In this document: piece after piece, positions 1-44,997 of the stretch
Numbering within the stretch: the first letter of the stretch is position 1
Layout of the letters: each line of letters opens with the position of its first letter
Source: a virus
Reading direction: 5' to 3' (one strand)
DNA: 44,997 nucleotides
IMG/VR virus record: IMGVR_UViG_3300005537_000012
Coordinates: 1 to 44,997 of that record
The notes under the pieces: generated by a model
Seen by the model: only the letters and a program-made list of their open reading frames with translations
What the model was told of the DNA's origin: nothing
Database searches by the model: none
Made by a program: the position numbers and the translations under genes

Positions 1-100
1 ACCTATACCTTCCCGACGCCATATAAGATGGCTCCATTCTCCTGCACAGCGACGCAGACTGGCGGAACGAATGCCGTTGGGACGTTCGCCACTTCATCGC
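1..100. repeat. Terminal direct repeat, copy 1 (identical to 44898-44997); contig overlap of a circular or circularly permuted 44,897-bp genome
   Basis: Base-by-base comparison: nt 1-100 = nt 44898-44997. The repeat lies inside an ORF that crosses the junction in frame. Confidence 0.95.
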
Positions 101-189
101 TCACCGCAACGGGAGCAGTGTTCACGTTCTCGCTGACACCCACGGCCAGCAGCACGGAAATCGTTTTGATTACTTGCGTAATACCATAG
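1..189 (+). CDS. 3' end of the beta-helix protein gene that starts at 43215 and wraps the junction
   Basis: Frame 1 is open from nt 1 and continuous with the 43215 frame through the repeat (TYTFPTPYKMAPFSC...). Stop TAG at 187-189. Confidence 0.8.
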   Translation, partial: TYTFPTPYKMAPFSCTATQTGGTNAVGTFATSSLTATGAVFTFSLTPTASSTEIVLITCVIP

Positions 190-197
190 GAGGCAGA

Positions 198-563
198 ATG
201 ACAAAAGGCAGATTACTACTCGGGCTGTTTTGCTTGGCGCTAGTGTTTGGCTTGCCGCATTTTTCGCGCAGTCAAACTTCATCGGTGAAAGTGTTTTACG
301 TCGCTACGGCGGTGGATGCGAATGGATTTGAGTCGGTCAATTCCAATGAGGCAAGCTGCACTCTTACGCCCACGACTCCAAAGTGCAATTTGTCCTGGAC
401 AGCGAGCACAAGCATAGTTGCCGGATACAACATCAAGAAAAGCAGCGTGACCGGAGGACCGTATACGAAAGTCAACACGACACTGATTACCGGGCTGACT
501 TACGTAGATGTGTATCCAGCCCCAAACCCTCCGGTGGTCCTTCAGGGTGCTCCAGGTAGTTGA
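198..563 (+). CDS. Secreted Fn3-like protein (signal peptide plus fibronectin-III-like segments)
   Basis: RBS TAGGAGG 187-193, ATG 198. N-terminus MTKGRLLLGLFCLALVFG. Fn3-like patterns FYVATAVDANGFESVNSNEAS and LSWTAS..GYNIKK..YTKVN..GLTYVD. Confidence 0.6.
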   Translation: MTKGRLLLGLFCLALVFGLPHFSRSQTSSVKVFYVATAVDANGFESVNSNEASCTLTPTTPKCNLSWTASTSIVAGYNIKKSSVTGGPYTKVNTTLITGLTYVDVYPAPNPPVVLQGAPGS

Positions 564-631
564 CTGGATACCGTGTTGGACTGTAGTCATTCAGCAGGAA
601 GTCCGGGGTGTGTTGTTGTGGAGCAACAATA

Positions 632-862
632 ATGAAAATATGGCCTTGGTCAAAATTCGGTGAACTTGAAACCAGGATTAAAGACCTGGAAGAGCATTTC
701 GTAATAAAACGAGATGCTCATGGCAATCCGACCCAGACCTTGGCTGATATTCCGGTTGAGCAACGGTCGGATATGCGGAAGAAGTTGAGCACCCGTGGGA
801 TGTCCTGGCCGCAGAAGCAAAAGATTCTTGAAATGACGGAAGGCGGGAGGAAAATAGGATGA
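632..862 (+). CDS. Hypothetical protein (76 aa)
   Basis: ORF-track ORF 608-862. The internal ATG at 632 has GGAG about 8 nt upstream. The stop overlaps the next start. Confidence 0.5.
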   Translation: MKIWPWSKFGELETRIKDLEEHFVIKRDAHGNPTQTLADIPVEQRSDMRKKLSTRGMSWPQKQKILEMTEGGRKIG

Positions 863-1107
863 GTGCTGACCGGATAACTGAGGCTCTACGCCCGACCGAA
901 AAAGAACTTGACGCCCAGCGTATTGAGATTGAATGCGTCGAGCCTCCTGGCGGGAAAGCCGGCGGGTATATTGTCCAGGTGTATCCGAAGCGGAAGGAAG
1001 AAAAGAAGAACAAGAAAACAGATAGTCCAATTGGATTTTGTGAACCAATTAAGCGGGTGTTTGAGACAGAAGAGGCAACCCTCGCTTATATCAAGAAAGT
1101 TTTGTAA
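859..1107 (+). CDS. Hypothetical protein (82 aa)
   Basis: RBS GGGAGG upstream; ATGA overlap with the previous ORF. Confidence 0.55.
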   Translation: MSADRITEALRPTEKELDAQRIEIECVEPPGGKAGGYIVQVYPKRKEEKKNKKTDSPIGFCEPIKRVFETEEATLAYIKKVL

Positions 1108-1116
1108 GGAGGAATT

Positions 1117-1419
1117 ATGGATGAGGAACGGCATTACATGAATCCCGCGAGAGGCTCCCACATGCGCGGTGAGGATGAAGACAAAGGAAGGAGTGGCGGC
1201 AAGTCCAAGCACCCGCAAATCCATATTCATTCTCATGCAAAAGGCCACACCGTACATATCATGCACGGTGATGGCCGGCACGAAGAGCACGAGCATGAGC
1301 GGGGTGACACGAAAGGAATCAAGCAGCACATCGACATGCATCTCGGCGCTGGCAATACCGGCCAGGACCATGGTGAAAATGATGGTGCTGGCGATGAATT
1401 GGCTGGTTTGGGTATTTAA
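1117..1419 (+). CDS. Histidine-rich small protein (100 aa)
   Basis: RBS AAGGAGG. Sequence HPQIHIHSHAKGHTVHIMHGDGRHEEHEHERGD..HIDMH. Confidence 0.6.
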   Translation: MDEERHYMNPARGSHMRGEDEDKGRSGGKSKHPQIHIHSHAKGHTVHIMHGDGRHEEHEHERGDTKGIKQHIDMHLGAGNTGQDHGENDGAGDELAGLGI

Positions 1420-1474
1420 GAAATCTTGACGCGGCTAAGGCCGCGGACAAAGAAGGAAAAGGAGAGCACTAGTT

Positions 1475-2347
1475 ATGAAAAGTAAATTGTTGATGCTAGT
1501 CAGCGCTCTGCTGCTGTCCGCGGCAGGCGTGTTTGGGCAAGGAACATTCCCTGGTAATTCATTGCAGAATAGTCCTCTGCACCGGGTCGGTGGAGTTTTC
1601 AATGCTTTGGGGTACAGCACTTGGTCGAGTGTTTTGATATCAGGAAACACTTCAACCGGTGCCGGAGTATCAGTTGTTATCTATCCTGGTTCAATGACAG
1701 CAACAGAAACCCTGGCTGATGGGTCAGCGGTTCCGCTCACTGTTGTATTCAACACGAACACTCCGATTCTTGTCGATGTTGGCCAAGGTAATGCGGAAGT
1801 TGTGACTCCGACTTCTGTCAGTTTTGGTCCGTGTCCGGCAGGTAATCTAGGTGTCGGTGGCGGCGCCACTTGTGCGACTGTGACCGGAACCTTTAACAAT
1901 ACGCATGGCCAATCAGCTATCGTTACTTCCGGAGACTTCGGAATTGAAGAAGCTATTACCGATGCCGGGAACCAGGGCGGCGGTATTGTATTCTGGATGG
2001 TGGATACCGGGATTGTGACTCTTAATACCGGTGGTCTTACTACTACCACTACGACAAAGGTTCCTACTACATTCTATGGAATTGGCGCTGCGGCTAGGGT
2101 CACGACTACTATTACCGGGTCAACCGCCTGGCTAGTAGGCATAAGCGGGTCCACAGCGTCTTTCTGTAGTTCAAACTCAACTTTAACAGCTGGTACCACT
2201 TGTATTGCGAACCAGGCTGCGCCGGCTGTTGTTGGCACTACCCAATCTCTTACTTCGGTTCTTATCACAGCAACTGTAGCTAACGCTACGGCTGGCGCTG
2301 TAAAAGTGAGAGTCTGGGGCTATACTCCGGTTCAACCGGCGTCATAA
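1475..2347 (+). CDS. Secreted Thr/Gly-rich protein with a pectate-lyase-like GIEEAITDAGNQGGGIVF motif
   Basis: RBS AGGAGA. Signal peptide MKSKLLMLVSALLLSAAGVFG|QG. Low-complexity T/G/S-rich body. Confidence 0.65.
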   Translation: MKSKLLMLVSALLLSAAGVFGQGTFPGNSLQNSPLHRVGGVFNALGYSTWSSVLISGNTSTGAGVSVVIYPGSMTATETLADGSAVPLTVVFNTNTPILVDVGQGNAEVVTPTSVSFGPCPAGNLGVGGGATCATVTGTFNNTHGQSAIVTSGDFGIEEAITDAGNQGGGIVFWMVDTGIVTLNTGGLTTTTTTKVPTTFYGIGAAARVTTTITGSTAWLVGISGSTASFCSSNSTLTAGTTCIANQAAPAVVGTTQSLTSVLITATVANATAGAVKVRVWGYTPVQPAS

Positions 2348-2348
2348 A

Positions 2349-2513
2349 ATGCCTTCGCAAGAAATCATGCCTCTCTTCAGAGCCGGAAAATTGCACTCCG
2401 GCTCTGGAGGGATTGTGACAAATCCGAAGCAGGCTGTGGCAATCAAATATTCATATGAAAGAAAAGAACGCAAACCGCATGTCGGAGTAAGAAAGAAGAA
2501 ACATGGCCGTTGA
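2349..2513 (+). CDS. Small basic protein (54 aa) with a KLHSGS...KQAVAI motif; below the ORF-track size cut-off
   Basis: Hand translation gives MPSQEIMPLFRAGKLHSGSGGIVTNPKQAVAIKYSYERKERKPHVGVRKKKHGR. It fills the 1475-gene/portal gap and overlaps the portal start by 11 nt. Confidence 0.4.
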   Translation: MPSQEIMPLFRAGKLHSGSGGIVTNPKQAVAIKYSYERKERKPHVGVRKKKHGR

Positions 2514-4977
2514 TGATGACATTGACGTGATGCTTCGCGATGGTGATGAAGATACCACCACCGCTGATGATGAACAGGACCTGGATGAAGCATCGTCTGA
2601 GGACCCGCTGGAAGACAAGCCTGAACTTCAGAAAGCACTTATAGATTTATATGAAAAGTGCAAGGGTGAGGACCGATATCAGAGATTGATTGAAGTCAAG
2701 GATGTCAAGCAGTCTGAGTTTTACTGGACTGGCCGCCAGTATATCTGGTGGAGTAATGATGATAAACAGTGGAACCTACCGACCCAGCAGGCGTCGAATT
2801 ATGGTGACCTGAATATTGAGGATATGCCACGGTTTGAGTTTGTCACAAATATCTACCAAGCTCGAGGTTTGATGGTTATTGGTGCTGTAGCTGGAGCACC
2901 GCCACGGGTACGATTCTTTCCTGATGATGCAGATGATGCTGATGACATTGAAACCGCTGAGGGACGCACGAAGCTTACAAAACTCATTGAACGATGGAAT
3001 CCGCTTTCTCAGATGTTACAGCAGGAAACTTATCATGCTTATACCGGAGGATTAATTTGTTGGTGGACTCGGTATGTTGCCAATGGTGAGAAATATGGAT
3101 TTGATTCAACGGAGTTATTGAGCCAGGGTGAAGAGCAAGTGGATGAAAGCATAAAGTGTCCAAAGTGTGGTTGGTCGGCGCCGGCCATGAATGCCGAGCC
3201 GCCAGTGCCGTGCCCGGTTTGCGGTACCCAGCTTACAGAAGATGATATCGTCGAAGAAGAACCGATGCCGACGATTGAGGAAACCGGTATTCAGAATATT
3301 CCCAAAGGTCGCCAGGTAATTAGTATTTATGGAGCTCTTAATTGTTGCCGGCCACAACATGTTGATTCTCAATCTGACTTTCACTATTTTGGAATTGAAG
3401 AAGAAGTGCATTATTCAAAGTTACGTGCGGCATTTGAACAAGTGGAAGATAAAATCACTCCTGGTTTGAATCAGGGAGCAGATGATATTTTTGAACGTAA
3501 TGCTCGTTTGTCAGTTTCAGGTAATACCAGACTCTATACACAGACAGGGGCGAATCAGGCGAATCTTTGTACTTTTGTTCGCTGTTGGTTCCGGCCGACT
3601 GCATTTAAAATTCTTGAAGATAAAGCCCATCGCAAAGAACTTCTTGAGATTTTTCCGCGGGGAGTTCGTATTGAGTTTACTGGTAATGTATTTTGTAAAT
3701 CTGAAGCAGAATCAATGGACGATGCTATTGTCACTCAGCATGCAATGCCTGGCCGCGGCCAGCATCGGCCGGCTATCGGAACTTCGATGTTGTCAATCCA
3801 GGACCGGGTGAACACATTTTCAAATATTGAAGCAGAGACTTACGAATATGGCATTCCAATCACATACCGTGCCGCTGATACTTGGGACTCGGGTGCTGAC
3901 GATGAGCAGCGAGCAGCTCCGGGCTTGGAAGTTGAAGTTGCTCTCAGAGCCGGAGAAAATATTCAGCAAAGAATCATGCAAGTCCGGGCAGATTCAGTTT
4001 CTCCGGATATGGCCGAGCATACAAAAGAGCTCATAGGTCCTATTGCAGACCAGCTGAGCGGAGCTTACCCGGCTGTCTCCGGGTCCGGCGAAGCTAATCC
4101 TGATACTCTTGGCCAGCAGGTAATGCAACGCGATCAGGCTATGGGCCGCATGGGCATCTTTTGGGTGAATCTGCGCCAGGGCCATGCTGATATAATGACT
4201 CTGGCTTGCCGTTGCTTTGAGGCTCACTCCGATGGTATTGTAAAGGTACCAGTGCTTGGAGAGTCTGGAGATTTTGAATCTGAATCAATTGATGTTACTG
4301 CACTGGAAGGAGAGGCAGAAGCTTATCCTGAAGGCGATGAACATTTCCCTGAGACTATACAGCAGCAAAAAGCGACCATGATGCAAATCATGGATACCCC
4401 ACAGGGAGCAACTTTAGCTCAAGACCCAGAAAATGCTGAGATATTTGCAAAGTTGATTGGTATCTGTGGATTAAAAATACCGGGTGTTGATTCACGCCAG
4501 AAGCAGCTAAAGGAAATTTCTGAACTTATCAAAATTCCTGAAGGTGACGATATCATGGAAGCTCTTGCTCCCATGGTTGAAGTTGACCCGGAGTGCGATG
4601 ACCATACTGTTGAAGCTGCAACTTGCAAATGGTGGTTGAATTCTGCAAAAGGACAGAAGTGCAAACGGGAAAACCCGATGGGATGGCGTGCAGTTAAGGA
4701 ACATATGCTGAAGCACCTGGCAGCCATACCAAAACCGGAACCTCAAAATAAACCGTTGAGCCCGACAATGACCACGGCTTATAAAGACTTGCCGCCGGAA
4801 GCCCAAGCACAATGGCTTGAGAAAGAATTTGGTATCAAAGTAAGTCCTCAAGATTTTATACAGCAGGTTTTGTTGGAACAAGCCAAGAAGTCAGGTGGTA
4901 AACCCGCACCGGGGCAGGAGCCCCCGGCCGCGCGGCCTACGGGTCAGCCGGCGAATGTTCCTGTAGGCGGGGTGTGA
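2503..4977 (+). CDS. Putative portal protein (824 aa) with an acidic N-terminus and an inserted CxxC..CxxC zinc ribbon
   Basis: Large ORF immediately upstream of the scaffold-like and capsid-like genes. Assignment is by size and position; no diagnostic motif was verified. Confidence 0.6.
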   Translation: MAVDDDIDVMLRDGDEDTTTADDEQDLDEASSEDPLEDKPELQKALIDLYEKCKGEDRYQRLIEVKDVKQSEFYWTGRQYIWWSNDDKQWNLPTQQASNYGDLNIEDMPRFEFVTNIYQARGLMVIGAVAGAPPRVRFFPDDADDADDIETAEGRTKLTKLIERWNPLSQMLQQETYHAYTGGLICWWTRYVANGEKYGFDSTELLSQGEEQVDESIKCPKCGWSAPAMNAEPPVPCPVCGTQLTEDDIVEEEPMPTIEETGIQNIPKGRQVISIYGALNCCRPQHVDSQSDFHYFGIEEEVHYSKLRAAFEQVEDKITPGLNQGADDIFERNARLSVSGNTRLYTQTGANQANLCTFVRCWFRPTAFKILEDKAHRKELLEIFPRGVRIEFTGNVFCKSEAESMDDAIVTQHAMPGRGQHRPAIGTSMLSIQDRVNTFSNIEAETYEYGIPITYRAADTWDSGADDEQRAAPGLEVEVALRAGENIQQRIMQVRADSVSPDMAEHTKELIGPIADQLSGAYPAVSGSGEANPDTLGQQVMQRDQAMGRMGIFWVNLRQGHADIMTLACRCFEAHSDGIVKVPVLGESGDFESESIDVTALEGEAEAYPEGDEHFPETIQQQKATMMQIMDTPQGATLAQDPENAEIFAKLIGICGLKIPGVDSRQKQLKEISELIKIPEGDDIMEALAPMVEVDPECDDHTVEAATCKWWLNSAKGQKCKRENPMGWRAVKEHMLKHLAAIPKPEPQNKPLSPTMTTAYKDLPPEAQAQWLEKEFGIKVSPQDFIQQVLLEQAKKSGGKPAPGQEPPAARPTGQPANVPVGGV

Positions 4978-4983
4978 GGAAAT

Positions 4984-6363
4984 ATGGATGGCGATGAACT
5001 GTTGTTGGAAACTCCGGCAGCTGGTAATGAAGGTGGGGATGGTGGTGGTGCAGGTGCTGGTGATGACCTTGACCTTGGCTTAGAAGAAACTGGAGAAGGT
5101 GGAACTCTAAAAGAAGGTGAAGAACCTGGAGAAGGCGAACTTCGTGAAGGTGAAGAACCTGGAGAGAAGCAACCTGAAGAAAAACAGGACGATAAAGAAG
5201 AACCGCAGTTAAAAGAATTTCATGGAATGGTTTCGGCCAAACTTCGCAGCATCATTAAAGATGCTCCGGAACTTGCCCAGGTGTTCAAGAAATATCCCGC
5301 GGTGCAGGCCAGGTTTGAACGAATTGCCAGGCGAGAAGCTGCGCTCTCTGAAGTCTGGCCGACGATTGCTGAAGCCCAGCAGATGCGGGATGAGTTCCCG
5401 AACGGTCAGGCCGATGTCCAAGAACTAAGGAATGAAGCGAAAGAAATTGTTGAACTTGACAACGCTTTTGACACTCCTGGTGAAGAAGGAGACTATCCTG
5501 GTCACGAACAACTCATCAAGAACTTTGTTGACCGGGACAAAACCGCGGCGATTGCTTTATTCAAGCGGCTACCGATTGAATGGGCGAAAGTCGACAAAGA
5601 GAGTTACAATGACGTCATGCGCCAGGTGGTCGCCGCCACGTTCCAGAGCAGGAATATCCCTGACTTTATAAACCGGACAATTGCTGACGCGAAGAAAGCT
5701 GACAATCTAGAACTTGAAGAATTCGCCACGACTCTTTTCAACTGGGTGGATGGGTTCTTCAAGGAAAAGCCGAAACCGTCAGAGGAAGAACAGCGTTTGG
5801 CTCGCGACCGTGCCCAACTGGCAAAAGACCGCCAGAAGGACAGCCGTGACAGCCAGCAACGGTTCCATGCTACTTTTAGAAGTGAAAGCATGAAACTGCA
5901 AACCGACATTATCAAAAGTCATAAGGTAATTCAAAAACTTATGACTATCAAGAGTGTGCCGCAAGAAAAGAAAGATGCCATTGTCAACGGTATCCGGTCA
6001 GCGATGGAGAAATTCCTCTCGAAGAGCCCGTCGTTCATGAACAAGTTGCGGCCGGCGTACCAGAAGCAGAATTTACAGGAGACGACCGCGCTCCAGAAGA
6101 ATGCTTGGTCCCAAGCTTGGCTTCTGAACCGCATGGTCCGAATGGTTTTGCAGAAAGAGGTTCCTCAAATGGTTTCTAGCAATCGGGAAGCTGTACGGCG
6201 CCGCGCAGGGGCGCCCGTACGGTCAGCAGCACCCGCAAATAAACCCGGCGAAAAAAGAGACGCTGCGCCCACGCGTCCATATCAGAAGGATGGGCGTTGG
6301 TACAAACCGGATGGACGGCCGTTCACATCGGCTGAAATCCTTGCCGGAAAACACGAGCAGTAA
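4984..6363 (+). CDS. Putative scaffolding protein (acidic E/G/P-rich N-terminus, long charged helical body)
   Basis: Lies between the portal and capsid candidates. RBS GAGGAAAT. KEGEEPGE repeats and K/E/Q/R-rich sequence. Confidence 0.5.
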   Translation: MDGDELLLETPAAGNEGGDGGGAGAGDDLDLGLEETGEGGTLKEGEEPGEGELREGEEPGEKQPEEKQDDKEEPQLKEFHGMVSAKLRSIIKDAPELAQVFKKYPAVQARFERIARREAALSEVWPTIAEAQQMRDEFPNGQADVQELRNEAKEIVELDNAFDTPGEEGDYPGHEQLIKNFVDRDKTAAIALFKRLPIEWAKVDKESYNDVMRQVVAATFQSRNIPDFINRTIADAKKADNLELEEFATTLFNWVDGFFKEKPKPSEEEQRLARDRAQLAKDRQKDSRDSQQRFHATFRSESMKLQTDIIKSHKVIQKLMTIKSVPQEKKDAIVNGIRSAMEKFLSKSPSFMNKLRPAYQKQNLQETTALQKNAWSQAWLLNRMVRMVLQKEVPQMVSSNREAVRRRAGAPVRSAAPANKPGEKRDAAPTRPYQKDGRWYKPDGRPFTSAEILAGKHEQ

Positions 6364-6389
6364 AATTTGATTTGAAAGGACTTTAGACG

Positions 6390-7649
6390 ATGGCTTCTCC
6401 AAGTAATATTCAGAGCATCTCCTTGCAGCTTGAAAAAGTCCGGAAGCGTGTGCCAACGGCTTACGAGCAAGAGCACGTTCTTCTGGATATGATTGACAAG
6501 CGCGGCGATGTGATTGATGCATCAACACGAAACATCCGCTTGCCGCTCCTGGTTCGCCCGGGAGGCAAGGGTTCTCAAGGTACCGCGGACTTCGACGACA
6601 TGGGCCGCGGGTCTGGTTCGACCTGGGACGTTGGAACATTGTCCACGATGCAATTCCGTTGGGCTTTTGAAGTCTCGAAGCTTGCGGAATATGCAACCAA
6701 GGGCAATGACAAGGCTGTTGAGGACGTGGCTGTCCGTGAAGTCGCGGAAGCTATGAAAATGTTCAAACGGTTCCTCGATTGCGTGTACCAAACCAATGGC
6801 ACCGGCCAGCTGGACAGTATCCAGAGTCTCCCCGGAGGCACCACGATTGGCGTGGTGAACCCAAACAGCTTCTATTTTAACCAGGACATCCAGGTTTACC
6901 CAACTGGTTTGGCTTCCGCTTCCCGCGGGCTCTGCACTGTGACCCAGGTAGACCCGCTTTTGAAGACCATTACGGTCAACGCACTTCCTCCGGGGACAAT
7001 CGTTGGCGACGCCCTGGTTATCAACATTTCTCAAGGTTCTGGCGGGGCAAACCCAGTCTCTCTTGAAGGATTGTTGTATAACCACGTGGACTCTGCCTCC
7101 GGTTCCTGGAACAACCTGGCCCGCTCAACGTATCCGGAAGTCCTCAAGACTCCGCACGTTGCCGCTGGCGGGGCAACTATCACTCCAGCTCTTCGGCGTC
7201 TCGGTGAGAATAAGCTTCGGCGTGTTCTTGGCGTGGACTTTGATGAACCGATGGTTGCGTACATGAACGTGGACCAGGAAGCTGCGTGGGAAAATGTGGG
7301 CATTGCGGTTTCCACAATCATCCAGAATCAGATGGGTGGTGACAAGTCCGAGGATATGCTGAAACGTCGGCCTCCGAAGACTTTTGGTGGCATTCCAATC
7401 AAGACCAGTATCCATGGTACGATTCAGCGCATTGATGTCCTTTGCCTTAAGCACTGGGGCCGTGGCGTCACGAAGGAAGTTGACCTCTTTGAGGAAGGCG
7501 GGCAAACCGTATTTCAATTGTACGGGCAGTCCGGTGGCCTCCTGGCAGGTTATATTTCTTATTTCGACACGGTTTTCAATGTGTTCATGGATTGCCCACG
7601 ATTCGGGTTCTTTTTCGACGGCCTGGCTTTGCCGGTTGGCGGATACTAA
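6390..7649 (+). CDS. Putative major capsid protein (419 aa)
   Basis: Position after the scaffold, appropriate size, and a strong intrinsic terminator directly downstream. Confidence 0.6.
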   Translation: MASPSNIQSISLQLEKVRKRVPTAYEQEHVLLDMIDKRGDVIDASTRNIRLPLLVRPGGKGSQGTADFDDMGRGSGSTWDVGTLSTMQFRWAFEVSKLAEYATKGNDKAVEDVAVREVAEAMKMFKRFLDCVYQTNGTGQLDSIQSLPGGTTIGVVNPNSFYFNQDIQVYPTGLASASRGLCTVTQVDPLLKTITVNALPPGTIVGDALVINISQGSGGANPVSLEGLLYNHVDSASGSWNNLARSTYPEVLKTPHVAAGGATITPALRRLGENKLRRVLGVDFDEPMVAYMNVDQEAAWENVGIAVSTIIQNQMGGDKSEDMLKRRPPKTFGGIPIKTSIHGTIQRIDVLCLKHWGRGVTKEVDLFEEGGQTVFQLYGQSGGLLAGYISYFDTVFNVFMDCPRFGFFFDGLALPVGGY

Positions 7650-7698
7650 ACTTTAATCTTGGTGGCTGCTAGGAGAAGAAAGCAGTTACTGAGCGCTG

Positions 7699-7730
7699 AA
7701 TAGGGAGTTTCTATTGGAACTCCCTATTTC
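7699..7730 (+). terminator. Rho-independent terminator after the capsid gene
   Basis: Stem aatagggagtt / aactccctatt with loop tctattgg, followed by T-rich tttc. Confidence 0.7.
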
Positions 7731-7744
7731 AAGAAAGGAATGAA

Positions 7745-8179
7745 ATGCAGACTTCAGATGCAAAGCGAGTCGGCGCTATGTCCGACGAAGAGCTGGAGGC
7801 AAATCCGCACCTTGAAAAACTTCCGGATGACACTCACATTGTGAGTGGAACTCTTGAAGGTCACGGGGCGACGGAGATTGCATCGGCAAAAGCACAGCTC
7901 AGCGCGAAAGTTGTCAAACTTGCCCGCACCGAATCTGGTGGGGTCGAGTATCAGTTGGCAATTTTCGTGTCTGAACCAACGGCGGCCGCGGCAGTACCCG
8001 CGAAGTCGGTTGAAGACCCATCCTTCCTGGAAGCGGTCGAGTATTTTGTGGGCAAGGGCCTATCGGATACCGACTCTCGCAAGAAGGTCAATGAGTTCGG
8101 CATTTCTCGAGTTCTTGCAGCTAAGAACCGAGAGCTGGACGCCAACCTGGATGCTTTGCTGGAGAAGAAGAGCAAGTGA
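7745..8179 (+). CDS. Hypothetical late protein (144 aa)
   Basis: RBS AAAGGAA; ORF-track ORF; in the late operon. Confidence 0.55.
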   Translation: MQTSDAKRVGAMSDEELEANPHLEKLPDDTHIVSGTLEGHGATEIASAKAQLSAKVVKLARTESGGVEYQLAIFVSEPTAAAAVPAKSVEDPSFLEAVEYFVGKGLSDTDSRKKVNEFGISRVLAAKNRELDANLDALLEKKSK

Positions 8180-8913
8180 AGTCTAGGTCCAATGAACCTA
8201 TCGAACATCATGAGTGTCCGATAGATGTTGCGGAGCGCCTCAAGTCCGCCGGAGGGGTAAATCCCTTCGGCGGGCCAATGTTCCGTGTAATTTGGGGGTA
8301 TGACCGGATTGTTCCTATTCATGGTTTGTGGCAAGAGTTTGAACAATTTAAAGTAGCTCTTACAGCTATTCCTGCTGAAGTACCTGTATCCGACGGAGAA
8401 CCGGTAGTTTATGTCAATAAAGAACTTGTGGATGCCGGAGTAACTCTTGGAACTACTCATGAACGTGTTGTAACAAGATTAGTAAGAGAAGTTATTGAAA
8501 CTCGCCACTTGCCAAAATATCTTCCAGGGAATTGCTGGCATTTGGAAATGTGGCGTCATCCAGAAGAATATGGTTCCCCTGAACAATGGGGCAAAGCAGG
8601 TGAAGAAGTTGTTGGTACGATGACTATTGATACAGCTGGCCCATATCCAGAACGTGGAGAATATGAACTTTGTTATTCATTGACAACTGATGGAACGAGT
8701 CATGGAGACCGGCTTCCGCTTATTCCAGAAGTTGTTACTGAAATGGTCAGGATGATTGTTGTTGGCCGCGAGCGATTCAATTATTTGCAGCGGCGGGCGG
8801 CAATTGAGCAGGAGGAGCGAAGAAAAGAAGAAGGTTTTGTCAGGGTCGCACAGGACATGCTGAAAGACCAGTTGCGGCCTTATGCAGGAGAAGCAAATAT
8901 AGTAGTACCGTAG
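8176..8913 (+). CDS. Hypothetical late protein (245 aa)
   Basis: GTG start overlapping the previous stop (GTGA); ORF-track ORF. Confidence 0.55.
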   Translation: MKSRSNEPIEHHECPIDVAERLKSAGGVNPFGGPMFRVIWGYDRIVPIHGLWQEFEQFKVALTAIPAEVPVSDGEPVVYVNKELVDAGVTLGTTHERVVTRLVREVIETRHLPKYLPGNCWHLEMWRHPEEYGSPEQWGKAGEEVVGTMTIDTAGPYPERGEYELCYSLTTDGTSHGDRLPLIPEVVTEMVRMIVVGRERFNYLQRRAAIEQEERRKEEGFVRVAQDMLKDQLRPYAGEANIVVP

Positions 8914-8935
8914 CAAAACTACGAAGGAGATAAAA

Positions 8936-9802
8936 ATGTCACAAGCAGCAATTGTAATCAATGTTTCAAATCACGAACAGGCTCATGCAAATGGCTTGTC
9001 GGGAAACTTCATTGTGCCGGCGAAAAAGTCAAATGAAAAGTTCGGTATGTTAGTTATCTTTCCTACTCCTGAAATTCAGGATATTGGCGATGGTCGCAAA
9101 GTGGTTCACTGGTTGAAGGCTATGCCCATCGCCATGGACGTCGTAGGGCTACGGTCGGATGCTGCGGCGCATGGCCTGGGAGTTTCTGGAACGAAGGAGA
9201 AGTGGGGAATTATGCTTTGTGAAGCAGAACCTGACCTTCCAAAGTCCCTTATCAAAGTTCTTGAAGATGAAATGGATTTTCTCAACAATAACCCGCCGGA
9301 TACAAAGATGCGCCTTGATGCAAAGACAAAAGCGGTTGTGGCGACGAATGTTGAAGATGTTTCTGTTCGCGATGAGAAAATCAGGTTATCGGACTTGGTT
9401 GCTTCTGAAAAGCAAGATTTTCTTGATTACTGCCGGCGGCTGGTTACGAAGGCAGAAATTGACAAAGCGAACCGTTTGCTTCAGCTCGAAGATCAACGCC
9501 TGGTTGCTGAAGGTGACCGGATGTGGGCTCGGCCGGCGGAGCAACAGAATATTAATGAACTCCATCGGAATGCTTGTACGCGTCTTGGCCAGGAGCGTCC
9601 CTGGTCATATATTCCGCAGCAGCTTGTGGATTGCCCAGGATGCGGAGCAAAAATCAAAGAAAATATCTTGTCTTGCCCGCAATGTGGCGGCTGGCTGGAT
9701 GAAGGAATTGAGAAACTTCGCCTGATGGAGTCGAAGGTTCGAGCAGTTAAGATGTATCCGAACCGGGATGTCCAACCAGTAGGAGCAGGTTCAAAAGGAT
9801 AA
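8936..9802 (+). CDS. Hypothetical late protein with a C-terminal zinc ribbon (CPGCG..CPQCGG)
   Basis: RBS AAGGAG; ORF-track ORF. Confidence 0.6.
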   Translation: MSQAAIVINVSNHEQAHANGLSGNFIVPAKKSNEKFGMLVIFPTPEIQDIGDGRKVVHWLKAMPIAMDVVGLRSDAAAHGLGVSGTKEKWGIMLCEAEPDLPKSLIKVLEDEMDFLNNNPPDTKMRLDAKTKAVVATNVEDVSVRDEKIRLSDLVASEKQDFLDYCRRLVTKAEIDKANRLLQLEDQRLVAEGDRMWARPAEQQNINELHRNACTRLGQERPWSYIPQQLVDCPGCGAKIKENILSCPQCGGWLDEGIEKLRLMESKVRAVKMYPNRDVQPVGAGSKG

Positions 9803-9805
9803 CTA

Positions 9806-10594
9806 GTGCCAATTCTTCCTAGCACCGCGTACGTCACCGCTGAAACGGTTCTTAATCGTATCAGGATGATTCTGAACGATTCAGAAGTCGCCGGCGGTGA
9901 CGTGCTTACAGATACTGCGCCATTTACATTTGATGTATTGAATAGCGCGTTTGAGCGGGTGCAGAAAGAACTTGCAATTTTTGGTGTTGAGACTTATGCG
10001 ACGGAAACCTGGATGCTGGCGGTTCCAGTTCCTCTTGTTTCTGACCCGGAAGCCAGAGTGATTATCAATGACCAGGGTACTTCAACGATTTATCCAAGTG
10101 GAGTAGGAAATACTTTTTCATTGACTCCGCAGCTTCCAACAGATTTAGTTGTTCCTCTTATATTGTGGGAACGGCAGAATGGAACAAATAATTTCACCGG
10201 TCCAAAGATGAAACAAATGCCAGATGGTTTGCTGAATATGATACAGCAGACATTCTTAGTTGATTGGCAATGGTTAAATGACGGGATTTATCTTCGTGGC
10301 GCCCTCCAGGTCCAGGACCTCAAGATGCGCTACGAAAAGCAGCTCTTGCAGCTTGCTGCTGTAACCGACCCTGTGCCTATCCGTGGGGTTCTAAACGCTG
10401 TTGCTAGGGCCGGAGCGCAGGTCTTTTGCGAATCCAGGGGAGGAGCAGTCAGCCCGCTCTTTGCAAAAGAAGCAGCTGATGAAATATTTCTGTTGCAGGC
10501 AATCTCAACACGCCGGCGACAGCGTAGGCAGGTCCGGCGCAAGCCATATTCAGGTCGTGGCGGCCGCGGGCAAGCCGGAGGGCCGATAGTTTAA
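9806..10594 (+). CDS. Hypothetical virion protein (position of a head-tail adaptor / T7 gp11-like gene)
   Basis: GTG start with AAAGGA upstream. Assignment is by gene order only. Confidence 0.5.
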   Translation: MPILPSTAYVTAETVLNRIRMILNDSEVAGGDVLTDTAPFTFDVLNSAFERVQKELAIFGVETYATETWMLAVPVPLVSDPEARVIINDQGTSTIYPSGVGNTFSLTPQLPTDLVVPLILWERQNGTNNFTGPKMKQMPDGLLNMIQQTFLVDWQWLNDGIYLRGALQVQDLKMRYEKQLLQLAAVTDPVPIRGVLNAVARAGAQVFCESRGGAVSPLFAKEAADEIFLLQAISTRRRQRRQVRRKPYSGRGGRGQAGGPIV

Positions 10595-10603
10595 GGAGGA
10601 AAT

Positions 10604-10969
10604 ATGTCTTTAGCTGTTGCAATTAGTTATGTGAAGTCAGACGGGCAGCTTATTCGCGTCGGGTTCAATCTTACTCCATCTGGGAACTATGTTCCTGGTG
10701 GGGATACGGTAAACCTAGCTACAGCATCACAGGACCCGTCATTTATTGGGTCAGTGGCTGCAGTTGAATCGTTGGGCGCTCCAATCAGTTTGGACATCTG
10801 GGATGCTGGTGGCGGGATTCAGTCTGGACTTTTTCCGGTTCTTGGAACAAATCTGACAAATAGCAAGATGAAGGTAATTACGGCTTTTAATACTGAAGCT
10901 GGTGCTGTTGCTTATTCCGGCCTTGGAATTGTGAAGGCTATCGGTGAGGCAGTTTTCAACAAAGTATAA
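10604..10969 (+). CDS. Hypothetical virion protein (121 aa)
   Basis: RBS AAGGAGG; ORF-track ORF. Confidence 0.55.
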   Translation: MSLAVAISYVKSDGQLIRVGFNLTPSGNYVPGGDTVNLATASQDPSFIGSVAAVESLGAPISLDIWDAGGGIQSGLFPVLGTNLTNSKMKVITAFNTEAGAVAYSGLGIVKAIGEAVFNKV

Positions 10970-10981
10970 ACGGGGGTTGTC

Positions 10982-13900
10982 TTGCTATACGCAGACCTAC
11001 TTGACGTTCCGATTGAGGTCTTTGGCGGATATACTCCTGCAATTCCACCGCAGAACCTTCCGCCAGGGGCCTCTCCTTTTTGTCAGGATGTTGAATTTCC
11101 AATGGGTTCTGTCCGCCAGCGTGGAGGTTTGCAGAATTCTTTTCCATTTGCGACTTTTCCACCGACAGCTGCTATAAATGGTTTAAAGACGTATAGTACT
11201 CCTACTCTTGTAAAACGTCTTATGGTTTGGGATTCATTTGGAAATCTTTATAAAGAAAATCCACAAGGAGTTCTTAATCTTCTTTTTTCTCGGCCACAAG
11301 GAGCAAATACTCTTTATCAGTCAACCACTTTGTTTGGTCGTGAATATCAAGCTTTCTTGTCAAATTTAGGAAATGCCGTTGATATTCCTCGCCAATATGA
11401 TGATACAAACTGGGATAGAGTAAGCCAGATAGGACCTGGAGCGGCGCCGACCGCGGTTCAATCTGCTACAGCCGGAAATATTGCTGTTGGAAATCATCAA
11501 GTAAGTGTTGCCTTTATAACCAGGCAGGGTTATATCACATTTCCTGCTGTTCCACCGACAACCTGGAACCAGGCTGGAGCAAGTAAGCAAGTTGATTTAA
11601 CCAATATTCCGATTGGTCCTCCAAATATAGTTGCAAGGCTTCTGATTTTTACACCAGTTATTATTGCCCCGGCTGTTACTGGTACTTTTTACTCATTGCC
11701 AAATGGAAATTCTCAATTAACAACAAATACGTTAATGCTCATAAATGATAATATAACTACGGTATATACCGTTGATTTTACGGATGCAATTCTCATTACT
11801 GGTTTTAACGCTACTTATTTGTTCACTCAAAGAGAACTTGGAGAATGTTCTTTTGCTGGTGGATACAATTCCAGAACAGTATTTCTTGGTGAACGTAATA
11901 AACAGCAAAATGTCGTGAATTTTACTTTTGATGGTGGTTTTGGTGGTGGGGCAATAAATCCTACTCTTGGTTCTCAAGGCCCAAACAATTGTTCAGTTGG
12001 TTCTGATATTGCTGTTACAAGTGGAGTTGCATGGAGCAATCCTGGGAATATTGCCATAGCGGCTCAAAGCGCTACATTTGCAGCTGGATTAAATGCTAAT
12101 AAGTTTTCTGATTATTTAAGGGCAACAGGATTTGGATTTATAATACCGTCAGCCGCCACTATTCTTGGAATAACTGTAACTATCTCAAAAAGACAAGGTG
12201 GAGTCCAGAAACAACTTTATGACCGCTCTGTTCTTATAGTTAAGGGTGGTAATGCTGCTGGATTTGACCATTCAAATGGGCTTATCTGGCCAACAGCGCT
12301 TACACCTTTTGTTTATGGAGGTTCTGGAGACCTTTGGGGAACTACTTGGCTTCCCGCTGATATCAATGCCGCTAATTTTGGAGTTCAGATTCAATGTACT
12401 AATACTGATGTTTCAGCTGCTTCTCCTATAGTAAGTGCTTTTGTCACAATTACTGTTAATTATAGTTTGCCGGCGGTTGGCGGAGCGGTAGGACCGTTGG
12501 GATGGACTCAGACTGCTTCTTATGGTGGTGGAAGTTCGGCGATTACTGCCGGTCTTCTAGGAGATTGGCAGGATGCTTTTGCAATTACTGGTGACGGGGC
12601 AACAAATGTAAGAGGAAAAATCACACAACCAGTAAATAAAGATTATTTTGGAGCTCCTATTATTGCTCCGGCGACTACTTATCAAGTCAGAGTTAGATTG
12701 GCAAGAAATAATATTCTTGTCCAGGGAGCCATACATATTGATTTACAATCAACAATTGGGGCTTTTACAACTTCAGGTTTAATTGTTCAGGCAGCTCAGC
12801 TTACAACCAATTTTGTTGAATTTATCGGAGTATTGACAGCGGCAATTGCCGCTCCTCCTTCTGACTTAGTGATAGAAGTTTATGCGGATGGAACTCCTAC
12901 CAATGGTGGAATATTCATAATTGATTCAATTGAAATATTCCCGATGAATTCTCCGTTCAATTATTCAACGGCATGGCTTTCTCATGCTTTTAATCCTGAA
13001 TCATTTGATAATACTACAAGTCAGATTCAGATTCGCCCTAATGACGGGCAACAGCTTCATGCTGCATTTCCTATAAGGAATAATTATTATTTTGGAAAAG
13101 ACAATTATTTGTGCTATGTAACTGATGACGGTCAGAATGAGCCGGCATCCTGGGCAGTTAATGAAGTTTCAGCAACTATCGGCATTGCTGGTCCTAATGC
13201 CTGTGATTGGACTGAGGAATGGGCGGCATTTGCTCATCGAACTGGAGCATACTTATGCTGGGGTTCAGACCCGGTTAAAATTACGCAAGAAATTGAAGAA
13301 GATGCTTCATTAACAGGTAAGATTGTCTGGAATTCTATTAATTGGGCTTTTGACTTTAATATATGGGTGCGTATTGACCAAACTAATCGTAGAATTCTAA
13401 TTGGTGCACCAGTAAATGGAGCCGTTGTTCCAAATATTGTTTTTGTTCTTGATTATAAATGGCTTGATTCTCCGCAGGATATTGCTTCTAGCCCCATGGT
13501 TACTTATTCGGCTTTTACCGGTAAAATCCTGGCTCATGGGCGAGGCCGGCGTTGGACTTATTGGAATATCGCTGCAAGCAGCATGTGTTTTGCTGAACGA
13601 ACTGATGGAACTGCTCAGCCGTTTTTTGGAAATTCAGCAGGTAATGGAAATGTCTGGCAGCAGGTTCCTTGCAACGTGCAAGCTTATGACCAGTTAGTGA
13701 CAGGCATTGGTATCACATCTCTAATTATCAATGCTGTTTATAACAGTTATTTTGCTCCATCAGGAATGGAAGAACAAGGACTTCAACTTGGTGGGCACCA
13801 GAAACTTCTTGGTTATATTAAATGGAGTGCTCGTGGAACGGGAAATTTATTTTTGTCAATTGTTTCTGGAAGTAGAACAACAGTATTGAGGACTTATGCT

Positions 13901-14068
13901 CTTTCACTTACTCCACTATCTGATTCAGGCCGCGGAGTAAATATTAAAAGTGAACGATTTTCTTTTAGCATATCAACGAATGCTGTTGGTTCTTGGTTTC
14001 AGTTGGAAAAATGGATTTTTTGTATGAAGAAGGCACCAACAATGCTTGTCACAGGTACGAATACATGA
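10982..14068 (+). CDS. Large tail structural protein (1028 aa; position of a nozzle / tail tubular B-like gene)
   Basis: TTG start after GGGGG. Longest ORF in the genome, AT-richer than its neighbours. Assignment is by size and order. Confidence 0.6.
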   Translation: MLYADLLDVPIEVFGGYTPAIPPQNLPPGASPFCQDVEFPMGSVRQRGGLQNSFPFATFPPTAAINGLKTYSTPTLVKRLMVWDSFGNLYKENPQGVLNLLFSRPQGANTLYQSTTLFGREYQAFLSNLGNAVDIPRQYDDTNWDRVSQIGPGAAPTAVQSATAGNIAVGNHQVSVAFITRQGYITFPAVPPTTWNQAGASKQVDLTNIPIGPPNIVARLLIFTPVIIAPAVTGTFYSLPNGNSQLTTNTLMLINDNITTVYTVDFTDAILITGFNATYLFTQRELGECSFAGGYNSRTVFLGERNKQQNVVNFTFDGGFGGGAINPTLGSQGPNNCSVGSDIAVTSGVAWSNPGNIAIAAQSATFAAGLNANKFSDYLRATGFGFIIPSAATILGITVTISKRQGGVQKQLYDRSVLIVKGGNAAGFDHSNGLIWPTALTPFVYGGSGDLWGTTWLPADINAANFGVQIQCTNTDVSAASPIVSAFVTITVNYSLPAVGGAVGPLGWTQTASYGGGSSAITAGLLGDWQDAFAITGDGATNVRGKITQPVNKDYFGAPIIAPATTYQVRVRLARNNILVQGAIHIDLQSTIGAFTTSGLIVQAAQLTTNFVEFIGVLTAAIAAPPSDLVIEVYADGTPTNGGIFIIDSIEIFPMNSPFNYSTAWLSHAFNPESFDNTTSQIQIRPNDGQQLHAAFPIRNNYYFGKDNYLCYVTDDGQNEPASWAVNEVSATIGIAGPNACDWTEEWAAFAHRTGAYLCWGSDPVKITQEIEEDASLTGKIVWNSINWAFDFNIWVRIDQTNRRILIGAPVNGAVVPNIVFVLDYKWLDSPQDIASSPMVTYSAFTGKILAHGRGRRWTYWNIAASSMCFAERTDGTAQPFFGNSAGNGNVWQQVPCNVQAYDQLVTGIGITSLIINAVYNSYFAPSGMEEQGLQLGGHQKLLGYIKWSARGTGNLFLSIVSGSRTTVLRTYALSLTPLSDSGRGVNIKSERFSFSISTNAVGSWFQLEKWIFCMKKAPTMLVTGTNT

Positions 14069-14259
14069 TGCGTACATGTGAATGGTCTGGATGTGTTAAT
14101 TGGTCCCAATGGATAGTGCGTAAACTTGTAAATGAAGAGTGGAAAATAATCAGGAGGCTTTGTCAGAAGCATAAAGAAGAATATCAAAAACATGCAACTG
14201 ATAAAGATATTAAATATTCTTTTGTAGGAGCAGAACCAAGTGGCCTTAACAATACCTAA
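14065..14259 (+). CDS. Small Cys/Trp-rich protein (64 aa)
   Basis: ATGA overlap with the stop of the 1028-aa ORF. Sequence MMRTCEWSGCVNWSQW... Confidence 0.4.
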   Translation: MMRTCEWSGCVNWSQWIVRKLVNEEWKIIRRLCQKHKEEYQKHATDKDIKYSFVGAEPSGLNNT

Positions 14260-14401
14260 TCTGGATAAAATTATTAAGCAAGACCCTAAACTCGGGGAAG
14301 CTTTGACAAAAGTCCAGGTTTATGAAAATCAAAACGTTCCGGTGGTCCCAGGCAATCGGCGCCAGCCACCAGGTTTTGTGAATCCAGGAGTGCCAAAGTA
14401 A
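14240..14401 (+). CDS. Possible small protein (53 aa, GTG start)
   Basis: AGGAG 9 nt upstream of GTG 14240. Stop TAA 14399-14401 abuts the next ATG (14402). Not in the ORF track. Confidence 0.3.
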   Translation: MALTIPNLDKIIKQDPKLGEALTKVQVYENQNVPVVPGNRRQPPGFVNPGVPK

Positions 14402-14791
14402 ATGATTTTTATCCGCCCATATACAGAGCAGGACCTGGAACAAATCAAGGCTTTGCATAAAGCCCAGGGATTTGAATATGAACTCCCGACGGAACTACTT
14501 CCAGCATCAGCTGTTATTGAAGAAAATGGCGGGATAACTCACGCTCTTTTGCTACGTATGACTTCTGAAGCTTATTGGTTGTTTGACCCAAAAGTCCAAA
14601 GCCGACGTGAACGCCTTGGACGGATGCTAATGCTGAGAAAAGAAGTTTCATTTGTTGCAAAGAAAATCGGGCTGGAAGATATTCATGCTTGGATTCCAAG
14701 AAGTTTGTCGGAAAACAAGTGCTTTAATACAACGCTTTTAAGACTTGGATGGGAGCGGCAAGAATGGCAGCCGTATAGGTATCAACTATGA
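14402..14791 (+). CDS. GNAT-like (acetyltransferase-fold) small protein
   Basis: MIFIRPYTEQDLEQIKALH N-terminus and ..LFDPKVQSRRERLGRMLM..IHAWIP..N..F...LLRLGWER resemble GNAT beta1 / motif A / C-terminal patterns. The Q/RxxGxG/A motif is imperfect. Confidence 0.5.
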   Translation: MIFIRPYTEQDLEQIKALHKAQGFEYELPTELLPASAVIEENGGITHALLLRMTSEAYWLFDPKVQSRRERLGRMLMLRKEVSFVAKKIGLEDIHAWIPRSLSENKCFNTTLLRLGWERQEWQPYRYQL

Positions 14792-15399
14792 AAATAGCTA
14801 CAAAAGTTGTATTTGACCCGGAAACCTTTGCACCGACTGTAATTGAGTGGTATAAATATGATGGTCCTATTGACCAGATGCGCGGTGCTGCATCGGCAGC
14901 GAAGACCCAGCTTCAAACAACAAATCAAATTGGAGGACAACAGCAGGCGAAGGCAAATACTCTTGAAAATCAGTTGATTCCTGGTTATACATCATTAATG
15001 GATACAGGTTATTTGAGCCCTGAAGAGGAAGCCGCAGCAACTCAAACAGAAATGGGAACTGCCACACAGCCTTTTGAGAATGCAAAATTTGGCGCTGCGG
15101 ATAGAGCCGCGGCAACCAGGAATGCTTCAGATTTGACTGCCCAGCAGGACCAATTGGCTCTCGAGGAAGGCCAAACAGCTGGTGGAGCAGCAGCGAACCT
15201 GCAGCAACAGAAGATGCAGAACCAGCTTTCCGGTATGTACGGCCTTGGGCAAGAACAACAACTGAATACAACTGAAGCTGAAAGCATGTATGGTCTAGCG
15301 CCATCAACAATTAATGCCTGGTCGAATGCTCAGAATAATAACCCAATGCTGAATTTTGCCGGCAAACTCGTTGGAGCAGCCGGGTCAGCCGCGGCATAA
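14788..15399 (+). CDS. Q/A-rich putative internal virion (ejection) protein
   Basis: ATGA coupling. Low-complexity Q/A-rich sequence. Position matches the T7 gp14-like block. Confidence 0.5.
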   Translation: MKIATKVVFDPETFAPTVIEWYKYDGPIDQMRGAASAAKTQLQTTNQIGGQQQAKANTLENQLIPGYTSLMDTGYLSPEEEAAATQTEMGTATQPFENAKFGAADRAAATRNASDLTAQQDQLALEEGQTAGGAAANLQQQKMQNQLSGMYGLGQEQQLNTTEAESMYGLAPSTINAWSNAQNNNPMLNFAGKLVGAAGSAAA

Positions 15400-15408
15400 G
15401 GAGCCTTT

Positions 15409-16752
15409 ATGGCAATTGATGTTGACAACTATGAAGGCATAGATACCGAAGAGGACGAACTCAAGAAGCGGCCGGCAAATTATGGGCCGCCCGCTCCTGA
15501 CTCTCCGGATATTACAGCGCCTCTGCCGGCCGGAGGCATCCAGCCAGTTTCAACCCCTGGCCCGCCTCCTCCAATTGAAGGAACACCGGGGGCTGAATAT
15601 GCTCCTGTCGAATCGAACCGGCCGGCTGAACCACCATTACCGTCTAGGCCGCAATACCAGCCACCGGATAAGCCAAGCTTGGGAAAGCGAATTGCCGTAG
15701 GAATGGCTGCTTTTGGCAATCCACAACTTGGTGCTGAAGCTGCTCACCGAGTCTTTGAAGAACCAAAACAAGAAGCTATGCAGAAATATCAAGCTGCAAC
15801 TGGCCAGTATAATACTGAATTCCAGCAAGGTCTTGAACAGCGCCGGGAAATTCGTGAAAGAAATAAAGAAGAATCTGAAGCGAAACTTCGCGGAGCTCAA
15901 GCCGGACAATTTGAAAGAGTTCCAGTCACTCTTCCAAATGGACAAATTGCTTACATACAGCAAAAGGATGTTGAAAAACTTCTTGGTACTGAAACGACTG
16001 CGGCTGCTGGTCAGAAAAAGGTTGAGACCCAGGGGCAAACAGCTCGGGATGTTGCTAATAAGAAAGTTGAGAACCAGCGCCACAATGTAAAGGTAATGGG
16101 TGATGGTACTTATGAAGAACTTGAGCCTGGGAAGTGGACAAAGATTGGCTCAGCTCCTCCGCGGACGGAACCAGGGAACTACGCTCCCATATATGACCCA
16201 GATTCAGGAGATTTTGCAGGATGGGTTAACCCAAAGAGCCAGCATTTTATTGGCGCCAATGAAGTCGGTGCTCCAGGTGGTGGGGCAGGGATTACGCCAG
16301 CCAAGCCAACTGGCCAGGCTGAATCAAGGCGTGAGCAGGCTAAAGTTGTTTCTCGAGCCGCTGACGGGCTCATCAAAACGATTCAGGCCAATAAGGATGC
16401 TGTCGGCGACGTGAATGCTATTATCCAGTCGGCTTTTCTTGGTACACCTCTAGCTGATAAACGGCTTTCAGGTATTGCAACTGAAATTGCTTCATTTGCG
16501 GCTTTGCAGCCGGCCCTTCACGGGTTCCGTGGCCAAGATGCCCTTCGTGAATTCATTAAATTTATTGGCGGAGTGCCGAAAGATGCTGATGCTCTCATTG
16601 CATCTATCCAGGCTATCAAGAAAACTGCCGGGTATTTTACTCCGCCAAAGAAAACTCCTAACGCTCCTGGTGGAAACGAATTGACTCCAGCAGCCCCAAA
16701 AACAGCCGCTGAATATCTGGATAAGCTTAAGCAGAAAGGTGCTCCGCACTAA
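15409..16752 (+). CDS. Pro-rich putative internal virion protein (447 aa)
   Basis: RBS AAGGAG; assignment by position. Confidence 0.5.
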   Translation: MAIDVDNYEGIDTEEDELKKRPANYGPPAPDSPDITAPLPAGGIQPVSTPGPPPPIEGTPGAEYAPVESNRPAEPPLPSRPQYQPPDKPSLGKRIAVGMAAFGNPQLGAEAAHRVFEEPKQEAMQKYQAATGQYNTEFQQGLEQRREIRERNKEESEAKLRGAQAGQFERVPVTLPNGQIAYIQQKDVEKLLGTETTAAAGQKKVETQGQTARDVANKKVENQRHNVKVMGDGTYEELEPGKWTKIGSAPPRTEPGNYAPIYDPDSGDFAGWVNPKSQHFIGANEVGAPGGGAGITPAKPTGQAESRREQAKVVSRAADGLIKTIQANKDAVGDVNAIIQSAFLGTPLADKRLSGIATEIASFAALQPALHGFRGQDALREFIKFIGGVPKDADALIASIQAIKKTAGYFTPPKKTPNAPGGNELTPAAPKTAAEYLDKLKQKGAPH

Positions 16753-18914
16753 TGGCTAATGGAGACCAGGCAACCGGAACAGTCGACTTCTTGAATGACC
16801 CTGACTTTCAGGGTTTGCCGGCTCAAGAAAAGCATCAAGTGATGTTGTCACTTGACCCGGACTATAAAGCTCTTCCTCCAGGTGAGCAAGCAAAAGCCCT
16901 GAATACTATTCATTATGGGCCTAATGGAACGAAGTTTGAGCAGGAACGTCCGGGAACTGGTGTTAATACTCAAGGTGCTGGTAAAGCCGCCTGGGAATCA
17001 ATTAAAAAAATACCTAGTTCAATTGGAAGTACACTCGACCCGACACAAGGACTTTCTGGTGCTGGTTTAACTTATGCTGGGGTTAATCCAAGAAAAGGAA
17101 CAGTTTCAGAAAGACTTAATGAAATTCCTGCTGTCCAAGCTTATCATGAATTTAGTTCTGCTCATAAAGACCCTCATGCTTATAAAGGTGAAGCACCTGT
17201 TGCCGCTCTTGGTTCTTTTATAGGAGCAAGTGATGAGTCCGCTCGCCGGCATGCAGAACGTGGAGAAGGTGGGGCAATTCTTGGAGAAGCTGCCGTGCCC
17301 GCGGCGTTAGCTGTTGGCAGTGAAGCTTTTCATCAAGTTGCAATGCCAAAGATTAAGGCTGGTCTTGAATCTCGCCGGTTGCGGTTAGGCCCTGAAAACA
17401 TTGAAGCTGGCCTTGATACTCCTGGTGGTAAGCGCGGACAACGAGCTGCTGACATGCAGCGTGATATTCACGTCGCTACCGGCGATCTTGCTGAGATTGG
17501 CCGCGAGACTCCTGGCAAAGTTACACGCATGCTGACTAGGACCAGCAATGCCGAAGCCCTCCACGACCTTGCTGAAAAGATTGATGCTCGCCAGGAGGAC
17601 ATGTGGGAGAAAGGTCATGAGCCTGGAATCCAGCGCCATGCCCAGGCTCCAGTTGACCAGAACAGGATTGTGGCAGCCGGCCAGAGAGAACTTACAGCCG
17701 CGGCGACCCAGGCAAATGCTACTGAAGCAGCGGCTGCTTCCAAATGGCTTGACGAGCAGAACGTGCCGATGACCCTGGAGCATGCCGATAATCTTATCAG
17801 GGAGATTAACGAAGACTTGAAAGGAAAAGGCGCCGAGACCCGTTACGGTCCACTCCAGGTCCGGACACGCCAGGCTGTGGTTAAAGCACTTCGTGCTGAA
17901 GTTGACCGGGTGCTCGGCGATGCTGGTGAAGCTGGAGTCAAAGCTGTTAACCGCCGGTGGGGAGCTCTTGAGAATATTAAGAACCGGTTGCGTGAGAATG
18001 CCGTCAGTGCCGCTCGCAAAGAAAATAAAGAAGGTTTCTTGCCACAGTGGGCTCATACTTATGCATTCCTGCATCCGGATATGGGGTTGTCTATCGGTGT
18101 AGGTATCAATACAGCAAAAGCCCTGGCTCCGTCTCTTCCTGGCCAGACCCTCCGCGGAGTCCGCCAGCTTGGGAAAACCAGTTTAACCGCACCTTATGAA
18201 GCCGTCCCGCCTTCAGGGTGGGGCACACCACCCGCAGGGTTGCTGCCAGCCCCATCCCCGCAATTGCCCCTCCCTGGAGCCGCTGAGGTCAATCATCCAA
18301 CCGGACCAGCTTCACCGGCCGGCCCGATTCCTCCTCAACCTGGTCCGGGTGTGCAGGCGCCTCGCCAGGTTTATCGCGCTCCTGAAACTGGCCAGATGCA
18401 GCGAGGATATCTTGGAGTCAATCCTCCAATTGAAATGGGCCGCACGGCTGAGGGTGGCCCGATGTATGAGCCAGTAACGCCGCCATTTGAAACTCCGCGG
18501 CCGCCGGCCGACCAGCGGAAGGCTATGCTGCCTTATGCCGGTACCGAACGGCGCAGCGCGGCCGCTGTCAGCGGCGCGGACCCGATGCGCATGGCCAGGA
18601 TACAAGTCCTCCGTGACGTCATCGCCGACCCAATGGCTACTAGTCGAGATAAGGTCATAGCCCGGCAGCAACTGGATGATATGCTGGCGAATCCCTTTGA
18701 ACGGACGAATCCTGCTGAAGTCGACGTGAATAAAGCGAAGCAAAAGAATGAGAAAACAAAGACGAAAGAAGAAGCGACTGCGGCTTCGGAGAAACGTAAA
18801 GAAGGGCAGAACAAAAGATTTGAAGAAAAAAGAAAAGTATCTCGTAATAAAAAACTTAAAGATTTAACTCCTGGTGAAGAATTTGTAAGGAAGTTTCCAA
18901 AGGAGAAGAAATGA
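16752..18914 (+). CDS. Putative internal virion / ejection protein (720 aa)
   Basis: TAATG coupling. Large ORF with a Pro-rich segment and a basic C-terminus. Assignment by position. Confidence 0.5.
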   Translation: MANGDQATGTVDFLNDPDFQGLPAQEKHQVMLSLDPDYKALPPGEQAKALNTIHYGPNGTKFEQERPGTGVNTQGAGKAAWESIKKIPSSIGSTLDPTQGLSGAGLTYAGVNPRKGTVSERLNEIPAVQAYHEFSSAHKDPHAYKGEAPVAALGSFIGASDESARRHAERGEGGAILGEAAVPAALAVGSEAFHQVAMPKIKAGLESRRLRLGPENIEAGLDTPGGKRGQRAADMQRDIHVATGDLAEIGRETPGKVTRMLTRTSNAEALHDLAEKIDARQEDMWEKGHEPGIQRHAQAPVDQNRIVAAGQRELTAAATQANATEAAAASKWLDEQNVPMTLEHADNLIREINEDLKGKGAETRYGPLQVRTRQAVVKALRAEVDRVLGDAGEAGVKAVNRRWGALENIKNRLRENAVSAARKENKEGFLPQWAHTYAFLHPDMGLSIGVGINTAKALAPSLPGQTLRGVRQLGKTSLTAPYEAVPPSGWGTPPAGLLPAPSPQLPLPGAAEVNHPTGPASPAGPIPPQPGPGVQAPRQVYRAPETGQMQRGYLGVNPPIEMGRTAEGGPMYEPVTPPFETPRPPADQRKAMLPYAGTERRSAAAVSGADPMRMARIQVLRDVIADPMATSRDKVIARQQLDDMLANPFERTNPAEVDVNKAKQKNEKTKTKEEATAASEKRKEGQNKRFEEKRKVSRNKKLKDLTPGEEFVRKFPKEKK

Positions 18915-19237
18915 TATTCCAAGCCCCCGAGCAAGCTCAAAAAATTCCTGAATGGGTCCATACATTAGCTGAGTGGATTGGAATTGCTCTTATTTTGTGG
19001 GGCTTCAGAACATCGGCTAAGAAAGACACTGAAATTCGTCATGAAGAAAACAAGAAAGCCAACAAACAGATTATTGACAATCAGGCGCAAGTTTTACTTG
19101 ACCTTCAAGTAGAGCGAGATTACCTGCCGCAGCACTGGCATGGAGAATTTGACCAGATAAGATTCGGTGGTCCGGCACGGCCGCTGTCAACAGATGGAAT
19201 TATCAGGAGGCCAGGGAATGGGAAATCGGATAAGTGA
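18911..19237 (+). CDS. Single-TM membrane protein (holin or i-spanin candidate)
   Basis: RBS AAGGAGAAG. TM segment WVHTLAEWIGIALILWGF followed by a charged helical tail. Directly upstream of and overlapping the endolysin gene. Confidence 0.5.
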   Translation: MIFQAPEQAQKIPEWVHTLAEWIGIALILWGFRTSAKKDTEIRHEENKKANKQIIDNQAQVLLDLQVERDYLPQHWHGEFDQIRFGGPARPLSTDGIIRRPGNGKSDK

Positions 19238-19634
19238 ATTAGCCAGTTACATGCAGCCTCTCGCGATGCAGTTACTGGACCAGGCAGGCGCAGCCGGCCT
19301 CGACCCTGTAGTTGAAGATACCGGCCGGACCGCGGATGAGCAAAAACTGAAAGTTTCTTCGGGCGTGAGCTGGACTGTTCATTCAAAGCATCTTCCCCAG
19401 CCTCCGGAACAAAAGAGCGAGGCTATTGACGTAGTTCCTCGGGTTTGTATGGCTTTGAAATACTGGGGATGGAACGGAACCATTAAAACAAGCCACCCGT
19501 ATTGGGGAAAACTCATCACTATCGGCGAGAGCCTGGGTCTTCGTTGCGGTGTATATTTTCCTCATCCAGACCCAGGCCATTTTGAATACATACACCCCCA
19601 ACGAGGGTCAGAGGATGCAGCCAATGTCGCTTAA
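19218..19634 (+). CDS. Endolysin, peptidase M15 (VanY / L-Ala-D-Glu peptidase-like)
   Basis: RBS AGGAGG 19205-19210. Motifs DTGRTADEQ, HSKH...AIDVVP and DPGHFEY match the zinc-ligand H..D..H pattern. Confidence 0.75.
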   Translation: MGNRISELASYMQPLAMQLLDQAGAAGLDPVVEDTGRTADEQKLKVSSGVSWTVHSKHLPQPPEQKSEAIDVVPRVCMALKYWGWNGTIKTSHPYWGKLITIGESLGLRCGVYFPHPDPGHFEYIHPQRGSEDAANVA

Positions 19635-21732
19635 ACTATTCAGATTCGCATTTCTGGGGCTCTTTCTGACGTTATTTTGTCAGGCGCAGGAAGTGCGTTA
19701 CGACGGGGTTGTGCAGCAGCGTAGCGGTCTCCCTGGCCCGGGAGTTACCATCGCAGTTTGCACACAGCCGGCTGTCACAACTACGACTCCCTGTTCCCCC
19801 CTGGCTACGCTCTATACAAATTCAGGCGGAGGCACTGTTTGTTCAGGAACATTGCTCCCGCCGGCGCCTCCAGGTTCCGCTTGTTCTAATCCAATGATTG
19901 CCGATGGATTGGGAAATTATCACTTTTATGCCGCCCCAGGCCAGTACACGTTGCAATTCTATGGGTTTGGGGTAACGCCATATATTATTCAGGATTTTAA
20001 CATTACTTGTTCCGTTGGATTTTCCTGCACCATTACCGGGCCGCTGAACGCCAACGGTGGTATCTCGACGAACAAAGTAAACAACATTGTCTACATTGAT
20101 GGCACAGTAAACACGACCCTTGCAGCCTATCTAGCCGCGCCTTCCGCCAACACTACGGTGGTTGTGCCATCCAATCAGACGATTTCGAGCGACATAATTA
20201 TCAGCGTCGCCGGGTTGAAAATCACCTGCGAGAATGGCGCGACACTCACATACACCACTGCGGGCAGGTTGCAGTTTCAGGGAGACCGAAGCGGCATAGA
20301 AGGATGCAAGCTGATCGGTCCCGGTTCTGGCACTTCGGGGCTTGAGGCCGCGTTGTTTACCGGCACGAATCAATTCTTCAGGCGCAACTACTATGGAGCT
20401 TTTGGAAGTACTGCGGGTAATGGAGATGTGACCGTGAGCGCCGGTGCATCGCATTTCAGCTTCACGGACAACGTCGAATATGCCGCTGATGGGGATTTCT
20501 CCTTCTACGTGAACAACTGCTGCACCGCGAACGCGACAATGACGGACATTCGCGTGGAGAACAACGACATAGGAGAGTTCATCGCCCACGCGACGACTGC
20601 GGGCACGGTCATCAATGGGATTGCCTCCGTAGGAAATCATTTCCATGCGGCGCAAGCCAGCAAAATTGAGTTCTGCGAGGAAATCGGCGTTTTTGGCGGC
20701 TCATCTGTGCTTAACGTCACGAGTATTGGCAACAAGTGCCAATTGACGGCAAGCGGCGGGGATGGCGGATATTCCTTCGCTTCCGTGGTGAACTACACCG
20801 AGAGCGGAGACCAGTTCTACGCGAATGGCTTCCAATACACCATCTGTGGTTCTGAGAACGTCGCTACTCAGTCGGGAAGTCTTACGGGAAATCTTTTCGC
20901 GACTGGTTCTCAGTCCACCGGTGTCTGCGGTATTGATGTGAATCCGAACGGGTCCGGAAATACAGATATTTCCGTGAATTCCAATATAATCGTTGGTTCG
21001 CCGGCGAGCCCGAGCCAAGCCTTCTCCGGGATTTATGTGGGGACTGTCAACGCGCTTTCCTTGAAGAACATCAATGTGAGCGGAAATATCGTGGATATCA
21101 CCGGAGCCACCGGAAAATCTGCTGCTATCTGGGTGCAGGCGAACAACGCCGGGGCAAATGTCAGCAATGTGCATGTCACAGGGAATCTTTTGTATGGTCC
21201 CGGAAATGCCGGAGATAACGGAATCGTGTTTGAGCGCGATACGGGGACGATGGTTCACAACGTGGTCGGGCCGAACCATGTTTTCAACTTCAATACGCCC
21301 TATTCATCGAATGCGAACAGCCCGAGTGCGGGATTCGCCGCAGGAACAGTGGATTCTGTTCAATCCGGGCAAGTCGTCGCCAGCGCCGGAGTTCCCTGCA
21401 CCAATGGCGAGCTGGCCCTCTCCGCTGGCTGGCAATCCACCGGCTCCGCAACTGTCACGGCAGTAGCGGGGAACGGTCAGACTTGCTCTTGGACGATTAC
21501 TACAGGCACTACAACGGCGGCTAATCCCACGGTCACAGATACGCTGACAAATACACTCCCAACGGCCACGACAGTCTGTGAATTGAACATCCATGGTGGA
21601 ACGCACACAGCCGCGGCTGGCGAAGGATTTCAGCAGACCACGCTTTCAGCAACGGCGCCGGTGTTTACCTTCAACGGCACGCCGACCGCAGGCGGCACGA
21701 CTTATTTTGTAACCCGTAGATGCGGGCCATGA
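19615..21732 (+). CDS. Signal-peptide beta-helix protein (CarboxypepD_reg-like domain plus right-handed beta-helix; depolymerase/tailspike-like)
   Basis: An internal ATG of ORF 19549-21732 gives MQPMSLKLFRFAFLGLFLTLFCQA|QE. Also GVVQQRSGLPGPGVTIAV..GNYHFYAAPGQYTLQF, then repetitive N/G/T/V-rich beta-helix-like coils. Confidence 0.65.
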   Translation: MQPMSLKLFRFAFLGLFLTLFCQAQEVRYDGVVQQRSGLPGPGVTIAVCTQPAVTTTTPCSPLATLYTNSGGGTVCSGTLLPPAPPGSACSNPMIADGLGNYHFYAAPGQYTLQFYGFGVTPYIIQDFNITCSVGFSCTITGPLNANGGISTNKVNNIVYIDGTVNTTLAAYLAAPSANTTVVVPSNQTISSDIIISVAGLKITCENGATLTYTTAGRLQFQGDRSGIEGCKLIGPGSGTSGLEAALFTGTNQFFRRNYYGAFGSTAGNGDVTVSAGASHFSFTDNVEYAADGDFSFYVNNCCTANATMTDIRVENNDIGEFIAHATTAGTVINGIASVGNHFHAAQASKIEFCEEIGVFGGSSVLNVTSIGNKCQLTASGGDGGYSFASVVNYTESGDQFYANGFQYTICGSENVATQSGSLTGNLFATGSQSTGVCGIDVNPNGSGNTDISVNSNIIVGSPASPSQAFSGIYVGTVNALSLKNINVSGNIVDITGATGKSAAIWVQANNAGANVSNVHVTGNLLYGPGNAGDNGIVFERDTGTMVHNVVGPNHVFNFNTPYSSNANSPSAGFAAGTVDSVQSGQVVASAGVPCTNGELALSAGWQSTGSATVTAVAGNGQTCSWTITTGTTTAANPTVTDTLTNTLPTATTVCELNIHGGTHTAAAGEGFQQTTLSATAPVFTFNGTPTAGGTTYFVTRRCGP

Positions 21733-21788
21733 CCGACTGCACGGTGGGACACAACTAGATTTGAGTAGTTAATTAAAAGGAGAAACAC

Positions 21789-22514
21789 ATGACAAGTAAC
21801 ATGCATTGGGTATTTCAAATCTTGATGACAATCCTTCACGGTATTAATCTATTTGGAGGAGTTGTGCCGGTGAAATACCAGCCATTTGTGGCCTTTACAA
21901 TGGTTATTGTGCAAGGCGGGCTGGGACTTTATAATCATTACTTCACACCAGCTGGGGCAAGAATTATGACAGCCATATTACTGTTCCTAATTCTATGTTC
22001 TTCTAGTTTCGCGCAAACAAATGTAGCGCCGCCGGTCCAACACTTCAGCTTGTCTGGGTCCATTATCAGTTATATGGGTCCAACCGGTGCTGCTCCCAGC
22101 TCGATTGCCGACGGAAGTTTCAATATAACATCGAGGGTCGCTTTAGGGTACCAGCAAATCACGATTCCTACTATCGCGACAGCCAGGCTTGGGACTATAA
22201 CCTATACTTTACCTCTCAATGCTCTTGCTGGAAAGACTTTGACGAAGAAATTCACTTTCGATGCTAATAAGATTAACGTCACATTTCTTGCTGGCGGCGG
22301 GAAGCTCAACCAGACTACACTTAATAATAACGTAGCCGCGGAGACCGGTGGAGTTTATATCAGTTATCCTATTGGAGGAAATGTAAGCCTCAAACTGGTT
22401 GGTGCCCAATGGCTGCATGGAGGCATTGTCAATGGGTTCCTCGCGACCGGCTTACCAGGAACAACACAGTCGTCAACAGCGGTAATATCATCCGGAATAT
22501 CAGTGAGTTTCTGA
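21789..22514 (+). CDS. Membrane protein: two-TM N-terminal segment fused in frame to a signal-peptide-like segment and a roughly 167-aa beta-barrel-like domain ending in Phe
   Basis: RBS AAGGAGA. TM segments WVFQILMTILHGINLFGGVV and FVAFTMVIVQGGLGLY. Internal ATG at 21966 (MTAILLFLILCSSSFA|QT). Alternating-hydrophobic strands and C-terminal ISSGISVSF. Confidence 0.55.
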   Translation: MTSNMHWVFQILMTILHGINLFGGVVPVKYQPFVAFTMVIVQGGLGLYNHYFTPAGARIMTAILLFLILCSSSFAQTNVAPPVQHFSLSGSIISYMGPTGAAPSSIADGSFNITSRVALGYQQITIPTIATARLGTITYTLPLNALAGKTLTKKFTFDANKINVTFLAGGGKLNQTTLNNNVAAETGGVYISYPIGGNVSLKLVGAQWLHGGIVNGFLATGLPGTTQSSTAVISSGISVSF

Positions 22515-22828
22515 TGTTCGATGCCGGAAGCATCATCACAGCCATCGCTGGCATATTCCAGTCTGTCGCTAACGGAAAACTCGAGCGAGAGATTGGAAAT
22601 GCCCTTGCGAGTACCTTGGCTACAAACCTGATAACCGGGTTATGGAGCCAGGGTTCCCAGAAGTGGCTTCGTAGCGAGGGTGAAGTCTTGAAGGACATGG
22701 CTATGGGGACTTATTTGACTCTTCGCACTCTTGAATCAAAAGGGTTTTTGACCCTTACAGTTCCGCAAGACATGTTGAAAGATGTGAACCGCATGGCGAA
22801 ATTTCAAACGGAAGGAATAAAGAAATGA
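22514..22828 (+). CDS. Hypothetical protein (104 aa)
   Basis: ATG shares its A with the upstream TGA (TGATG); internal start of ORF 22409-22828. Confidence 0.45.
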   Translation: MFDAGSIITAIAGIFQSVANGKLEREIGNALASTLATNLITGLWSQGSQKWLRSEGEVLKDMAMGTYLTLRTLESKGFLTLTVPQDMLKDVNRMAKFQTEGIKK

Positions 22829-23205
22829 CCTACGGCGGCGCGCCGTTAACACCTGAAGAAGTGAAAGTACTTGAAGCTCGTGCTGAAAAGGAAGGTTGGG
22901 TCCACCGGGACCTGGTGGCTCTTGACCAGGCCATGAATGTTGTGTTCTTGAAAGGCCTGCCTGATGAAACGATGTCTAGCCACTTCCAGCGCTTGGCGGA
23001 TTCAGGAAACTGGTTCGGAAAAGCCATGTCAGCGTGGCTGGATGTTATCCAAGCCAGGCATGGCCAGAAGGCTCAAGCCGGTGACTTGGCTCGTGTTGAA
23101 AAAGTTGAAGATACTGAAATGCAATATTTGAATTCTGGAACAGTCGAGAGTTCTACCGATGTTCTCAACGAAGTTCAGCCCGGAACACAAAAATCGGCTG
23201 AATAG
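22825..23205 (+). CDS. Hypothetical protein (126 aa), last gene of the late arm
   Basis: ATGA coupling; ORF-track ORF; followed by the bidirectional terminator. Confidence 0.5.
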   Translation: MTYGGAPLTPEEVKVLEARAEKEGWVHRDLVALDQAMNVVFLKGLPDETMSSHFQRLADSGNWFGKAMSAWLDVIQARHGQKAQAGDLARVEKVEDTEMQYLNSGTVESSTDVLNEVQPGTQKSAE

Positions 23206-23232
23206 GAGAATTGACCACCTCCTCAGATAGGA

Positions 23233-23264
23233 AAAGCCCCCGGCAGTCCGTCTCCGGGGGCTTT
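23233..23264. terminator. Bidirectional intrinsic terminator between the convergent arms
   Basis: Stem aaagcccccgg / ccgggggcttt (11 bp) with a 10-nt loop, flanked by A-run and T-run (gaaaa...aatttt). Confidence 0.75.
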
Positions 23265-23310
23265 AATTTTGAGCCTCAGAAAAGGCCCTTTATTTGTCAG
23301 AGTGACAGCT

Positions 23311-24117
23311 TTACATGCCTCCCGTTCCGTCGCCTGGGTCGGCTTGTTGCAGGTCTTCGACATCGTGGCGGAGCCGCCCATGGCGGTTGAGTTCGGCAAC
23401 AACCTGGTAGCATTCTTTGGCTGCCAAGTAGGCTTTCTCGGAGACCCATCCAGTCGGTTCGATTGTCTGGGCAAACCAGGTATATTTGTCCTTCTTGGCT
23501 TCCACCGACTTCAGCTGATAGATACCGGCGAACATATCGGCTCTGCGAAGTCTGATGAGAGCATTCCAGTCACGGGCAATTTTGAGCCCGCTGGATTTGA
23601 GGGAAAACACGATGATATCTTCCGGGCGGACTTCATCGCCACGGACGACCAGGGAGGCATAATTGTAAAGCTGGGTGCAATCCGGCGGCGCCCCGTCCGG
23701 CTGGAACTGGGAGAGTGGGCACTTGATGCATGTCCCACCTGGCTGGCCGATACCAATCATGTTGTCCGGCGCCTGGCACTTGAGGCCGCCGCCTTCGTCC
23801 GTGTCGCCGAAGAGAATCCTGCTCTTGTAGAAGAGCAGCGGGACGAGTTTTACTTCGCTCCCGTAGATTTCCTTCGTGATAGTGTTGAAGAACTGGCCTT
23901 CTTCAAGGCCTTGGATGTACTTCGGGTCCGACTTCTTGCGCTGCGGCGAGAGGGACTGGCAGAGGCCGAGCCGCGGCAAAGTAGTATCCTGTTGGCTCAT
24001 GTTCTCCAAGCCCGCCCCGGTTGACTGCTGCAAATAGGACGGAAGCTTGCTGAGGCTCTCGTCCTTCGGCTGGTGCTTCTCTATTGCTGTTGACTTCTGT
24101 TGCGGTTTCTGTGCCAT
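23311..24117 (-). CDS. Conserved-looking hypothetical protein with Cys cluster (CQAP..CIKC..C); possible DNA-binding or recombination accessory
   Basis: RBS AAAGGAGAA. Preferred over the antisense + ORF 23269-24024 because of the RBS, the terminator position and operon context. Confidence 0.6.
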   Translation of the reverse strand: MAQKPQQKSTAIEKHQPKDESLSKLPSYLQQSTGAGLENMSQQDTTLPRLGLCQSLSPQRKKSDPKYIQGLEEGQFFNTITKEIYGSEVKLVPLLFYKSRILFGDTDEGGGLKCQAPDNMIGIGQPGGTCIKCPLSQFQPDGAPPDCTQLYNYASLVVRGDEVRPEDIIVFSLKSSGLKIARDWNALIRLRRADMFAGIYQLKSVEAKKDKYTWFAQTIEPTGWVSEKAYLAAKECYQVVAELNRHGRLRHDVEDLQQADPGDGTGGM

Positions 24118-24131
24118 TCGGCTATTCTCCT

Positions 24132-24635
24132 TTATTCGCTATCATCCCCGTTCCCAGGACGGCGTACCCTGGCCTGGGTCTTGAGGAATATCTGCACTCC
24201 TGGCGGTGCTGCTTTGCCTTCTTTGAGCAGGTCGCCGCATAGACCCTTAAGGGTCTGGTAGTGCACGCTGAGGAGCTCGGGCTGCCTGGTCTTTTTAATC
24301 CAGGCAAAGAGCTCGTCCCTGCTTTGCACGCTCGGGTAGATGCCATCGTTCAGATACACGCTGATGCCGCCGCGGAGTTCGACTTTCTCGATTGCTTCAT
24401 CTTCGAACCGGTTGACAAGCATCGCCGAAAGAGCTTCAATCCTCAAGTTCTGGATTTTAAGCTTTTCTTCATACTTATCTTTCAACTCTTTTTCTTTCAC
24501 CAATTGCTTTGCTAGGGCTTGGGTAGATTCCAGGGAGCTGAACAGGTTCCTGGTTGCATCCACTTTTTGCTGATAGTTGCTGTCTGGCTCGAAAGCCGGA
24601 AGCTTCCCTCTGAACTTTGCGTATTGACCTGCCAT
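24132..24635 (-). CDS. Coiled-coil protein, possibly Mu Gam-like dsDNA-end binding (function tentative)
   Basis: RBS AAAGGAG. About 167 aa. An N-terminal coiled coil then ..VELRGGISVYL..PSV..RDELFAWIKK.. resembles the Gam layout from memory. Confidence 0.4.
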   Translation of the reverse strand: MAGQYAKFRGKLPAFEPDSNYQQKVDATRNLFSSLESTQALAKQLVKEKELKDKYEEKLKIQNLRIEALSAMLVNRFEDEAIEKVELRGGISVYLNDGIYPSVQSRDELFAWIKKTRQPELLSVHYQTLKGLCGDLLKEGKAAPPGVQIFLKTQARVRRPGNGDDSE

Positions 24636-24847
24636 TAGATTGCTCCTTTCTTACAAGCCGTACATGTCAAATAATGATAAACGATGAGGTCCCCGGATGG
24701 CGCAAGCGGGTCTCCCATTTCATCAATTAATATGGCATGTCCCTGAGCTTTAAGACCTTGAAGGTGAAGATGAAGTTCATGAGTTCTATTAATTCGCGGC
24801 ACAATAACTGTTCCCGGTTTCTCCATCTTTGTCATTAAATCATTCAT
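24635..24847 (-). CDS. Hypothetical small protein (70 aa)
   Basis: The internal ATG at 24847 has AGAGGA upstream; ORF-track ORF 24635-24871. Confidence 0.45.
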   Translation of the reverse strand: MNDLMTKMEKPGTVIVPRINRTHELHLHLQGLKAQGHAILIDEMGDPLAPSGDLIVYHYLTCTACKKGAI

Positions 24848-24848
24848 G

Positions 24849-25046
24849 TTATCCTCTTCTTGTAAAATCAATCAACCTATGTTCCATATCAATTTTTACT
24901 TGCCTGATAGTAGCAAGTTCAGGTAAGACAAACCTAAGCTTGTCTTCATCAGGAGAACTATAAATCCTGGCGACCATCTGTTCTCCCTCATATACTTCAA
25001 CACAAGGAGTATGGCCATCTTTCAGATGAGTCATTTTCACACTCAT
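24849..25046 (-). CDS. Hypothetical small protein (65 aa)
   Basis: ATGA coupling with the upstream gene. Confidence 0.45.
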   Translation of the reverse strand: MSVKMTHLKDGHTPCVEVYEGEQMVARIYSSPDEDKLRFVLPELATIRQVKIDMEHRLIDFTRRG

Positions 25047-25228
25047 TTTATTCTCGCAAACATTTTTGAGATATACATTCTACTGACCCTAAACTGCCGG
25101 CCGATTTCAGCCTGGCTTAAACCAATTTTCTTCATTCCCTTAATACGGGCATGTTCCCGGTGCCAGAGAGATTTGATATGCCTGGCCAGGTGCCCCGTTT
25201 GTATTTTCATGCCACATTGGCAGGTCAT
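25043..25228 (-). CDS. Zn-finger plus HTH DNA-binding protein (61 aa)
   Basis: RBS GGAGG, TAATG overlap with the SNF2 stop. CQCG...H..H followed by GLSQAEIGRQFRVSRMYISKMF (HTH). Confidence 0.55.
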   Translation of the reverse strand: MTCQCGMKIQTGHLARHIKSLWHREHARIKGMKKIGLSQAEIGRQFRVSRMYISKMFARIK

Positions 25229-26709
25229 TAATCCTCCAGAATCCGCCGCCATGCCGAACAGGTCAAGTCAGCAATATTTTTCTTTTCTTTAAGTACTTCC
25301 AAGATGTGATGGTCAACAGTTTTCTGACCCTTCGGGCCGGTTGCCAAGACATCCAGATAAGTCACAGTCCGCTTCTGGCCGATACGATGGCAACGGTCTT
25401 CAGACTGTACCCTGTTAATATGGCTCCAGTCGTTTGAGAGATATACGGCAACCGCGGCTTGGGTCAGATTGAGGCCATATCCACCGGCCTGGGGTTGAGC
25501 CAGGAGGACCCGGTGATAGGAACCATTCTGAAACTGGTTTACAGCTTCATCACGAACTTTTTGAGATTGCCCTCCATATATTTCCCATACTGTCACATTT
25601 GGAACAAGCATCTTTGCAAGTCGCTCACGTTCTCTCTTCCATCGGCACCAAACGATTATGGCTTCTTCACTTTGAAGTTCACCGTCAATAATTTCATCAG
25701 CTATCCATTTGAGCTTTTCATTTGAAATGTCTTGGGATTGTGGATTAGGACTTTCAACATGTTCCACTTGATTCAATATTCCGACATGCCCGCTGGTTAA
25801 TTGACATAACCGCAGAATCCTCACTGCGGCGTTAGGTTCCGGCTTTGAATCATCCGGCGGCAAAGTTAAAAGAGCTTCTTCCTTTAGCTCCTGATATATC
25901 TTCCAGGTATCCGTTTGCAGCGCCACTTCTCTTACTTCATAAACTTTTTCAGGAAGGTCCAGGCAATCTTTTTTCAACCGGCGAAGCACATAGGGAGCAA
26001 ATCTATTTTGCAGACTTTGAAGCTTTTCTTTTATCAGTATAGGTTTCTTCATTTTGAATCCACCCATGACAAAGAACGTATTTCTGAAATGAAAGAAGTT
26101 CTCAAATCCTTTAAGCGGACCAGCAAGGCCGGCCGCCATGACAAAACCCTGGCTCCATAGGTCGAGCGGAGAATTCGCAATCGGTGTGCCAGTGAGAAGC
26201 CAGCGATACATAGCAGCCTGGGCAATCTCAGCAGTCCCTTTAGATTGCTGGGCGTTGCGGCTTTTCAGAAATGAACTTTCATCACAAATCAATAAACTTT
26301 CACCACTGGCCAGCCATTGGGAGAATCTTTTAACGTGTGGATAGTACCGGCCTTTTTCTCCATTCACACCGCTGGACATCAATCCGTAACTGCATATTGA
26401 AATATTCAGACCAGGATTGTGACGTTCTATAGCTTTTTTTACAAAGTAAAATTCTTCATCTTCTGATTTGTATTCAATAAGGTTAAATTTCTCTCCAAGT
26501 TTCTCGAGCTCTTCCCGCCAGGAGTACCGGACAGCGGCCGGACACATCACAAGCACCTGGTCAATCTTTTTTTGCTTGTAAAGGTTCATTGCCGCGGTAA
26601 GAGCCTGGCGGGTCTTGCCCAAGCCCATTTCATCGGCAAGCATGGCTGTGTCCCGCTCTATAAGGAACTGGATGCCGGTTTCCTGGTGTTTGTAAAGACT
26701 AGTCATCAT
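25228..26709 (-). CDS. SNF2-family helicase / DNA translocase
   Basis: Motifs LADEMGLGKT (I), LICDESS (II, DExx), LLTGTPIAN (III), and C-terminal GGYGLNLT and SEDRCHRIGQ (VI). Confidence 0.85.
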   Translation of the reverse strand: MMTSLYKHQETGIQFLIERDTAMLADEMGLGKTRQALTAAMNLYKQKKIDQVLVMCPAAVRYSWREELEKLGEKFNLIEYKSEDEEFYFVKKAIERHNPGLNISICSYGLMSSGVNGEKGRYYPHVKRFSQWLASGESLLICDESSFLKSRNAQQSKGTAEIAQAAMYRWLLTGTPIANSPLDLWSQGFVMAAGLAGPLKGFENFFHFRNTFFVMGGFKMKKPILIKEKLQSLQNRFAPYVLRRLKKDCLDLPEKVYEVREVALQTDTWKIYQELKEEALLTLPPDDSKPEPNAAVRILRLCQLTSGHVGILNQVEHVESPNPQSQDISNEKLKWIADEIIDGELQSEEAIIVWCRWKRERERLAKMLVPNVTVWEIYGGQSQKVRDEAVNQFQNGSYHRVLLAQPQAGGYGLNLTQAAVAVYLSNDWSHINRVQSEDRCHRIGQKRTVTYLDVLATGPKGQKTVDHHILEVLKEKKNIADLTCSAWRRILED

Positions 26710-27133
26710 CGCCGCCAAAAATAGCATCAATGATTCCACCGGCTCGCGGGCGCTGGAACCTGATCACTTCCCAATCTCCACGGATACCAAAAGACATAGA
26801 ACCGTGTTCGTGCGGCGCCCGTTCGGTTATCAATGCCCACATCATGACCTGGAGGAGTTTTCCCTTGTCACGCAGCATTTCAGCTTGCTTGCACCAATTG
26901 TGGTCATCTTTCTTGTCACCACGCTTGAATTTTACTTCGAGTTCCATTTGGGCCAGGTCAAAATGCACAGCTTGCATGAGAGCGTAAACTTTGCGCTCAT
27001 AAGGAGTCATTTTGAAAATTATTTTAGCCCCTTCTGGCATATCTTCAGTTGGCCGAAAACATTCTTCATCCATGAGGTCAATTTCATTCAGTAGATTTGA
27101 AATGTAAACCGGCCTTTCAACATCAGTTCCCAT
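26699..27133 (-). CDS. Hypothetical protein (144 aa)
   Basis: RBS AAAGGAG; ORF-track ORF. Confidence 0.55.
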   Translation of the reverse strand: MGTDVERPVYISNLLNEIDLMDEECFRPTEDMPEGAKIIFKMTPYERKVYALMQAVHFDLAQMELEVKFKRGDKKDDHNWCKQAEMLRDKGKLLQVMMWALITERAPHEHGSMSFGIRGDWEVIRFQRPRAGGIIDAIFGGDDD

Positions 27134-27180
27134 GATAACTCCTTTCTGTTTACTGCCTAGGGTAATAAATGTAAACTATA

Positions 27181-27717
27181 TTATTCAGATTGTCCAGGGC
27201 TTTTTGCCGGGCAATTAGGCTCATGCCCGCGGCCTTCCCGGTATCCCTGGCAACAGGGTATGCCAGATTCTTCGATGCACTTCAAAGTATCCAGATACCC
27301 GTCAATGATACTGGCCAGGTCGGGAGGTTCATAGTTAGCACTCTTCCGTACTTTTCCTGAATATTTATCATTAACTGGATTCATAACGGTTTCAGTTGCC
27401 GTCAGTGTTTCACCTTGGAATTTGGTCATGTTAGACCGATGGACTTCTTCAAATAAGTCTTCGAGAATCGGACCCATGCCATATTCCACGGCTGTGCCCA
27501 CAACCACGTAAAGCAGGTCACAAAGCCCGTCAGCAACCTCAATGAGATTGTTTTCGTGCATTGCCTGGGATACTTCGCCGAGCTCTTCCATCATCAGCCT
27601 GAGACGAAGTACCTTAATCGAATCAGAAGGGTGGCCAGGTTTTTTCAAATCTGGATAACTGTTGTTCTGGTTGAACTGCTGTACCATTGCCGCCCAAGAC
27701 TTTTCTTGAACTTTCAT
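27181..27717 (-). CDS. MazG-like all-alpha NTP pyrophosphohydrolase
   Basis: LRLMMEELGEVSQA...EVADGLCDLLYVVVG...VHRSNMTKF matches the EExxE...D..D metal-binding helices. Confidence 0.65.
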   Translation of the reverse strand: MKVQEKSWAAMVQQFNQNNSYPDLKKPGHPSDSIKVLRLRLMMEELGEVSQAMHENNLIEVADGLCDLLYVVVGTAVEYGMGPILEDLFEEVHRSNMTKFQGETLTATETVMNPVNDKYSGKVRKSANYEPPDLASIIDGYLDTLKCIEESGIPCCQGYREGRGHEPNCPAKSPGQSE

Positions 27718-28067
27718 CGCGTACCTCGTATTGTGGATTGGACTACTATTTCTTCAACTAGACTTTCGATATTCATAGACCCATATTCAGATGGGTAAAT
27801 TACTGCTTCCCGGCCGGATGGGCGAGCAGTAACAAGATAGGATACTGGCCGCAAATGGTCCAGATACCATTGCTGGATTTTAGTGGGAGTATTCGGGCTG
27901 ATTTTTACTTCCCACCAAGTAGTTAAAGCAACTGGTGGAAAAGTAATTGAAAAATCTGGCACACCTTTTGTGAAATAATCGGAATGCTTGTAAATGACTG
28001 CATCTTTGAGAATCGGATGGGTCCGAAGTTTTTTCAAAAGTTTTGATGTAAAAGCTCCTTCTAACAT
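27714..28067 (-). CDS. VRR-NUC / PD-(D/E)xK nuclease
   Basis: GVPDFSITF...WWEVKISPNTPTKIQQWYLDHL matches the PD...E.K...Q..w pattern. Confidence 0.65.
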   Translation of the reverse strand: MLEGAFTSKLLKKLRTHPILKDAVIYKHSDYFTKGVPDFSITFPPVALTTWWEVKISPNTPTKIQQWYLDHLRPVSYLVTARPSGREAVIYPSEYGSMNIESLVEEIVVQSTIRGTR

Positions 28068-28068
28068 T

Positions 28069-28656
28069 TTATTCTCCTGTTACCCTTTCCTCGTTCCTGG
28101 CACTAGCTTCACTTCTTCCGGTGAGCAGGGCGTTGAGTTCGTTCGTTGCTCCCCCGATACTGAGATTCCCACATTCATAGTGAAGTAATACTTTCCCAAC
28201 CTGTTCCCTTGTTAGCTGTGGCTGCTCGGCTGGCACCGGCGCTGGCGTGCCGGCGAGCAGTACATTAAATCGCTTTGCCACATTCGCCCAGTCGTGCTCG
28301 TGAGGTGTGAAGTGCCCATAGATAAACTCGCGCATCTGTTCCGCTGTGACTCGCGCTGGCACCGGCGCTGGCATGGCGGCGAGCGCGTTCACAATCACCT
28401 GGAGTCGCTGATAACGAGGCATCTTGTCAATTTCTTCCGCCATTCTCCATCGCTCGGCATCACTTTCAGGAGGCTTGCTTCCCACTGGCCCCTCGCCCCC
28501 TTGCGCCAGGGCGGCCTCAAGCTCGTCAAACGTCTCGTTAAATTGCCGATGGCACTCGCACTGATAATCGTGTTTGTCGCAAGTCAGCGGCACGCCCAGC
28601 CTTCGCAGATTCGCCACCAGCCCCCGCAGATCGCTCGCTCCACGTTCGTTGCTCAT
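28069..28656 (-). CDS. Hypothetical protein with an internal duplication (PAPVPA-led repeats)
   Basis: ORF-track ORF. Contains two direct DNA repeats of about 30 bp (28228-28257 and 28354-28383). Confidence 0.55.
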   Translation of the reverse strand: MSNERGASDLRGLVANLRRLGVPLTCDKHDYQCECHRQFNETFDELEAALAQGGEGPVGSKPPESDAERWRMAEEIDKMPRYQRLQVIVNALAAMPAPVPARVTAEQMREFIYGHFTPHEHDWANVAKRFNVLLAGTPAPVPAEQPQLTREQVGKVLLHYECGNLSIGGATNELNALLTGRSEASARNEERVTGE

Positions 28657-28662
28657 CGCCCG

Positions 28663-28938
28663 TCACCCTTTCCGCGCCGCTCGCTGTTTATCCCGTTCCA
28701 GCGATAAGCCAAGCATTCCCATACGGCCACGAATTGCTGCCTTATCGGTCCTAACGTACATCCCTTCGACATTGCACCGCAGGGCCGCTTCGCTGGGGCC
28801 ATTCTCGGCCATACACAATCTCGCACCGTCGCAGCCGCAATCAGGACAGCAACAATAAATCAAGCGCCCATCTACCAGTTCTCCATCCTCGGTCAATGGG
28901 TTGCCGTAATCATCTTCGCGTTTAGCTTTGTTACTCAT
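28663..28938 (-). CDS. Cys-rich small protein (CCCPDCGCDGARLC)
   Basis: ATGA overlap with the PolA stop; internal start of ORF 28663-28953. Confidence 0.5.
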   Translation of the reverse strand: MSNKAKREDDYGNPLTEDGELVDGRLIYCCCPDCGCDGARLCMAENGPSEAALRCNVEGMYVRTDKAAIRGRMGMLGLSLERDKQRAARKG

Positions 28939-30728
28939 GATGTTTCCTTCCAATTATCTCCTTCAGAACATTCCCAGGTTATTGGTACCCGCAGTTTGAA
29001 TTCTTGAATCGCAAAACATTCTTCTAAATCTTTAAACTTCTTCAAATTCTTTCGTTCATCGTAAAGTCTCTTTAACTTTAGCTTCATCAGGTCAGCAGCA
29101 CTGCCCTGAAGAATCGAATTAAGCCCTGAATAAAAACGGTCGCCAGTATGATAACGACGACGACGGCCAAGAATAGTGCGAACGTAACCGCGCTTCTCAG
29201 CCAGTTCGGAGCAATAGTATAGTAACCGCTTAGCTTCAGGTACTTTTGCATCATATTGGTCCATAAGTCCTTGAACATAGTCAATGTCATTTGTTCCCAG
29301 CATGGATGCCGCTTTATCCACACCGCCTCCATATAGTTTCATGAAATTGAAATTTTTAGCATGGTCGTATATCATGCATTCTTTGAGGAGCTCTTTATGT
29401 ACAAACTTGTGGAAGCTTATGTTTGGGTCGTTCGCATAAGCTTCAATTAACCGCTTTGAATACGGTCGTGGCACGCAAGAAAAGTGGGCGAATAGCCGGT
29501 ATTCAATTTGGCTGGCATCGGCGTGGAACCAACGGCCACCAAGGTCCCCGTTAACTTCGTCATGTACTGTGAACCGCATCAGGAAGTTTTCATGTCCACC
29601 AGATATAAACAACTCTCTGACTAACCAGGGGGAGGTTACCGGCGACTGAATCTTTTGCTTTGATGGCTTATAAACCTGCTGGATATTCACTTTGCTCGAG
29701 GCAAACCGGCCAGTTATGGTTCCATAATCATCAGCTCGTAACTGATGGAGCTGGTAGGGTAGATATCCATCCGGCGTCATTGCATCACGATATTTGATTA
29801 AATATTTCGACAGCAAACTGGCCAGGTCCCTGGCCTCAGACACCAACTGGACTTCTTTTATTTCAATATATTTATTCAGAATTACATCAGTAAAGCTGTC
29901 TTCACCGGCTGCGGTTCTTCCAGGTTTAATATTAAGATATTTGAATAGTTTTGATAAATCTTTTGATGAATCAGGCGATACCCGCAAACCTGTCCGCCGG
30001 TAGATTTCCATAATACGCGCGGCATAGGCTTCCTGGACTTCCCGTATCCAGCGATGAAGCTTCGGAACATCCAACTTGACTTTTTCCCGCTCCATTGACA
30101 ATATGCAATATATTAGACTATCTTCCAGGTCTATAACCCGGCGTAATTCTTGCTCAGCAATGTCTCCATCATAAACCATCGCCAAATCGTAAGTCAGCCT
30201 GGCATCATGTCTGGCATATGGCGCAGCCAGGTCCACGGGTATATCGGGTATTTCTGCTCGAGGAATCTCCCGACCATTAAGCTTTGGAACTACTTTTCCT
30301 ATTCCTAACCTGTCCTGGGCAAGAGTTTCCAGGTCAAACTTCCTTCGTGAATCGTCTAATAATGCCGCGGCATGCTGTACTTCATGAGGTATTACCCCGA
30401 TGGCTTCCAGGTCCACGCCAAATTCTCTTAAACGCTCGATGTCATTCTTTGCTGCCCTGAAGAATACTTCCCGGCCAGCCAGGTTGTCAATCAACCAGTT
30501 TTTAAGGTTCTCCGGGTCGTACTGCTTGCCTTCCGGATGCCCGCAAGGAAGGTACCACTCGCTGCCAGCCGTGGCCAGGGAGACCCCGACGACCGGCGAC
30601 CCTGGTCCCAGGCCGCGATGTTCGGTATCCAGCGCAATGAACTCGCCAGGCTCCAGGACCGGGAACCGGTCCAGGGAACCCGACGACTTCTCACCTGACA
30701 AGTTTAATTTGAGCTGTGGTATAATCAT
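28935..30728 (-). CDS. Family-A DNA polymerase with 3'-5' exonuclease domain (atypical motif order)
   Basis: Exo I ALDTE, Exo II KNDIERL, Exo III YARHDARL. Motif A HADASQIEYR, motif B HAKNFNFMKLYGG, QGSAADLMK. VHDE lies at aa 388-391. Confidence 0.9.
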   Translation of the reverse strand: MIIPQLKLNLSGEKSSGSLDRFPVLEPGEFIALDTEHRGLGPGSPVVGVSLATAGSEWYLPCGHPEGKQYDPENLKNWLIDNLAGREVFFRAAKNDIERLREFGVDLEAIGVIPHEVQHAAALLDDSRRKFDLETLAQDRLGIGKVVPKLNGREIPRAEIPDIPVDLAAPYARHDARLTYDLAMVYDGDIAEQELRRVIDLEDSLIYCILSMEREKVKLDVPKLHRWIREVQEAYAARIMEIYRRTGLRVSPDSSKDLSKLFKYLNIKPGRTAAGEDSFTDVILNKYIEIKEVQLVSEARDLASLLSKYLIKYRDAMTPDGYLPYQLHQLRADDYGTITGRFASSKVNIQQVYKPSKQKIQSPVTSPWLVRELFISGGHENFLMRFTVHDEVNGDLGGRWFHADASQIEYRLFAHFSCVPRPYSKRLIEAYANDPNISFHKFVHKELLKECMIYDHAKNFNFMKLYGGGVDKAASMLGTNDIDYVQGLMDQYDAKVPEAKRLLYYCSELAEKRGYVRTILGRRRRYHTGDRFYSGLNSILQGSAADLMKLKLKRLYDERKNLKKFKDLEECFAIQEFKLRVPITWECSEGDNWKETS

Positions 30729-31152
30729 ATTTATATAGGATAATCATCTGGCTTAGAATCTTCGCGCCTTCGGAGTCGGCGTAATCCTCCAGCACGATTA
30801 CCCTCCTGATGCCGGTATTCAGAATCATCTTGGCGCACACGAAGCATGGGCAGCAGCTTACATAGATTGTATGGGCCAGGTCCAGGCGCCAGCATTGAAG
30901 CATGGCATTCTGTTCAGCATGGATAGCCATGCAGCGGGAAGTATCTCCATGTCTGTCATAAGCTCCGGGGCAGGGCATGTCCTGGATACAGTGCTGGAAT
31001 CCTGAAGGTGGCCCGTTGTATCCGGTCGAGAGTATCCGCCCGCGCTCATCAGTTATGATTGCTCCAACCGACCGACGCACACAAGTGGACCTAGCGGCAA
31101 CATCTACCAGCATCTTCACGAAGTAAGTTTCTTTTGAATCACGCACGGACAT
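30691..31152 (-). CDS. dCMP deaminase
   Basis: ARSTC..VGAIITD...HAEQNA...CPCFVCAK zinc motifs. Start chosen at the ATG overlapping the ThyA-like stop. Confidence 0.85.
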   Translation of the reverse strand: MSVRDSKETYFVKMLVDVAARSTCVRRSVGAIITDERGRILSTGYNGPPSGFQHCIQDMPCPGAYDRHGDTSRCMAIHAEQNAMLQCWRLDLAHTIYVSCCPCFVCAKMILNTGIRRVIVLEDYADSEGAKILSQMIILYKYDYTTAQIKLVR

Positions 31153-32032
31153 CCTCCAAATAAGCAAGAGCCTCAGCATTGGTTGCAGAAGCCAGTACCT
31201 TCTCGTAAATTTTCCAGACATCATTGAGTTCAAATCCAAGGGCACTCGGGTCCACCAGGCGGTTGATGCCAGCCGGCAACGACAACGAGGTTGGCAGCTG
31301 CGGACTTCTCCCGCTCCTGCCCATCGGCGCATTCACAATCCCTCTGGCCAGTTCCCAGTGTGGTTCATAGATATGCGATGAACCTAGGTTGAGGGTTATG
31401 GACCCCAATGCTATTGGCCAGCGCAGAGCGTGGCGCAAGGCGCCGACCAGGAAATTACCAAGCATTGTGAAGTTATAGATATCATATGGTAGCCCAAGCC
31501 AGGCATCAGAACTCCGCATAGTAGCTATGATATGCAGGTACCAGTTGCGGCTCGTCCATTCAGACTGCCGGCGAAGAAGAAATTGGAGTGAGAGAGTGCA
31601 TGGAACATATCGTTCATAAGCTGTTATCTTTATATCTGATTGAGCTTCCCATATACTCATCACAGCTTGGCGGCTTTCTGGGTCACGGGATAATGTCCCC
31701 AGAATGAATGGCCACTGAGGTGCTAGCCGCGGACCATATGACGGATAGACTCCACCCTGGCCATCAGTTTCGTAGCCGGCCAGGTTCTTGTTAAACCGCT
31801 CGAGCAATTTGTCTTCAAGACCAAGCTGAGTTGTCAGCCACTGGGCGACCAAGAACCGGTAGTTGAGTTTTCGTTCCGGGTCAATGAGAATGTTCTGATA
31901 GGCATCTTCAATAATTAACCTGGTATGAATCGCCTCTCGGCATGGTTTTCCGCGTGGAGATACAATGGGTTGTTGTAAAAGCGTATTCAATAATACTACC
32001 CAATTGTGATAAATTCCATTTTCAGGTGTCAT
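31139..32032 (-). CDS. Thymidylate-synthase-family pyrimidine C5 transferase, predicted dCMP-specific (hydroxymethylase or methylase)
   Basis: VPCTLSLQF (catalytic Cys145), MRSSDAWLGLPYDIYNF (Asp184 where TS has Asn), SSHIYEPH. RBS AAGGAGAA. Confidence 0.8.
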   Translation of the reverse strand: MTPENGIYHNWVVLLNTLLQQPIVSPRGKPCREAIHTRLIIEDAYQNILIDPERKLNYRFLVAQWLTTQLGLEDKLLERFNKNLAGYETDGQGGVYPSYGPRLAPQWPFILGTLSRDPESRQAVMSIWEAQSDIKITAYERYVPCTLSLQFLLRRQSEWTSRNWYLHIIATMRSSDAWLGLPYDIYNFTMLGNFLVGALRHALRWPIALGSITLNLGSSHIYEPHWELARGIVNAPMGRSGRSPQLPTSLSLPAGINRLVDPSALGFELNDVWKIYEKVLASATNAEALAYLEDVRA

Positions 32033-32823
32033 GGGCTGTTTCTCCTTATCTGGGCAAGTTCGCGGTTGGTTTTCTTCAAAGGCTCATCAATAATTGTGGC
32101 TGGCACAAACTCTCTGAATTCTACCGATACTTCCGTATTGCAGAACGCAATTTCATGTTCTTTGTAACCTGACCGGAACACTTTTCTAGTCAGTTTCATA
32201 TAACTTCCGGTCATGTCATCAAACTTCATGCCAGGAACTACGAAGATAAACCGCGGCCGCTGGCTGCCGACCATGCCGGCCGGCAACGGGTTCCCTTCAA
32301 TTTTCTCGAGGGACTTCGCCACACTCCGGTAGTTCCATCTGGTATAATCATACCAGATATAATTCCGATTCAATCTCACGTTAAACAATCTATTTACATA
32401 TTGATTATAAACCGAGCTGAACTTCACAGCATCCTGGACATATTCATCTTTTTGCCGGCCAAGCCAATTTGCCAGGGCAACACGCTTCGGCGGAATACAC
32501 ATCACAATCTGGCCGTCAATTGCCTCGATGTATCGCTCAAGTATATTTTGAACATCCGGAGTCATTACCCATTCTTTACGCATGACCGCGCCATAGATAG
32601 CATCAGAGATGTGGAAACGGTCACAGACGATTTTTAAATTCGGTTCCTGGGCAGCACTGTAGAGCGGGTCGTAGAAAAAGTGAAAGATAGATTCTTCCGA
32701 TACCCTGGCTTCAGGCGGAGGTATGCCAAACTTCAGGAGCTTGTATCCTTGTCTTTCGACGAGCTCGGCGGCCAGGGTAGACTTGCCGGAACCGTCAGGT
32801 CCTTCGAGGATTATGACTCTCAA
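32029..32823 (-). CDS. Thymidylate-kinase-like dNMP kinase with a C-terminal extension of about 90 aa
   Basis: TTG start after GGGGAGG. P-loop ILEGPDGSGKST and CDRFHISDAIYG. Confidence 0.7.
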   Translation of the reverse strand: MRVIILEGPDGSGKSTLAAELVERQGYKLLKFGIPPPEARVSEESIFHFFYDPLYSAAQEPNLKIVCDRFHISDAIYGAVMRKEWVMTPDVQNILERYIEAIDGQIVMCIPPKRVALANWLGRQKDEYVQDAVKFSSVYNQYVNRLFNVRLNRNYIWYDYTRWNYRSVAKSLEKIEGNPLPAGMVGSQRPRFIFVVPGMKFDDMTGSYMKLTRKVFRSGYKEHEIAFCNTEVSVEFREFVPATIIDEPLKKTNRELAQIRRNSP

Positions 32824-33938
32824 AACAACCTCCCCTGTTTCACTTGTTTTTTAGTCACAGTAAAATCAGCAACCTCGCCAGGTTTCACAACACGTACCAT
32901 ACTGGTCACGGCGTCCAGGTCCGCCAGCCTGACAGTTTTAGAGGTATTTATTTGCATCATTTCAAGAATCCACTTTGCGACCGGCGGGCAGACTCCTTTG
33001 CTGAGGTACAACCGAAAGTCTCTGAGGGTCCTACCTGGCCATTTATAATCGCCTGGGAATCCCATCAGGGCACAATACTCCTCAAGATACAGCTCCCTTC
33101 CCATTACGAAGAAACTAGAATCATGGAGGATTGTGGTCCCGAATTCTTCCGGGTTCAGAACCCGCGGGAGTTTCACGCCGAACCGGCCACCCAGGTTCCA
33201 GCGGTCCCGCACTTCCTGATAGTTCGGCCCTGGGTCATCTATGTCAAGTAACTTCTTGCCTATTTGGAGTAATGAACCTATATGCTCACCAGATAGTAAT
33301 TCCTTGTAGATTCGCTTTTCAGTGAACCCGGCGCCTACCAGGCATTTCACAGCATCGCGAATCTCCGCATTTGGCTCCAGGGTGGTTCCCTTTCGCAGCA
33401 GGATATCACGGACCCGACGGATGTTTGGATAGTGGTGTAAAATCAATTGTGGTAACTTAGTAAAGATTGTCCAGACCCGCGGGCGCCACTGAGGCACACC
33501 AAATGTCACGGCATTCTGATGAATATAGAATACATTGTACTTGTACTTTTTGGCAAACTCCTCGTGAACCTGGCGGCCGGCCGCCAGGATGCCCGGAACA
33601 GATTCAATGGCCAGCGCCGGAGCTCCCTGGCTTAAAGCATAATCCATAACCATTTTATGAGGTAGGAAGTGGTCCGAGTCGATGCCCTTGCGGTATGGTG
33701 ACTGGGTAGAGAATGCAGCGCAGGGAGGGTGAGCGATAACCAGGGAGTGATGCAAATGGTCCTTCGGCCAGGGAGGTTTCTCTATATACTTCAGGTCTGG
33801 GAAGTTAGCTCGCTGGACCGGTAGACCAAAACCGCAATCTTCATAAGAGCCACGGATAGGTAAACCAAGCTGCGATGCGGCAATTGTGAGACTGCCGGCG
33901 TAGGAATTAATGATGAGAACATCATTGGGCGGTTTCAA
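32820..33938 (-). CDS. DNA (cytosine-5) methyltransferase
   Basis: Motif I NSYAGSL, IV HPPCAAFS, VI AIESVPG, VIII GVPQWRPRVW, IX-X MGFPGDY..SKGVCPPVA. TTG start with an in-frame TAA two codons upstream. Confidence 0.8.
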   Translation of the reverse strand: MKPPNDVLIINSYAGSLTIAASQLGLPIRGSYEDCGFGLPVQRANFPDLKYIEKPPWPKDHLHHSLVIAHPPCAAFSTQSPYRKGIDSDHFLPHKMVMDYALSQGAPALAIESVPGILAAGRQVHEEFAKKYKYNVFYIHQNAVTFGVPQWRPRVWTIFTKLPQLILHHYPNIRRVRDILLRKGTTLEPNAEIRDAVKCLVGAGFTEKRIYKELLSGEHIGSLLQIGKKLLDIDDPGPNYQEVRDRWNLGGRFGVKLPRVLNPEEFGTTILHDSSFFVMGRELYLEEYCALMGFPGDYKWPGRTLRDFRLYLSKGVCPPVAKWILEMMQINTSKTVRLADLDAVTSMVRVVKPGEVADFTVTKKQVKQGRLF

Positions 33939-34445
33939 GTTTTAAGCATGGTCAATGTTAGCGACTTATCCTTTCAAATTTTTCGCCGGGCAGGCGGGCA
34001 TAACCGTCAAGGAAATATGCCCCAGGACCAGGTTGAAATGATTCCTGTGTTCCCGTATTGCCTGCCCGGTGCACCTGGCTATAACTGACCGCTTGACCGG
34101 CCTGCCAGGATTATCATGGCGTGCTCCTGTGCTTTTGCTCTCTGCCCGATACCACCCAGTGCTTTACACGCGAAGGCTCTCGCTCATCGCGCAGTTTTCC
34201 AGATGCCACCCTGCTATCCTTTTATTTGCAGTTTAGAACTCCTGCTCTCCAAGCCAGTTACCAATCTGCAAAGAAGCTAAGCTGTGCACAGCCTTGACGG
34301 ATGCATTTTCTTCGAGCACATATCAGCCTCGGGCCAAGCGGGCTTTGAAGCACGCCTGCCGGATACCCAGGATTAGGCCCATAAACCTAATGGATTACGA
34401 CTTGGGAGGCATAATCCCTATGCCCGGATATCCGGCAGGGGAGCT
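33939..34445. ncRNA. Candidate large structured RNA or structured leader (about 507 nt with no credible ORF)
   Basis: Nested complementary arms: 33984-33995/34060-34071, 33996-34002/34016-34022, 34074-34079/34104-34109, 34118-34125/34349-34356, 34355-34365/34429-34439 with three inner hairpins. GC content is not low. Strand undetermined. Confidence 0.4.
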
Positions 34446-34676
34446 TCATTCCCCTGGTACTGTTCCAATTGAATCTCCAACTATTGGTGCGGCAGGTTTT
34501 GGTATATACGGCTGCCTCAGCCTGGCGGCCGACCGGATGCGCACTTCCCGACCAGTGGCCAGGTTGGTGCCATACCAGCCGCCAAAGACGCTTATCCGGT
34601 CCACCCGGACCTTAACCAGCCGGCCGGATACCTTGACCACGTAGACACCCTTGAGAACTACGTCAGCTTTATTCAT
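34446..34676 (-). CDS. Small beta-rich hypothetical protein (76 aa)
   Basis: Strong RBS GAGGAGGG 4 nt before the ATG. Confidence 0.55.
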   Translation of the reverse strand: MNKADVVLKGVYVVKVSGRLVKVRVDRISVFGGWYGTNLATGREVRIRSAARLRQPYIPKPAAPIVGDSIGTVPGE

Positions 34677-34793
34677 ACGACCCTCCTCAAGGTACTATCT
34701 GCCAGGGAACCATTACCGCGTCCGTAAGGTTCTCCACCACGCTTAGTGCCAGCAGATAGGACCTGGAGGGGAGTCATACGACTCCCACACGTA

Positions 34794-35492
34794 CTAGGCC
34801 GAGGCGGCTTCGCCGGTCCGCGCTTCTTCGGCGGACGTGGCTTCAACTTTCTCGCCGACGGACTTGATGTAGCCCTTCTTCATCAGGTCCGAAACGTGCC
34901 ACCGATAGATGGATTCAACGTTCTTGGACGCCGACCCGAAAGCCTTCGCCGGAACCGCGGCCATGACTTCCGCAAACGTCATCGGCCCACCCTTGACGAT
35001 TGCCGCCAGGATTACGCCGTTGTGAGTCTCTTTCTTGGCCAGTTCCTTGCCCTTGTCCGTGTTGGCTTTCGCCGCCACTTCGTACTTGATAACCTCGAAG
35101 GTCCGAACTTTCTTCTCCTTCGGTTCCCGAGCCTTCTTCGCCTTTGGTTCCTTTGCTGCTCCATTTGCTTTTGCCATGATACTTCCTCCTGTATAGATTG
35201 AATTTAACGTCTTTTCAACTTCTTCCCGTGGTCTAACTCCTCCAGTGGGGATAACCATTGTCTGGCTGCTCCACCTTTGGTACCCCGTGACTGAAGTCAC
35301 GGGAATTTCTCGGCCATCAGACGTGCGGATTACCCTGTCCACACGGTCCAATAGCATCACTAAGGCGCTGCATTCGTTCCAGGTTAGCAGATACCCTGGC
35401 CGGCGCCGACCTGAGCAATCCAGTATTAAGTCAAACTCGGCGCCGATGGGCAACTTCCTGAGTTCAACTTCTGCGGCATTAGCTGGCAGCAT
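34794..35492 (-). CDS. DNA-binding protein: N-terminal beta-rich domain plus K/A/P-rich tail and winged-helix (linker-histone-like) C-terminal half; a strong internal start at 35177 may give a separate 127-aa product
   Basis: GGAG before ATG 35492. AGGAGGAAG 7 nt before the in-frame ATG 35177. Sequence AKEPKAKKAREPKEKK...GVILAAIVKGGPMTFAEVMAAV...IYRWHVSDLMKKGYIKSV. Confidence 0.55.
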   Translation of the reverse strand: MLPANAAEVELRKLPIGAEFDLILDCSGRRRPGYLLTWNECSALVMLLDRVDRVIRTSDGREIPVTSVTGYQRWSSQTMVIPTGGVRPREEVEKTLNSIYTGGSIMAKANGAAKEPKAKKAREPKEKKVRTFEVIKYEVAAKANTDKGKELAKKETHNGVILAAIVKGGPMTFAEVMAAVPAKAFGSASKNVESIYRWHVSDLMKKGYIKSVGEKVEATSAEEARTGEAASA

Positions 35493-35627
35493 GGATATTC
35501 TCCAGTTCATTAATAAAATCTACAGCCGCGGCGAACTCTTCCCATGATATCAAGTTCTGCTGGTAAAACAGAAAAATGTGGGAACCGATTCGTTCAAGCA
35601 TTTCACAGGTATCGCATTGGTATAACT

Positions 35628-35855
35628 TCATGGCAGCACCGTGAACCCGTCCGCTTCGGCTACTTCTTCACCATCGAAGTAAACAATCGTTCCGCACTGT
35701 GCCACCGATTCATGCAGAGTTCCCACTTCCCACGTAATGTCTTCTTCCTTCATGGCGAGGGCTTTTGCTCTCGCTTCTTGTGGCGTAGCCGCTTCAACTT
35801 CAACTTCGCCGGATACGAGCGCGTCGGCGGACAAAGTGACGGTGTACTTTTTCAT
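35628..35855 (-). CDS. Hypothetical small protein (75 aa)
   Basis: ATGA coupling with the upstream gene; internal start of ORF 35628-36002. Confidence 0.45.
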   Translation of the reverse strand: MKKYTVTLSADALVSGEVEVEAATPQEARAKALAMKEEDITWEVGTLHESVAQCGTIVYFDGEEVAEADGFTVLP

Positions 35856-36106
35856 TGGGATTTCTCTTTCTGAGCAAGCAATTTGCTCCATCCAGACGCT
35901 TCCGCACTCCACTTGCAGTCGGCATCTAGGTTGTAAATGTACTCTTTGTTCGGGCCGTGAAATTCGTATTGCTTGCGACCGCCGCCAGTGTCCCAGACCC
36001 ACGCGGCTTTAATCTGTTCAGCGGTATAGACCTTGCGAACGTCATCCATTACCCGCTTACGAAGCTCTCGGCAAAAAGCGTGTACGTCTACCGACGCGCG
36101 ACTCAC
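35852..36106 (-). CDS. Hypothetical small protein (84 aa)
   Basis: GTGA coupling; ORF-track ORF. Confidence 0.5.
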   Translation of the reverse strand: MSRASVDVHAFCRELRKRVMDDVRKVYTAEQIKAAWVWDTGGGRKQYEFHGPNKEYIYNLDADCKWSAEASGWSKLLAQKEKSQ

Positions 36107-36309
36107 AGGCCACTTCCTGTATGCCGCTCTATCAGCCGTAGGTATTCCAGGTATTCCTTCGCCTTCACTTCATCCCCATCTGCCATTCTTTCGGTTGCCA
36201 TCGTGACGCCAGTGAAATATAGGCTGGAGCAGGATTTCCCTTGCTGGACCATCCGCAGCATCTGCGCCGCTCTTTTAATAATCTCTTGCTCTGTTTTTGT
36301 ATCGAACAT
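36103..36309 (-). CDS. Hypothetical small protein (68 aa)
   Basis: GGGAGG 6 nt upstream of the second ATG (36309). Confidence 0.5.
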   Translation of the reverse strand: MFDTKTEQEIIKRAAQMLRMVQQGKSCSSLYFTGVTMATERMADGDEVKAKEYLEYLRLIERHTGSGL

Positions 36310-36329
36310 TTTCATCCTCCCAAGTTTTC

Positions 36330-36405
36330 GTCAGGCAGCAGAGCTTTGGCAGTTTAACTAACCACCCACCGGAGTGGGTATGCTGTTTAAGGTTTACTGC
36401 CTGAC
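36330..36405 (-). promoter_or_regulatory. 5'-leader stem-loop (9-bp closing stem with an inner hairpin) between a putative promoter and the 36309 start
   Basis: gtcaggcag 36330-36338 pairs with ctgcctgac 36397-36405. Inner hairpin cccac/gtggg at 36365-36378. Confidence 0.35.
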
Positions 36406-36412
36406 TGAAGAA

Positions 36413-36441
36413 AGTTTACCAAACCGCCCGAAGTTTGTCCA
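36413..36441 (-). promoter_or_regulatory. Putative sigma70-type promoter (TGGACA-17-TAAACT) for the 36309 operon
   Basis: Minus-strand reading. Shares the exact 12-mer ATTTTGTGGACA with the rightward promoter candidate. Confidence 0.3.
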
Positions 36442-36534
36442 CAAAATAATTCAGTTTCAGAGTCACATTTTTCAAGTAGTACTACTAGTACCAGGTAAAT
36501 TCTACCTGCCTTCCAGGCTGAAAACCGTGGTACT

Positions 36535-36963
36535 CTAGGTCCAGAATTCATTTATCGTGGCTCTACGGCCTTCTAATTGATAAGAGATAAAACAGATATT
36601 TGAACCAGGCCGAGAATCTGAAATTCTGATACTCCAGGTTGGCATCGGGTCATTGAGTGTTTCCCTATATACTCTTCTGCCAGGTACTTCGACTATGAAT
36701 AATGGAGACTTGAGCCATTGTTCTTCTACCACACTTACGCCAAACGCCCCGATGAAATTTTTCATGGATGGTTCGCGCATTATAGCATCGCGGAGAGAAT
36801 TCAGCAGGAACTTTTTCTCGCGGCGAGACTCATTTGCTTTATTCTTTCGCCGGTGCCATCTGGCCAGTTCCTGAGTGCGTATAAAATCCGGGTTACTGGC
36901 TCTTTTCTTCGCTTCATAATTCCGCTGCCATGCCAGGCGCGCTTCGTGATTTGAAAACGCCAT
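36535..36963 (-). CDS. Hypothetical basic protein (142 aa)
   Basis: AGGAG 7 nt upstream; TAATG overlap with the primase-helicase stop. Confidence 0.55.
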   Translation of the reverse strand: MAFSNHEARLAWQRNYEAKKRASNPDFIRTQELARWHRRKNKANESRREKKFLLNSLRDAIMREPSMKNFIGAFGVSVVEEQWLKSPLFIVEVPGRRVYRETLNDPMPTWSIRISDSRPGSNICFISYQLEGRRATINEFWT

Positions 36964-38786
36964 TATATTTCTCCTTCCAGCGGCAACTCTTCTTGCCATG
37001 ATGTTTCTTTCAGCATCCAGTGCCATACATTCTTCGGTTTCTGCTTCGCTTTCACACCCAAATCTTCTTTAGCTCGTAGCAAGGTTGCCCGCTTGATTCC
37101 ATTTTCATAAGCTTCCTTTTTAACCTGGTCGCTCAACTTCGGGCCATCTTTCAGATATTCTTTCAAAAACTCAACGGCATTATCTTTTGCCCCGCGGCCT
37201 TCTCCATTAACTGGCGCACTGAGAATACTGTCCGCTGTTTCGCTTTTTGATTCTCCCCGCCAGGATATCTTCGCTATATTTCCTAACCCATTCAGGTCCA
37301 CGCCTTCCAAAACATATCGCAGCGCAGCCGGCTTTTGGGCCAGGTTGATTTTTACACAAGCGAAGATATGTTCTCCCTCAAACTCCGCCGAACTCCCGAA
37401 GGCAAACGCAGCTCGCGGCGCTGCCACAAATGCTCCGGAACCTGAAAACCTCTGCATGGCTCCTGATGTTGATGATTTATTCAAATGACCTATCGTCAAT
37501 ATAGTACATCCGGTCCGTTCAGCGATAGCGTGGATGGGCGCAATAGTTCGTCTTACGTCTGCAGTTTTGTGGCTGTCGACTTCCTGGCCGAGGAAACTCT
37601 CGAGCGGGTCGATGATAACCAGCTTCGCATCGGTATCAGTTATCTTTTCGACTAACTGAATCAGGTTAAGCGGAAACTCGGCCGGCTTTCCATTACTCAT
37701 CAATACATCTATAATAGTTACCATACTCAAATCGGCTTTCGCCGCCATTAATCTAGGTATGATAGTGGTATCCCTGGAATCCTCCGCTGAGAGAATCAGG
37801 ACATGTTCAGGCAGATATTTCTCCCCGCTGTCATCGCCCGGCAGCGAGTCTCCTCTGGTTATCCCCGCAGCAATCGTATACGCCATAGTAGATTTACCGT
37901 GGCCCGGGTCGCCGCCCCACGCAACAATCGTTCCACGTGGCAAGAACCCGCGCCAGCGCCAGGTAACAGGCTTGGCCACAACCTGGTCAGCTCTATAAGC
38001 AAGAAAATTACTCTCATTAATTTGACCAGTTGGCGAACACCTTCCCGGTTCCTTCTGGCCGATGGATTTGGCTATCCTGATTACATCCGATTCCTCGAGC
38101 GGAGGTTTAAATCTTTGCTTATTTACTTCCAGCATTGCCCGCAGCATTTCTTCGGTTTCTAAACCCAGCCACCTGAGCTGGCCGGCAATCCTGGCCATTG
38201 AATTGTCGCGACTTCCTTTTTCTATTTTAGCCGGCACCAGGTGCTCGCCCATCTGGTCGCGGCGCTTCTTGACCCGCAGGACGGCTTCGAGTAGCCAGTC
38301 AGGTGCCGGCACGGGAATCCTGGCATCCGATACTTCATAAACTTTACCAGTTAATAAGTGAACTGATGGAGGCGCGACGACATATCCGCCATCGCCTCTT
38401 ATATCTATTCCATTCCCTAATTCTCCTGAAGCCTGGTTCTTCGTTTCAATTCCTGGCGGCTGGATATAATATAGATGGTATCCGCGAGCTGTGTCAACAC
38501 GATAAGTCTCAGGCAATTTTCCGTGGGCTAGTTCCAGGTCTAGAAGCGACAGGGCGCCGGTTTCTCCGTCTATATCAACTACAAATATTCCTGAATCGCC
38601 GCCGGTCGCGATTCCGATATTGGCTTTTGGAAATTGCTTCCAGAGCATCCTGATTTTTTCTTCATTTGAAGTGGCGCGGTCCGGCCATTTATCAATTAAA
38701 GCTTTTTTGCCGTTATCTCCGCCAAGAGGAAGGATGCGCCATCCGCGCCGGCCATACTCCAGGGCTGATTCAAGAATTGGTTTCAT
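36963..38786 (-). CDS. Bifunctional primase-polymerase (Prim-Pol) / RepA-DnaB-like helicase
   Basis: N-terminal GWRILPL...GIATGGDSGIFVVDIDG...GYHLYY (Prim-Pol). Walker A GGDPGHGKST and Walker B KLVIIDPLE. Confidence 0.85.
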   Translation of the reverse strand: MKPILESALEYGRRGWRILPLGGDNGKKALIDKWPDRATSNEEKIRMLWKQFPKANIGIATGGDSGIFVVDIDGETGALSLLDLELAHGKLPETYRVDTARGYHLYYIQPPGIETKNQASGELGNGIDIRGDGGYVVAPPSVHLLTGKVYEVSDARIPVPAPDWLLEAVLRVKKRRDQMGEHLVPAKIEKGSRDNSMARIAGQLRWLGLETEEMLRAMLEVNKQRFKPPLEESDVIRIAKSIGQKEPGRCSPTGQINESNFLAYRADQVVAKPVTWRWRGFLPRGTIVAWGGDPGHGKSTMAYTIAAGITRGDSLPGDDSGEKYLPEHVLILSAEDSRDTTIIPRLMAAKADLSMVTIIDVLMSNGKPAEFPLNLIQLVEKITDTDAKLVIIDPLESFLGQEVDSHKTADVRRTIAPIHAIAERTGCTILTIGHLNKSSTSGAMQRFSGSGAFVAAPRAAFAFGSSAEFEGEHIFACVKINLAQKPAALRYVLEGVDLNGLGNIAKISWRGESKSETADSILSAPVNGEGRGAKDNAVEFLKEYLKDGPKLSDQVKKEAYENGIKRATLLRAKEDLGVKAKQKPKNVWHWMLKETSWQEELPLEGEI

Positions 38787-38970
38787 TGGCCGGCCGTCCC
38801 TGGTTGTTTATATATGTCAGGAGCGAATCTCGGTCAATGAATATGGAAGGTTTTCGTCGCGGGTCTTTTCTGAATTTTATACGGCCTTGAAAAAGAAGAT
38901 TGTAAATCCAAACACGTGAATATCCAGTAATACGCACAGCTTCTTTGACGTCAATTTCTTGGGCGGGCAT
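38770..38970 (-). CDS. Xis/AlpA-type HTH DNA-binding protein, first gene of the leftward arm
   Basis: RBS GAGGG. EAVRITGYSRVWIYNLLFQGRI matches an HTH. Confidence 0.65.
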   Translation of the reverse strand: MPAQEIDVKEAVRITGYSRVWIYNLLFQGRIKFRKDPRRKPSIFIDRDSLLTYINNQGRPANETNS

Positions 38971-39019
38971 TTAGAACCCTCAGTTTATTTTCTTTGAAAG
39001 TTAAGGTCGTGCGCCCAGG

Positions 39020-39049
39020 ATATTACCAGCACATCGTAGTTGATGTAAA
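39020..39049 (-). promoter_or_regulatory. Putative leftward promoter (TTTACA-18-TAATAT)
   Basis: Minus-strand reading about 50-80 nt upstream of ATG 38970; hexamers recognised by eye only. Confidence 0.25.
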
Positions 39050-39090
39050 CATCAATTTTTTATTGCCATTATCATAATAACAACAAGGGG

Positions 39091-39320
39091 GTCGGATACT
39101 CGCCTAAGCATATTTTGAGTATCTGAGTATCTGACTACCTAAGCCCTTGTATTATCAGCGAGTTAGCCTTTACTCATCTATGAGTATCCGAATGAGTATC
39201 TGAGTATCGGTCAAATACTCAAGTGAGGTCGGATACTCAAGTCAGATTACCATTGAATGAGTAAAGCTAAGTATAACTAAATATATATACTTAGATAGTC
39301 AGATACTCAGATACTCAACG
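39091..39320. repeat. Array of at least 10 GAGTATC/GATACTC heptamer sites (iterons or operators) plus an AT-rich 9-bp inverted repeat
   Basis: Forward copies at 39117, 39125, 39182, 39194 and 39202. Reverse copies at 39095, 39232, 39302 and 39310, with a variant at 39214. Tandem pairs are 8 bp apart. ctaagtata/tatacttag at 39268-39276 and 39286-39294. Confidence 0.7.
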
Positions 39321-39367
39321 TGCTGTAGGGGCCGAAAAAATACTATCAGGTCAACGTCGTAATTTTG

Positions 39368-39395
39368 TGGACATCAAGAACGATGCTGATGTAAT
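39368..39395 (+). promoter_or_regulatory. Putative rightward (late-arm) promoter TGGACA-16-TGTAAT
   Basis: Ends 11 nt upstream of the terS ATG (39407), which has no Shine-Dalgarno, implying a very short leader. Confidence 0.35.
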
Positions 39396-39406
39396 AATCC
39401 TGCCCA

Positions 39407-39928
39407 ATGGCTCGACCCAACCAACCCGACGACGCCGGCGCTAACCCTGAGCGAGAACAACCGGCGTCGCCTATTGTTGAACCTGACGTCCAGGATTCAA
39501 AACTCAATCTCACTGGCGAGAAATCAATTTACCAGCGCATCCGCCTGCTCAATCCCAAGCAGCGCAAGATTGTCGAGCTCATCCTGGCCGGCACTTCCCC
39601 ACGCCAGGCGTGTTTTGATGCTGGCTTCGAATCTGATGGCCCGCTGAAGACTATCCGGCGCAAGATGCCTGAAATTATGGACCGTGCTGGCCTGACAGAC
39701 CAGCTCCTGGTTGAAAAACATTTGACTCCATTGCTCAGTGCTGAAGAGGTAAGGTTCTTTAAGTCAAAGGAAGATGAGTTGATTGAAACTCCTCCGCAGC
39801 CGGCCCTGGATATCCGGCTGCGGGCTCTTGACATGACATTCAAGTTGCGCGGTTCATATCCTACGCCTGACGACCAGGCGCCAGCAGTACGTGATATCAA
39901 CGTCAACATAATTAATGTAGGTGCTTGA
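39407..39928 (+). CDS. terS: Terminase small subunit
   Basis: LNPKQRKIVELILAGTSPRQACFDAGF (HTH typical of TerS) and C-terminal RLRALDMTFKLRGSY; upstream of terL. Confidence 0.65.
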   Translation: MARPNQPDDAGANPEREQPASPIVEPDVQDSKLNLTGEKSIYQRIRLLNPKQRKIVELILAGTSPRQACFDAGFESDGPLKTIRRKMPEIMDRAGLTDQLLVEKHLTPLLSAEEVRFFKSKEDELIETPPQPALDIRLRALDMTFKLRGSYPTPDDQAPAVRDINVNIINVGA

Positions 39929-40101
39929 TGGATAACGAAACGAATCAGGAAACGAATCAGGAAACGAATCAGCAGCCCGACCACGAAGTGACCTGTCCGA
40001 AGTGCGGTCATAAGTTCTGGCACAAAGTTAAAGAAACTTTGAAAGGCGCCGCTGAAGGTTTGGGCAATGCAATTGGTGAAGCGAAGTTCGGTGGGCAATG
40101 A
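39928..40101 (+). CDS. Small protein (57 aa) with (ETNQ)x3 repeat and a CPKCGH half zinc-ribbon
   Basis: TGATG coupling; hand translation; below the ORF-track cut-off. Confidence 0.45.
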   Translation: MDNETNQETNQETNQQPDHEVTCPKCGHKFWHKVKETLKGAAEGLGNAIGEAKFGGQ

Positions 40102-40265
40102 GCGACTTGCAGTTGTTGACTCTTCAAATTGTCGAAGGGCGAATCAGCGTGGAGCAGGCGCGCCAGTTAGTCATCGCGAAAGCCAGGATGCTTCGTGAGT
40201 GCAAGAAGATTGCCGGCCAGCAGCAGGTGGCCAGGCGCCGCCGGCGTCAGGAGCGCGTGGCATGA
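40098..40265 (+). CDS. Small basic helical protein (55 aa)
   Basis: ATGA coupling at both ends; hand translation. Confidence 0.4.
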   Translation: MSDLQLLTLQIVEGRISVEQARQLVIAKARMLRECKKIAGQQQVARRRRRQERVA

Positions 40266-40648
40266 AAGTCTCAATACCCAGGTTCGAGGTTGACGGCGGT
40301 CTGCCTGATATGATAAGGCGCGGCGCCAGGGTTCCTGCCATCCGCAAGCAGCAATTACCAATTGAGATTGTGAACGTCAAGACAATCCAGGCCGAGCGTC
40401 CGGAGGACGTCCAGGTTGAACGTGTACCTGAATCGCACATGTCACGTCAGCAACTCAAGCGCATGGGCCAGGCGGAGATTGAACGCAAACTCCGGGCCAT
40501 GTATCCTGGAGCCGGTCGTGACTTGATTAGGAAGTTCGCCAGGTATCAAATGAGTGAAGCATGGGCAAAGCGTGACAAGCAGGCTATCGCGAAAGCGATT
40601 CGCGAGAATGACGCCAAAGGCGTAGGCATCGGGATGAGGCCACTATGA
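40262..40648 (+). CDS. Hypothetical protein (128 aa)
   Basis: Internal ATG of ORF 40199-40648, coupled to the upstream stop. Confidence 0.5.
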   Translation: MKVSIPRFEVDGGLPDMIRRGARVPAIRKQQLPIEIVNVKTIQAERPEDVQVERVPESHMSRQQLKRMGQAEIERKLRAMYPGAGRDLIRKFARYQMSEAWAKRDKQAIAKAIRENDAKGVGIGMRPL

Positions 40649-40694
40649 TTAGTGACATTTGGTTCTGGTTTAAGAAATTGCTGCGAGGTAGCCG

Positions 40695-41210
40695 ATGAAT
40701 TTAACTTGGCTGTCAGTTACCATCGCCCTTCTGTTCGCCAGCATCATTTCAAAACCAACGGCAACTTATCGCTACCACGGTCCCGCAGTACTCAATGATT
40801 TATCTGTGACACCAGGCAAAGTCCGCACGACCAATGCCAAAGAAGTTTGTTACGGCGGTTCTACTTCCCAGTATCGCCACACAACTGAAAAAGAAAAGAA
40901 TCAGGTTTATGAGTGGTATGGTGCCAAAAAGAAGCCGGGTATCTGTTGCGAAGTTGACCACTTGGTCTCACTTGAACTTGGCGGCGCAGATGAAGTTGAG
41001 AATCTGTGGCCTGAACCTTACTCGCCGAAACCAGGCGCCCATGAAAAAGACTTGGTTGAAAACTGGCTGCACAAAGAAGTCTGTGCCGGACGCATGCCAC
41101 TAACTCAGGCCCAGGCGAAGATATCCCAGGATTGGTACGCAGTTTTCTTGATGATGCATGAGCGGGCTCAGGCGGCATCGTATTGGGCGGAGGTTGTCGA
41201 TGGACATTGA
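40695..41210 (+). CDS. HNH endonuclease with an N-terminal hydrophobic (signal/TM-like) segment
   Basis: CEVDHLVSLELGGADEVENLWP (HNH core) and KDLVENWLHKEVC. N-terminus MNLTWLSVTIALLFASIIS. Confidence 0.7.
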   Translation: MNLTWLSVTIALLFASIISKPTATYRYHGPAVLNDLSVTPGKVRTTNAKEVCYGGSTSQYRHTTEKEKNQVYEWYGAKKKPGICCEVDHLVSLELGGADEVENLWPEPYSPKPGAHEKDLVENWLHKEVCAGRMPLTQAQAKISQDWYAVFLMMHERAQAASYWAEVVDGH

Positions 41211-42741
41211 CGTTCCCCTCCAGCCCAAGCAGCTCGAAATGTACAACCTGGCTGAACAATCCCAGTTCACGACTATCGGCATCGGCGGGTCAAGAGGTTC
41301 ATCGAAGAGTCATGGCGGCAGGGCAGTCATGCTTCTTCGCCGGCTGAAGTATGCCAACACGGCCGGCGCGATTTTCCGGCGCAAGATGAAACAGATTCGC
41401 AGCAATCATCTGGAGAATGGTTACTTCAAACAGTATCCCTTCATGCGGGAATGGTGGCAAGAATCCAAGCGCACAATCCAGTTGCCTAATGGTTCCCGAA
41501 TCGTATTCATCTGCGCGGAACACCCAGGAGACATTGAAGACTTCCAGGGTGATGAGTACATGGACCTGATGGTTGATGAAGCCGCCCGTGTCACGGAGAA
41601 CGAGCTTGTCAAACTTAACGTGACCAGACGCTGGACCGGCCGGTTTGGCGGCAAGGCCATGGATGACTGGATGTGCAAGACATGGTGGTTGATGAATCCT
41701 GGAGGGCCGGGCCATAACTACATTCGCCGGGTAATGTACAAGAAAGAATTCCATGGTGGCGAGAATCCATCTGCCTACAAGTTTCTTCAGGCTTATGCGT
41801 GGGACAATGTCGAATGGTCTCTATCGCAGCTTGAATCTCGTGGATTGACAGCAAAGGATTATTATTCTTGGTCAGATGAGGAACGGTTCAAGTTTTTCAT
41901 TACTTACACACAGTATGGCCAGGAACTGAACGCACTGCCAAAAAGGTTGCGGCTCGGCTGGCTACTCGGGAATTGGGATGAATTTGCCGGCCAGTTCTAT
42001 GATATTTGGGACCCAGACAAGCACGTTGTTCGCTGTATGCCCGACCGCGAATGGCATCCGCGATGGCTTGCTATTGACTGGGGATTCCAGCACCCTATGG
42101 CTTGTTACTGGATGGCACGGGTTGGAGACAAGACAAAAGTTTACCGCGAGCGGGTGGATAACCTCCACTCAGCTCGGGCTCAGGCGCAGGAAATCGTCGA
42201 CAGGACACCACTTGATGAGAGAAAACTGGTTGACGCAATTTACTTGTCGCCTGACGCTTTTCAGAAGCGCAGTGAGCAAGATTCGTTTGCTGAATTGATG
42301 GGCCAGGTATTTACTCAGTATGGAATGCCGTACCCGACGCCAGCCGATGATGACCGTAAGCATGGTGCTCAGTGCATGTATGACCTGATGAAATACAACC
42401 AGTTGGAAATTGACCCGTCATGCAAAAGTTTGATTGAAACAATCCCGATGGTCTGCACTGAAGAAGATGACCCGGAAGAGATTGAAAAGTTCGATGGGGA
42501 TGATGCCTGGGATGCTTGCCGGTATGGCTTGAAGAGTCGACAGCGCCCTGGAGTTAAACCAGTTGTTGAAGTTGCGACGGAGAAAATCGCTGCATTCGCT
42601 TTGGCTAAGAATAAAGAAGTCGAAGATTTGGATATCAATACACTTGCTCAGTTGCATCGCCGCGCTACACACCAAGAACGAGTGAGACGCGGGAAGCGGC
42701 ACGGCGGGCTTGGAAGAATCTGGCGGCCGCAGTCAGTATAA
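41200..42741 (+). CDS. terL: Terminase large subunit
   Basis: RBS GGAGG 7 nt upstream. Walker A GGSRGSSKS and Walker B DLMVDEA. Nuclease motifs LAIDWGF and GDDAWDACRYG. Confidence 0.85.
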   Translation: MDIDVPLQPKQLEMYNLAEQSQFTTIGIGGSRGSSKSHGGRAVMLLRRLKYANTAGAIFRRKMKQIRSNHLENGYFKQYPFMREWWQESKRTIQLPNGSRIVFICAEHPGDIEDFQGDEYMDLMVDEAARVTENELVKLNVTRRWTGRFGGKAMDDWMCKTWWLMNPGGPGHNYIRRVMYKKEFHGGENPSAYKFLQAYAWDNVEWSLSQLESRGLTAKDYYSWSDEERFKFFITYTQYGQELNALPKRLRLGWLLGNWDEFAGQFYDIWDPDKHVVRCMPDREWHPRWLAIDWGFQHPMACYWMARVGDKTKVYRERVDNLHSARAQAQEIVDRTPLDERKLVDAIYLSPDAFQKRSEQDSFAELMGQVFTQYGMPYPTPADDDRKHGAQCMYDLMKYNQLEIDPSCKSLIETIPMVCTEEDDPEEIEKFDGDDAWDACRYGLKSRQRPGVKPVVEVATEKIAAFALAKNKEVEDLDINTLAQLHRRATHQERVRRGKRHGGLGRIWRPQSV

Positions 42742-42750
42742 GGAGGAGTG

Positions 42751-43218
42751 ATGCCAGCATATCCGGGAGTAGCCGGTTCATTTGTATCGGCGAAGTCTAA
42801 CTTCGGGCCGATAGCTTTGCAGAAAGGTGAAAGTCATTATGTTGTCGGAGCTTTAGCCGCTGGCGCCACTCAACTTCCGGTGAATGATGGCAACGTTACA
42901 TTTGAGAATTTCGCCGGGGCTTCTGAAGCTGTCAACCTTGAAAGTCAACAGGGGGATACAGCGCCGGCTGTATCGGTCGAGGTTTTATTTAATGGAGCTC
43001 CTGGCGCCGGGGAAGTCATAGCCATACAAGAAGCGGAAACGGATGCCGATGGATTCTACATCACACCGTCAAATGCGACATATACAATCAACGCTTTTAA
43101 CGCGAACAACGCCGCTCGAGCCGACTTGGCTCCGACTGGTGGGAAGTTTATGCGGATTACCAGGACTCGTGGCGCAAACGCGGTTGACTGTACTGTGAAA
43201 ATTACGAGGCTCGGATGA
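42751..43218 (+). CDS. Hypothetical beta-rich protein (155 aa)
   Basis: RBS AAGGAGGAG; ORF-track ORF (GTG 42748 or ATG 42751). Confidence 0.5.
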   Translation: MPAYPGVAGSFVSAKSNFGPIALQKGESHYVVGALAAGATQLPVNDGNVTFENFAGASEAVNLESQQGDTAPAVSVEVLFNGAPGAGEVIAIQEAETDADGFYITPSNATYTINAFNANNAARADLAPTGGKFMRITRTRGANAVDCTVKITRLG

Positions 43219-44997
43219 AACGATTATTATCATTAATAATTTTGTTTTGGGCTGCAGTAGTATTTGGCCAAGGGCAAAACTTCCCCCTTCCTGCCAGCGG
43301 CTCGTTGCCGCAAGTGACCTCCAATCCAGTTTGTCCTCCCACGGGAGCAGGACTGTACTTAAATACAGCCACCAATCAGCTCCTTCAATGCAATAACGGC
43401 GTACTCTCAACGGCGACGGGATCGTGGGGGCAGTCCGTAGACGTAACCTTATTTGGCGCAAAGTTTGATGTGCAGGCGTCATTCTCCGCGACGCTTAATA
43501 GCACCGCTACTGTGGTAACAGGTGCGAACGACCCGGCATTTGTTTGCCCAGGCGCCGCGTTCCCCTGTTCTTCCGGTGGCGACGTGGGAAAGATTGCGTT
43601 CGCCGTCCATGCTGCGGCGTCAGGAAACGTCACTGCTACCGACTGCCCAGATACCACTATTTCTCAAGTGACCGCCGCGCATACCGCCGTTCTCGCGGCG
43701 GCCTGCACTGCCTCTGGAACTTCGCAATTTGTTTGGGGCCACGATGACACAACGGCAATACAAGCAGCCGATACCGCGGCCAATGCCAGTTGCGGAAACG
43801 TCCTTTTGCCCGCCGGAAGCACTTTCGTGAATGCGGGATTCGGCAACACCAGCCAGGCAAGCTACTGCCTCATCGGCGGGGGCGGCGCGAGAACGTCCAA
43901 GAGCTGGCTGGGGGCGGGGCGCAACGTCACCCGCATCATTCCCCGGCCGAGCTTCAATTTCAGCACGTCAACCTCCTGCAACGGAATCCTCATCTCGACT
44001 TATAACGGCTGTTTCATGTCGTCGCTGAACACCAACATCTACAACCTGATGATCTGGGGCGTGAACTATGGGCCTTCCGGCAACACGCGCAACGTCGCCG
44101 CTATCACGATGGGCCAGAGCGGGAAAAACAGCACAATGCAAAACGTCGAAGTCAATATGTGGAACGCCACGGATACGACCACAGTTGGCATCGCGGCCAT
44201 CGGCTCAGCAACTGGGTTGATTAACGTTGAAGTAGATGGCGCTGGGAATAGTCCGCTATATGCTGGGGGCGGATGGCTGACGATTACCGGGTCACCTTGC
44301 TTCTTCGGTGACACGCCGACCGGAGTACAGTTCGCAGGTTCGGCAACACTTCCCACGATGTCCTCTGGCTGCGTGTATTCGAGCGATGTGCTCACCGGAA
44401 TCTCGCAGGTATCTGTAATCGGTGGACTGAACAGCACAAATGATACCTTTGGAAGTTTCAACCAAACGCAAGCCGGTGTGCGATGCCTGAGCGTTGGCGG
44501 CACGGGTGTCGTGAACATAGTTAATGGGCAGGTGGATTGCTCCTCATCGCCTACCGGAGCTTTCGCCATGACAATGGCATCCGGCGGCATTATTAGGGCC
44601 ACTCAAACGCAGTTCAAGGCCACGAACACCACGGGCACGGACTTGTTTATCCCCGCCGGGGCAACGTTCATAGACAACGGCGGGAATACGTTTCTCACGA
44701 CTTCGGCCAGCAGCATCGCTGGAAGTTTCCTCAATGAAGCGAACTCGGCGAACCAGGTTCTTGTCACAGCGGCAAAACTAGTTCTGAGTGCCAATTGGGG
44801 AACGAGTGCCGCTGACTCCGCACTCTCGGGCGGAAACTCTCCCATCCAATTCACGATCACGAACGGAAGCGCCGCGACTGGCGCATCGCCAACGATCACC
44901 TATACCTTCCCGACGCCATATAAGATGGCTCCATTCTCCTGCACAGCGACGCAGACTGGCGGAACGAATGCCGTTGGGACGTTCGCCACTTCATCGC
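43215..44997 (+). CDS. Signal-peptide pectate-lyase-fold beta-helix protein (depolymerase/tailspike-like); continues at 1-189, 623 aa in total
   Basis: ATGA coupling. MKRLLSLIILFWAAVVFG|QG. VTLFGAKFD and HDDTTAIQAADTAANASCGNVLLPAGSTF match the pectate_lyase_3-like N-terminus. Open to the window end. Confidence 0.75.
   Translation, partial: MKRLLSLIILFWAAVVFGQGQNFPLPASGSLPQVTSNPVCPPTGAGLYLNTATNQLLQCNNGVLSTATGSWGQSVDVTLFGAKFDVQASFSATLNSTATVVTGANDPAFVCPGAAFPCSSGGDVGKIAFAVHAAASGNVTATDCPDTTISQVTAAHTAVLAAACTASGTSQFVWGHDDTTAIQAADTAANASCGNVLLPAGSTFVNAGFGNTSQASYCLIGGGGARTSKSWLGAGRNVTRIIPRPSFNFSTSTSCNGILISTYNGCFMSSLNTNIYNLMIWGVNYGPSGNTRNVAAITMGQSGKNSTMQNVEVNMWNATDTTTVGIAAIGSATGLINVEVDGAGNSPLYAGGGWLTITGSPCFFGDTPTGVQFAGSATLPTMSSGCVYSSDVLTGISQVSVIGGLNSTNDTFGSFNQTQAGVRCLSVGGTGVVNIVNGQVDCSSSPTGAFAMTMASGGIIRATQTQFKATNTTGTDLFIPAGATFIDNGGNTFLTTSASSIAGSFLNEANSANQVLVTAAKLVLSANWGTSAADSALSGGNSPIQFTITNGSAATGASPTITYTFPTPYKMAPFSCTATQTGGTNAVGTFATSS
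44898..44997. repeat. Terminal direct repeat, copy 2 (identical to 1-100)
   Basis: Same comparison as copy 1. Confidence 0.95.

Follow-up and report, generated by a model that had tools for sequence, protein, structure and literature searches.

A predicted pool-level cytosine C5-modification operon with a divergent ThyA homologue in an uncultured tailed phage

Introduction

Phage gene clusters that combine a ThyA homologue carrying Asp at E. coli position 177 with a deaminase, a PRA-PH pyrophosphohydrolase and PolA have already been described (Yang 2021; Yang 2024 preprint), also in 5-methylcytosine (5mC) phages, PaMx74 among them. In cytosine-modified metavirome contigs the most frequent neighbours of the deaminases are thymidylate synthase, MafB19-like deaminase, PRA-PH, and DNA_pol_A with an exonuclease; a ThyA lies within 3 kb of the deaminase in 70% of cases in modified contigs versus 6% in unmodified ones (bioRxiv 10.1101/2024.12.05.627091). 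Five of seven ThyA homologues tested there made 5-methyl-dCMP, and the deaminases preferred 5mC and 5-hydroxymethylcytosine (5hmC) nucleotides. In these systems and in the Pamexvirus phages, all eight of which encode DHFR (PMC9206674), the deaminase is believed to do more than T4 cd and to turn 5-methyl-dC nucleotides into dT nucleotides. The Asn177 and His147 positions of ThyA were those most associated with cytosine-modified phage DNA in MetaGPA (PMC8670742).

The chemistry of the ThyA fold depends on few residues. Park et al. call the Glu that protonates methylene-tetrahydrofolate (E. coli Glu58) conserved in all TS, CH and dCH members; in the T4 dCMP hydroxymethylase Asp145 activates water, and D145N abolishes formation of 5-hydroxymethyl-dCMP; the K133R/A176S mutant of the CMP hydroxymethylase MilA switches to dCMP (PMC6400193). 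According to Lee et al. 2026, the position of E. coli Leu143 appears to track the product, a bulky hydrophobic residue going with methyl and Asp or Glu with hydroxymethyl, and Asp169Asn is diagnostic of the flavin-dependent 5-hydroxy-dCMP synthases of the superfamily (PMC13326640).

Results

We analysed a 44,997-nt stretch of viral DNA (the window), positions 27181-33938 of which read as an operon for nucleotide metabolism and replication in an uncultured tailed phage of about 45 kb (Table 1). The genes overlap or nearly abut (spacing -4, -4, -8, -38, -19, +6, +1 and -4 nt), which fits a single operon, and the synteny of the module is shared with MW202510 and nine metagenomic relatives. Every ORF was found on the minus strand at its given coordinates, and searches against Pfam, PHROG and NCBIfam matched the families given in a preliminary description of the sequence, namely a ThyA-family ORF with its catalytic Cys, a dCMP deaminase, a dNMP kinase, a MazG-type pyrophosphatase and a C5-MTase, with PolA in the same operon.

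Table 1. Genes of the operon and key codons of the ThyA homologue
Feature	Positions	Strand	Basis
Divergent DNA cytosine-C5 MTase, 372 aa	32820..33938	-	PF00145 E=4e-9, phrog_116; leads the compact gene block
Tmk-like P-loop dNMP kinase, 264 aa	32029..32823	-	phrog_761 thymidylate kinase E=1e-18; weak PF02223 and TIGR00041 matches at the P-loop
ThyA-superfamily candidate dCMP C5-transferase, 297 aa	31139..32032	-	PF00303 E=4e-12; rare Gln64 clade
Codon CAG, Gln64, catalytic Glu position (Ec Glu58, T4 Glu60, MilA Glu68)	31841..31843	-	HMMER to MilA, MAFFT
Codon TAT, Tyr142, three before Cys145 (Ec Leu143, T4 Asp145)	31607..31609	-	alignment
Codon TGC, catalytic Cys145 (VPCTLSLQF)	31598..31600	-	invariant in homologues
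Codon GAT, Asp184, specificity position (Ec Asn177, T4 Asp179)	31481..31483	-	HMMER and MAFFT alignments
dCMP-family zinc deaminase, 151 aa	30691..31146	-	PF00383 E=1.6e-20, phrog_174 E=1e-42
Family A DNA polymerase with 3'-5' exonuclease, 597 aa	28935..30728	-	PF00476 E=2.5e-28, PF01612, phrog_17
ORF, 96 aa	28663..28953	-	no family match (Pfam, PHROG, NCBIfam)
ORF, 195 aa	28069..28656	-	no family match (Pfam, PHROG, NCBIfam)
VRR-NUC-like PD-(D/E)xK protein, 117 aa	27714..28067	-	synteny and weak similarity to the MW202510 VRR-NUC gene
All-alpha MazG/PRA-PH-type NTP pyrophosphohydrolase, 178 aa	27181..27717	-	PF01503 E=1.6e-12, phrog_671 E=1e-29

The kinase has GPDGxGKST and DR motifs that are invariant in 11 homologues, and its last ~90 aa correspond to a domain that relatives have complete and that is reduced here to a truncated remnant; its substrate is presumably a dNMP. 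The deaminase contains the zinc motifs HAEQNA and PCFVC, and its best PDB matches are dCMP deaminases. Gene callers use the 151-aa form, starting at GTG (an ATG lying six nt upstream could serve instead), and the 213-aa ORF of a mechanical ORF list over-extends upstream. The pyrophosphohydrolase, closest in the PDB to the MazG-like DR2231, is a candidate dCTPase. The best NCBIfam match of PolA is DpoZ, at 170 bits far under the cut-off of 500. The 117-aa protein has no Pfam match; it is syntenic with the VRR-NUC gene of MW202510 (E=1e-4) and carries a GVPD...E-x-K motif.

The specificity residue of the ThyA homologue, Asp184, sits within MRSSDAWLGLPYDIYNF. Two independent aligners agree on its position: HMMER matches it to the MilA Asp (SDVFSF) and to the Asn of one thymidylate synthase (GVPFNIASY), and MAFFT places it opposite E. 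coli Asn177, T4 gp42 Asp179 and the Asp of PaMx74, so the Asp at the thymidylate synthase Asn position, reported in the preliminary description, stands. It is invariant in 120/120 best homologues and 138/138 further representatives (258 family members), and is thus a family trait and not a chance substitution. Together with Thr146 at the position of E. coli His147, this supports cytosine specificity; Arg121 and Ser174, deoxy-type residues by the MilA criteria, support deoxy specificity. MilA is also the best PDB match by sequence (E=1.7e-15; 8e-49 with the family profile) and by fold (TM 0.77; AF2 model, pLDDT 93). Other residues retained are Asp176 (the pterin-binding Asp169 of E. coli), Tyr99, His220, Tyr222 and Arg173. 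Asp176 rules out a 5-hydroxy-dCMP synthase. It is highly improbable that this ORF encodes a normal thymidylate synthase, or that it serves thymidine hypermodification as a dUMP hydroxymethylase, although it matches PF00303, database names read 'thymidylate synthase' and the dCMP deaminase would provide dUMP. Asp at the Asn177 position in every family member, Thr at His147 and Gln at Arg127 already disfavour this, the NCBIfam thymidylate-synthase equivalogs score 25-34 bits against cut-offs of 108-405, and thymidine-hypermodification enzymes had no Pfam or PHROG match in the window.

At two catalytic positions the ThyA homologue departs from its Glu-type relatives. Position 64 is Gln or Asn in 22/22 members of its clade and Glu in 98/98 and 137/137 others. 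This Gln64 clade is rare and monophyletic (22 of the 120 best homologues; 3 clusters among 1.84 billion representatives) and is nested within a large MilA-like Glu/Asp/Asp family carrying the hydroxymethylase signature. Three residues before the catalytic Cys (C-3), all 98 Glu-type relatives have Asp, whereas the 22 Gln-type relatives have Y, K, N, H, L, W or D (Tyr in 13, Asp in 4, Lys in the closest relative, 75% identical); such variability does not suggest that a hydrophobic residue excluding water is being selected. The clade has gained two acids, Glu88 (95%, versus Ser 100%) and Glu129 (95%, versus mostly Thr), the former adjoining the equivalent of E. coli Trp83 and T4 Val85 that lines the pterin site, and the loop before Tyr99 is remodelled to GGxYPS with a one-residue insertion. 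We counted several of these features against the overall explanation given in the Discussion: Gln64 itself, the variable C-3, the descent of the clade from a family with the hydroxymethylase signature, and the acids gained at 88 and 129, which could replace the functions lost. In thymidylate synthase, E58Q and E60Q mutations lower kcat by two to four orders of magnitude. Given Gln64, the ThyA homologue may work slowly, may be compensated, or may have a different activity.

By alignment, the hydroxymethylase signature is absent, with Tyr142 for T4 Asp145 and Gln64 for Glu58. Because the two catalytic acids needed by the T4 hydroxymethylase are missing, 5mC would be likelier than 5hmC. Within the window and at Pfam/PHROG sensitivity, we detected no glycosyltransferase (as the preliminary description had remarked; this covers glucosyl- and arabinosyl-transferases), carbamoyltransferase or TET. 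As the majority of the window's ORFs lack a family match, a tailoring enzyme may have escaped detection. With Tyr142 in place of the water-activating acid and no hydroxyl-tailoring enzyme detected, we tentatively prefer 5-methyl-dCMP to 5-hydroxymethyl-dCMP as the product. The preliminary description had proposed either 5hmC or 5mC at the pool level; the latter is better supported, and the former suffers from the loss of the water-activating Asp.

It is possible, though unlikely, that the same architecture serves a dCMP hydroxymethylase whose acids moved to Glu88 and Glu129 and were not lost. The proximity to MilA in sequence and fold, the nesting of the clade, the Asp kept at C-3 in 4/22 members and the clade-wide gain of both acids, one beside a pterin-site residue, would all fit this, and Pfam/PHROG searches detected no DHFR in the window, which suits a reaction releasing THF and not DHF. 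However, T4 D145N is inactive for hydroxymethylation (PMC6400193), and C-3 here may be Tyr, Lys, Leu or Trp; the Ser-x-Tyr arrangement of T4 (Ser94-x-Tyr96) is Pro-Ser-Tyr in our protein; transferases that would decorate a hydroxyl are missing from the Pfam/PHROG matches; and avoidance of GATC (see below) would presumably be needless if a bulky derivative of hmC protected GATC sites from such enzymes. We regard as distinctly improbable a third reading, that the clade performs a different C5 chemistry on dCMP, with another cofactor, one-carbon donor or substituent. The replaced Glu, remodelled loop, relaxed C-3 and two new acids, all clade-wide in a rare monophyletic group, are compatible with it, and the Asp169Asn branch, flavin-dependent 5-hydroxylases, is a precedent for a cofactor switch (PMC13326640). 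Yet the retained residues listed above fit ordinary folate chemistry, nothing direct points to another cofactor, and the genomic context is the same as that of the Glu-type relatives.

The C5-MTase, whose presence in the operon had been called unexpected, turned out to be kept in 5/5 close relatives. Orthologues also occur with the module in more distant relatives, L014 (38% identity, E=1e-73) and L017 (33%, E=2e-55; there fused to the PRA-PH pyrophosphatase). Its motifs I (NSYAGSL), IV (HPPCA), VI (IESVP), VIII (QWRPR) and X (GVCPPVA) do not vary among five relatives of 41-88% identity; among isolates it matches only Gordonia phage MTases (~23% identity), and it has no sequence match in the PDB. 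Judged by this conservation, the divergent enzyme is a partner of the module and not an oddity of one phage. Orthologues also accompany Glu/Asp-type modules, predicted hydroxymethylases, and its presence is therefore no specific argument for a 5mC end product.

GATC is strongly avoided in the genome and is the sole avoided palindrome, an observation we counted, with the non-acidic Asn at C-3 of the 5mC enzyme of PaMx74, as support for the 5-methyl product. MboI/DpnII-type enzymes are not known to be blocked by 5mC. Strong GATC avoidance also resembles that in phages without global protection, and the ThyA homologue, deaminase and kinase might constitute only a thymidylate bypass (dCMP to 5-methyl-dCMP to dTMP to dTDP), leaving virion DNA with site-specific MTase 5mC alone. 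The Tmk-like kinase, the conserved and predicted functional MTase, the deaminase-after-ThyA logic (bioRxiv 10.1101/2024.12.05.627091) and Pfam/PHROG searches that detected no second, canonical thymidylate synthase in the window agree with a bypass. We nevertheless give it little credence, as contigs with the same gene set are enriched in the cytosine-modified DNA fraction (PMC8670742; bioRxiv 10.1101/2024.12.05.627091), the putative dCTP-removing pyrophosphatase is conserved in the module, and no palindrome besides GATC is avoided.

Discussion

Taken together, the sequence evidence makes it very probable that the module is a pool-level cytosine C5-modification system. The operon would most likely supply the phage polymerase with a C5-modified dCTP that replaces dCTP; with the 5-methyl product included, we consider this explanation about evenly balanced. 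The MazG/PRA-PH enzyme would hydrolyse dCTP (its likely substrate) to dCMP, removing the canonical competitor and feeding the pathway. Cys145 would then attack C6 of dCMP, with Asp184 recognising and protonating the cytosine, and a one-carbon unit would be transferred to C5. The modified dCMP would be phosphorylated by the Tmk-like kinase, the triphosphate completed by host NDP kinase, and the product incorporated by the phage PolA. The deaminase would draw on the (modified) dC nucleotides and convert some of them to dT or dU nucleotides, which would account for the absence of a conventional thymidylate synthase, and cytosines that escape replacement would be methylated by the DNA C5-MTase. 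The catalytic step of the ThyA homologue is the least secure part of this explanation, because the enzyme lacks the methylene-tetrahydrofolate-activating Glu of every characterised relative.

The parallel with T4 drawn in the preliminary description holds for a cytosine-specific ThyA homologue whose neighbours fit a nucleotide-pool pathway; the parallel to T4 gp42 and 5hmC is not supported, given Tyr142 and Gln64. T4 gp42, with gp1, gp56 and cd, offers a functional analogy of the gene set and shares two residues, the Asp of the specificity position and the Thr that follows the catalytic Cys, but is the most distant reference compared (BLASTP E=3e-7, versus 8e-24 for MilA); T4 Asp145, Glu60 and Ser94-x-Tyr96 are unmatched, and T4 has glucosyltransferases and a family B polymerase, where we detected none of the former and found a family A polymerase. 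MilA (mildiomycin biosynthesis; PDB 5B6D/5JNH), the closest solved relative, shares CT(L)xLQF, MRxxDA, GSxHIY and Asp at 177, and differs in Glu68 and Asp at C-3 (here Gln64 and Tyr142) and in the ribo-specific Lys133/Ala176 (here Arg121/Ser174). The 5-hydroxy-dCMP synthases (RB69 gp48, DLP3 gp80, HY126 AfhB; PDB 9IQU/9IQC) have the ThyA fold and Asp177 in common with our protein, which lacks their Asp169Asn, and no glycosyltransferase or NDP-sugar genes were found here; they illustrate that few active-site changes can alter cofactor and product in this superfamily (PMC13326640).

By gene content, the metavirome module and the 5mC Pamexviruses are better comparators than T4. The metavirome module (PMC8670742; bioRxiv 10.1101/2024.12.05.627091) has the same Pfam set (PF00303 with Asp177, PF00383/PF14437, PF01503, PF00476, PF01612) and the same proposed logic, in which the ThyA homologue makes modified dCMP and the deaminase converts part of the modified pool to dT nucleotides. 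Those papers do not describe Gln at Glu58 or Tyr at Leu143/Asp145, and the conserved C5-MTase and Tmk-like kinase are absent from the co-localising domains given there. The Pamexvirus phages Xp12, PaMx74 and AXL1, with complete 5mC substitution, have pyrophosphohydrolase, thyA and cd adjacent and PolA in the same replication module. They encode DHFR, which we did not detect here, a difference we counted against our explanation; the annotation of the first 50 kb of the 58.6-kb PaMx74 record, a stretch that includes the module, lists no C5-MTase. The PaMx74 ThyA is distant from ours (31% identity over 118 residues, E=1e-14) and keeps Glu58 and has Pro at 147, but, like ours, it combines Asp at 177 with a non-acidic residue three before the Cys.

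Organization of the operon

The window is essentially an entire phage contig of ~45 kb (ENA ERZ27279678 k141_2696177, 45,038 bp), which is also present in SRR5579859. The plus strand carries the structural and packaging genes, the minus strand a block of replication and nucleotide-metabolism genes from ~24.1 to 38.8 kb. Since adjacent genes of the 27181-33938 stretch share 4-38 nt or lie at most 6 nt apart, we regard them as one operon, which runs on into a gene for an SNF2 helicase; a Prim-Pol/AAA_25 primase-helicase gene sits upstream. In all other sizeable ORFs of the window, scans against Pfam and PHROG revealed replication and packaging functions only. Homologues of gp34 and gp33 of Pseudomonas phage Pam3 (23311-24117 and 24132-24635; PF23977, E=5e-47, and PF23984, E=9e-12, respectively) close the minus-strand block and are syntenic in relatives.

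Features of the operon, with related loci and sites
Feature	Coordinates	Strand	Transcription order
C5-MTase	32820-33938	minus	first
P-loop Tmk-like kinase	32029-32823	minus	second
ThyA homologue	31139-32032	minus	third
dCMP-family deaminase	30691-31146	minus	fourth
PolA with 3'-5' exonuclease	28935-30728	minus	fifth
Two ORFs of no assigned family		minus	between PolA and VRR-NUC-like gene
VRR-NUC-like protein	27714-28067	minus	
PRA-PH/MazG pyrophosphohydrolase	27181-27717	minus	last
SAM methyltransferases of relatives	L015:1600-2367, L016:7354-8139, L001:6996-7892		
GATC sites of the window	4132, 9491, 17484, 20313, 26762, 28629, 43420, 44051, 44855, 44894		

The gene order, from the C5-MTase through kinase, ThyA homologue, deaminase and PolA to PRA-PH and SNF2, is kept in nine loci of metagenomic relatives (L008-L012 and L014-L017), and the core of the module was also found in the Manatee Spring podovirus MW202510. 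A megablast comparison of a 25-kb part of the window with 50,697 phage records gave no match; there is no isolate relative from which to borrow experimental data. In a mechanical ORF list the deaminase spans 30691-31332 (213 aa), which would give a 194-nt overlap with the ThyA gene. A 151-aa gene that starts from GTG 31146 (or ATG 31152), as called in two public assemblies, is almost certainly the correct one.

PolA is a predicted member of a DpoZ-related subfamily, and a Z-genome (aminoadenine) phage was rejected: the best NCBIfam match of PolA, the DpoZ model, reached 170 bits (cut-off 500), and none of the ORFs of at least 240 aa was PurZ-like. In most relatives (L010, L012, L014-L017) the kinase carries a C-terminal domain of ~135 aa with FVGERPG and HPQ motifs, which in the window kinase (residues ~176-264) is truncated and lacks both. 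The only PDB matches of the relatives' domain, to family-4 uracil-DNA glycosylases (1ui0, E=0.14; 1l9g; 1vk2), were below significance, and we rejected an identity of this kind.

Predicted substrate specificity of the ThyA homologue

We analysed the residues of the ThyA homologue that determine its substrate. The protein belongs to the thymidylate synthase superfamily (PF00303, 46 bits against a cut-off of 24.3), with an invariant catalytic Cys145 in the Pro-Cys motif. Its AF2 model (pLDDT 93, pTM 0.92) matched MilA best (TM 0.77), followed by HY126 dCMP hydroxylase and thymidylate synthases. The preliminary description had placed an Asp at the position where thymidylate synthases recognise uracil through Asn, and this held on alignment. 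Codon 31481-31483 is GAT and encodes Asp184, within MRSSDAWLGLPYDIYNF; HMMER pairs this residue with the Asp of MilA and the Asn of a thymidylate synthase. MAFFT L-INS-i, with reference proteins drawn from annotated records, likewise sets Asp184, and no Asn of the window protein, opposite E. coli (Ec) Asn177 (b2827), T4 gp42 Asp179 and the Asp residues of PaMx74 ThyA and RB69 gp48. Asp184 is invariant in 258 relatives (the 120 best homologues and 138 further cluster representatives) and, judged from these sequences, is a trait of the family. A dUMP hydroxymethylase and thymidine hypermodification were rejected on the basis of this residue.

Positions 147 and 177 are the two whose conservation differs most between phage contigs with modified cytosine and those without (PMC8670742). 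At Ec His147 the window protein has Thr146, which is invariant in the family and is the same residue as in T4 gp42 and MilA. Arg/Ser in place of MilA Lys133/Ala176 has been used to recognise dCMP enzymes (PMC6400193, citing Zhao 2016). The window protein has Arg121 and Ser174 where MilA has these ribo-specific residues, as expected of the deoxy type, and a specificity for CMP, as in MilA, was rejected for this reason. Thr146 and Arg121/Ser174 would both agree with dCMP as the substrate.

A clade with altered catalytic residues

Three published diagnostics of the reaction product were applied to the ThyA homologue: Ec Asp169, the residue three before the catalytic Cys (C-3) and the catalytic Glu. 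5-Hydroxy-dCMP synthases have Asn at Ec Asp169 (PMC13326640); the equivalent Asp176 is retained and invariant, which excludes such an enzyme. At C-3, T4 Asp145 activates the hydrating water and its D145N mutant yields no 5hm-dCMP, while thymidylate synthases carry Leu143 (PMC6400193); according to Lee et al., this position appears correlated with a methyl versus a hydroxymethyl product (PMC13326640). The window protein has Tyr142 here, ungapped to Cys145 in all alignments, instead of the Asp/Glu of hydroxymethylases. PaMx74, a 5mC phage, has Asn at C-3, and Asp184 together with the non-acidic Tyr142 corresponds to the Xp12/PaMx74-type pattern (Asp at 177, a non-acidic residue at the Leu143 position). 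The Ser94-x-Tyr96 of T4, with Ser/Thr at -2 as in hydroxymethylases, is also absent, as the window protein reads Pro97-Ser98-Tyr99, with Pro at -2 and Ser at -1.

As to the third diagnostic, all TS/CH/dCH members conserve, according to Park et al., the catalytic Glu (Ec Glu58, T4 Glu60, MilA Glu68), which serves water-mediated protonation of methylene-THF (PMC6400193). The window protein has Gln64 at this position: HMMER pairs it with the MilA Glu, and MAFFT concurs in a segment free of indels. Among the 120 homologues, 98 combine Glu with Gly-Ala/Ser-Tyr and Asp at C-3 (the Glu/Asp type), whereas the remaining 22 combine Gln (21) or Asn (1) with Pro-Ser-Tyr and a variable C-3 residue (Tyr in 13, Asp in 4, and Lys, Asn, His, Leu and Trp in one each). 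These 22 also replace the Trp three residues past the Glu position with Thr/Ala, have a one-residue insertion that gives GGxYPSYGP, and carry Glu88, where all others have Ser, and Glu129, where others mostly have Thr.

In a neighbour-joining tree the 22 proteins formed one clade nested within the Glu/Asp-type family, with the Asp-retaining members near its base. A profile search run exhaustively against 1.84 billion cluster representatives found only three 50%-identity clusters of this Gln64 clade. Apart from a fragment and one sequence that has Tyr at the Asp169 position, the next 138 representatives were all of the Glu/Asp/Asp/Asp type, and the catalytic Glu was kept in all examined relatives outside the 22-member clade. 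The best isolate matches in tblastn, Pelagibacter phages HTVC200P/119P and Manatee Spring contigs (~35% identity), were all of the Glu/Asp type. A search of the accessible literature for natural or engineered E58Q gave nothing useful, and we have not found described a clade with Gln for the 'universal' Glu that also lacks the hydroxymethylase Asp. Activation of the cofactor would be expected to suffer severely from Gln64, unless its loss is made good by Glu88 or Glu129.

A conserved C5-MTase partner

The C5-MTase (PF00145, 36.8 bits against a cut-off of 22) has the motifs expected of its family, IV HPPCA, VI IESVP, VIII QWRPR and X GVCPPVA, which do not vary among five relatives (41-88% identity); motif I, NSYAGSL, is atypical. 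A PDB sequence search gave no hit, and the only isolate matches were MTases of Gordonia phages (~23% identity). A post-replicative MTase next to a pool-level pathway had at first been called unexpected. It is instead a conserved partner of the pathway, with orthologues in relatives that include two loci beside Glu/Asp-type modules, L014 (38% identity, E=1e-73) and L017 (33%, E=2e-55). We have not found such a partner described.

In L017 (6603-8810) the MTase domain is fused with a PRA-PH pyrophosphatase in a 735-aa protein orthologous to the window's C5-MTase and PRA-PH genes. The fusion is a gene-fusion link between predicted DNA C5 methylation and dNTP hydrolysis, and would tie the MTase tightly to the pathway. 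The conserved C5-MTase and the pyrophosphatase fusion suggest a deliberate combination of cytosine modification before and after replication; the C5-MTase may methylate cytosines missed by pool-level replacement. As it also accompanies predicted hydroxymethylases, it is no specific argument for a 5mC product.

In several Glu/Asp-type relatives a class-I SAM methyltransferase (Methyltransf_23/CMAS-like) replaces the C5-MTase just upstream of the kinase and ThyA genes. The 'methyltransferase domain' gene beside the module of MW202510 is unrelated to the window C5-MTase.

Proposed pathway and its product

Protein families, operon, specificity residues, conservation patterns and synteny are observed here, and from them we infer all substrates of the following scheme. 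PRA-PH would convert dCTP to dCMP, the ThyA homologue would modify dCMP at C5, and the Tmk-like kinase would form the diphosphate, which the host would convert to the triphosphate for incorporation into DNA by PolA; the deaminase would divert part of the pool to thymidine nucleotides. This pre-replicative route is the most economical reading, and we consider a pool-level cytosine pathway probable.

The nature of the product is less certain, and 5-methyl is put forward tentatively. It is favoured over 5-hydroxymethyl because the protein lacks the hydroxymethylase Asp and has a bulky Tyr in place of Leu143, and because no hydroxyl-tailoring enzyme was detected. Real counter-arguments to methyl are the expected effect of Gln64 on cofactor activation, that C-3 within the Gln64 clade is not restricted to a hydrophobic residue, that the clade is derived from a hydroxymethylase-like family, and that the phage encodes no detected DHFR. 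A 5hmC product, with the points just named on either side, is unlikely. Neither a conventional thymidylate synthase (ThyA-Asn or ThyX) nor DHFR was detected among all window ORFs of at least 240 aa; that the operon provides a thymidylate bypass, by way of the deaminase and without global replacement of cytosine, seems improbable. New chemistry would be a further alternative, and hardly a more probable one. Here the Gln64 clade would have rewired the catalytic acids of the TS fold (Glu58 to Gln, the Asp145 equivalent lost, the Tyr loop remodelled, Glu88 and Glu129 new); that it did so for a C5 adduct, cofactor or activation route new to the superfamily, acting together with a dedicated divergent C5-MTase family, is likewise improbable.

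The window strongly avoids GATC, with 10 sites observed against 151 expected (O/E 0.07, z=-11.5), and among 4- and 6-bp palindromes it is the only one that is depleted. L008, the closest relative, has 1 against 45 expected, and L010 shows partial avoidance (29 against 58); it was not seen in the other relatives. MboI/DpnII-type enzymes are insensitive to 5mC. The avoidance would fit a C modification that shields most sites and leaves GATC unprotected; a host-specific pressure that has nothing to do with cytosine modification could account for it equally well. The Dcm-type motif CCAGG/CCTGG is mildly enriched across the whole window (268 against 203 expected, z=4.6).

Pool-level cytosine replacement is a major phage counter-defence, and such systems supply enzymes for epigenome sequencing, e.g. 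5mC-selective deaminases. As a further instance of a known module the locus adds little. Its rare ThyA clade, in turn, breaks two rules of product prediction, the 'universal' Glu58 and Leu143 versus Asp/Glu. Should 5mdCMP or 5hmdCMP still be the product of the clade, methylene-THF activation without that Glu would be demonstrated and the rules would need revising; if it makes another product, this would be a new DNA base precursor.

Comparison with known systems

The preliminary description had likened the gene set to that of T4. A cytosine-specific pathway at the pool level fits, and so does the position of Asp184; a T4-type hydroxymethylase does not, given Tyr142, Gln64 and the distance to gp42. 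T4 gp42 was the most distant reference compared (E=3e-7), and the analogy is functional only. The window protein branches with the MilA-like family (MilA, E=8e-24) and, among the references, matched proteins of uncultured and marine phages at E about 1e-38 to 1e-40. Pamexvirus ThyA (PaMx74) shares 31% identity over 118 aa only, and the window phage shows neither the close relationship nor the DHFR expected with Xp12/PaMx74-type enzymes. Cultured 5mC phages of the genus Pamexvirus share the core of the operon; in PaMx74 the pyrophosphohydrolase, thyA, cd and DHFR genes are adjacent and PolA is nearby (PMC9206674).

The operon has the same gene set as the MetaGPA module of cytosine-modified metavirome contigs, defined by an Asp177 ThyA that has a dCMP-family deaminase no more than 3 kb away and PRA-PH and PolA close by. 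In the operon the deaminase gene shares 8 nt with the end of the ThyA gene, PolA is next and PRA-PH lies 3.4 kb downstream. In modified contigs 70% of deaminases have a ThyA homologue at a distance of up to 3 kb, compared with 6% in unmodified ones, and their commonest neighbours are thymidylate synthase, MafB19-like deaminase, PRA-PH, DNA_pol_A and DNA_pol_A_exo1 (bioRxiv 10.1101/2024.12.05.627091). In the same study five of seven tested ThyA homologues made 5mdCMP and the deaminases favoured 5mC/5hmC nucleotides; the authors propose that deaminating the methylated pool yields thymidine nucleotides, with no second thymidylate synthase being needed (bioRxiv 10.1101/2024.12.05.627091). The system is of a known kind, described from metaviromes and 5mC phages.

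Follow-up and report, generated by a model that had tools for sequence, protein, structure and literature searches.

A phage family A DNA polymerase gene with motif C ahead of motif A and a probably permuted palm

The polymerase gene and its landmarks

The window analysed here (the full 44,997 nucleotides of IMG/VR virus record IMGVR_UViG_3300005537_000012) carries on its minus strand the gene of a DNA polymerase of the PolA type. A first-pass annotation, made from the letters of the DNA, had described a continuous frame of 597 residues at 28935..30728 and had quoted the motifs by which it recognised the family. The frame agrees with both the ORF listing and the translation, and 11 of the 11 quoted motif strings are found at exactly the residues given for them. 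The features to which we refer throughout are the following, with the coordinates of the window and the residues of the 597-aa protein:

28935..30728, minus strand: complete gene of a family A DNA polymerase, 597 aa, with a putatively permuted palm (stop codon at 28935-28937; ORF listing and translation)
30180..30644, minus strand: 3'-5' exonuclease domain, aa 29-183 (PF01612 match)
28938..30059, minus strand: polymerase domain, aa 224-597 (PF00476; native match aa 224-561, extending to aa 595 once de-permuted)
29532..29585, minus strand: relocated motif C block FLMRFTVHDEVNGDLGGR, aa 382-399, 18 aa (aligned to positions 531-546, the motif C part of the canonical profile; DSSP, pLDDT 94-97)
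29556..29564, minus strand: codons of H389-D390-E391, the relocated catalytic triad of motif C and the sole HDE of the protein
29484..29534, minus strand: RWFHADASQIEYRLFAH, aa 399-415, the strand of motif A and the beginning of its helix, including the catalytic D404 (Bst motif A ADYSQIELRVLAH aligns here)
29325..29363, minus strand: motif B or O-helix HAKNFNFMKLYGG, aa 456-468, with K458, F462 and Y466 (aligned to Bst RRQAKAVNFGIVYG)
29046..29135, minus strand: long helix with QGSAADLMK, aa 532-561 (DSSP helix, model residues 531-560)
29034..29057, minus strand: vacated canonical motif C site, aa 558-565 (ERKNL/KKF), a clean gap of about 21 alignment columns relative to canonical relatives
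28950..28994, minus strand: C-terminal palm strand LRVPITWECSEGDNW, aa 579-593 (position verified; strand 585-590 in the model)

The protein is a family A DNA polymerase with an N-terminal 3'-5' exonuclease domain. It matches PF00476 at 99.5 bits against a cut-off of 34.3 (E = 2.5e-28), PF01612 at 29.4 bits and the phrog_17 DNA polymerase family at E = 6e-63; the Pfam search detected no family beyond PF00476 and PF01612, and no homology to RNA-dependent RNA polymerases (RdRps). The exonuclease motifs are present (Exo I ALDTE, aa 32-36; Exo II KNDIERL, aa 94-100; Exo III YARHDARL, aa 171-178), and their residues D34, E36 and D175 are invariant in an alignment of 113 homologs (in which residue numbers are the real numbering minus 1).

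Invariant among the same 113 homologs are D404, which lies in the motif A core HADASQIEYRLFAH (aa 402-415) and on a strand (399-405) of the AlphaFold model, K458 and F462 of the O-helix, and W585 and W593 of the C-terminal strand; Y466 and G467 are present and conserved. One position departs from the O-helix pattern R-x-x-x-K-x-x-x-F-x-x-x-Y-G: four residues before the O-helix Lys, at the equivalent of Klenow R754 in the Bst alignment, the phage protein has Tyr454 in place of Arg, which could mean an atypical mode of nucleotide binding. The canonical relatives P0013, P0094 and P0118 also carry Tyr there, and we therefore reject the idea that the loss of the Arg co-evolved with the change of motif order described below.

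The relocated block and the vacated site

In canonical enzymes the QGxAAD helix leads into motif C, as it does in our model of the canonical relative P0021, where the equivalent helix (490-513) is followed by the hairpin. The first-pass annotation had found no HDE at that place (residues 551-578) and had pointed instead to an insert, GHENFLMRFTVHDEVNGDLG, upstream of motif A at aa 378-397 (nt 29538-29597). Both observations hold: the insert maps exactly there, the HDE at aa 389-391 is the only one in the whole protein, and residues 551-578 are modelled by AlphaFold as helix-helix and not as a hairpin. The block sits directly before the motif A strand, with D390 14 residues ahead of D404, and the order of motifs is C-A-B rather than the A-B-C of canonical family A. 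At the site before motif A, the 18-aa block is missing from 102 of 102 canonical relatives. It is identical at 10 of 12 residues to a canonical motif C (MRFTVHDEVNGD versus LRFTVHDELNGD of P0012), and the TVHDE at aa 387-391 lies on a predicted hairpin and is homologous to canonical motif C by profile alignment. Judged by this identity, by the profile alignment and by its recurrence in 11 diverged homologs, the arrangement is far beyond chance.

Profile searches make the displacement explicit. The native match to PF00476 covers profile positions 4-322 of 381 and ends before motif C, and no alignment of the phage protein to Bst, Taq or Klenow runs unbroken through aa 353-401. Given an HMM built from canonical sequences only, HMMER matches the native protein as profile segments 11-371, 531-546, 371-531 and 550-583, in that order. 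We then de-permuted the protein in silico by moving aa 382-399 to after N560, which raised its score against the HMM of canonical relatives from 717.9 to 768.5 bits (+50.6); with the block scrambled or deleted, the canonical-only HMM gave 738.7 and 728.7 bits, so that the moved block is worth about 30 bits over its scrambled version. The PF00476 score rose from 99.5 to 128 bits, with coverage of 4-381 of 381. A collinear, full-length profile match is regained only after this operation, and because moving the block back restores it, the block is truly homologous to motif C. The difference in order is thus a matter of topology and not of homology, and we file the protein as a variant member of family A.

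The AlphaFold model (pLDDT 94.9, pTM 0.92) gives the block the shape of a hairpin, with strands 383-388 and 391-396 entering the motif A strand 399-405, a signal that rests on just 11 sequences in the alignment. By DSSP the two turns, H389-D390 within the hairpin and G397-G398 before motif A, are of 2 residues each. The vacated site is modelled as helix-turn-helix without a hairpin. The model of canonical P0021 contains the same elements as the permuted one, with only the hairpin moved to after the QG helix, and the two agree in the lengths of their strands and in where the HDE and the Asp of motif A fall along them. The model has the right-hand fold of Pol I, and Foldseek matches it to Klenow and Bst at E ~1e-27 with TM 0.75-0.78; all PDB fold matches are canonical Pol I, and fold searches of BFVD (best match 26% identical) and of the PDB found neither a closer nor a permuted structural relative. 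The models support an active-site architecture that would be kept despite the permuted connectivity, where the order of the sheet and the geometry of D390/E391 relative to D404 would follow from the lengths of strands and turns.

A small clade and its genomes

The same order is found in 11 distinct proteins (51-100% identity), which come from several independent assemblies. In a tree made without the hairpin columns these form a monophyletic clade (bootstrap 91/100) nested 10 nodes deep among canonical sequences, with canonical P0013 or P0012 as its sister. The closest proteins outside the clade share about 50% identity and have the canonical order, and the alignment between the two groups has reciprocal clean gaps at both sites. 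The permutation had a single origin. Neither a two-hairpin intermediate nor an independent permuted lineage occurs among 260 homologs, the best 150 of 16,377 profile matches having been inspected. The one 'pre+post' regex match in this set, P0185, is an SHDEE occurring by chance in another loop, and the homologs that seemed to have no HDE carry VHDS, VHDA or VHDQ variants at the canonical site.

Within the clade the hairpin is strictly kept. R385, T387, V388, H389, D390, E391, N393 and G394 are invariant in the 11 members, and across 7 genomes the codons of these eight residues show 2-4 synonymous forms each and zero replacements, with CAT/CAC, GAC/GAT and GAA/GAG all in use for the HDE. Since the key residues are invariant while their codons change only synonymously, the relocated hairpin is under purifying selection. 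Besides the moved block, the only fixed changes specific to the clade are T37H and a small insert at S362, from which we take the active site to be otherwise intact; we found no clade-specific acidic substitutions elsewhere in these proteins.

The source of the window is metagenomic. An identical PolA is found on two independent assemblies from different samples, ENA ERZ27279678 (45,038 bp) and Logan SRR5579859 (44,927 bp), and further permuted members lie on syntenic phage contigs of 26-46 kb. Two assemblies with the identical protein, together with 10 diverged proteins that share its order, show that the permuted order is not an assembly chimera. For database searches we used a DNA pattern for the C-to-A junction, validated beforehand on the window and eight loci. 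Neither 50,697 phage records nor 185,579 reference genomes yielded a DNA polymerase of order C-A-B, the junction is covered by no deposited phage, and the best match in a cultured phage, at about 31% identity, has the canonical order.

The gene neighbourhood is shared with the canonical relatives (a methylase, a ThyA-like protein, dCMP deaminase, PolA, MazG, an SNF2 helicase, DUF7307 and Pam3_Gp34), and by position the permuted PolA is orthologous to the canonical polymerases (about 50% identity) of related phages. A search for a second DNA polymerase in the apparently complete phage genome returned none, only a Prim-Pol/helicase, and the notion that a second polymerase makes PolA dispensable was rejected for this reason. 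We regard it as highly probable that the protein serves as the replicative polymerase of an uncultured tailed phage of about 45 kb.

A probably rewired palm, its alternatives and its parallels

In the canonical palm, strand 2 of the motif C hairpin runs antiparallel beside the motif A strand, and its far end lies near the start of that strand. This suggests how the phage enzyme could work. The motif C hairpin, with the second carboxylate pair D390/E391, has moved about 150 residues upstream to abut the motif A strand; the 2-residue turn G397-G398 would join the two into a three-strand meander, and the same sheet would be rebuilt. E391 and D390 would then stand opposite D404 at the same edge of the sheet, and two-metal catalysis would need no change. 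A short turn would now connect the helices that lay on either side of the hairpin at the vacated site. The change happened once, in the ancestor from which a small phage clade descends, and purifying selection has maintained it. Its likeliest route would be that a hairpin segment of about 55-60 nt was copied before motif A and the original was then lost, and because no two-hairpin intermediate occurs among the 260 proteins we offer this duplication and loss as conjecture. The idea that the palm is locally permuted while keeping both carboxylate sites, first raised from the sequence, is supported by the profile, clade, codon and AlphaFold evidence together, and we hold with considerable confidence that this is a replicative phage PolA with an internally permuted palm of motif order C-A-B, predicted to be active.

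Could the protein instead be dead or repurposed, serving as an exonuclease alone or as a structural component of the replisome, with an upstream block that does not rebuild an active site? The canonical motif C site is empty, the O-helix Arg is replaced by Tyr454, and the placement of the hairpin in three dimensions comes from a prediction, all of which speak for such an enzyme. Yet no variation is seen in motif A, K458, F462, Y466, QGSAAD or the relocated HDE, which are under purifying selection, and the invariance of H-D-E-x-N-G across so diverged a clade (51-100% identity) would be unexpected in a dead protein. This is moreover the sole DNA polymerase of an apparently complete genome and, by its position, orthologous to the canonical enzymes of related phages, and the Tyr is found in canonical relatives too. 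We consider a dead or repurposed enzyme unlikely. Another alternative grants the hairpin a function but sets it away from the canonical motif C position, in some other geometry in which, for example, other acidic residues bind metal. The exact placement is indeed deduced from strand and turn lengths, and the loop leading from strand beta0 (aa 374-375) to the hairpin has to follow another path than in canonical enzymes. Three consecutive DSSP strands with 2-residue turns between them, however, would force a pairing between strand 2 of the hairpin and its canonical neighbour in the general architecture of the palm, the motif A strand (PMC8310298); the strand lengths and the positions of the HDE and motif A Asp are equal in permuted and canonical models, and no other clade-specific acidic substitutions were found. 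An off-position hairpin is in our view very unlikely.

An artefact of assembly or sequencing, or plain loss of motif C together with an unrelated insertion that contains an HDE by chance, has the metagenomic source in its favour. Against it stand the identical gene in two independent assemblies and the 10 diverged homologs that come from other samples and share both junctions, whose pairwise identities of 51-83% exclude one contaminated reference behind all 11 sequences, as well as the 10/12 identity of the block to the canonical motif C of relatives and its placement by HMMER on the motif C profile positions, some 30 bits above the scrambled block. This reading is effectively refuted, and a permuted, functional palm remains the reading we adopt.

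With Pol I of Klenow, Bst and Taq type the phage protein shares the PF00476 and PF01612 families and the fold (TM 0.77 to Klenow/Bst), and with canonical PolA in general the exonuclease motifs, motifs A and B, the QGxAAD helix, the sequence of the HDE hairpin and the C-terminal strand; the phage comparators are the siphovirus-type PolA of Variovorax VPv64, Pseudomonas and Stenotrophomonas, and the metagenomic relatives P0012-P0021. It differs from them in the C-A-B order, the 18-aa block before motif A and the roughly 21 columns missing after the QGxAAD helix. Family A is known to tolerate rearranged domain order or breaks in the gene: trypanosome POLIB has its exonuclease domain inserted in the thumb, and phage PolA genes can be split or interrupted by introns or inteins. 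Such insertions and splits leave the A-B-C order of the palm intact, in contrast to the present case, where one beta-hairpin of the palm changes its place in the chain inside one continuous ORF.

A precedent is known from RNA viruses. The RdRps of birnaviruses (VP1) and permutotetraviruses (Thosea asigna virus, TaV) have the order C-A-B-D with the motif C hairpin directly upstream of motif A, and a review treats them as the exceptions among all known template-dependent polymerases (PMC8310298). In TaV, D351 of motif C lies 18 residues ahead of D369 of motif A, and these permuted enzymes are active, with crystal structures that show an unchanged active-site architecture (PMC8310298). The phage PolA is like them in having motif C immediately upstream of motif A and in the spacing of the two Asp residues (D390/D404 versus D351/D369), and unlike them in being a DNA-dependent family A enzyme with other templates and products, from a tailed dsDNA phage rather than a eukaryotic RNA virus. 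Because the polymerase families are unrelated, the permutation would be independent and convergent, and the phage enzyme would resemble the permuted-palm class in its working and not by descent. The first-pass annotation knew of no PolA with this topology, and our literature search likewise found no permuted family A or Pol I polymerase, only papers on RdRps. What is new here is the rewiring of motif C in a DNA polymerase, earlier described only in a few RNA-virus polymerases; we think it probable that the phage enzyme is fully active, that its permutation is convergent with that of the birnavirus and permutotetravirus RdRps, and that it is the first case of an internally permuted palm in a natural DNA-dependent DNA polymerase.

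The order A-B-C has been treated as universal for the palm of template-dependent polymerases. If the phage enzyme is active, the exception extends to DNA polymerases and the same topological solution has been reached twice independently, which would inform how the ferredoxin-like palm folds and evolves. The clade also offers an unusually clean case of non-circular permutation: its canonical sisters, about 50% identical, occupy the same slot in their genomes, and apart from the move of a single 18-aa block almost nothing has changed. In practical terms, profile and motif pipelines truncate or mis-align such proteins (PF00476 coverage ends at 322/381), which affects PolA-based surveys of phage diversity and the automated labelling of polymerases as inactive. 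The enzyme may also give engineers a naturally validated re-threading of Pol I-type enzymes, for instance new loop positions close to the active site where the chain could be split, fused or given insertions. If our reading is true, the catalytic hairpin of the universal palm would be a module that can be carried to another place in the chain with its function retained.

Motif order and identity of the moved block

The polymerase gene reads by translation as one uninterrupted frame of 597 codons, and HDE occurs a single time in the entire protein, at aa 389-391. The first-pass annotation had claimed, from the sequence alone, a motif C hairpin lying upstream of motif A in a continuous frame; each of the motif strings that it listed (11/11) is found at exactly the residues it named, and the 20-aa insert GHENFLMRFTVHDEVNGDLG does span aa 378-397, nt 29538-29597. 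The Pfam model PF00476 (DNA_pol_A) matches the native protein with 99.5 bits, aa 224-561 corresponding to profile positions 4-322 of 381, and the motif C portion of the profile is left without a match. Alignments to Bst, Taq and Klenow are interrupted between aa 353 and 401 and stop near aa 552-558. Taken together, the motif positions, the unique HDE, the partial Pfam match and the broken alignments establish that the observation is correct as written. Homology places the protein among the family A DNA polymerases, and the only family feature that it fails is the collinear A-B-C order.

Features of the polymerase gene
28935..30728, (-): polA, 597 codons
aa 29-183, (-): 3'-5' exonuclease domain, PF01612 match (Pfam)
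30618-30620, (-): His37; Exo I is DTEH in 11/11 permuted proteins
29364-29366, (-): Tyr454, O-helix position equivalent to Klenow R754 by alignment to Bst Pol I; context IYDHAKNFNF

We built a profile HMM from 85 relatives with canonical motif order and no permuted proteins. Its match to the native protein is split into four segments (profile coordinates 11-371, 531-546, 371-531 and 550-583), with aa 381-396 placed on the motif C positions by HMMER itself. When the block (aa 382-399) is cut out in silico and pasted after N560, a single collinear match returns, at 768.5 bits vs 717.9 for the native protein; with the block scrambled this construct reaches 738.7 bits, and with the block deleted the score is 728.7 bits. 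With the curated Pfam model the rearranged sequence reaches 128 bits and coverage 4-381/381, which resembles the canonical homologs P0013 and P0021, vs 99.5 bits and 4-322 for the native one.

A single clade with permuted motif order

A search of 5.8 billion proteins returned 406 homologs, the best 120 of which we sorted by the position of HDE relative to motif A and QGxAAD. The order is common to the top 11 (P0001-P0011, 51-100% identity to the query), in which HDE precedes the motif A Asp by about 14 residues and is absent after QGxAAD; among the best 120, all homologs ranking below P0011 have the normal order. In the alignment, the canonical relatives carry '...ERKxLG-xxLRxTVHDExxGDxxx-...' about 20 residues past QGxAAD, and in them RELFIxxxG is followed directly by the motif A strand; in the 11 permuted proteins about 21 columns are empty at the usual motif C site, and an inserted 'xLMRFTVHDEVNGDLxG' separates RELFIxxxG from the motif A strand. 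The exchange between the two sites is thus reciprocal and clean, and the block is almost the same as motif C in canonical relatives (MRFTVHDEVNGD vs LRFTVHDELNGD in P0012). NCBI and UniProt contribute none of the 11 clade clusters (0/11). When 1.84 billion cluster representatives were searched exhaustively with HMMER, 16,377 PolA matches resulted, of which we inspected the best 150: at 50% identity P0002 (1145 bits) alone represents the permuted clade, and the match ranked after it, at 682 bits, has canonical order. No further permuted lineage was found among 260 proteins.

Could the arrangement be an artefact of assembly? The identical protein is encoded on two separately assembled contigs from different samples with different start points, and other clade members were located on syntenic phage contigs (12-46 kb) from further runs and on contigs of IMG/VR and JGI. 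With two independent assemblies and diverged members on other contigs, a chimera is excluded.

Contigs carrying the identical protein
ENA ERZ27279678: 45,038 bp
Logan SRR5579859: 44,927 bp

In a neighbour-joining (distance) tree of 113 homologs (521 columns, both hairpin sites removed), the 11 permuted proteins form one clade in 91/100 bootstrap replicates, 10 nodes from the midpoint root and within canonical sequences. Its sister, weakly supported, is a canonical protein: the point estimate gives P0013, the bootstraps P0012 or P0013. The tree argues for a single origin, with the permuted order as the derived state. The window shares with the P0013 and P0021 loci the gene order C5-methylase-like, P-loop kinase-like, ThyA-like, dCMP deaminase, PolA, small ORFs, MazG-like, SNF2 helicase, DUF7307 and Pam3_Gp34, so that by position the permuted gene is the ortholog of an ordinary replicative polymerase of phages.

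Mean column identity within the clade is 69%, and R385, T387, V388, H389, D390, E391, N393 and G394 of the block are invariant, as is motif A. Across seven genomes the codons of these eight residues show 2-4 synonymous forms each and 0 replacements; motif A codons likewise change only synonymously. Outside the block, the fixed clade-specific differences from canonical relatives are only a small insert at S362 and T37H in Exo I (DTET in 74% of canonical relatives), the one fixed substitution besides the relocation, so that the rest of the active site is untouched. Tyr454 is also invariant in the clade, and since canonical P0013, P0094 and P0118 share it, it is not linked to the permutation. Motif C is VHDQ, VHDS or VHDA rather than VHDE in P0013 (one of the two closest canonical relatives), P0100, P0152, P0153, P0184, P0195, P0217, P0233 and P0257; in this group of phage PolA proteins, conservation of the HDE Glu is therefore not strict. 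We regard the primary-structure permutation and its evolutionary fixation as essentially certain.

Predicted palm structure and proposed function

An AlphaFold2 model of the native protein, made from a 113-sequence alignment, has pLDDT 94.9 (94-97 over aa 371-410) and pTM 0.92, and Foldseek finds its overall fold similar to Klenow and Bst (E about 1e-27, TM 0.75-0.78). By DSSP, a short strand (374-375) and a loop precede strands 383-388 and 391-396 and the motif A strand (399-405), which are separated by the two-residue turns H389-D390 and G397-G398; the motif A helix follows, and further on come the QGSAAD helix (532-561), a short turn, helix 565-573 and the last strand (585-590). The hairpin is thus modelled directly before the motif A strand, with helix-turn-helix and no hairpin at the usual motif C site. 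Canonical P0021, modelled with pLDDT 95.4, is built from the same elements: a short strand (353-354) and a loop lead to the motif A strand (361-367), and further on come the QG helix (490-513), the hairpin (520-526/529-534), a helix (539-547) and the last strand (560-565). In both models, H-D forms the hairpin turn, Glu opens the second strand, and the motif A strand is 7 residues long with its Asp in the last position but one. Because strands 383-388, 391-396 and 399-405 are consecutive and joined by two-residue turns, they must pair with their neighbours, from which we infer a forced register that would set E391 opposite D404, with D390 at the same edge. Block homology, clade conservation and the modelled strand order all support the earlier interpretation of a local permutation of palm connectivity.

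The enzyme is most likely a normal two-metal Pol I-type polymerase with proofreading, in which D404 (motif A) and D390/E391 (motif C) would supply the carboxylates, partnered by O-helix K458, F462 and Y466 and the QGSAAD helix, and in which only the path that the chain takes through the palm sheet would differ. Moving the hairpin would be geometrically cheap because both its ends are adjacent: on excision the flanking helices could be joined through a short turn, and the second hairpin strand, whose far end adjoins the start of the motif A strand, could be joined directly to it. Either a copy of the hairpin-coding segment (about 55-60 nt) may have been inserted before motif A, or the A-to-C region may have been duplicated in tandem and then trimmed by deletions; both routes would pass through a two-hairpin intermediate that then lost the original hairpin. 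Since no such intermediate was found among 260 proteins, this route is a conjecture. The window, apparently a complete phage genome, has genes for a terminase, a candidate major head protein, a Prim-Pol/helicase and an SNF2 helicase besides polA, and this is the only DNA polymerase detected in it, which argues that the enzyme is functional. It is probable that both the active site and the activity are preserved.

Genome setting and precedents

The genes immediately flanking polA (30691-33938 and 27181-27717, both minus strand) form a cluster for nucleotide metabolism, which encodes a C5-cytosine-methylase-like protein (PF00145, 36.8 bits), a P-loop kinase-like protein with weak AAA_33 and thymidylate-kinase matches, a divergent thymidylate-synthase homolog (PF00303, only 46 bits), a dCMP deaminase and a MazG-like pyrophosphohydrolase. 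It is syntenic in related phages, with ThyX in place of the ThyA-like gene in the P0006 genome, and could point to modified bases in the phage DNA. polA starts within the 3' end of the dCMP deaminase gene upstream of it; this 38-nt overlap (30691-30728) is called identically in relatives, which suggests translational coupling within the module. The two contigs with the identical gene are the same genome assembled twice (45,038 and 44,927 bp), with polA near the contig end in one; the different start points suggest that the window is a phage genome in full, either circular or terminally redundant. A search for tRNA genes in the window found none. Pfam and PHROG recognise only two virion genes, a weak major-head match and the large terminase, and the virion module is very divergent from anything catalogued; four large plus-strand ORFs presumably encode structural or tail proteins.

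Virion genes and large ORFs
2503-4977, (+): 824 aa, no Pfam or PHROG match
6390-7649: candidate major head protein, weak match
10982-14068, (+): 1028 aa, no Pfam or PHROG match
16752-18914, (+): 720 aa, no Pfam or PHROG match
19549-21732, (+): 727 aa, no Pfam or PHROG match
41158-42741: large terminase, recognisable

The C-to-A junction peptide is found in 0/50,697 deposited phage genomes at a coverage of at least 80%, and a validated junction DNA pattern in 0 genomes among 185,579 species representatives; the pattern matches one IMG/VR contig and two JGI contigs, all already-known clade members. Among cultured phages, the best relatives (in phages of Variovorax, Pseudomonas and Stenotrophomonas) differ in having canonical order, at about 31% identity. 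The first-pass annotation knew of no described PolA with this topology, and full-text literature searches for permutation in family A or Pol I DNA polymerases likewise returned RdRp papers only. The RdRps of Birnaviridae and Permutotetraviridae carry the same kind of permutation (C-A-B-D), with an active-site architecture unchanged in crystal structures, and are active enzymes (PMC8310298). In TaV the motif C D351 lies 18 residues before the motif A D369 (PMC8310298), compared with a spacing of 14 in the phage polymerase. The palm topology is thus previously undescribed for DNA polymerases and convergent with a known oddity of RdRps.

What the first reader, a model, noticed from the sequence alone, without database searches (positions are those of the whole stretch)
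33939..34445. 507-nt ORF-free, GC-normal region with many nested long-range helices: candidate large structured RNA or leader upstream of the C5-MTase
Elsewhere in the genome, genes overlap or are separated by tens of nt. Here about 507 nt carry no ORF on the operon strand. The only + ORF (34294-34644) overlaps a well-supported minus-strand gene. The region is not AT-rich, so it does not look like an origin or promoter.

I can pair the following (+ strand coordinates):
- 33984-33995 with 34060-34071 (12 bp), enclosing hairpins 33996-34002/34016-34022 (7 bp) and 34023-34027/34043-34047
- 34074-34079 with 34104-34109
- 34118-34125 with 34349-34356 (8 bp, spanning about 230 nt)
- 34355-34365 with 34429-34439 (11 bp), closing a multi-helix junction of 34366-34371/34401-34406, 34372-34377/34386-34391 and 34408-34413/34419-34424
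- a 12-nt palindrome, gctgtgcacagc, at 34281-34292

The MTase downstream starts with TTG and has no Shine-Dalgarno, so the structure could also control its translation.

Two G-T pairs (33985/34070 and 34370/34402) would be G-U only in a + sense transcript. Another helix I found has its wobble pair in the minus sense. The strand is therefore unresolved. I could not match the region to any RNA family I know (RNase P, tmRNA, group I/II introns, common riboswitches).
Basis: seen in the sequence. Interest (0 to 1): 0.7.

Follow-up and report, generated by a model that had tools for sequence, protein, structure and literature searches.

The report
New structured RNA in phage operon
The 507-base gene-free gap carries a real folded RNA, read on the same strand as the neighbouring genes; its 240-base knotted core recurs in three other uncultured phages, matches no catalogued RNA family, and has no known function.

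Summary
Window 33939-34445 has no credible ORF and normal GC.

Related contigs settle three points.
- **Strand:** the RNA is minus-sense, the same sense as the operon.
- **Layout:** the gap is modular.
  - Module A, 34355-34448, is a three-way junction.
  - The core, 34118-34356, is about 240 nt.
  - Hairpin Y spans 34074-34109.
  - Module B, 33984-34071, is a three-way junction.
- **Core:** it is a discrete domain closed by a stem (P1) whose sequence differs in each lineage. It carries invariant blocks of 30 nt and 16 nt, helix P3 that covaries in all four lineages, and a likely pseudoknot (P2).

The core occurs in four distinct phage contigs. A fifth relative keeps A, Y and B but has lost the core.

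On the curated core model, 96.8% of cells pair. Seventeen pairs changed on both sides, against 2 or fewer in slid controls.

Nothing matches in Rfam 15, in cultured phages or in plasmids.

The methyltransferase's TTG start without a Shine-Dalgarno is better explained by a TGA/TTG overlap with an upstream mini-ORF than by the RNA fold.

Function is unknown. My best guess is an autonomously folding RNA domain inside the early operon transcript. I file it as a new RNA family.

The parts
34355..34448 (-). Module A, a three-way junction that starts at the UGA stop of the 76-aa gene. Closing stem: 34423-34439 with 34355-34371. Hairpin A1: 34392-34417, with the anti-SD-like loop CCUCCCAAGU at 34400-34409. 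Hairpin A2: 34372-34391. An optional basal extension UGAAGC (34443-34448) / GCUUCA (34346-34351) competes with P1.
   Evidence: It is the longest local inverted repeat in the window and appears in the MFE fold. Against L072 the closing stem keeps pairing through C-G to U-A and G.U to U-A changes, and 6 of the 8 A1 stem pairs changed on both sides while the loop stayed the same. L003 has a 12-bp version. Coordinates were checked.
34118..34356 (-). Core RNA domain of 239 nt. P1: 34347-34356 / 34118-34127. Invariant 5' block UCAAAGCCCGCUUGGCCCGAGGCUGAUAUG: 34319-34348. P2, a putative pseudoknot: 34329-34338 / 34140-34149. P3: 34315-34320 / 34128-34133. Hb: 34280-34293. Hc: 34266-34272 / 34225-34231. 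Hd: 34187-34191 / 34169-34173. He: 34199-34205 / 34153-34159. Invariant 3' block GGUAUCGGGCAGAGAG: 34138-34153.
   Evidence: Homologous domains occur in L072:478-723, L082:10218-10489 (minus strand) and L083:1286-1488. On the curated model 96.8% of cells pair and 17 pairs changed on both sides, against 2 or fewer in slid controls and 0 of 500 shuffles. Helices were checked by direct reading in all four sequences. A covariance model built without L083 finds L083 at 49.5 bits, E about 2e-16. Window-to-L072 identity is 82.6%, against 70.6% and 73.1% for the flanking genes.
34074..34109 (-). Hairpin Y. Outer stem: 34104-34109 / 34074-34079. Inner stem carries the invariant loop GUCAAG at 34092-34097.
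   Evidence: Both stems covary among the window, L072 and L003. The loop is identical in all three and complementary to CUUGAC in the loop of module B.
33984..34071 (-). Module B, a three-way junction. Closing stem: 34060-34069 / 33986-33995. One arm spans about 34023-34050. The other arm is hairpin 33996-34022, with the invariant 13-nt loop UUUCCUUGACGGU at 34003-34015.
   Evidence: Y+B folds with z = -4.55. The Y+B consensus has 40 pairs, 14 of them with changes on both sides; these include 3 in the B closing stem and a G-C to C-G swap in the hairpin stem of L003. The loop is 100% conserved although third codon positions of the adjacent gene are only 55.8% identical.
33935..33955 (-). Mini-ORF UUGACCAUGCUUAAAACUUGA. 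Its UGA stop overlaps the TTG start of the C5 methyltransferase (33936-33938). It is downstream of the RNA and separate from it.
   Evidence: L003 has the same arrangement (AUGACCAAAUAUAGAACUUGA), and so does L072, where a 46-aa ORF ends AAAACUUGA.

Best explanation
The gap encodes a sense-strand (minus) structured RNA that is co-transcribed with the phage's early DNA-metabolism operon.

Its centre (34118-34356) is an autonomously folding domain of about 240 nt and belongs to a previously uncatalogued family.
- A closing helix P1 of free sequence and length (10-22 bp) insulates it from the surrounding mRNA.
- P3 stacks on P1.
- Two invariant blocks of 30 nt and 16 nt are complementary over 9 bp (P2). 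P2 crosses P3 to form an H-type pseudoknot.
- Variable peripheral hairpins (Hb, Hc, Hd, He) fill the interior.

I infer that this domain works through its folded, invariant core as a binding or catalytic platform. It could act while still in the transcript or after release at P1. I do not think it works by simply base-pairing with an mRNA.

The lineage-specific modules most likely act as cistron-boundary structures.
- A sits on the stop codon of the upstream 76-aa gene.
- Y and B sit just ahead of the ribosome-binding site of the next small ORF. That ORF is translationally coupled to the methyltransferase.

What is shown and what is inferred:
- Shown: the fold, the strand, the modularity, the conservation and the family distribution.
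- Inferred: transcription, any processing, the P2 pseudoknot and every functional statement.

The confidence of 0.5 applies to this whole mechanistic reading. The narrower claim, that this is a real, selected, minus-strand structured RNA of a new family, I put at about 0.9.
For: **Fold**
- z-scores.
- Covariation. The core has 17 double-changed pairs against 2 or fewer in slid controls.
- P3 differs in every lineage and pairs in all of them: UGUGCU/AGCACA, UGCACU/AGUGCA, UGCGAU/AUCGCA, UGGU/ACCG.
- P1 differs in each lineage: 10 bp in the window and L072, 22 positions of which 20 pair in L082, 12 bp in L083.

**Strand**
- The minus-strand fold is 23 kcal/mol more stable than the plus.
- Many pairs are G.U only on the minus strand.
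- In all contigs the element has the same sense as its flanking genes.

**Selection**
- The core is 82.6% identical between the window and L072. The flanking genes are 70.6% and 73.1% identical.
- The 28-nt motif has 0-1 mismatches in four contigs whose neighbouring proteins are unrelated or about 50% identical.

**Independent domain**
- In L082 and L083 the core starts 0-8 nt after a stop codon, with its own P1 and without A.
- L003 keeps only the P1 stem, as the hairpin GGCGUG-CUU-CACGCC.

**Pseudoknot rather than the nested alternative**
- The nested pairing that RNAalifold chose for the 3' block (GGUG/UAUC) does not form in L083. This is by direct reading of the sequences.
- P2 is available in all four sequences and appears in the MFE fold of L083.

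**Not coding**
- No ORF or reading frame is shared.
- No Pfam hits to any translated stretch.
- No remnant of the LAGLIDADG gene or of the small ORFs.
- The compensatory changes in the B hairpin are non-synonymous in the only shared frame.

**New family**
- No Rfam hit, even at E <= 10, on the window region or on the four relatives' loci L003, L072, L082 and L083.
- No tRNA or tmRNA.
- Nothing in INPHARED phages or PLSDB plasmids.
Against: - There are only four independent core sequences from three lineages. No R-scape-grade statistics are possible, and the count of invariant positions is inflated.
- P2 is invariant, so covariation cannot prove it. A local hairpin (AGCCCG/CGaGGCU) competes with it.
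- No expression data exist and the host is unknown. No promoter or terminator delimits a separate transcript.
- The element is dispensable. It is absent from methyltransferase relatives at 60-68% identity, from other contigs with the 76-aa gene, and from 79 of 80 IMG/VR loci that carry the 76-aa family.
- No common protein partner or downstream gene points to a function.
Confidence: 0.5

Rival explanations
1. A new self-cleaving ribozyme. The conserved part (P1, the invariant junctions, the P2/P3 pseudoknot; about 80 nt once the variable insert is removed) would cut the polycistronic transcript between the upstream and downstream cistrons.
For: - The strand order a-b-a'-b' gives a pseudoknot, with invariant junction nucleotides and freely varying peripheral helices and closing stem.
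- The element sits between cistrons, in the same sense as them, with no consistent gene partner. From my own knowledge, this is the usual setting for twister, hatchet, pistol and HDV-like ribozymes, many of them phage-associated.
Against: - No hit to any ribozyme model in Rfam at E <= 10.
- Read directly, there is no hammerhead CUGANGA core (the sequence is CUGAUAU).
- There is no G.U pair at the base of the helix that would correspond to HDV P1; that pair is C-G.
- Nothing computational can show cleavage.
Confidence: 0.15
2. A riboswitch-like cis regulator. The core would be an aptamer whose invariant block switches between the local hairpin and P2 when a ligand binds. This would alter expression of the downstream small ORF and, through coupling, of the methyltransferase and nucleotide-modification genes.
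For: - The domain is closed by P1, pseudoknotted, and sits in an mRNA leader.
- The invariant block has mutually exclusive pairings.
- In the window, L072 and L003, module B ends about 10-15 nt before the SD and AUG of the next ORF.
- DNA methylase genes lie nearby in two lineages.
Against: - The downstream genes are not the same across lineages.
- P1 is long and stable, up to 22 positions in L082. It lies 100-160 nt from the RBS, so a switch inside it has no evident route to an expression platform.
- No terminator or SD-sequestering alternative was found.
- L003 keeps B and the downstream arrangement without the core.
- No Rfam riboswitch matches.
Confidence: 0.12
3. Nothing more than mRNA-processing or stability hairpins. 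Like the T7 early region, the operon would be punctuated by long stem-loops (RNase III sites or 3'/5' protective hairpins), and the whole gap would be a cluster of these.
For: - The two longest local inverted repeats of the window flank the 76-aa cistron: module A, and the 34673-34781 hairpin that buries its SD and AUG. Both are conserved in L072.
- P1 in L082 spans 22 positions, 20 of them paired.
- A starts on the stop codon. In L082 and L083 the core starts 0-8 nt after one.
Against: - Processing hairpins need only duplex shape. That does not explain 46 invariant nucleotides, a covarying P3 nested with P1, conserved hairpin loops (UGCA, UUUCCUUGACGGU, GUCAAG, CCUCCCAAGU), or a non-coding core better conserved than the adjacent genes.
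- This reading can hold for A, and partly for B, without covering the core.
Confidence: 0.1
4. A DNA-level element: a replication origin, a packaging site, protein-binding sites, or the remnant of a mobile element or decayed gene. The locus would be an insertion hotspot.
For: - Distribution is patchy.
- A free-standing LAGLIDADG endonuclease occupies the same position in L006 and L007.
- Different small ORFs are inserted or deleted after B.
- The GTCAAG/CTTGAC motif recurs.
- The window-versus-L003 difference looks like an exact gain or loss of the core inside a hairpin loop.
Against: - Compensation is strand-specific, with G.U pairs that would be A.C on the other strand.
- There are no terminal inverted or direct repeats typical of a transposable element beyond the stems themselves.
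- No protein remnant is present.
- The region is not AT-rich and does not lie at the strand-switch or skew turning points, which are near 24 kb and 39-40 kb.
- The iteron-like repeats lie elsewhere, at 39181-39317.
Confidence: 0.05

Closest known systems
Large 'ornate' phage- and prophage-borne ncRNAs of unknown function (GOLLD RF01998, ROOL RF03087, OLE); cryo-EM shows homo-oligomers (PMC12286853)
   Same: - Lies between phage genes and folds into many helices, with a pseudoknot and A-rich junctions.
- Strong sequence conservation in unpaired blocks.
- No obligatory protein partner and no known function.
- Hairpin Hb has a palindromic loop (UGCA; L083 has a GCGC-loop hairpin) that could in principle mediate self-association.
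   Different: - No match to those covariance models, even at E <= 10.
- Much smaller: a 200-270 nt core against 580-800 nt.
- Not next to tRNAs; none are present in the window.
- Very rare in the collections I searched.
- Oligomerisation is pure conjecture here.
RNase III processing hairpins between early cistrons of T7-like phages (my own knowledge)
   Same: - Long imperfect stem-loops sit exactly at cistron boundaries in a same-sense polycistronic early operon: module A, the 34673-34781 hairpin, and P1 of L082.
- They could define mRNA ends and stabilise them.
   Different: - T7 sites are defined by shape, not by invariant sequence or pseudoknots.
- The core's 46 invariant nucleotides and its conserved loops go beyond that.
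- Cleavage is untested.
Small self-cleaving ribozymes with pseudoknotted cores (HDV-like/theta, twister, hatchet, pistol)
   Same: - Pseudoknot strand order a-b-a'-b'.
- Invariant junction nucleotides, with free variation of the closing stem and peripheral helices.
- Phage intergenic context.
   Different: - No model hit.
- The defining features of HDV-like ribozymes (G.U at the base of P1, P1.1, a catalytic C in J4/2) and of the hammerhead (CUGANGA ... GAAA) are not present on direct reading.
- The large insertion sits where HDV has its 3-bp P3.
Riboswitch aptamers closed by P1 (for example pseudoknotted classes such as c-di-GMP-II, SAM-II/V, ZTP)
   Same: - A P1-closed, pseudoknotted, sequence-invariant domain in an mRNA leader.
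- Alternative pairings are available within the invariant block.
   Different: - No coherent downstream regulon.
- P1 is too long and too far from the RBS.
- No expression platform.
- No Rfam match.
Candidate structured RNAs mined from IMG/VR (Fremin, Bhatt and Kyrpides 2023, PMC10690425)
   Same: - The same kind of object: an intergenic motif in uncultured phage contigs that is supported by covariation.
- Two of the four core copies are IMG/VR contigs.
   Different: - That workflow kept only models matching at least three unique IMG/VR regions. My pattern scans find the invariant motif in only two IMG/VR contigs, so it was probably not reported.
- The paper's supplementary tables were not available to check.

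Membership tests
Any Rfam 15 family (including GOLLD, ROOL, OLE, HEARO, group I/II introns, RNase P, tmRNA, riboswitches, ribozymes) | Covariance-model score at or above the family's gathering threshold | tested here: not met
   There were 0 hits at gathering threshold in the whole window. In E-value mode (E <= 10), the 1-kb region gave only sRNA-Xcc1 at 17.8 bits (cut-off 53) and AS-traG at 16.2 bits (cut-off 58). L072 and L003 gave only a CRISPR-DR25 chance hit. L082 and L083 gave nothing.
Group I intron | Interrupts a gene, so that the flanking exons join into one reading frame | tested here: not met
   The methyltransferase N-terminus is complete and starts at the same residue in relatives that lack the element. 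An in-frame stop lies 2 codons upstream of the TTG. The upstream and downstream genes differ between lineages.
Group I intron | P3-P7 pseudoknot with the P4-P6 domain between the 5' strands of P3 and P7, and P8 between P3' and P7' | tested here: not met
   Here only 9 nt separate the two 5' strands, and the large insertion lies between the second 5' strand and the first 3' strand. RF00028 gave no hit.
HDV-like self-cleaving ribozyme | Nested double pseudoknot with a G.U wobble at the base of P1, a 2-bp P1.1, a short P3, and a catalytic C in J4/2 | tested here: not met
   Only the a-b-a'-b' strand order is shared. The first pair of the corresponding helix is C-G in all four sequences. A 130-190 nt multi-helix insert replaces P3. 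There was no Rfam hit.
Self-cleaving ribozyme (any class) | Site-specific self-scission | not testable with these tools
   This needs in vitro transcription and cleavage assays.
Riboswitch | Conserved aptamer upstream of functionally coherent genes | tested here: not met
   The downstream genes differ. They are a mini-ORF plus C5 methyltransferase (window), a 46-aa Zn-ribbon ORF (L072), an unrelated 140-aa Zn-ribbon protein (L082), and other small ORFs (L083).
Riboswitch | Expression platform (a terminator or SD sequestor) that competes with the aptamer's P1 | tested here: inconclusive
   No intrinsic terminator follows the core or B. In the window and L072, GCUUCA of the P1 5' strand can instead pair with UGAAGC at the stop codon of the upstream gene, but this does not touch any RBS.
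Riboswitch | Ligand binding | not testable with these tools
   This needs in-line probing or ITC.
T7-type RNase III processing site | Intergenic stem-loop of about 20 bp or more, often with an internal loop, in a polycistronic transcript | tested here: met
   Module A has 17 bp, or 32-nt arms at 81% complementarity with its basal extension. The 34673-34781 hairpin has 30-nt arms at 80%. P1 of L082 pairs at 20 of 22 positions.
T7-type RNase III processing site | Cleavage by RNase III | not testable with these tools
   This needs an enzyme assay or transcript-end mapping.
Intrinsic terminator | GC-rich hairpin followed directly by a U tract | tested here: not met
   The only terminator-like site in the gap is Hb (6 bp, tail AGCUUCUUUG). 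The count is within the shuffle expectation: 2 found against a mean of 1.8. A and B are followed by CAGGCG and CGAAAAA.
Protein-coding gene or pseudogene | A conserved reading frame, or similarity to a protein family | tested here: not met
   Stop-free stretches differ in frame between the window, L072 and L003. Ten translated stretches gave no Pfam hit. tblastn with the LAGLIDADG protein or the neighbouring small ORFs found nothing in the gap.
New family proposed here (core domain) | P1 closing stem, the 5' block UCAAAGCCCGCUUGGCCCGAGGCUGAUAUG, P3, and the 3' block AUCGGGCAGAGAG followed by the P3' and P1' strands | tested here: met
   All of these features are present in the window, L072, L082 and L083. 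Model R1, built from three of them, recovers the fourth at 49.5 bits and finds nothing else in 0.69 Mb of related loci.

The most novel reading that the evidence does not exclude
The core is a new functional RNA class, either a self-cleaving ribozyme or a ligand- or protein-sensing switch.

Its 46 invariant nucleotides would form a bistable pseudoknot: the local hairpin AGCCCG/CGaGGCU against the long-range P2, CUUgGCCCGA/UCGGGCaGAG. If each nucleotide is constrained by two alternative partners, that would explain why the block never varies.

The palindromic hairpin loops and the loop-loop complementarities would build a higher-order or multimeric architecture. The B loop CCUUGACGG is complementary to CCGUCAAGG in the core and to GUCAAG in Y.
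Probability: 0.2. Interest if true: 0.85.

Novelty: new member of a known kind. Interest (0 to 1): 0.68.

Why it matters
Structured RNAs of 200 nt or more that combine a pseudoknot with long invariant blocks are uncommon. When followed up, such RNAs have repeatedly turned out to be ribozymes, riboswitches or RNA-only assemblies.

This one has three notable properties.
- It is absent from Rfam.
- It is better conserved than the protein genes around it.
- It is shared by phages whose neighbouring genes are otherwise unrelated. It is therefore under strong selection of its own, and it may be exchanged between phages.

The finding gives a concrete, testable object:
- coordinates, strand and a helix-by-helix model;
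- four natural variants;
- one natural deletion variant (L003).

The analysis also clarifies how this operon is organised. The 76-aa gene is bracketed by long hairpins, and the TTG-started methyltransferase depends on translational coupling.

If the core proves catalytic or ligand-responsive, it would be a new class. If it proves to be only a stability or processing cassette, it is still a clean new RNA family for phage annotation.

Tried and rejected
1. **Known RNA families.** Four cmscan runs, two of them covering relatives, and ARAGORN found nothing.

2. **Close DNA relatives in cultured phages and plasmids.** None.

3. **Exact-pattern scans with the module B loop.**
   - The metagenome scan gave 60 hits. 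All proved unrelated: coding regions, or clonal copies of other organisms.
   - The genome scan gave 7 hits, also unrelated.
Aiming them at the core motif would have been better.

4. **IMG/VR scans.** Scans with module A/B motifs and a core-interior motif found nothing. Scans with the core 5' block found L082 and L083. A scan using both P2 strands with a gap found only L082.

5. **Anchoring on the 76-aa protein family.** Of 80 IMG/VR loci, only the L082 contig has the core.

6. **Decayed LAGLIDADG gene or small protein gene.** Rejected.

7. **Group I intron splitting the methyltransferase.** Rejected. The N-terminus is complete, an in-frame stop is present, and the strand order is wrong.

8. 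**Sigma-70 promoter reading of TTGACG in the B loop.** No acceptable -10 element lies at 16-19 nt, by direct reading and.

9. **A1 loop CCUCCCAAGU pairing with the SD of the 76-aa gene (CUUGaGGAGG).** Possible in the window with a one-nucleotide bulge, less good in L072. I left it as a note, not a claim.

10. **B-like junctions after the core in L082 and L083.**
   - L083 has a 10-bp-closed three-way junction (z = -2.3).
   - The L082 spacer is not significantly structured (z = 0.12).
   - nhmmer sees no homology, so I do not claim that B is shared.

11. **Counting family members through spurious ORFs in the protein database.**
Full report
**1. Context**

The window is essentially a whole 45,038-bp metagenomic contig, ENA ERZ27279678 k141_2696177. 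Its identical 76-aa protein is also recorded in JGI and Logan data, so the sequence is not a one-off assembly artefact.

The gap lies in a minus-strand operon. In the direction of transcription the genes are:
- a Prim-Pol/AAA_25 primase-helicase;
- small ORFs;
- a 238-aa protein;
- a 76-aa protein (34446-34676);
- the gap;
- a C5 DNA methyltransferase (32820-33938, TTG start);
- a thymidylate-kinase-like protein;
- a ThyA-like protein;
- dCMP deaminase;
- DNA polymerase A.

**2. Checking the observation**

The gap has no credible ORF on either strand. Its GC content is normal.

It folds better than shuffled sequence, and better on the minus strand:

| Segment | MFE (kcal/mol) | z-score |
|---|---|---|
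| Gap, minus strand | -198.6 | -3.45 |
| Gap, plus strand | -175.5 | -2.61 |
| Y+B segment, minus strand | -62.1 | -4.55 |

Module A is the longest local inverted repeat in the 45 kb.

**3. Relatives**

Methyltransferase homologues and 76-aa homologues were traced to their contigs.

| Locus | Relation to the window | What occupies the locus |
|---|---|---|
| L072 | 76-aa protein 78% identical | Whole element, 75% identity over 732 nt |
| L003 | Methyltransferase 88% identical | A, a short hairpin X, Y and B; the central ~230 nt are missing |
| L004 | Methyltransferase 60-68% identical | Unrelated 216-nt spacer |
| L006, L007 | Methyltransferase 60-68% identical | Free-standing LAGLIDADG endonuclease gene |
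| L008, L010 | Methyltransferase 60-68% identical | Short gaps |
| L073, L074, L164 | Carry the 76-aa gene | No element |

A scan of IMG/VR for the central conserved block then found two further phage contigs, L082 and L083. They carry only the central domain.

**4. Anatomy (RNA sense is the window's minus strand; coordinates verified)**

*Module A (34355-34448).*
- It is a three-way junction whose basal extension begins with the UGA stop of the 76-aa gene.
- The closing stem (34423-34439 / 34355-34371) keeps pairing in L072 through double changes.
- The stem of hairpin A1 changed on both sides at 6 of 8 pairs, while its loop CCUCCCAAGU stayed the same.

*Core (34118-34356).* The four copies compare as follows:

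| Feature | Window | L072 | L082 | L083 |
|---|---|---|---|---|
| P1 | GGCGUGCUUC / GGAGCACGCC | same as window | 22 positions, 20 paired, unrelated sequence | UUCGGCAGUCUC / GGGACUGCCGAA |
| P3 | UGUGCU / AGCACA | UGCACU / AGUGCA | UGCGAU / AUCGCA | UGGU / ACCG |

- The inner U.G and C-G pairs of P1 are conserved in all four.
- P3 abuts P1 on the 3' strand.
- Between them lie an invariant 30-nt block and an invariant 16-nt block. These are complementary over 9 bp (P2, CUUgGCCCGA / UCGGGCaGAG). Because one P2 strand is 5' of P3 and the other is inside it, P2 makes an H-type pseudoknot.
- P2 never varies, so covariation cannot test it. RNAalifold, which cannot draw pseudoknots, preferred a nested alternative: a local hairpin plus GGUG/UAUC. 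That alternative fails in L083 on direct reading. P2 is possible in all four sequences and appears in the MFE fold of L083.
- The interior hairpins covary among the window, L072 and L082:
  - Hc goes UUUGCAG/CUGCAAA, then UUUAUAG/CUAUAAA, then UUCGCG/CGCGAA;
  - He goes CAUC.../...GGUG, then CGUC/GGCG.
- L083 has a different, shorter interior.

*Hairpin Y and module B.* These are supported by 14 double-changed pairs among the window, L072 and L003.

**5. Statistics**

On the curated core model (42 pairs, 3 sequences):
- 96.8% of cells pair;
- 17 pairs changed on both sides;
- no slid-partner control exceeds 2 such pairs or 51% pairing;
- 0 of 500 column shuffles reach the observed values.

A covariance model built without L083 recovers L083 at 49.5 bits (rough E of 2e-16). 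It finds nothing else in 0.69 Mb of related loci.

Window-to-L072 identity by segment:

| Segment | Identity |
|---|---|
| Core | 82.6% |
| Y+B | 77.6% |
| Methyltransferase 5' end | 73.1% |
| 76-aa gene | 70.6% |
| Module A | 66.0% |

Against L003, third codon positions of the methyltransferase are only 55.8% identical. Even so, a 22-nt stretch (the 3' strand of A plus the 5' strand of X) is identical, and the B hairpin block is identical apart from one compensating G-C to C-G swap in its stem.

**6. Strand**

The strand is minus, for three reasons.
- The minus-strand fold is 23 kcal/mol more stable.
- About 22 of the 139 predicted pairs are G.U on the minus strand. These would be A.C on the plus strand.
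- In every contig the element has the same sense as its flanking genes.

**7. Not coding and not a known RNA**

- No reading frame is shared between homologues.
- The two substitutions in the B hairpin of L003 compensate each other in the RNA stem but are non-synonymous in the only shared frame.
- There are no Pfam hits and no remnants of the LAGLIDADG gene or the small ORFs.
- Rfam 15 gives nothing at gathering thresholds and only noise at E <= 10, on the window region and on the loci of the four relatives L003, L072, L082 and L083.
- There are no tRNAs or tmRNA.
- INPHARED and PLSDB have no match.
- IMG/VR holds the invariant motif in only two contigs. This is below the three-region minimum of the published IMG/VR structured-RNA survey (PMC10690425), so the family was probably not reported there. 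I could not check that paper's supplement.

**8. The methyltransferase start**

In all three relatives the TTG overlaps the TGA of an upstream ORF, within the shared AACTTGA:
- L072: a 46-aa zinc-ribbon ORF preceded by GGAG;
- L003: the mini-ORF MTKYRT*;
- window: UUGACCAUGCUUAAAACUUGA.

This is the classic arrangement for termination-reinitiation coupling. That is an inference from established knowledge and was not tested here. It accounts for the odd start without any role for the RNA fold.

**9. What it most likely does**

*Shown:*
- a conserved, minus-sense, modular RNA structure;
- a core that is an independent domain, because it travels without A, Y and B in L082 and L083, and is cleanly absent from L003, where only its P1 stem remains as the hairpin GGCGUG-CUU-CACGCC.

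*Inferred:*
- The core acts through its folded, invariant centre as a binding or catalytic platform, either within the operon transcript or after release at P1. P1's free sequence and its length of up to 22 bp look like an insulating or processing stalk, not a switchable riboswitch helix.
- A marks the boundary of the upstream cistron, together with the 34673-34781 hairpin that buries the SD and AUG of the 76-aa gene. Y and B mark the boundary of the downstream one.

*Probabilities:*

| Reading | Probability |
|---|---|
| Real, selected, minus-strand structured RNA of a new family | ~0.9 |
| Embedded autonomous domain (mechanistic reading in Best explanation) | ~0.5 |
| Self-cleaving ribozyme | 0.15 |
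| Riboswitch-like regulator | 0.12 |
| Only processing or stability hairpins | 0.10 |
| DNA-level or mobile remnant | 0.05 |

*Suggestive but unproven details:*
- The invariant block can form two exclusive pairings, which could explain its invariance.
- The B loop CCUUGACGG is complementary to GUCAAG in the Y loop (all three sequences) and to CCGUCAAGG in the core (window and L072).
- Hb, and a hairpin in L083, have palindromic loops.

**10. Comparison with known systems, and novelty**

It resembles the orphan ornate phage RNAs (GOLLD, ROOL) in kind, and T7 RNase III sites in position. Small pseudoknotted ribozymes and riboswitch aptamers share its topology. It fails the testable membership criteria of each named family (see Membership tests).

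I file it as a new member, meaning a new family, of the known kind 'conserved structured RNA of unknown function in phage operons'.

**11. Limits**

- There are only four core sequences from three lineages.
- There are no expression data and the host is unknown.

Noticed in passing
window 34673-34781 (minus strand); L072:60-156: This is the second-longest local inverted repeat of the window (30-nt arms, 80% complementary). It pairs an upstream CUCCCCUCC with the SD GAGGAGGG and the AUG of the 76-aa gene. The same arrangement is conserved in L072, with a different interior. It is likely a translational-repression or RNase III hairpin.
   Followed up: partly
window 33935-33955; L003 about 813-838; L072:878-1018: The TTG start of the C5 methyltransferase overlaps the TGA of an upstream ORF in all three relatives (AACTTGA). 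The ORF is a 6-codon mini-ORF in the window and L003 and a 46-aa zinc-ribbon ORF in L072. This points to translational coupling rather than an SD-driven start.
   Followed up: partly
L006:3543-4004 and L007:175-636: In methyltransferase relatives at 66% identity, a free-standing 153-aa LAGLIDADG-type homing endonuclease gene occupies the same position upstream of the methyltransferase, and its end overlaps the methyltransferase start. The locus is a hotspot for insertions.
   Followed up: partly
L003:703-816 and L003:299-450: L003 carries a 37-aa hydrophobic small ORF with a strong GGAGG SD between module B and the methyltransferase. It also has an extra, strongly structured stretch of about 155 nt 5' of module A (the whole gap folds with z = -5.24). 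Neither is present in the window.
   Followed up: no
window 39181-39317: Iteron-like inverted repeats of TGAGTATC (16 nt at 100% complementarity, plus variants) and an AT-rich palindrome lie in the divergent intergenic region where the gene strand and GC skew switch. This is a candidate origin or operator region.
   Followed up: no
window about 11000-15000: A low-GC block (0.38-0.43 against about 0.50 elsewhere) covers the 1028-aa ORF at 10982-14068 and its neighbours. It may be a horizontally acquired tail-fibre or host-range module.
   Followed up: no
window 34446-34676 (76-aa protein): This small protein belongs to a widespread family with no Pfam or PHROG assignment, recognisable by KVSGxL...GGWxGTNLATGREVRIRSAARLR. 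The family has 47 clusters in the protein collection and 93 IMG/VR loci, and one member comes from a Bryobacteraceae MAG. The RNA accompanies it in only three contigs.
   Followed up: partly
L082:10490-13187 (minus strand): In L082 the core RNA lies directly downstream of a RAMA-domain protein (PF18755). That protein is preceded by the 75-aa family member, a zinc-ribbon protein and an N6/N4 DNA methylase. DNA methylation genes therefore neighbour the RNA in two unrelated arrangements, which may be coincidence.
   Followed up: no
window 30691-33938: The C5 methyltransferase, a thymidylate-kinase-like protein, a divergent ThyA-like protein and dCMP deaminase sit in one operon ahead of PolA. This suggests the phage modifies its pyrimidines.
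   Followed up: no
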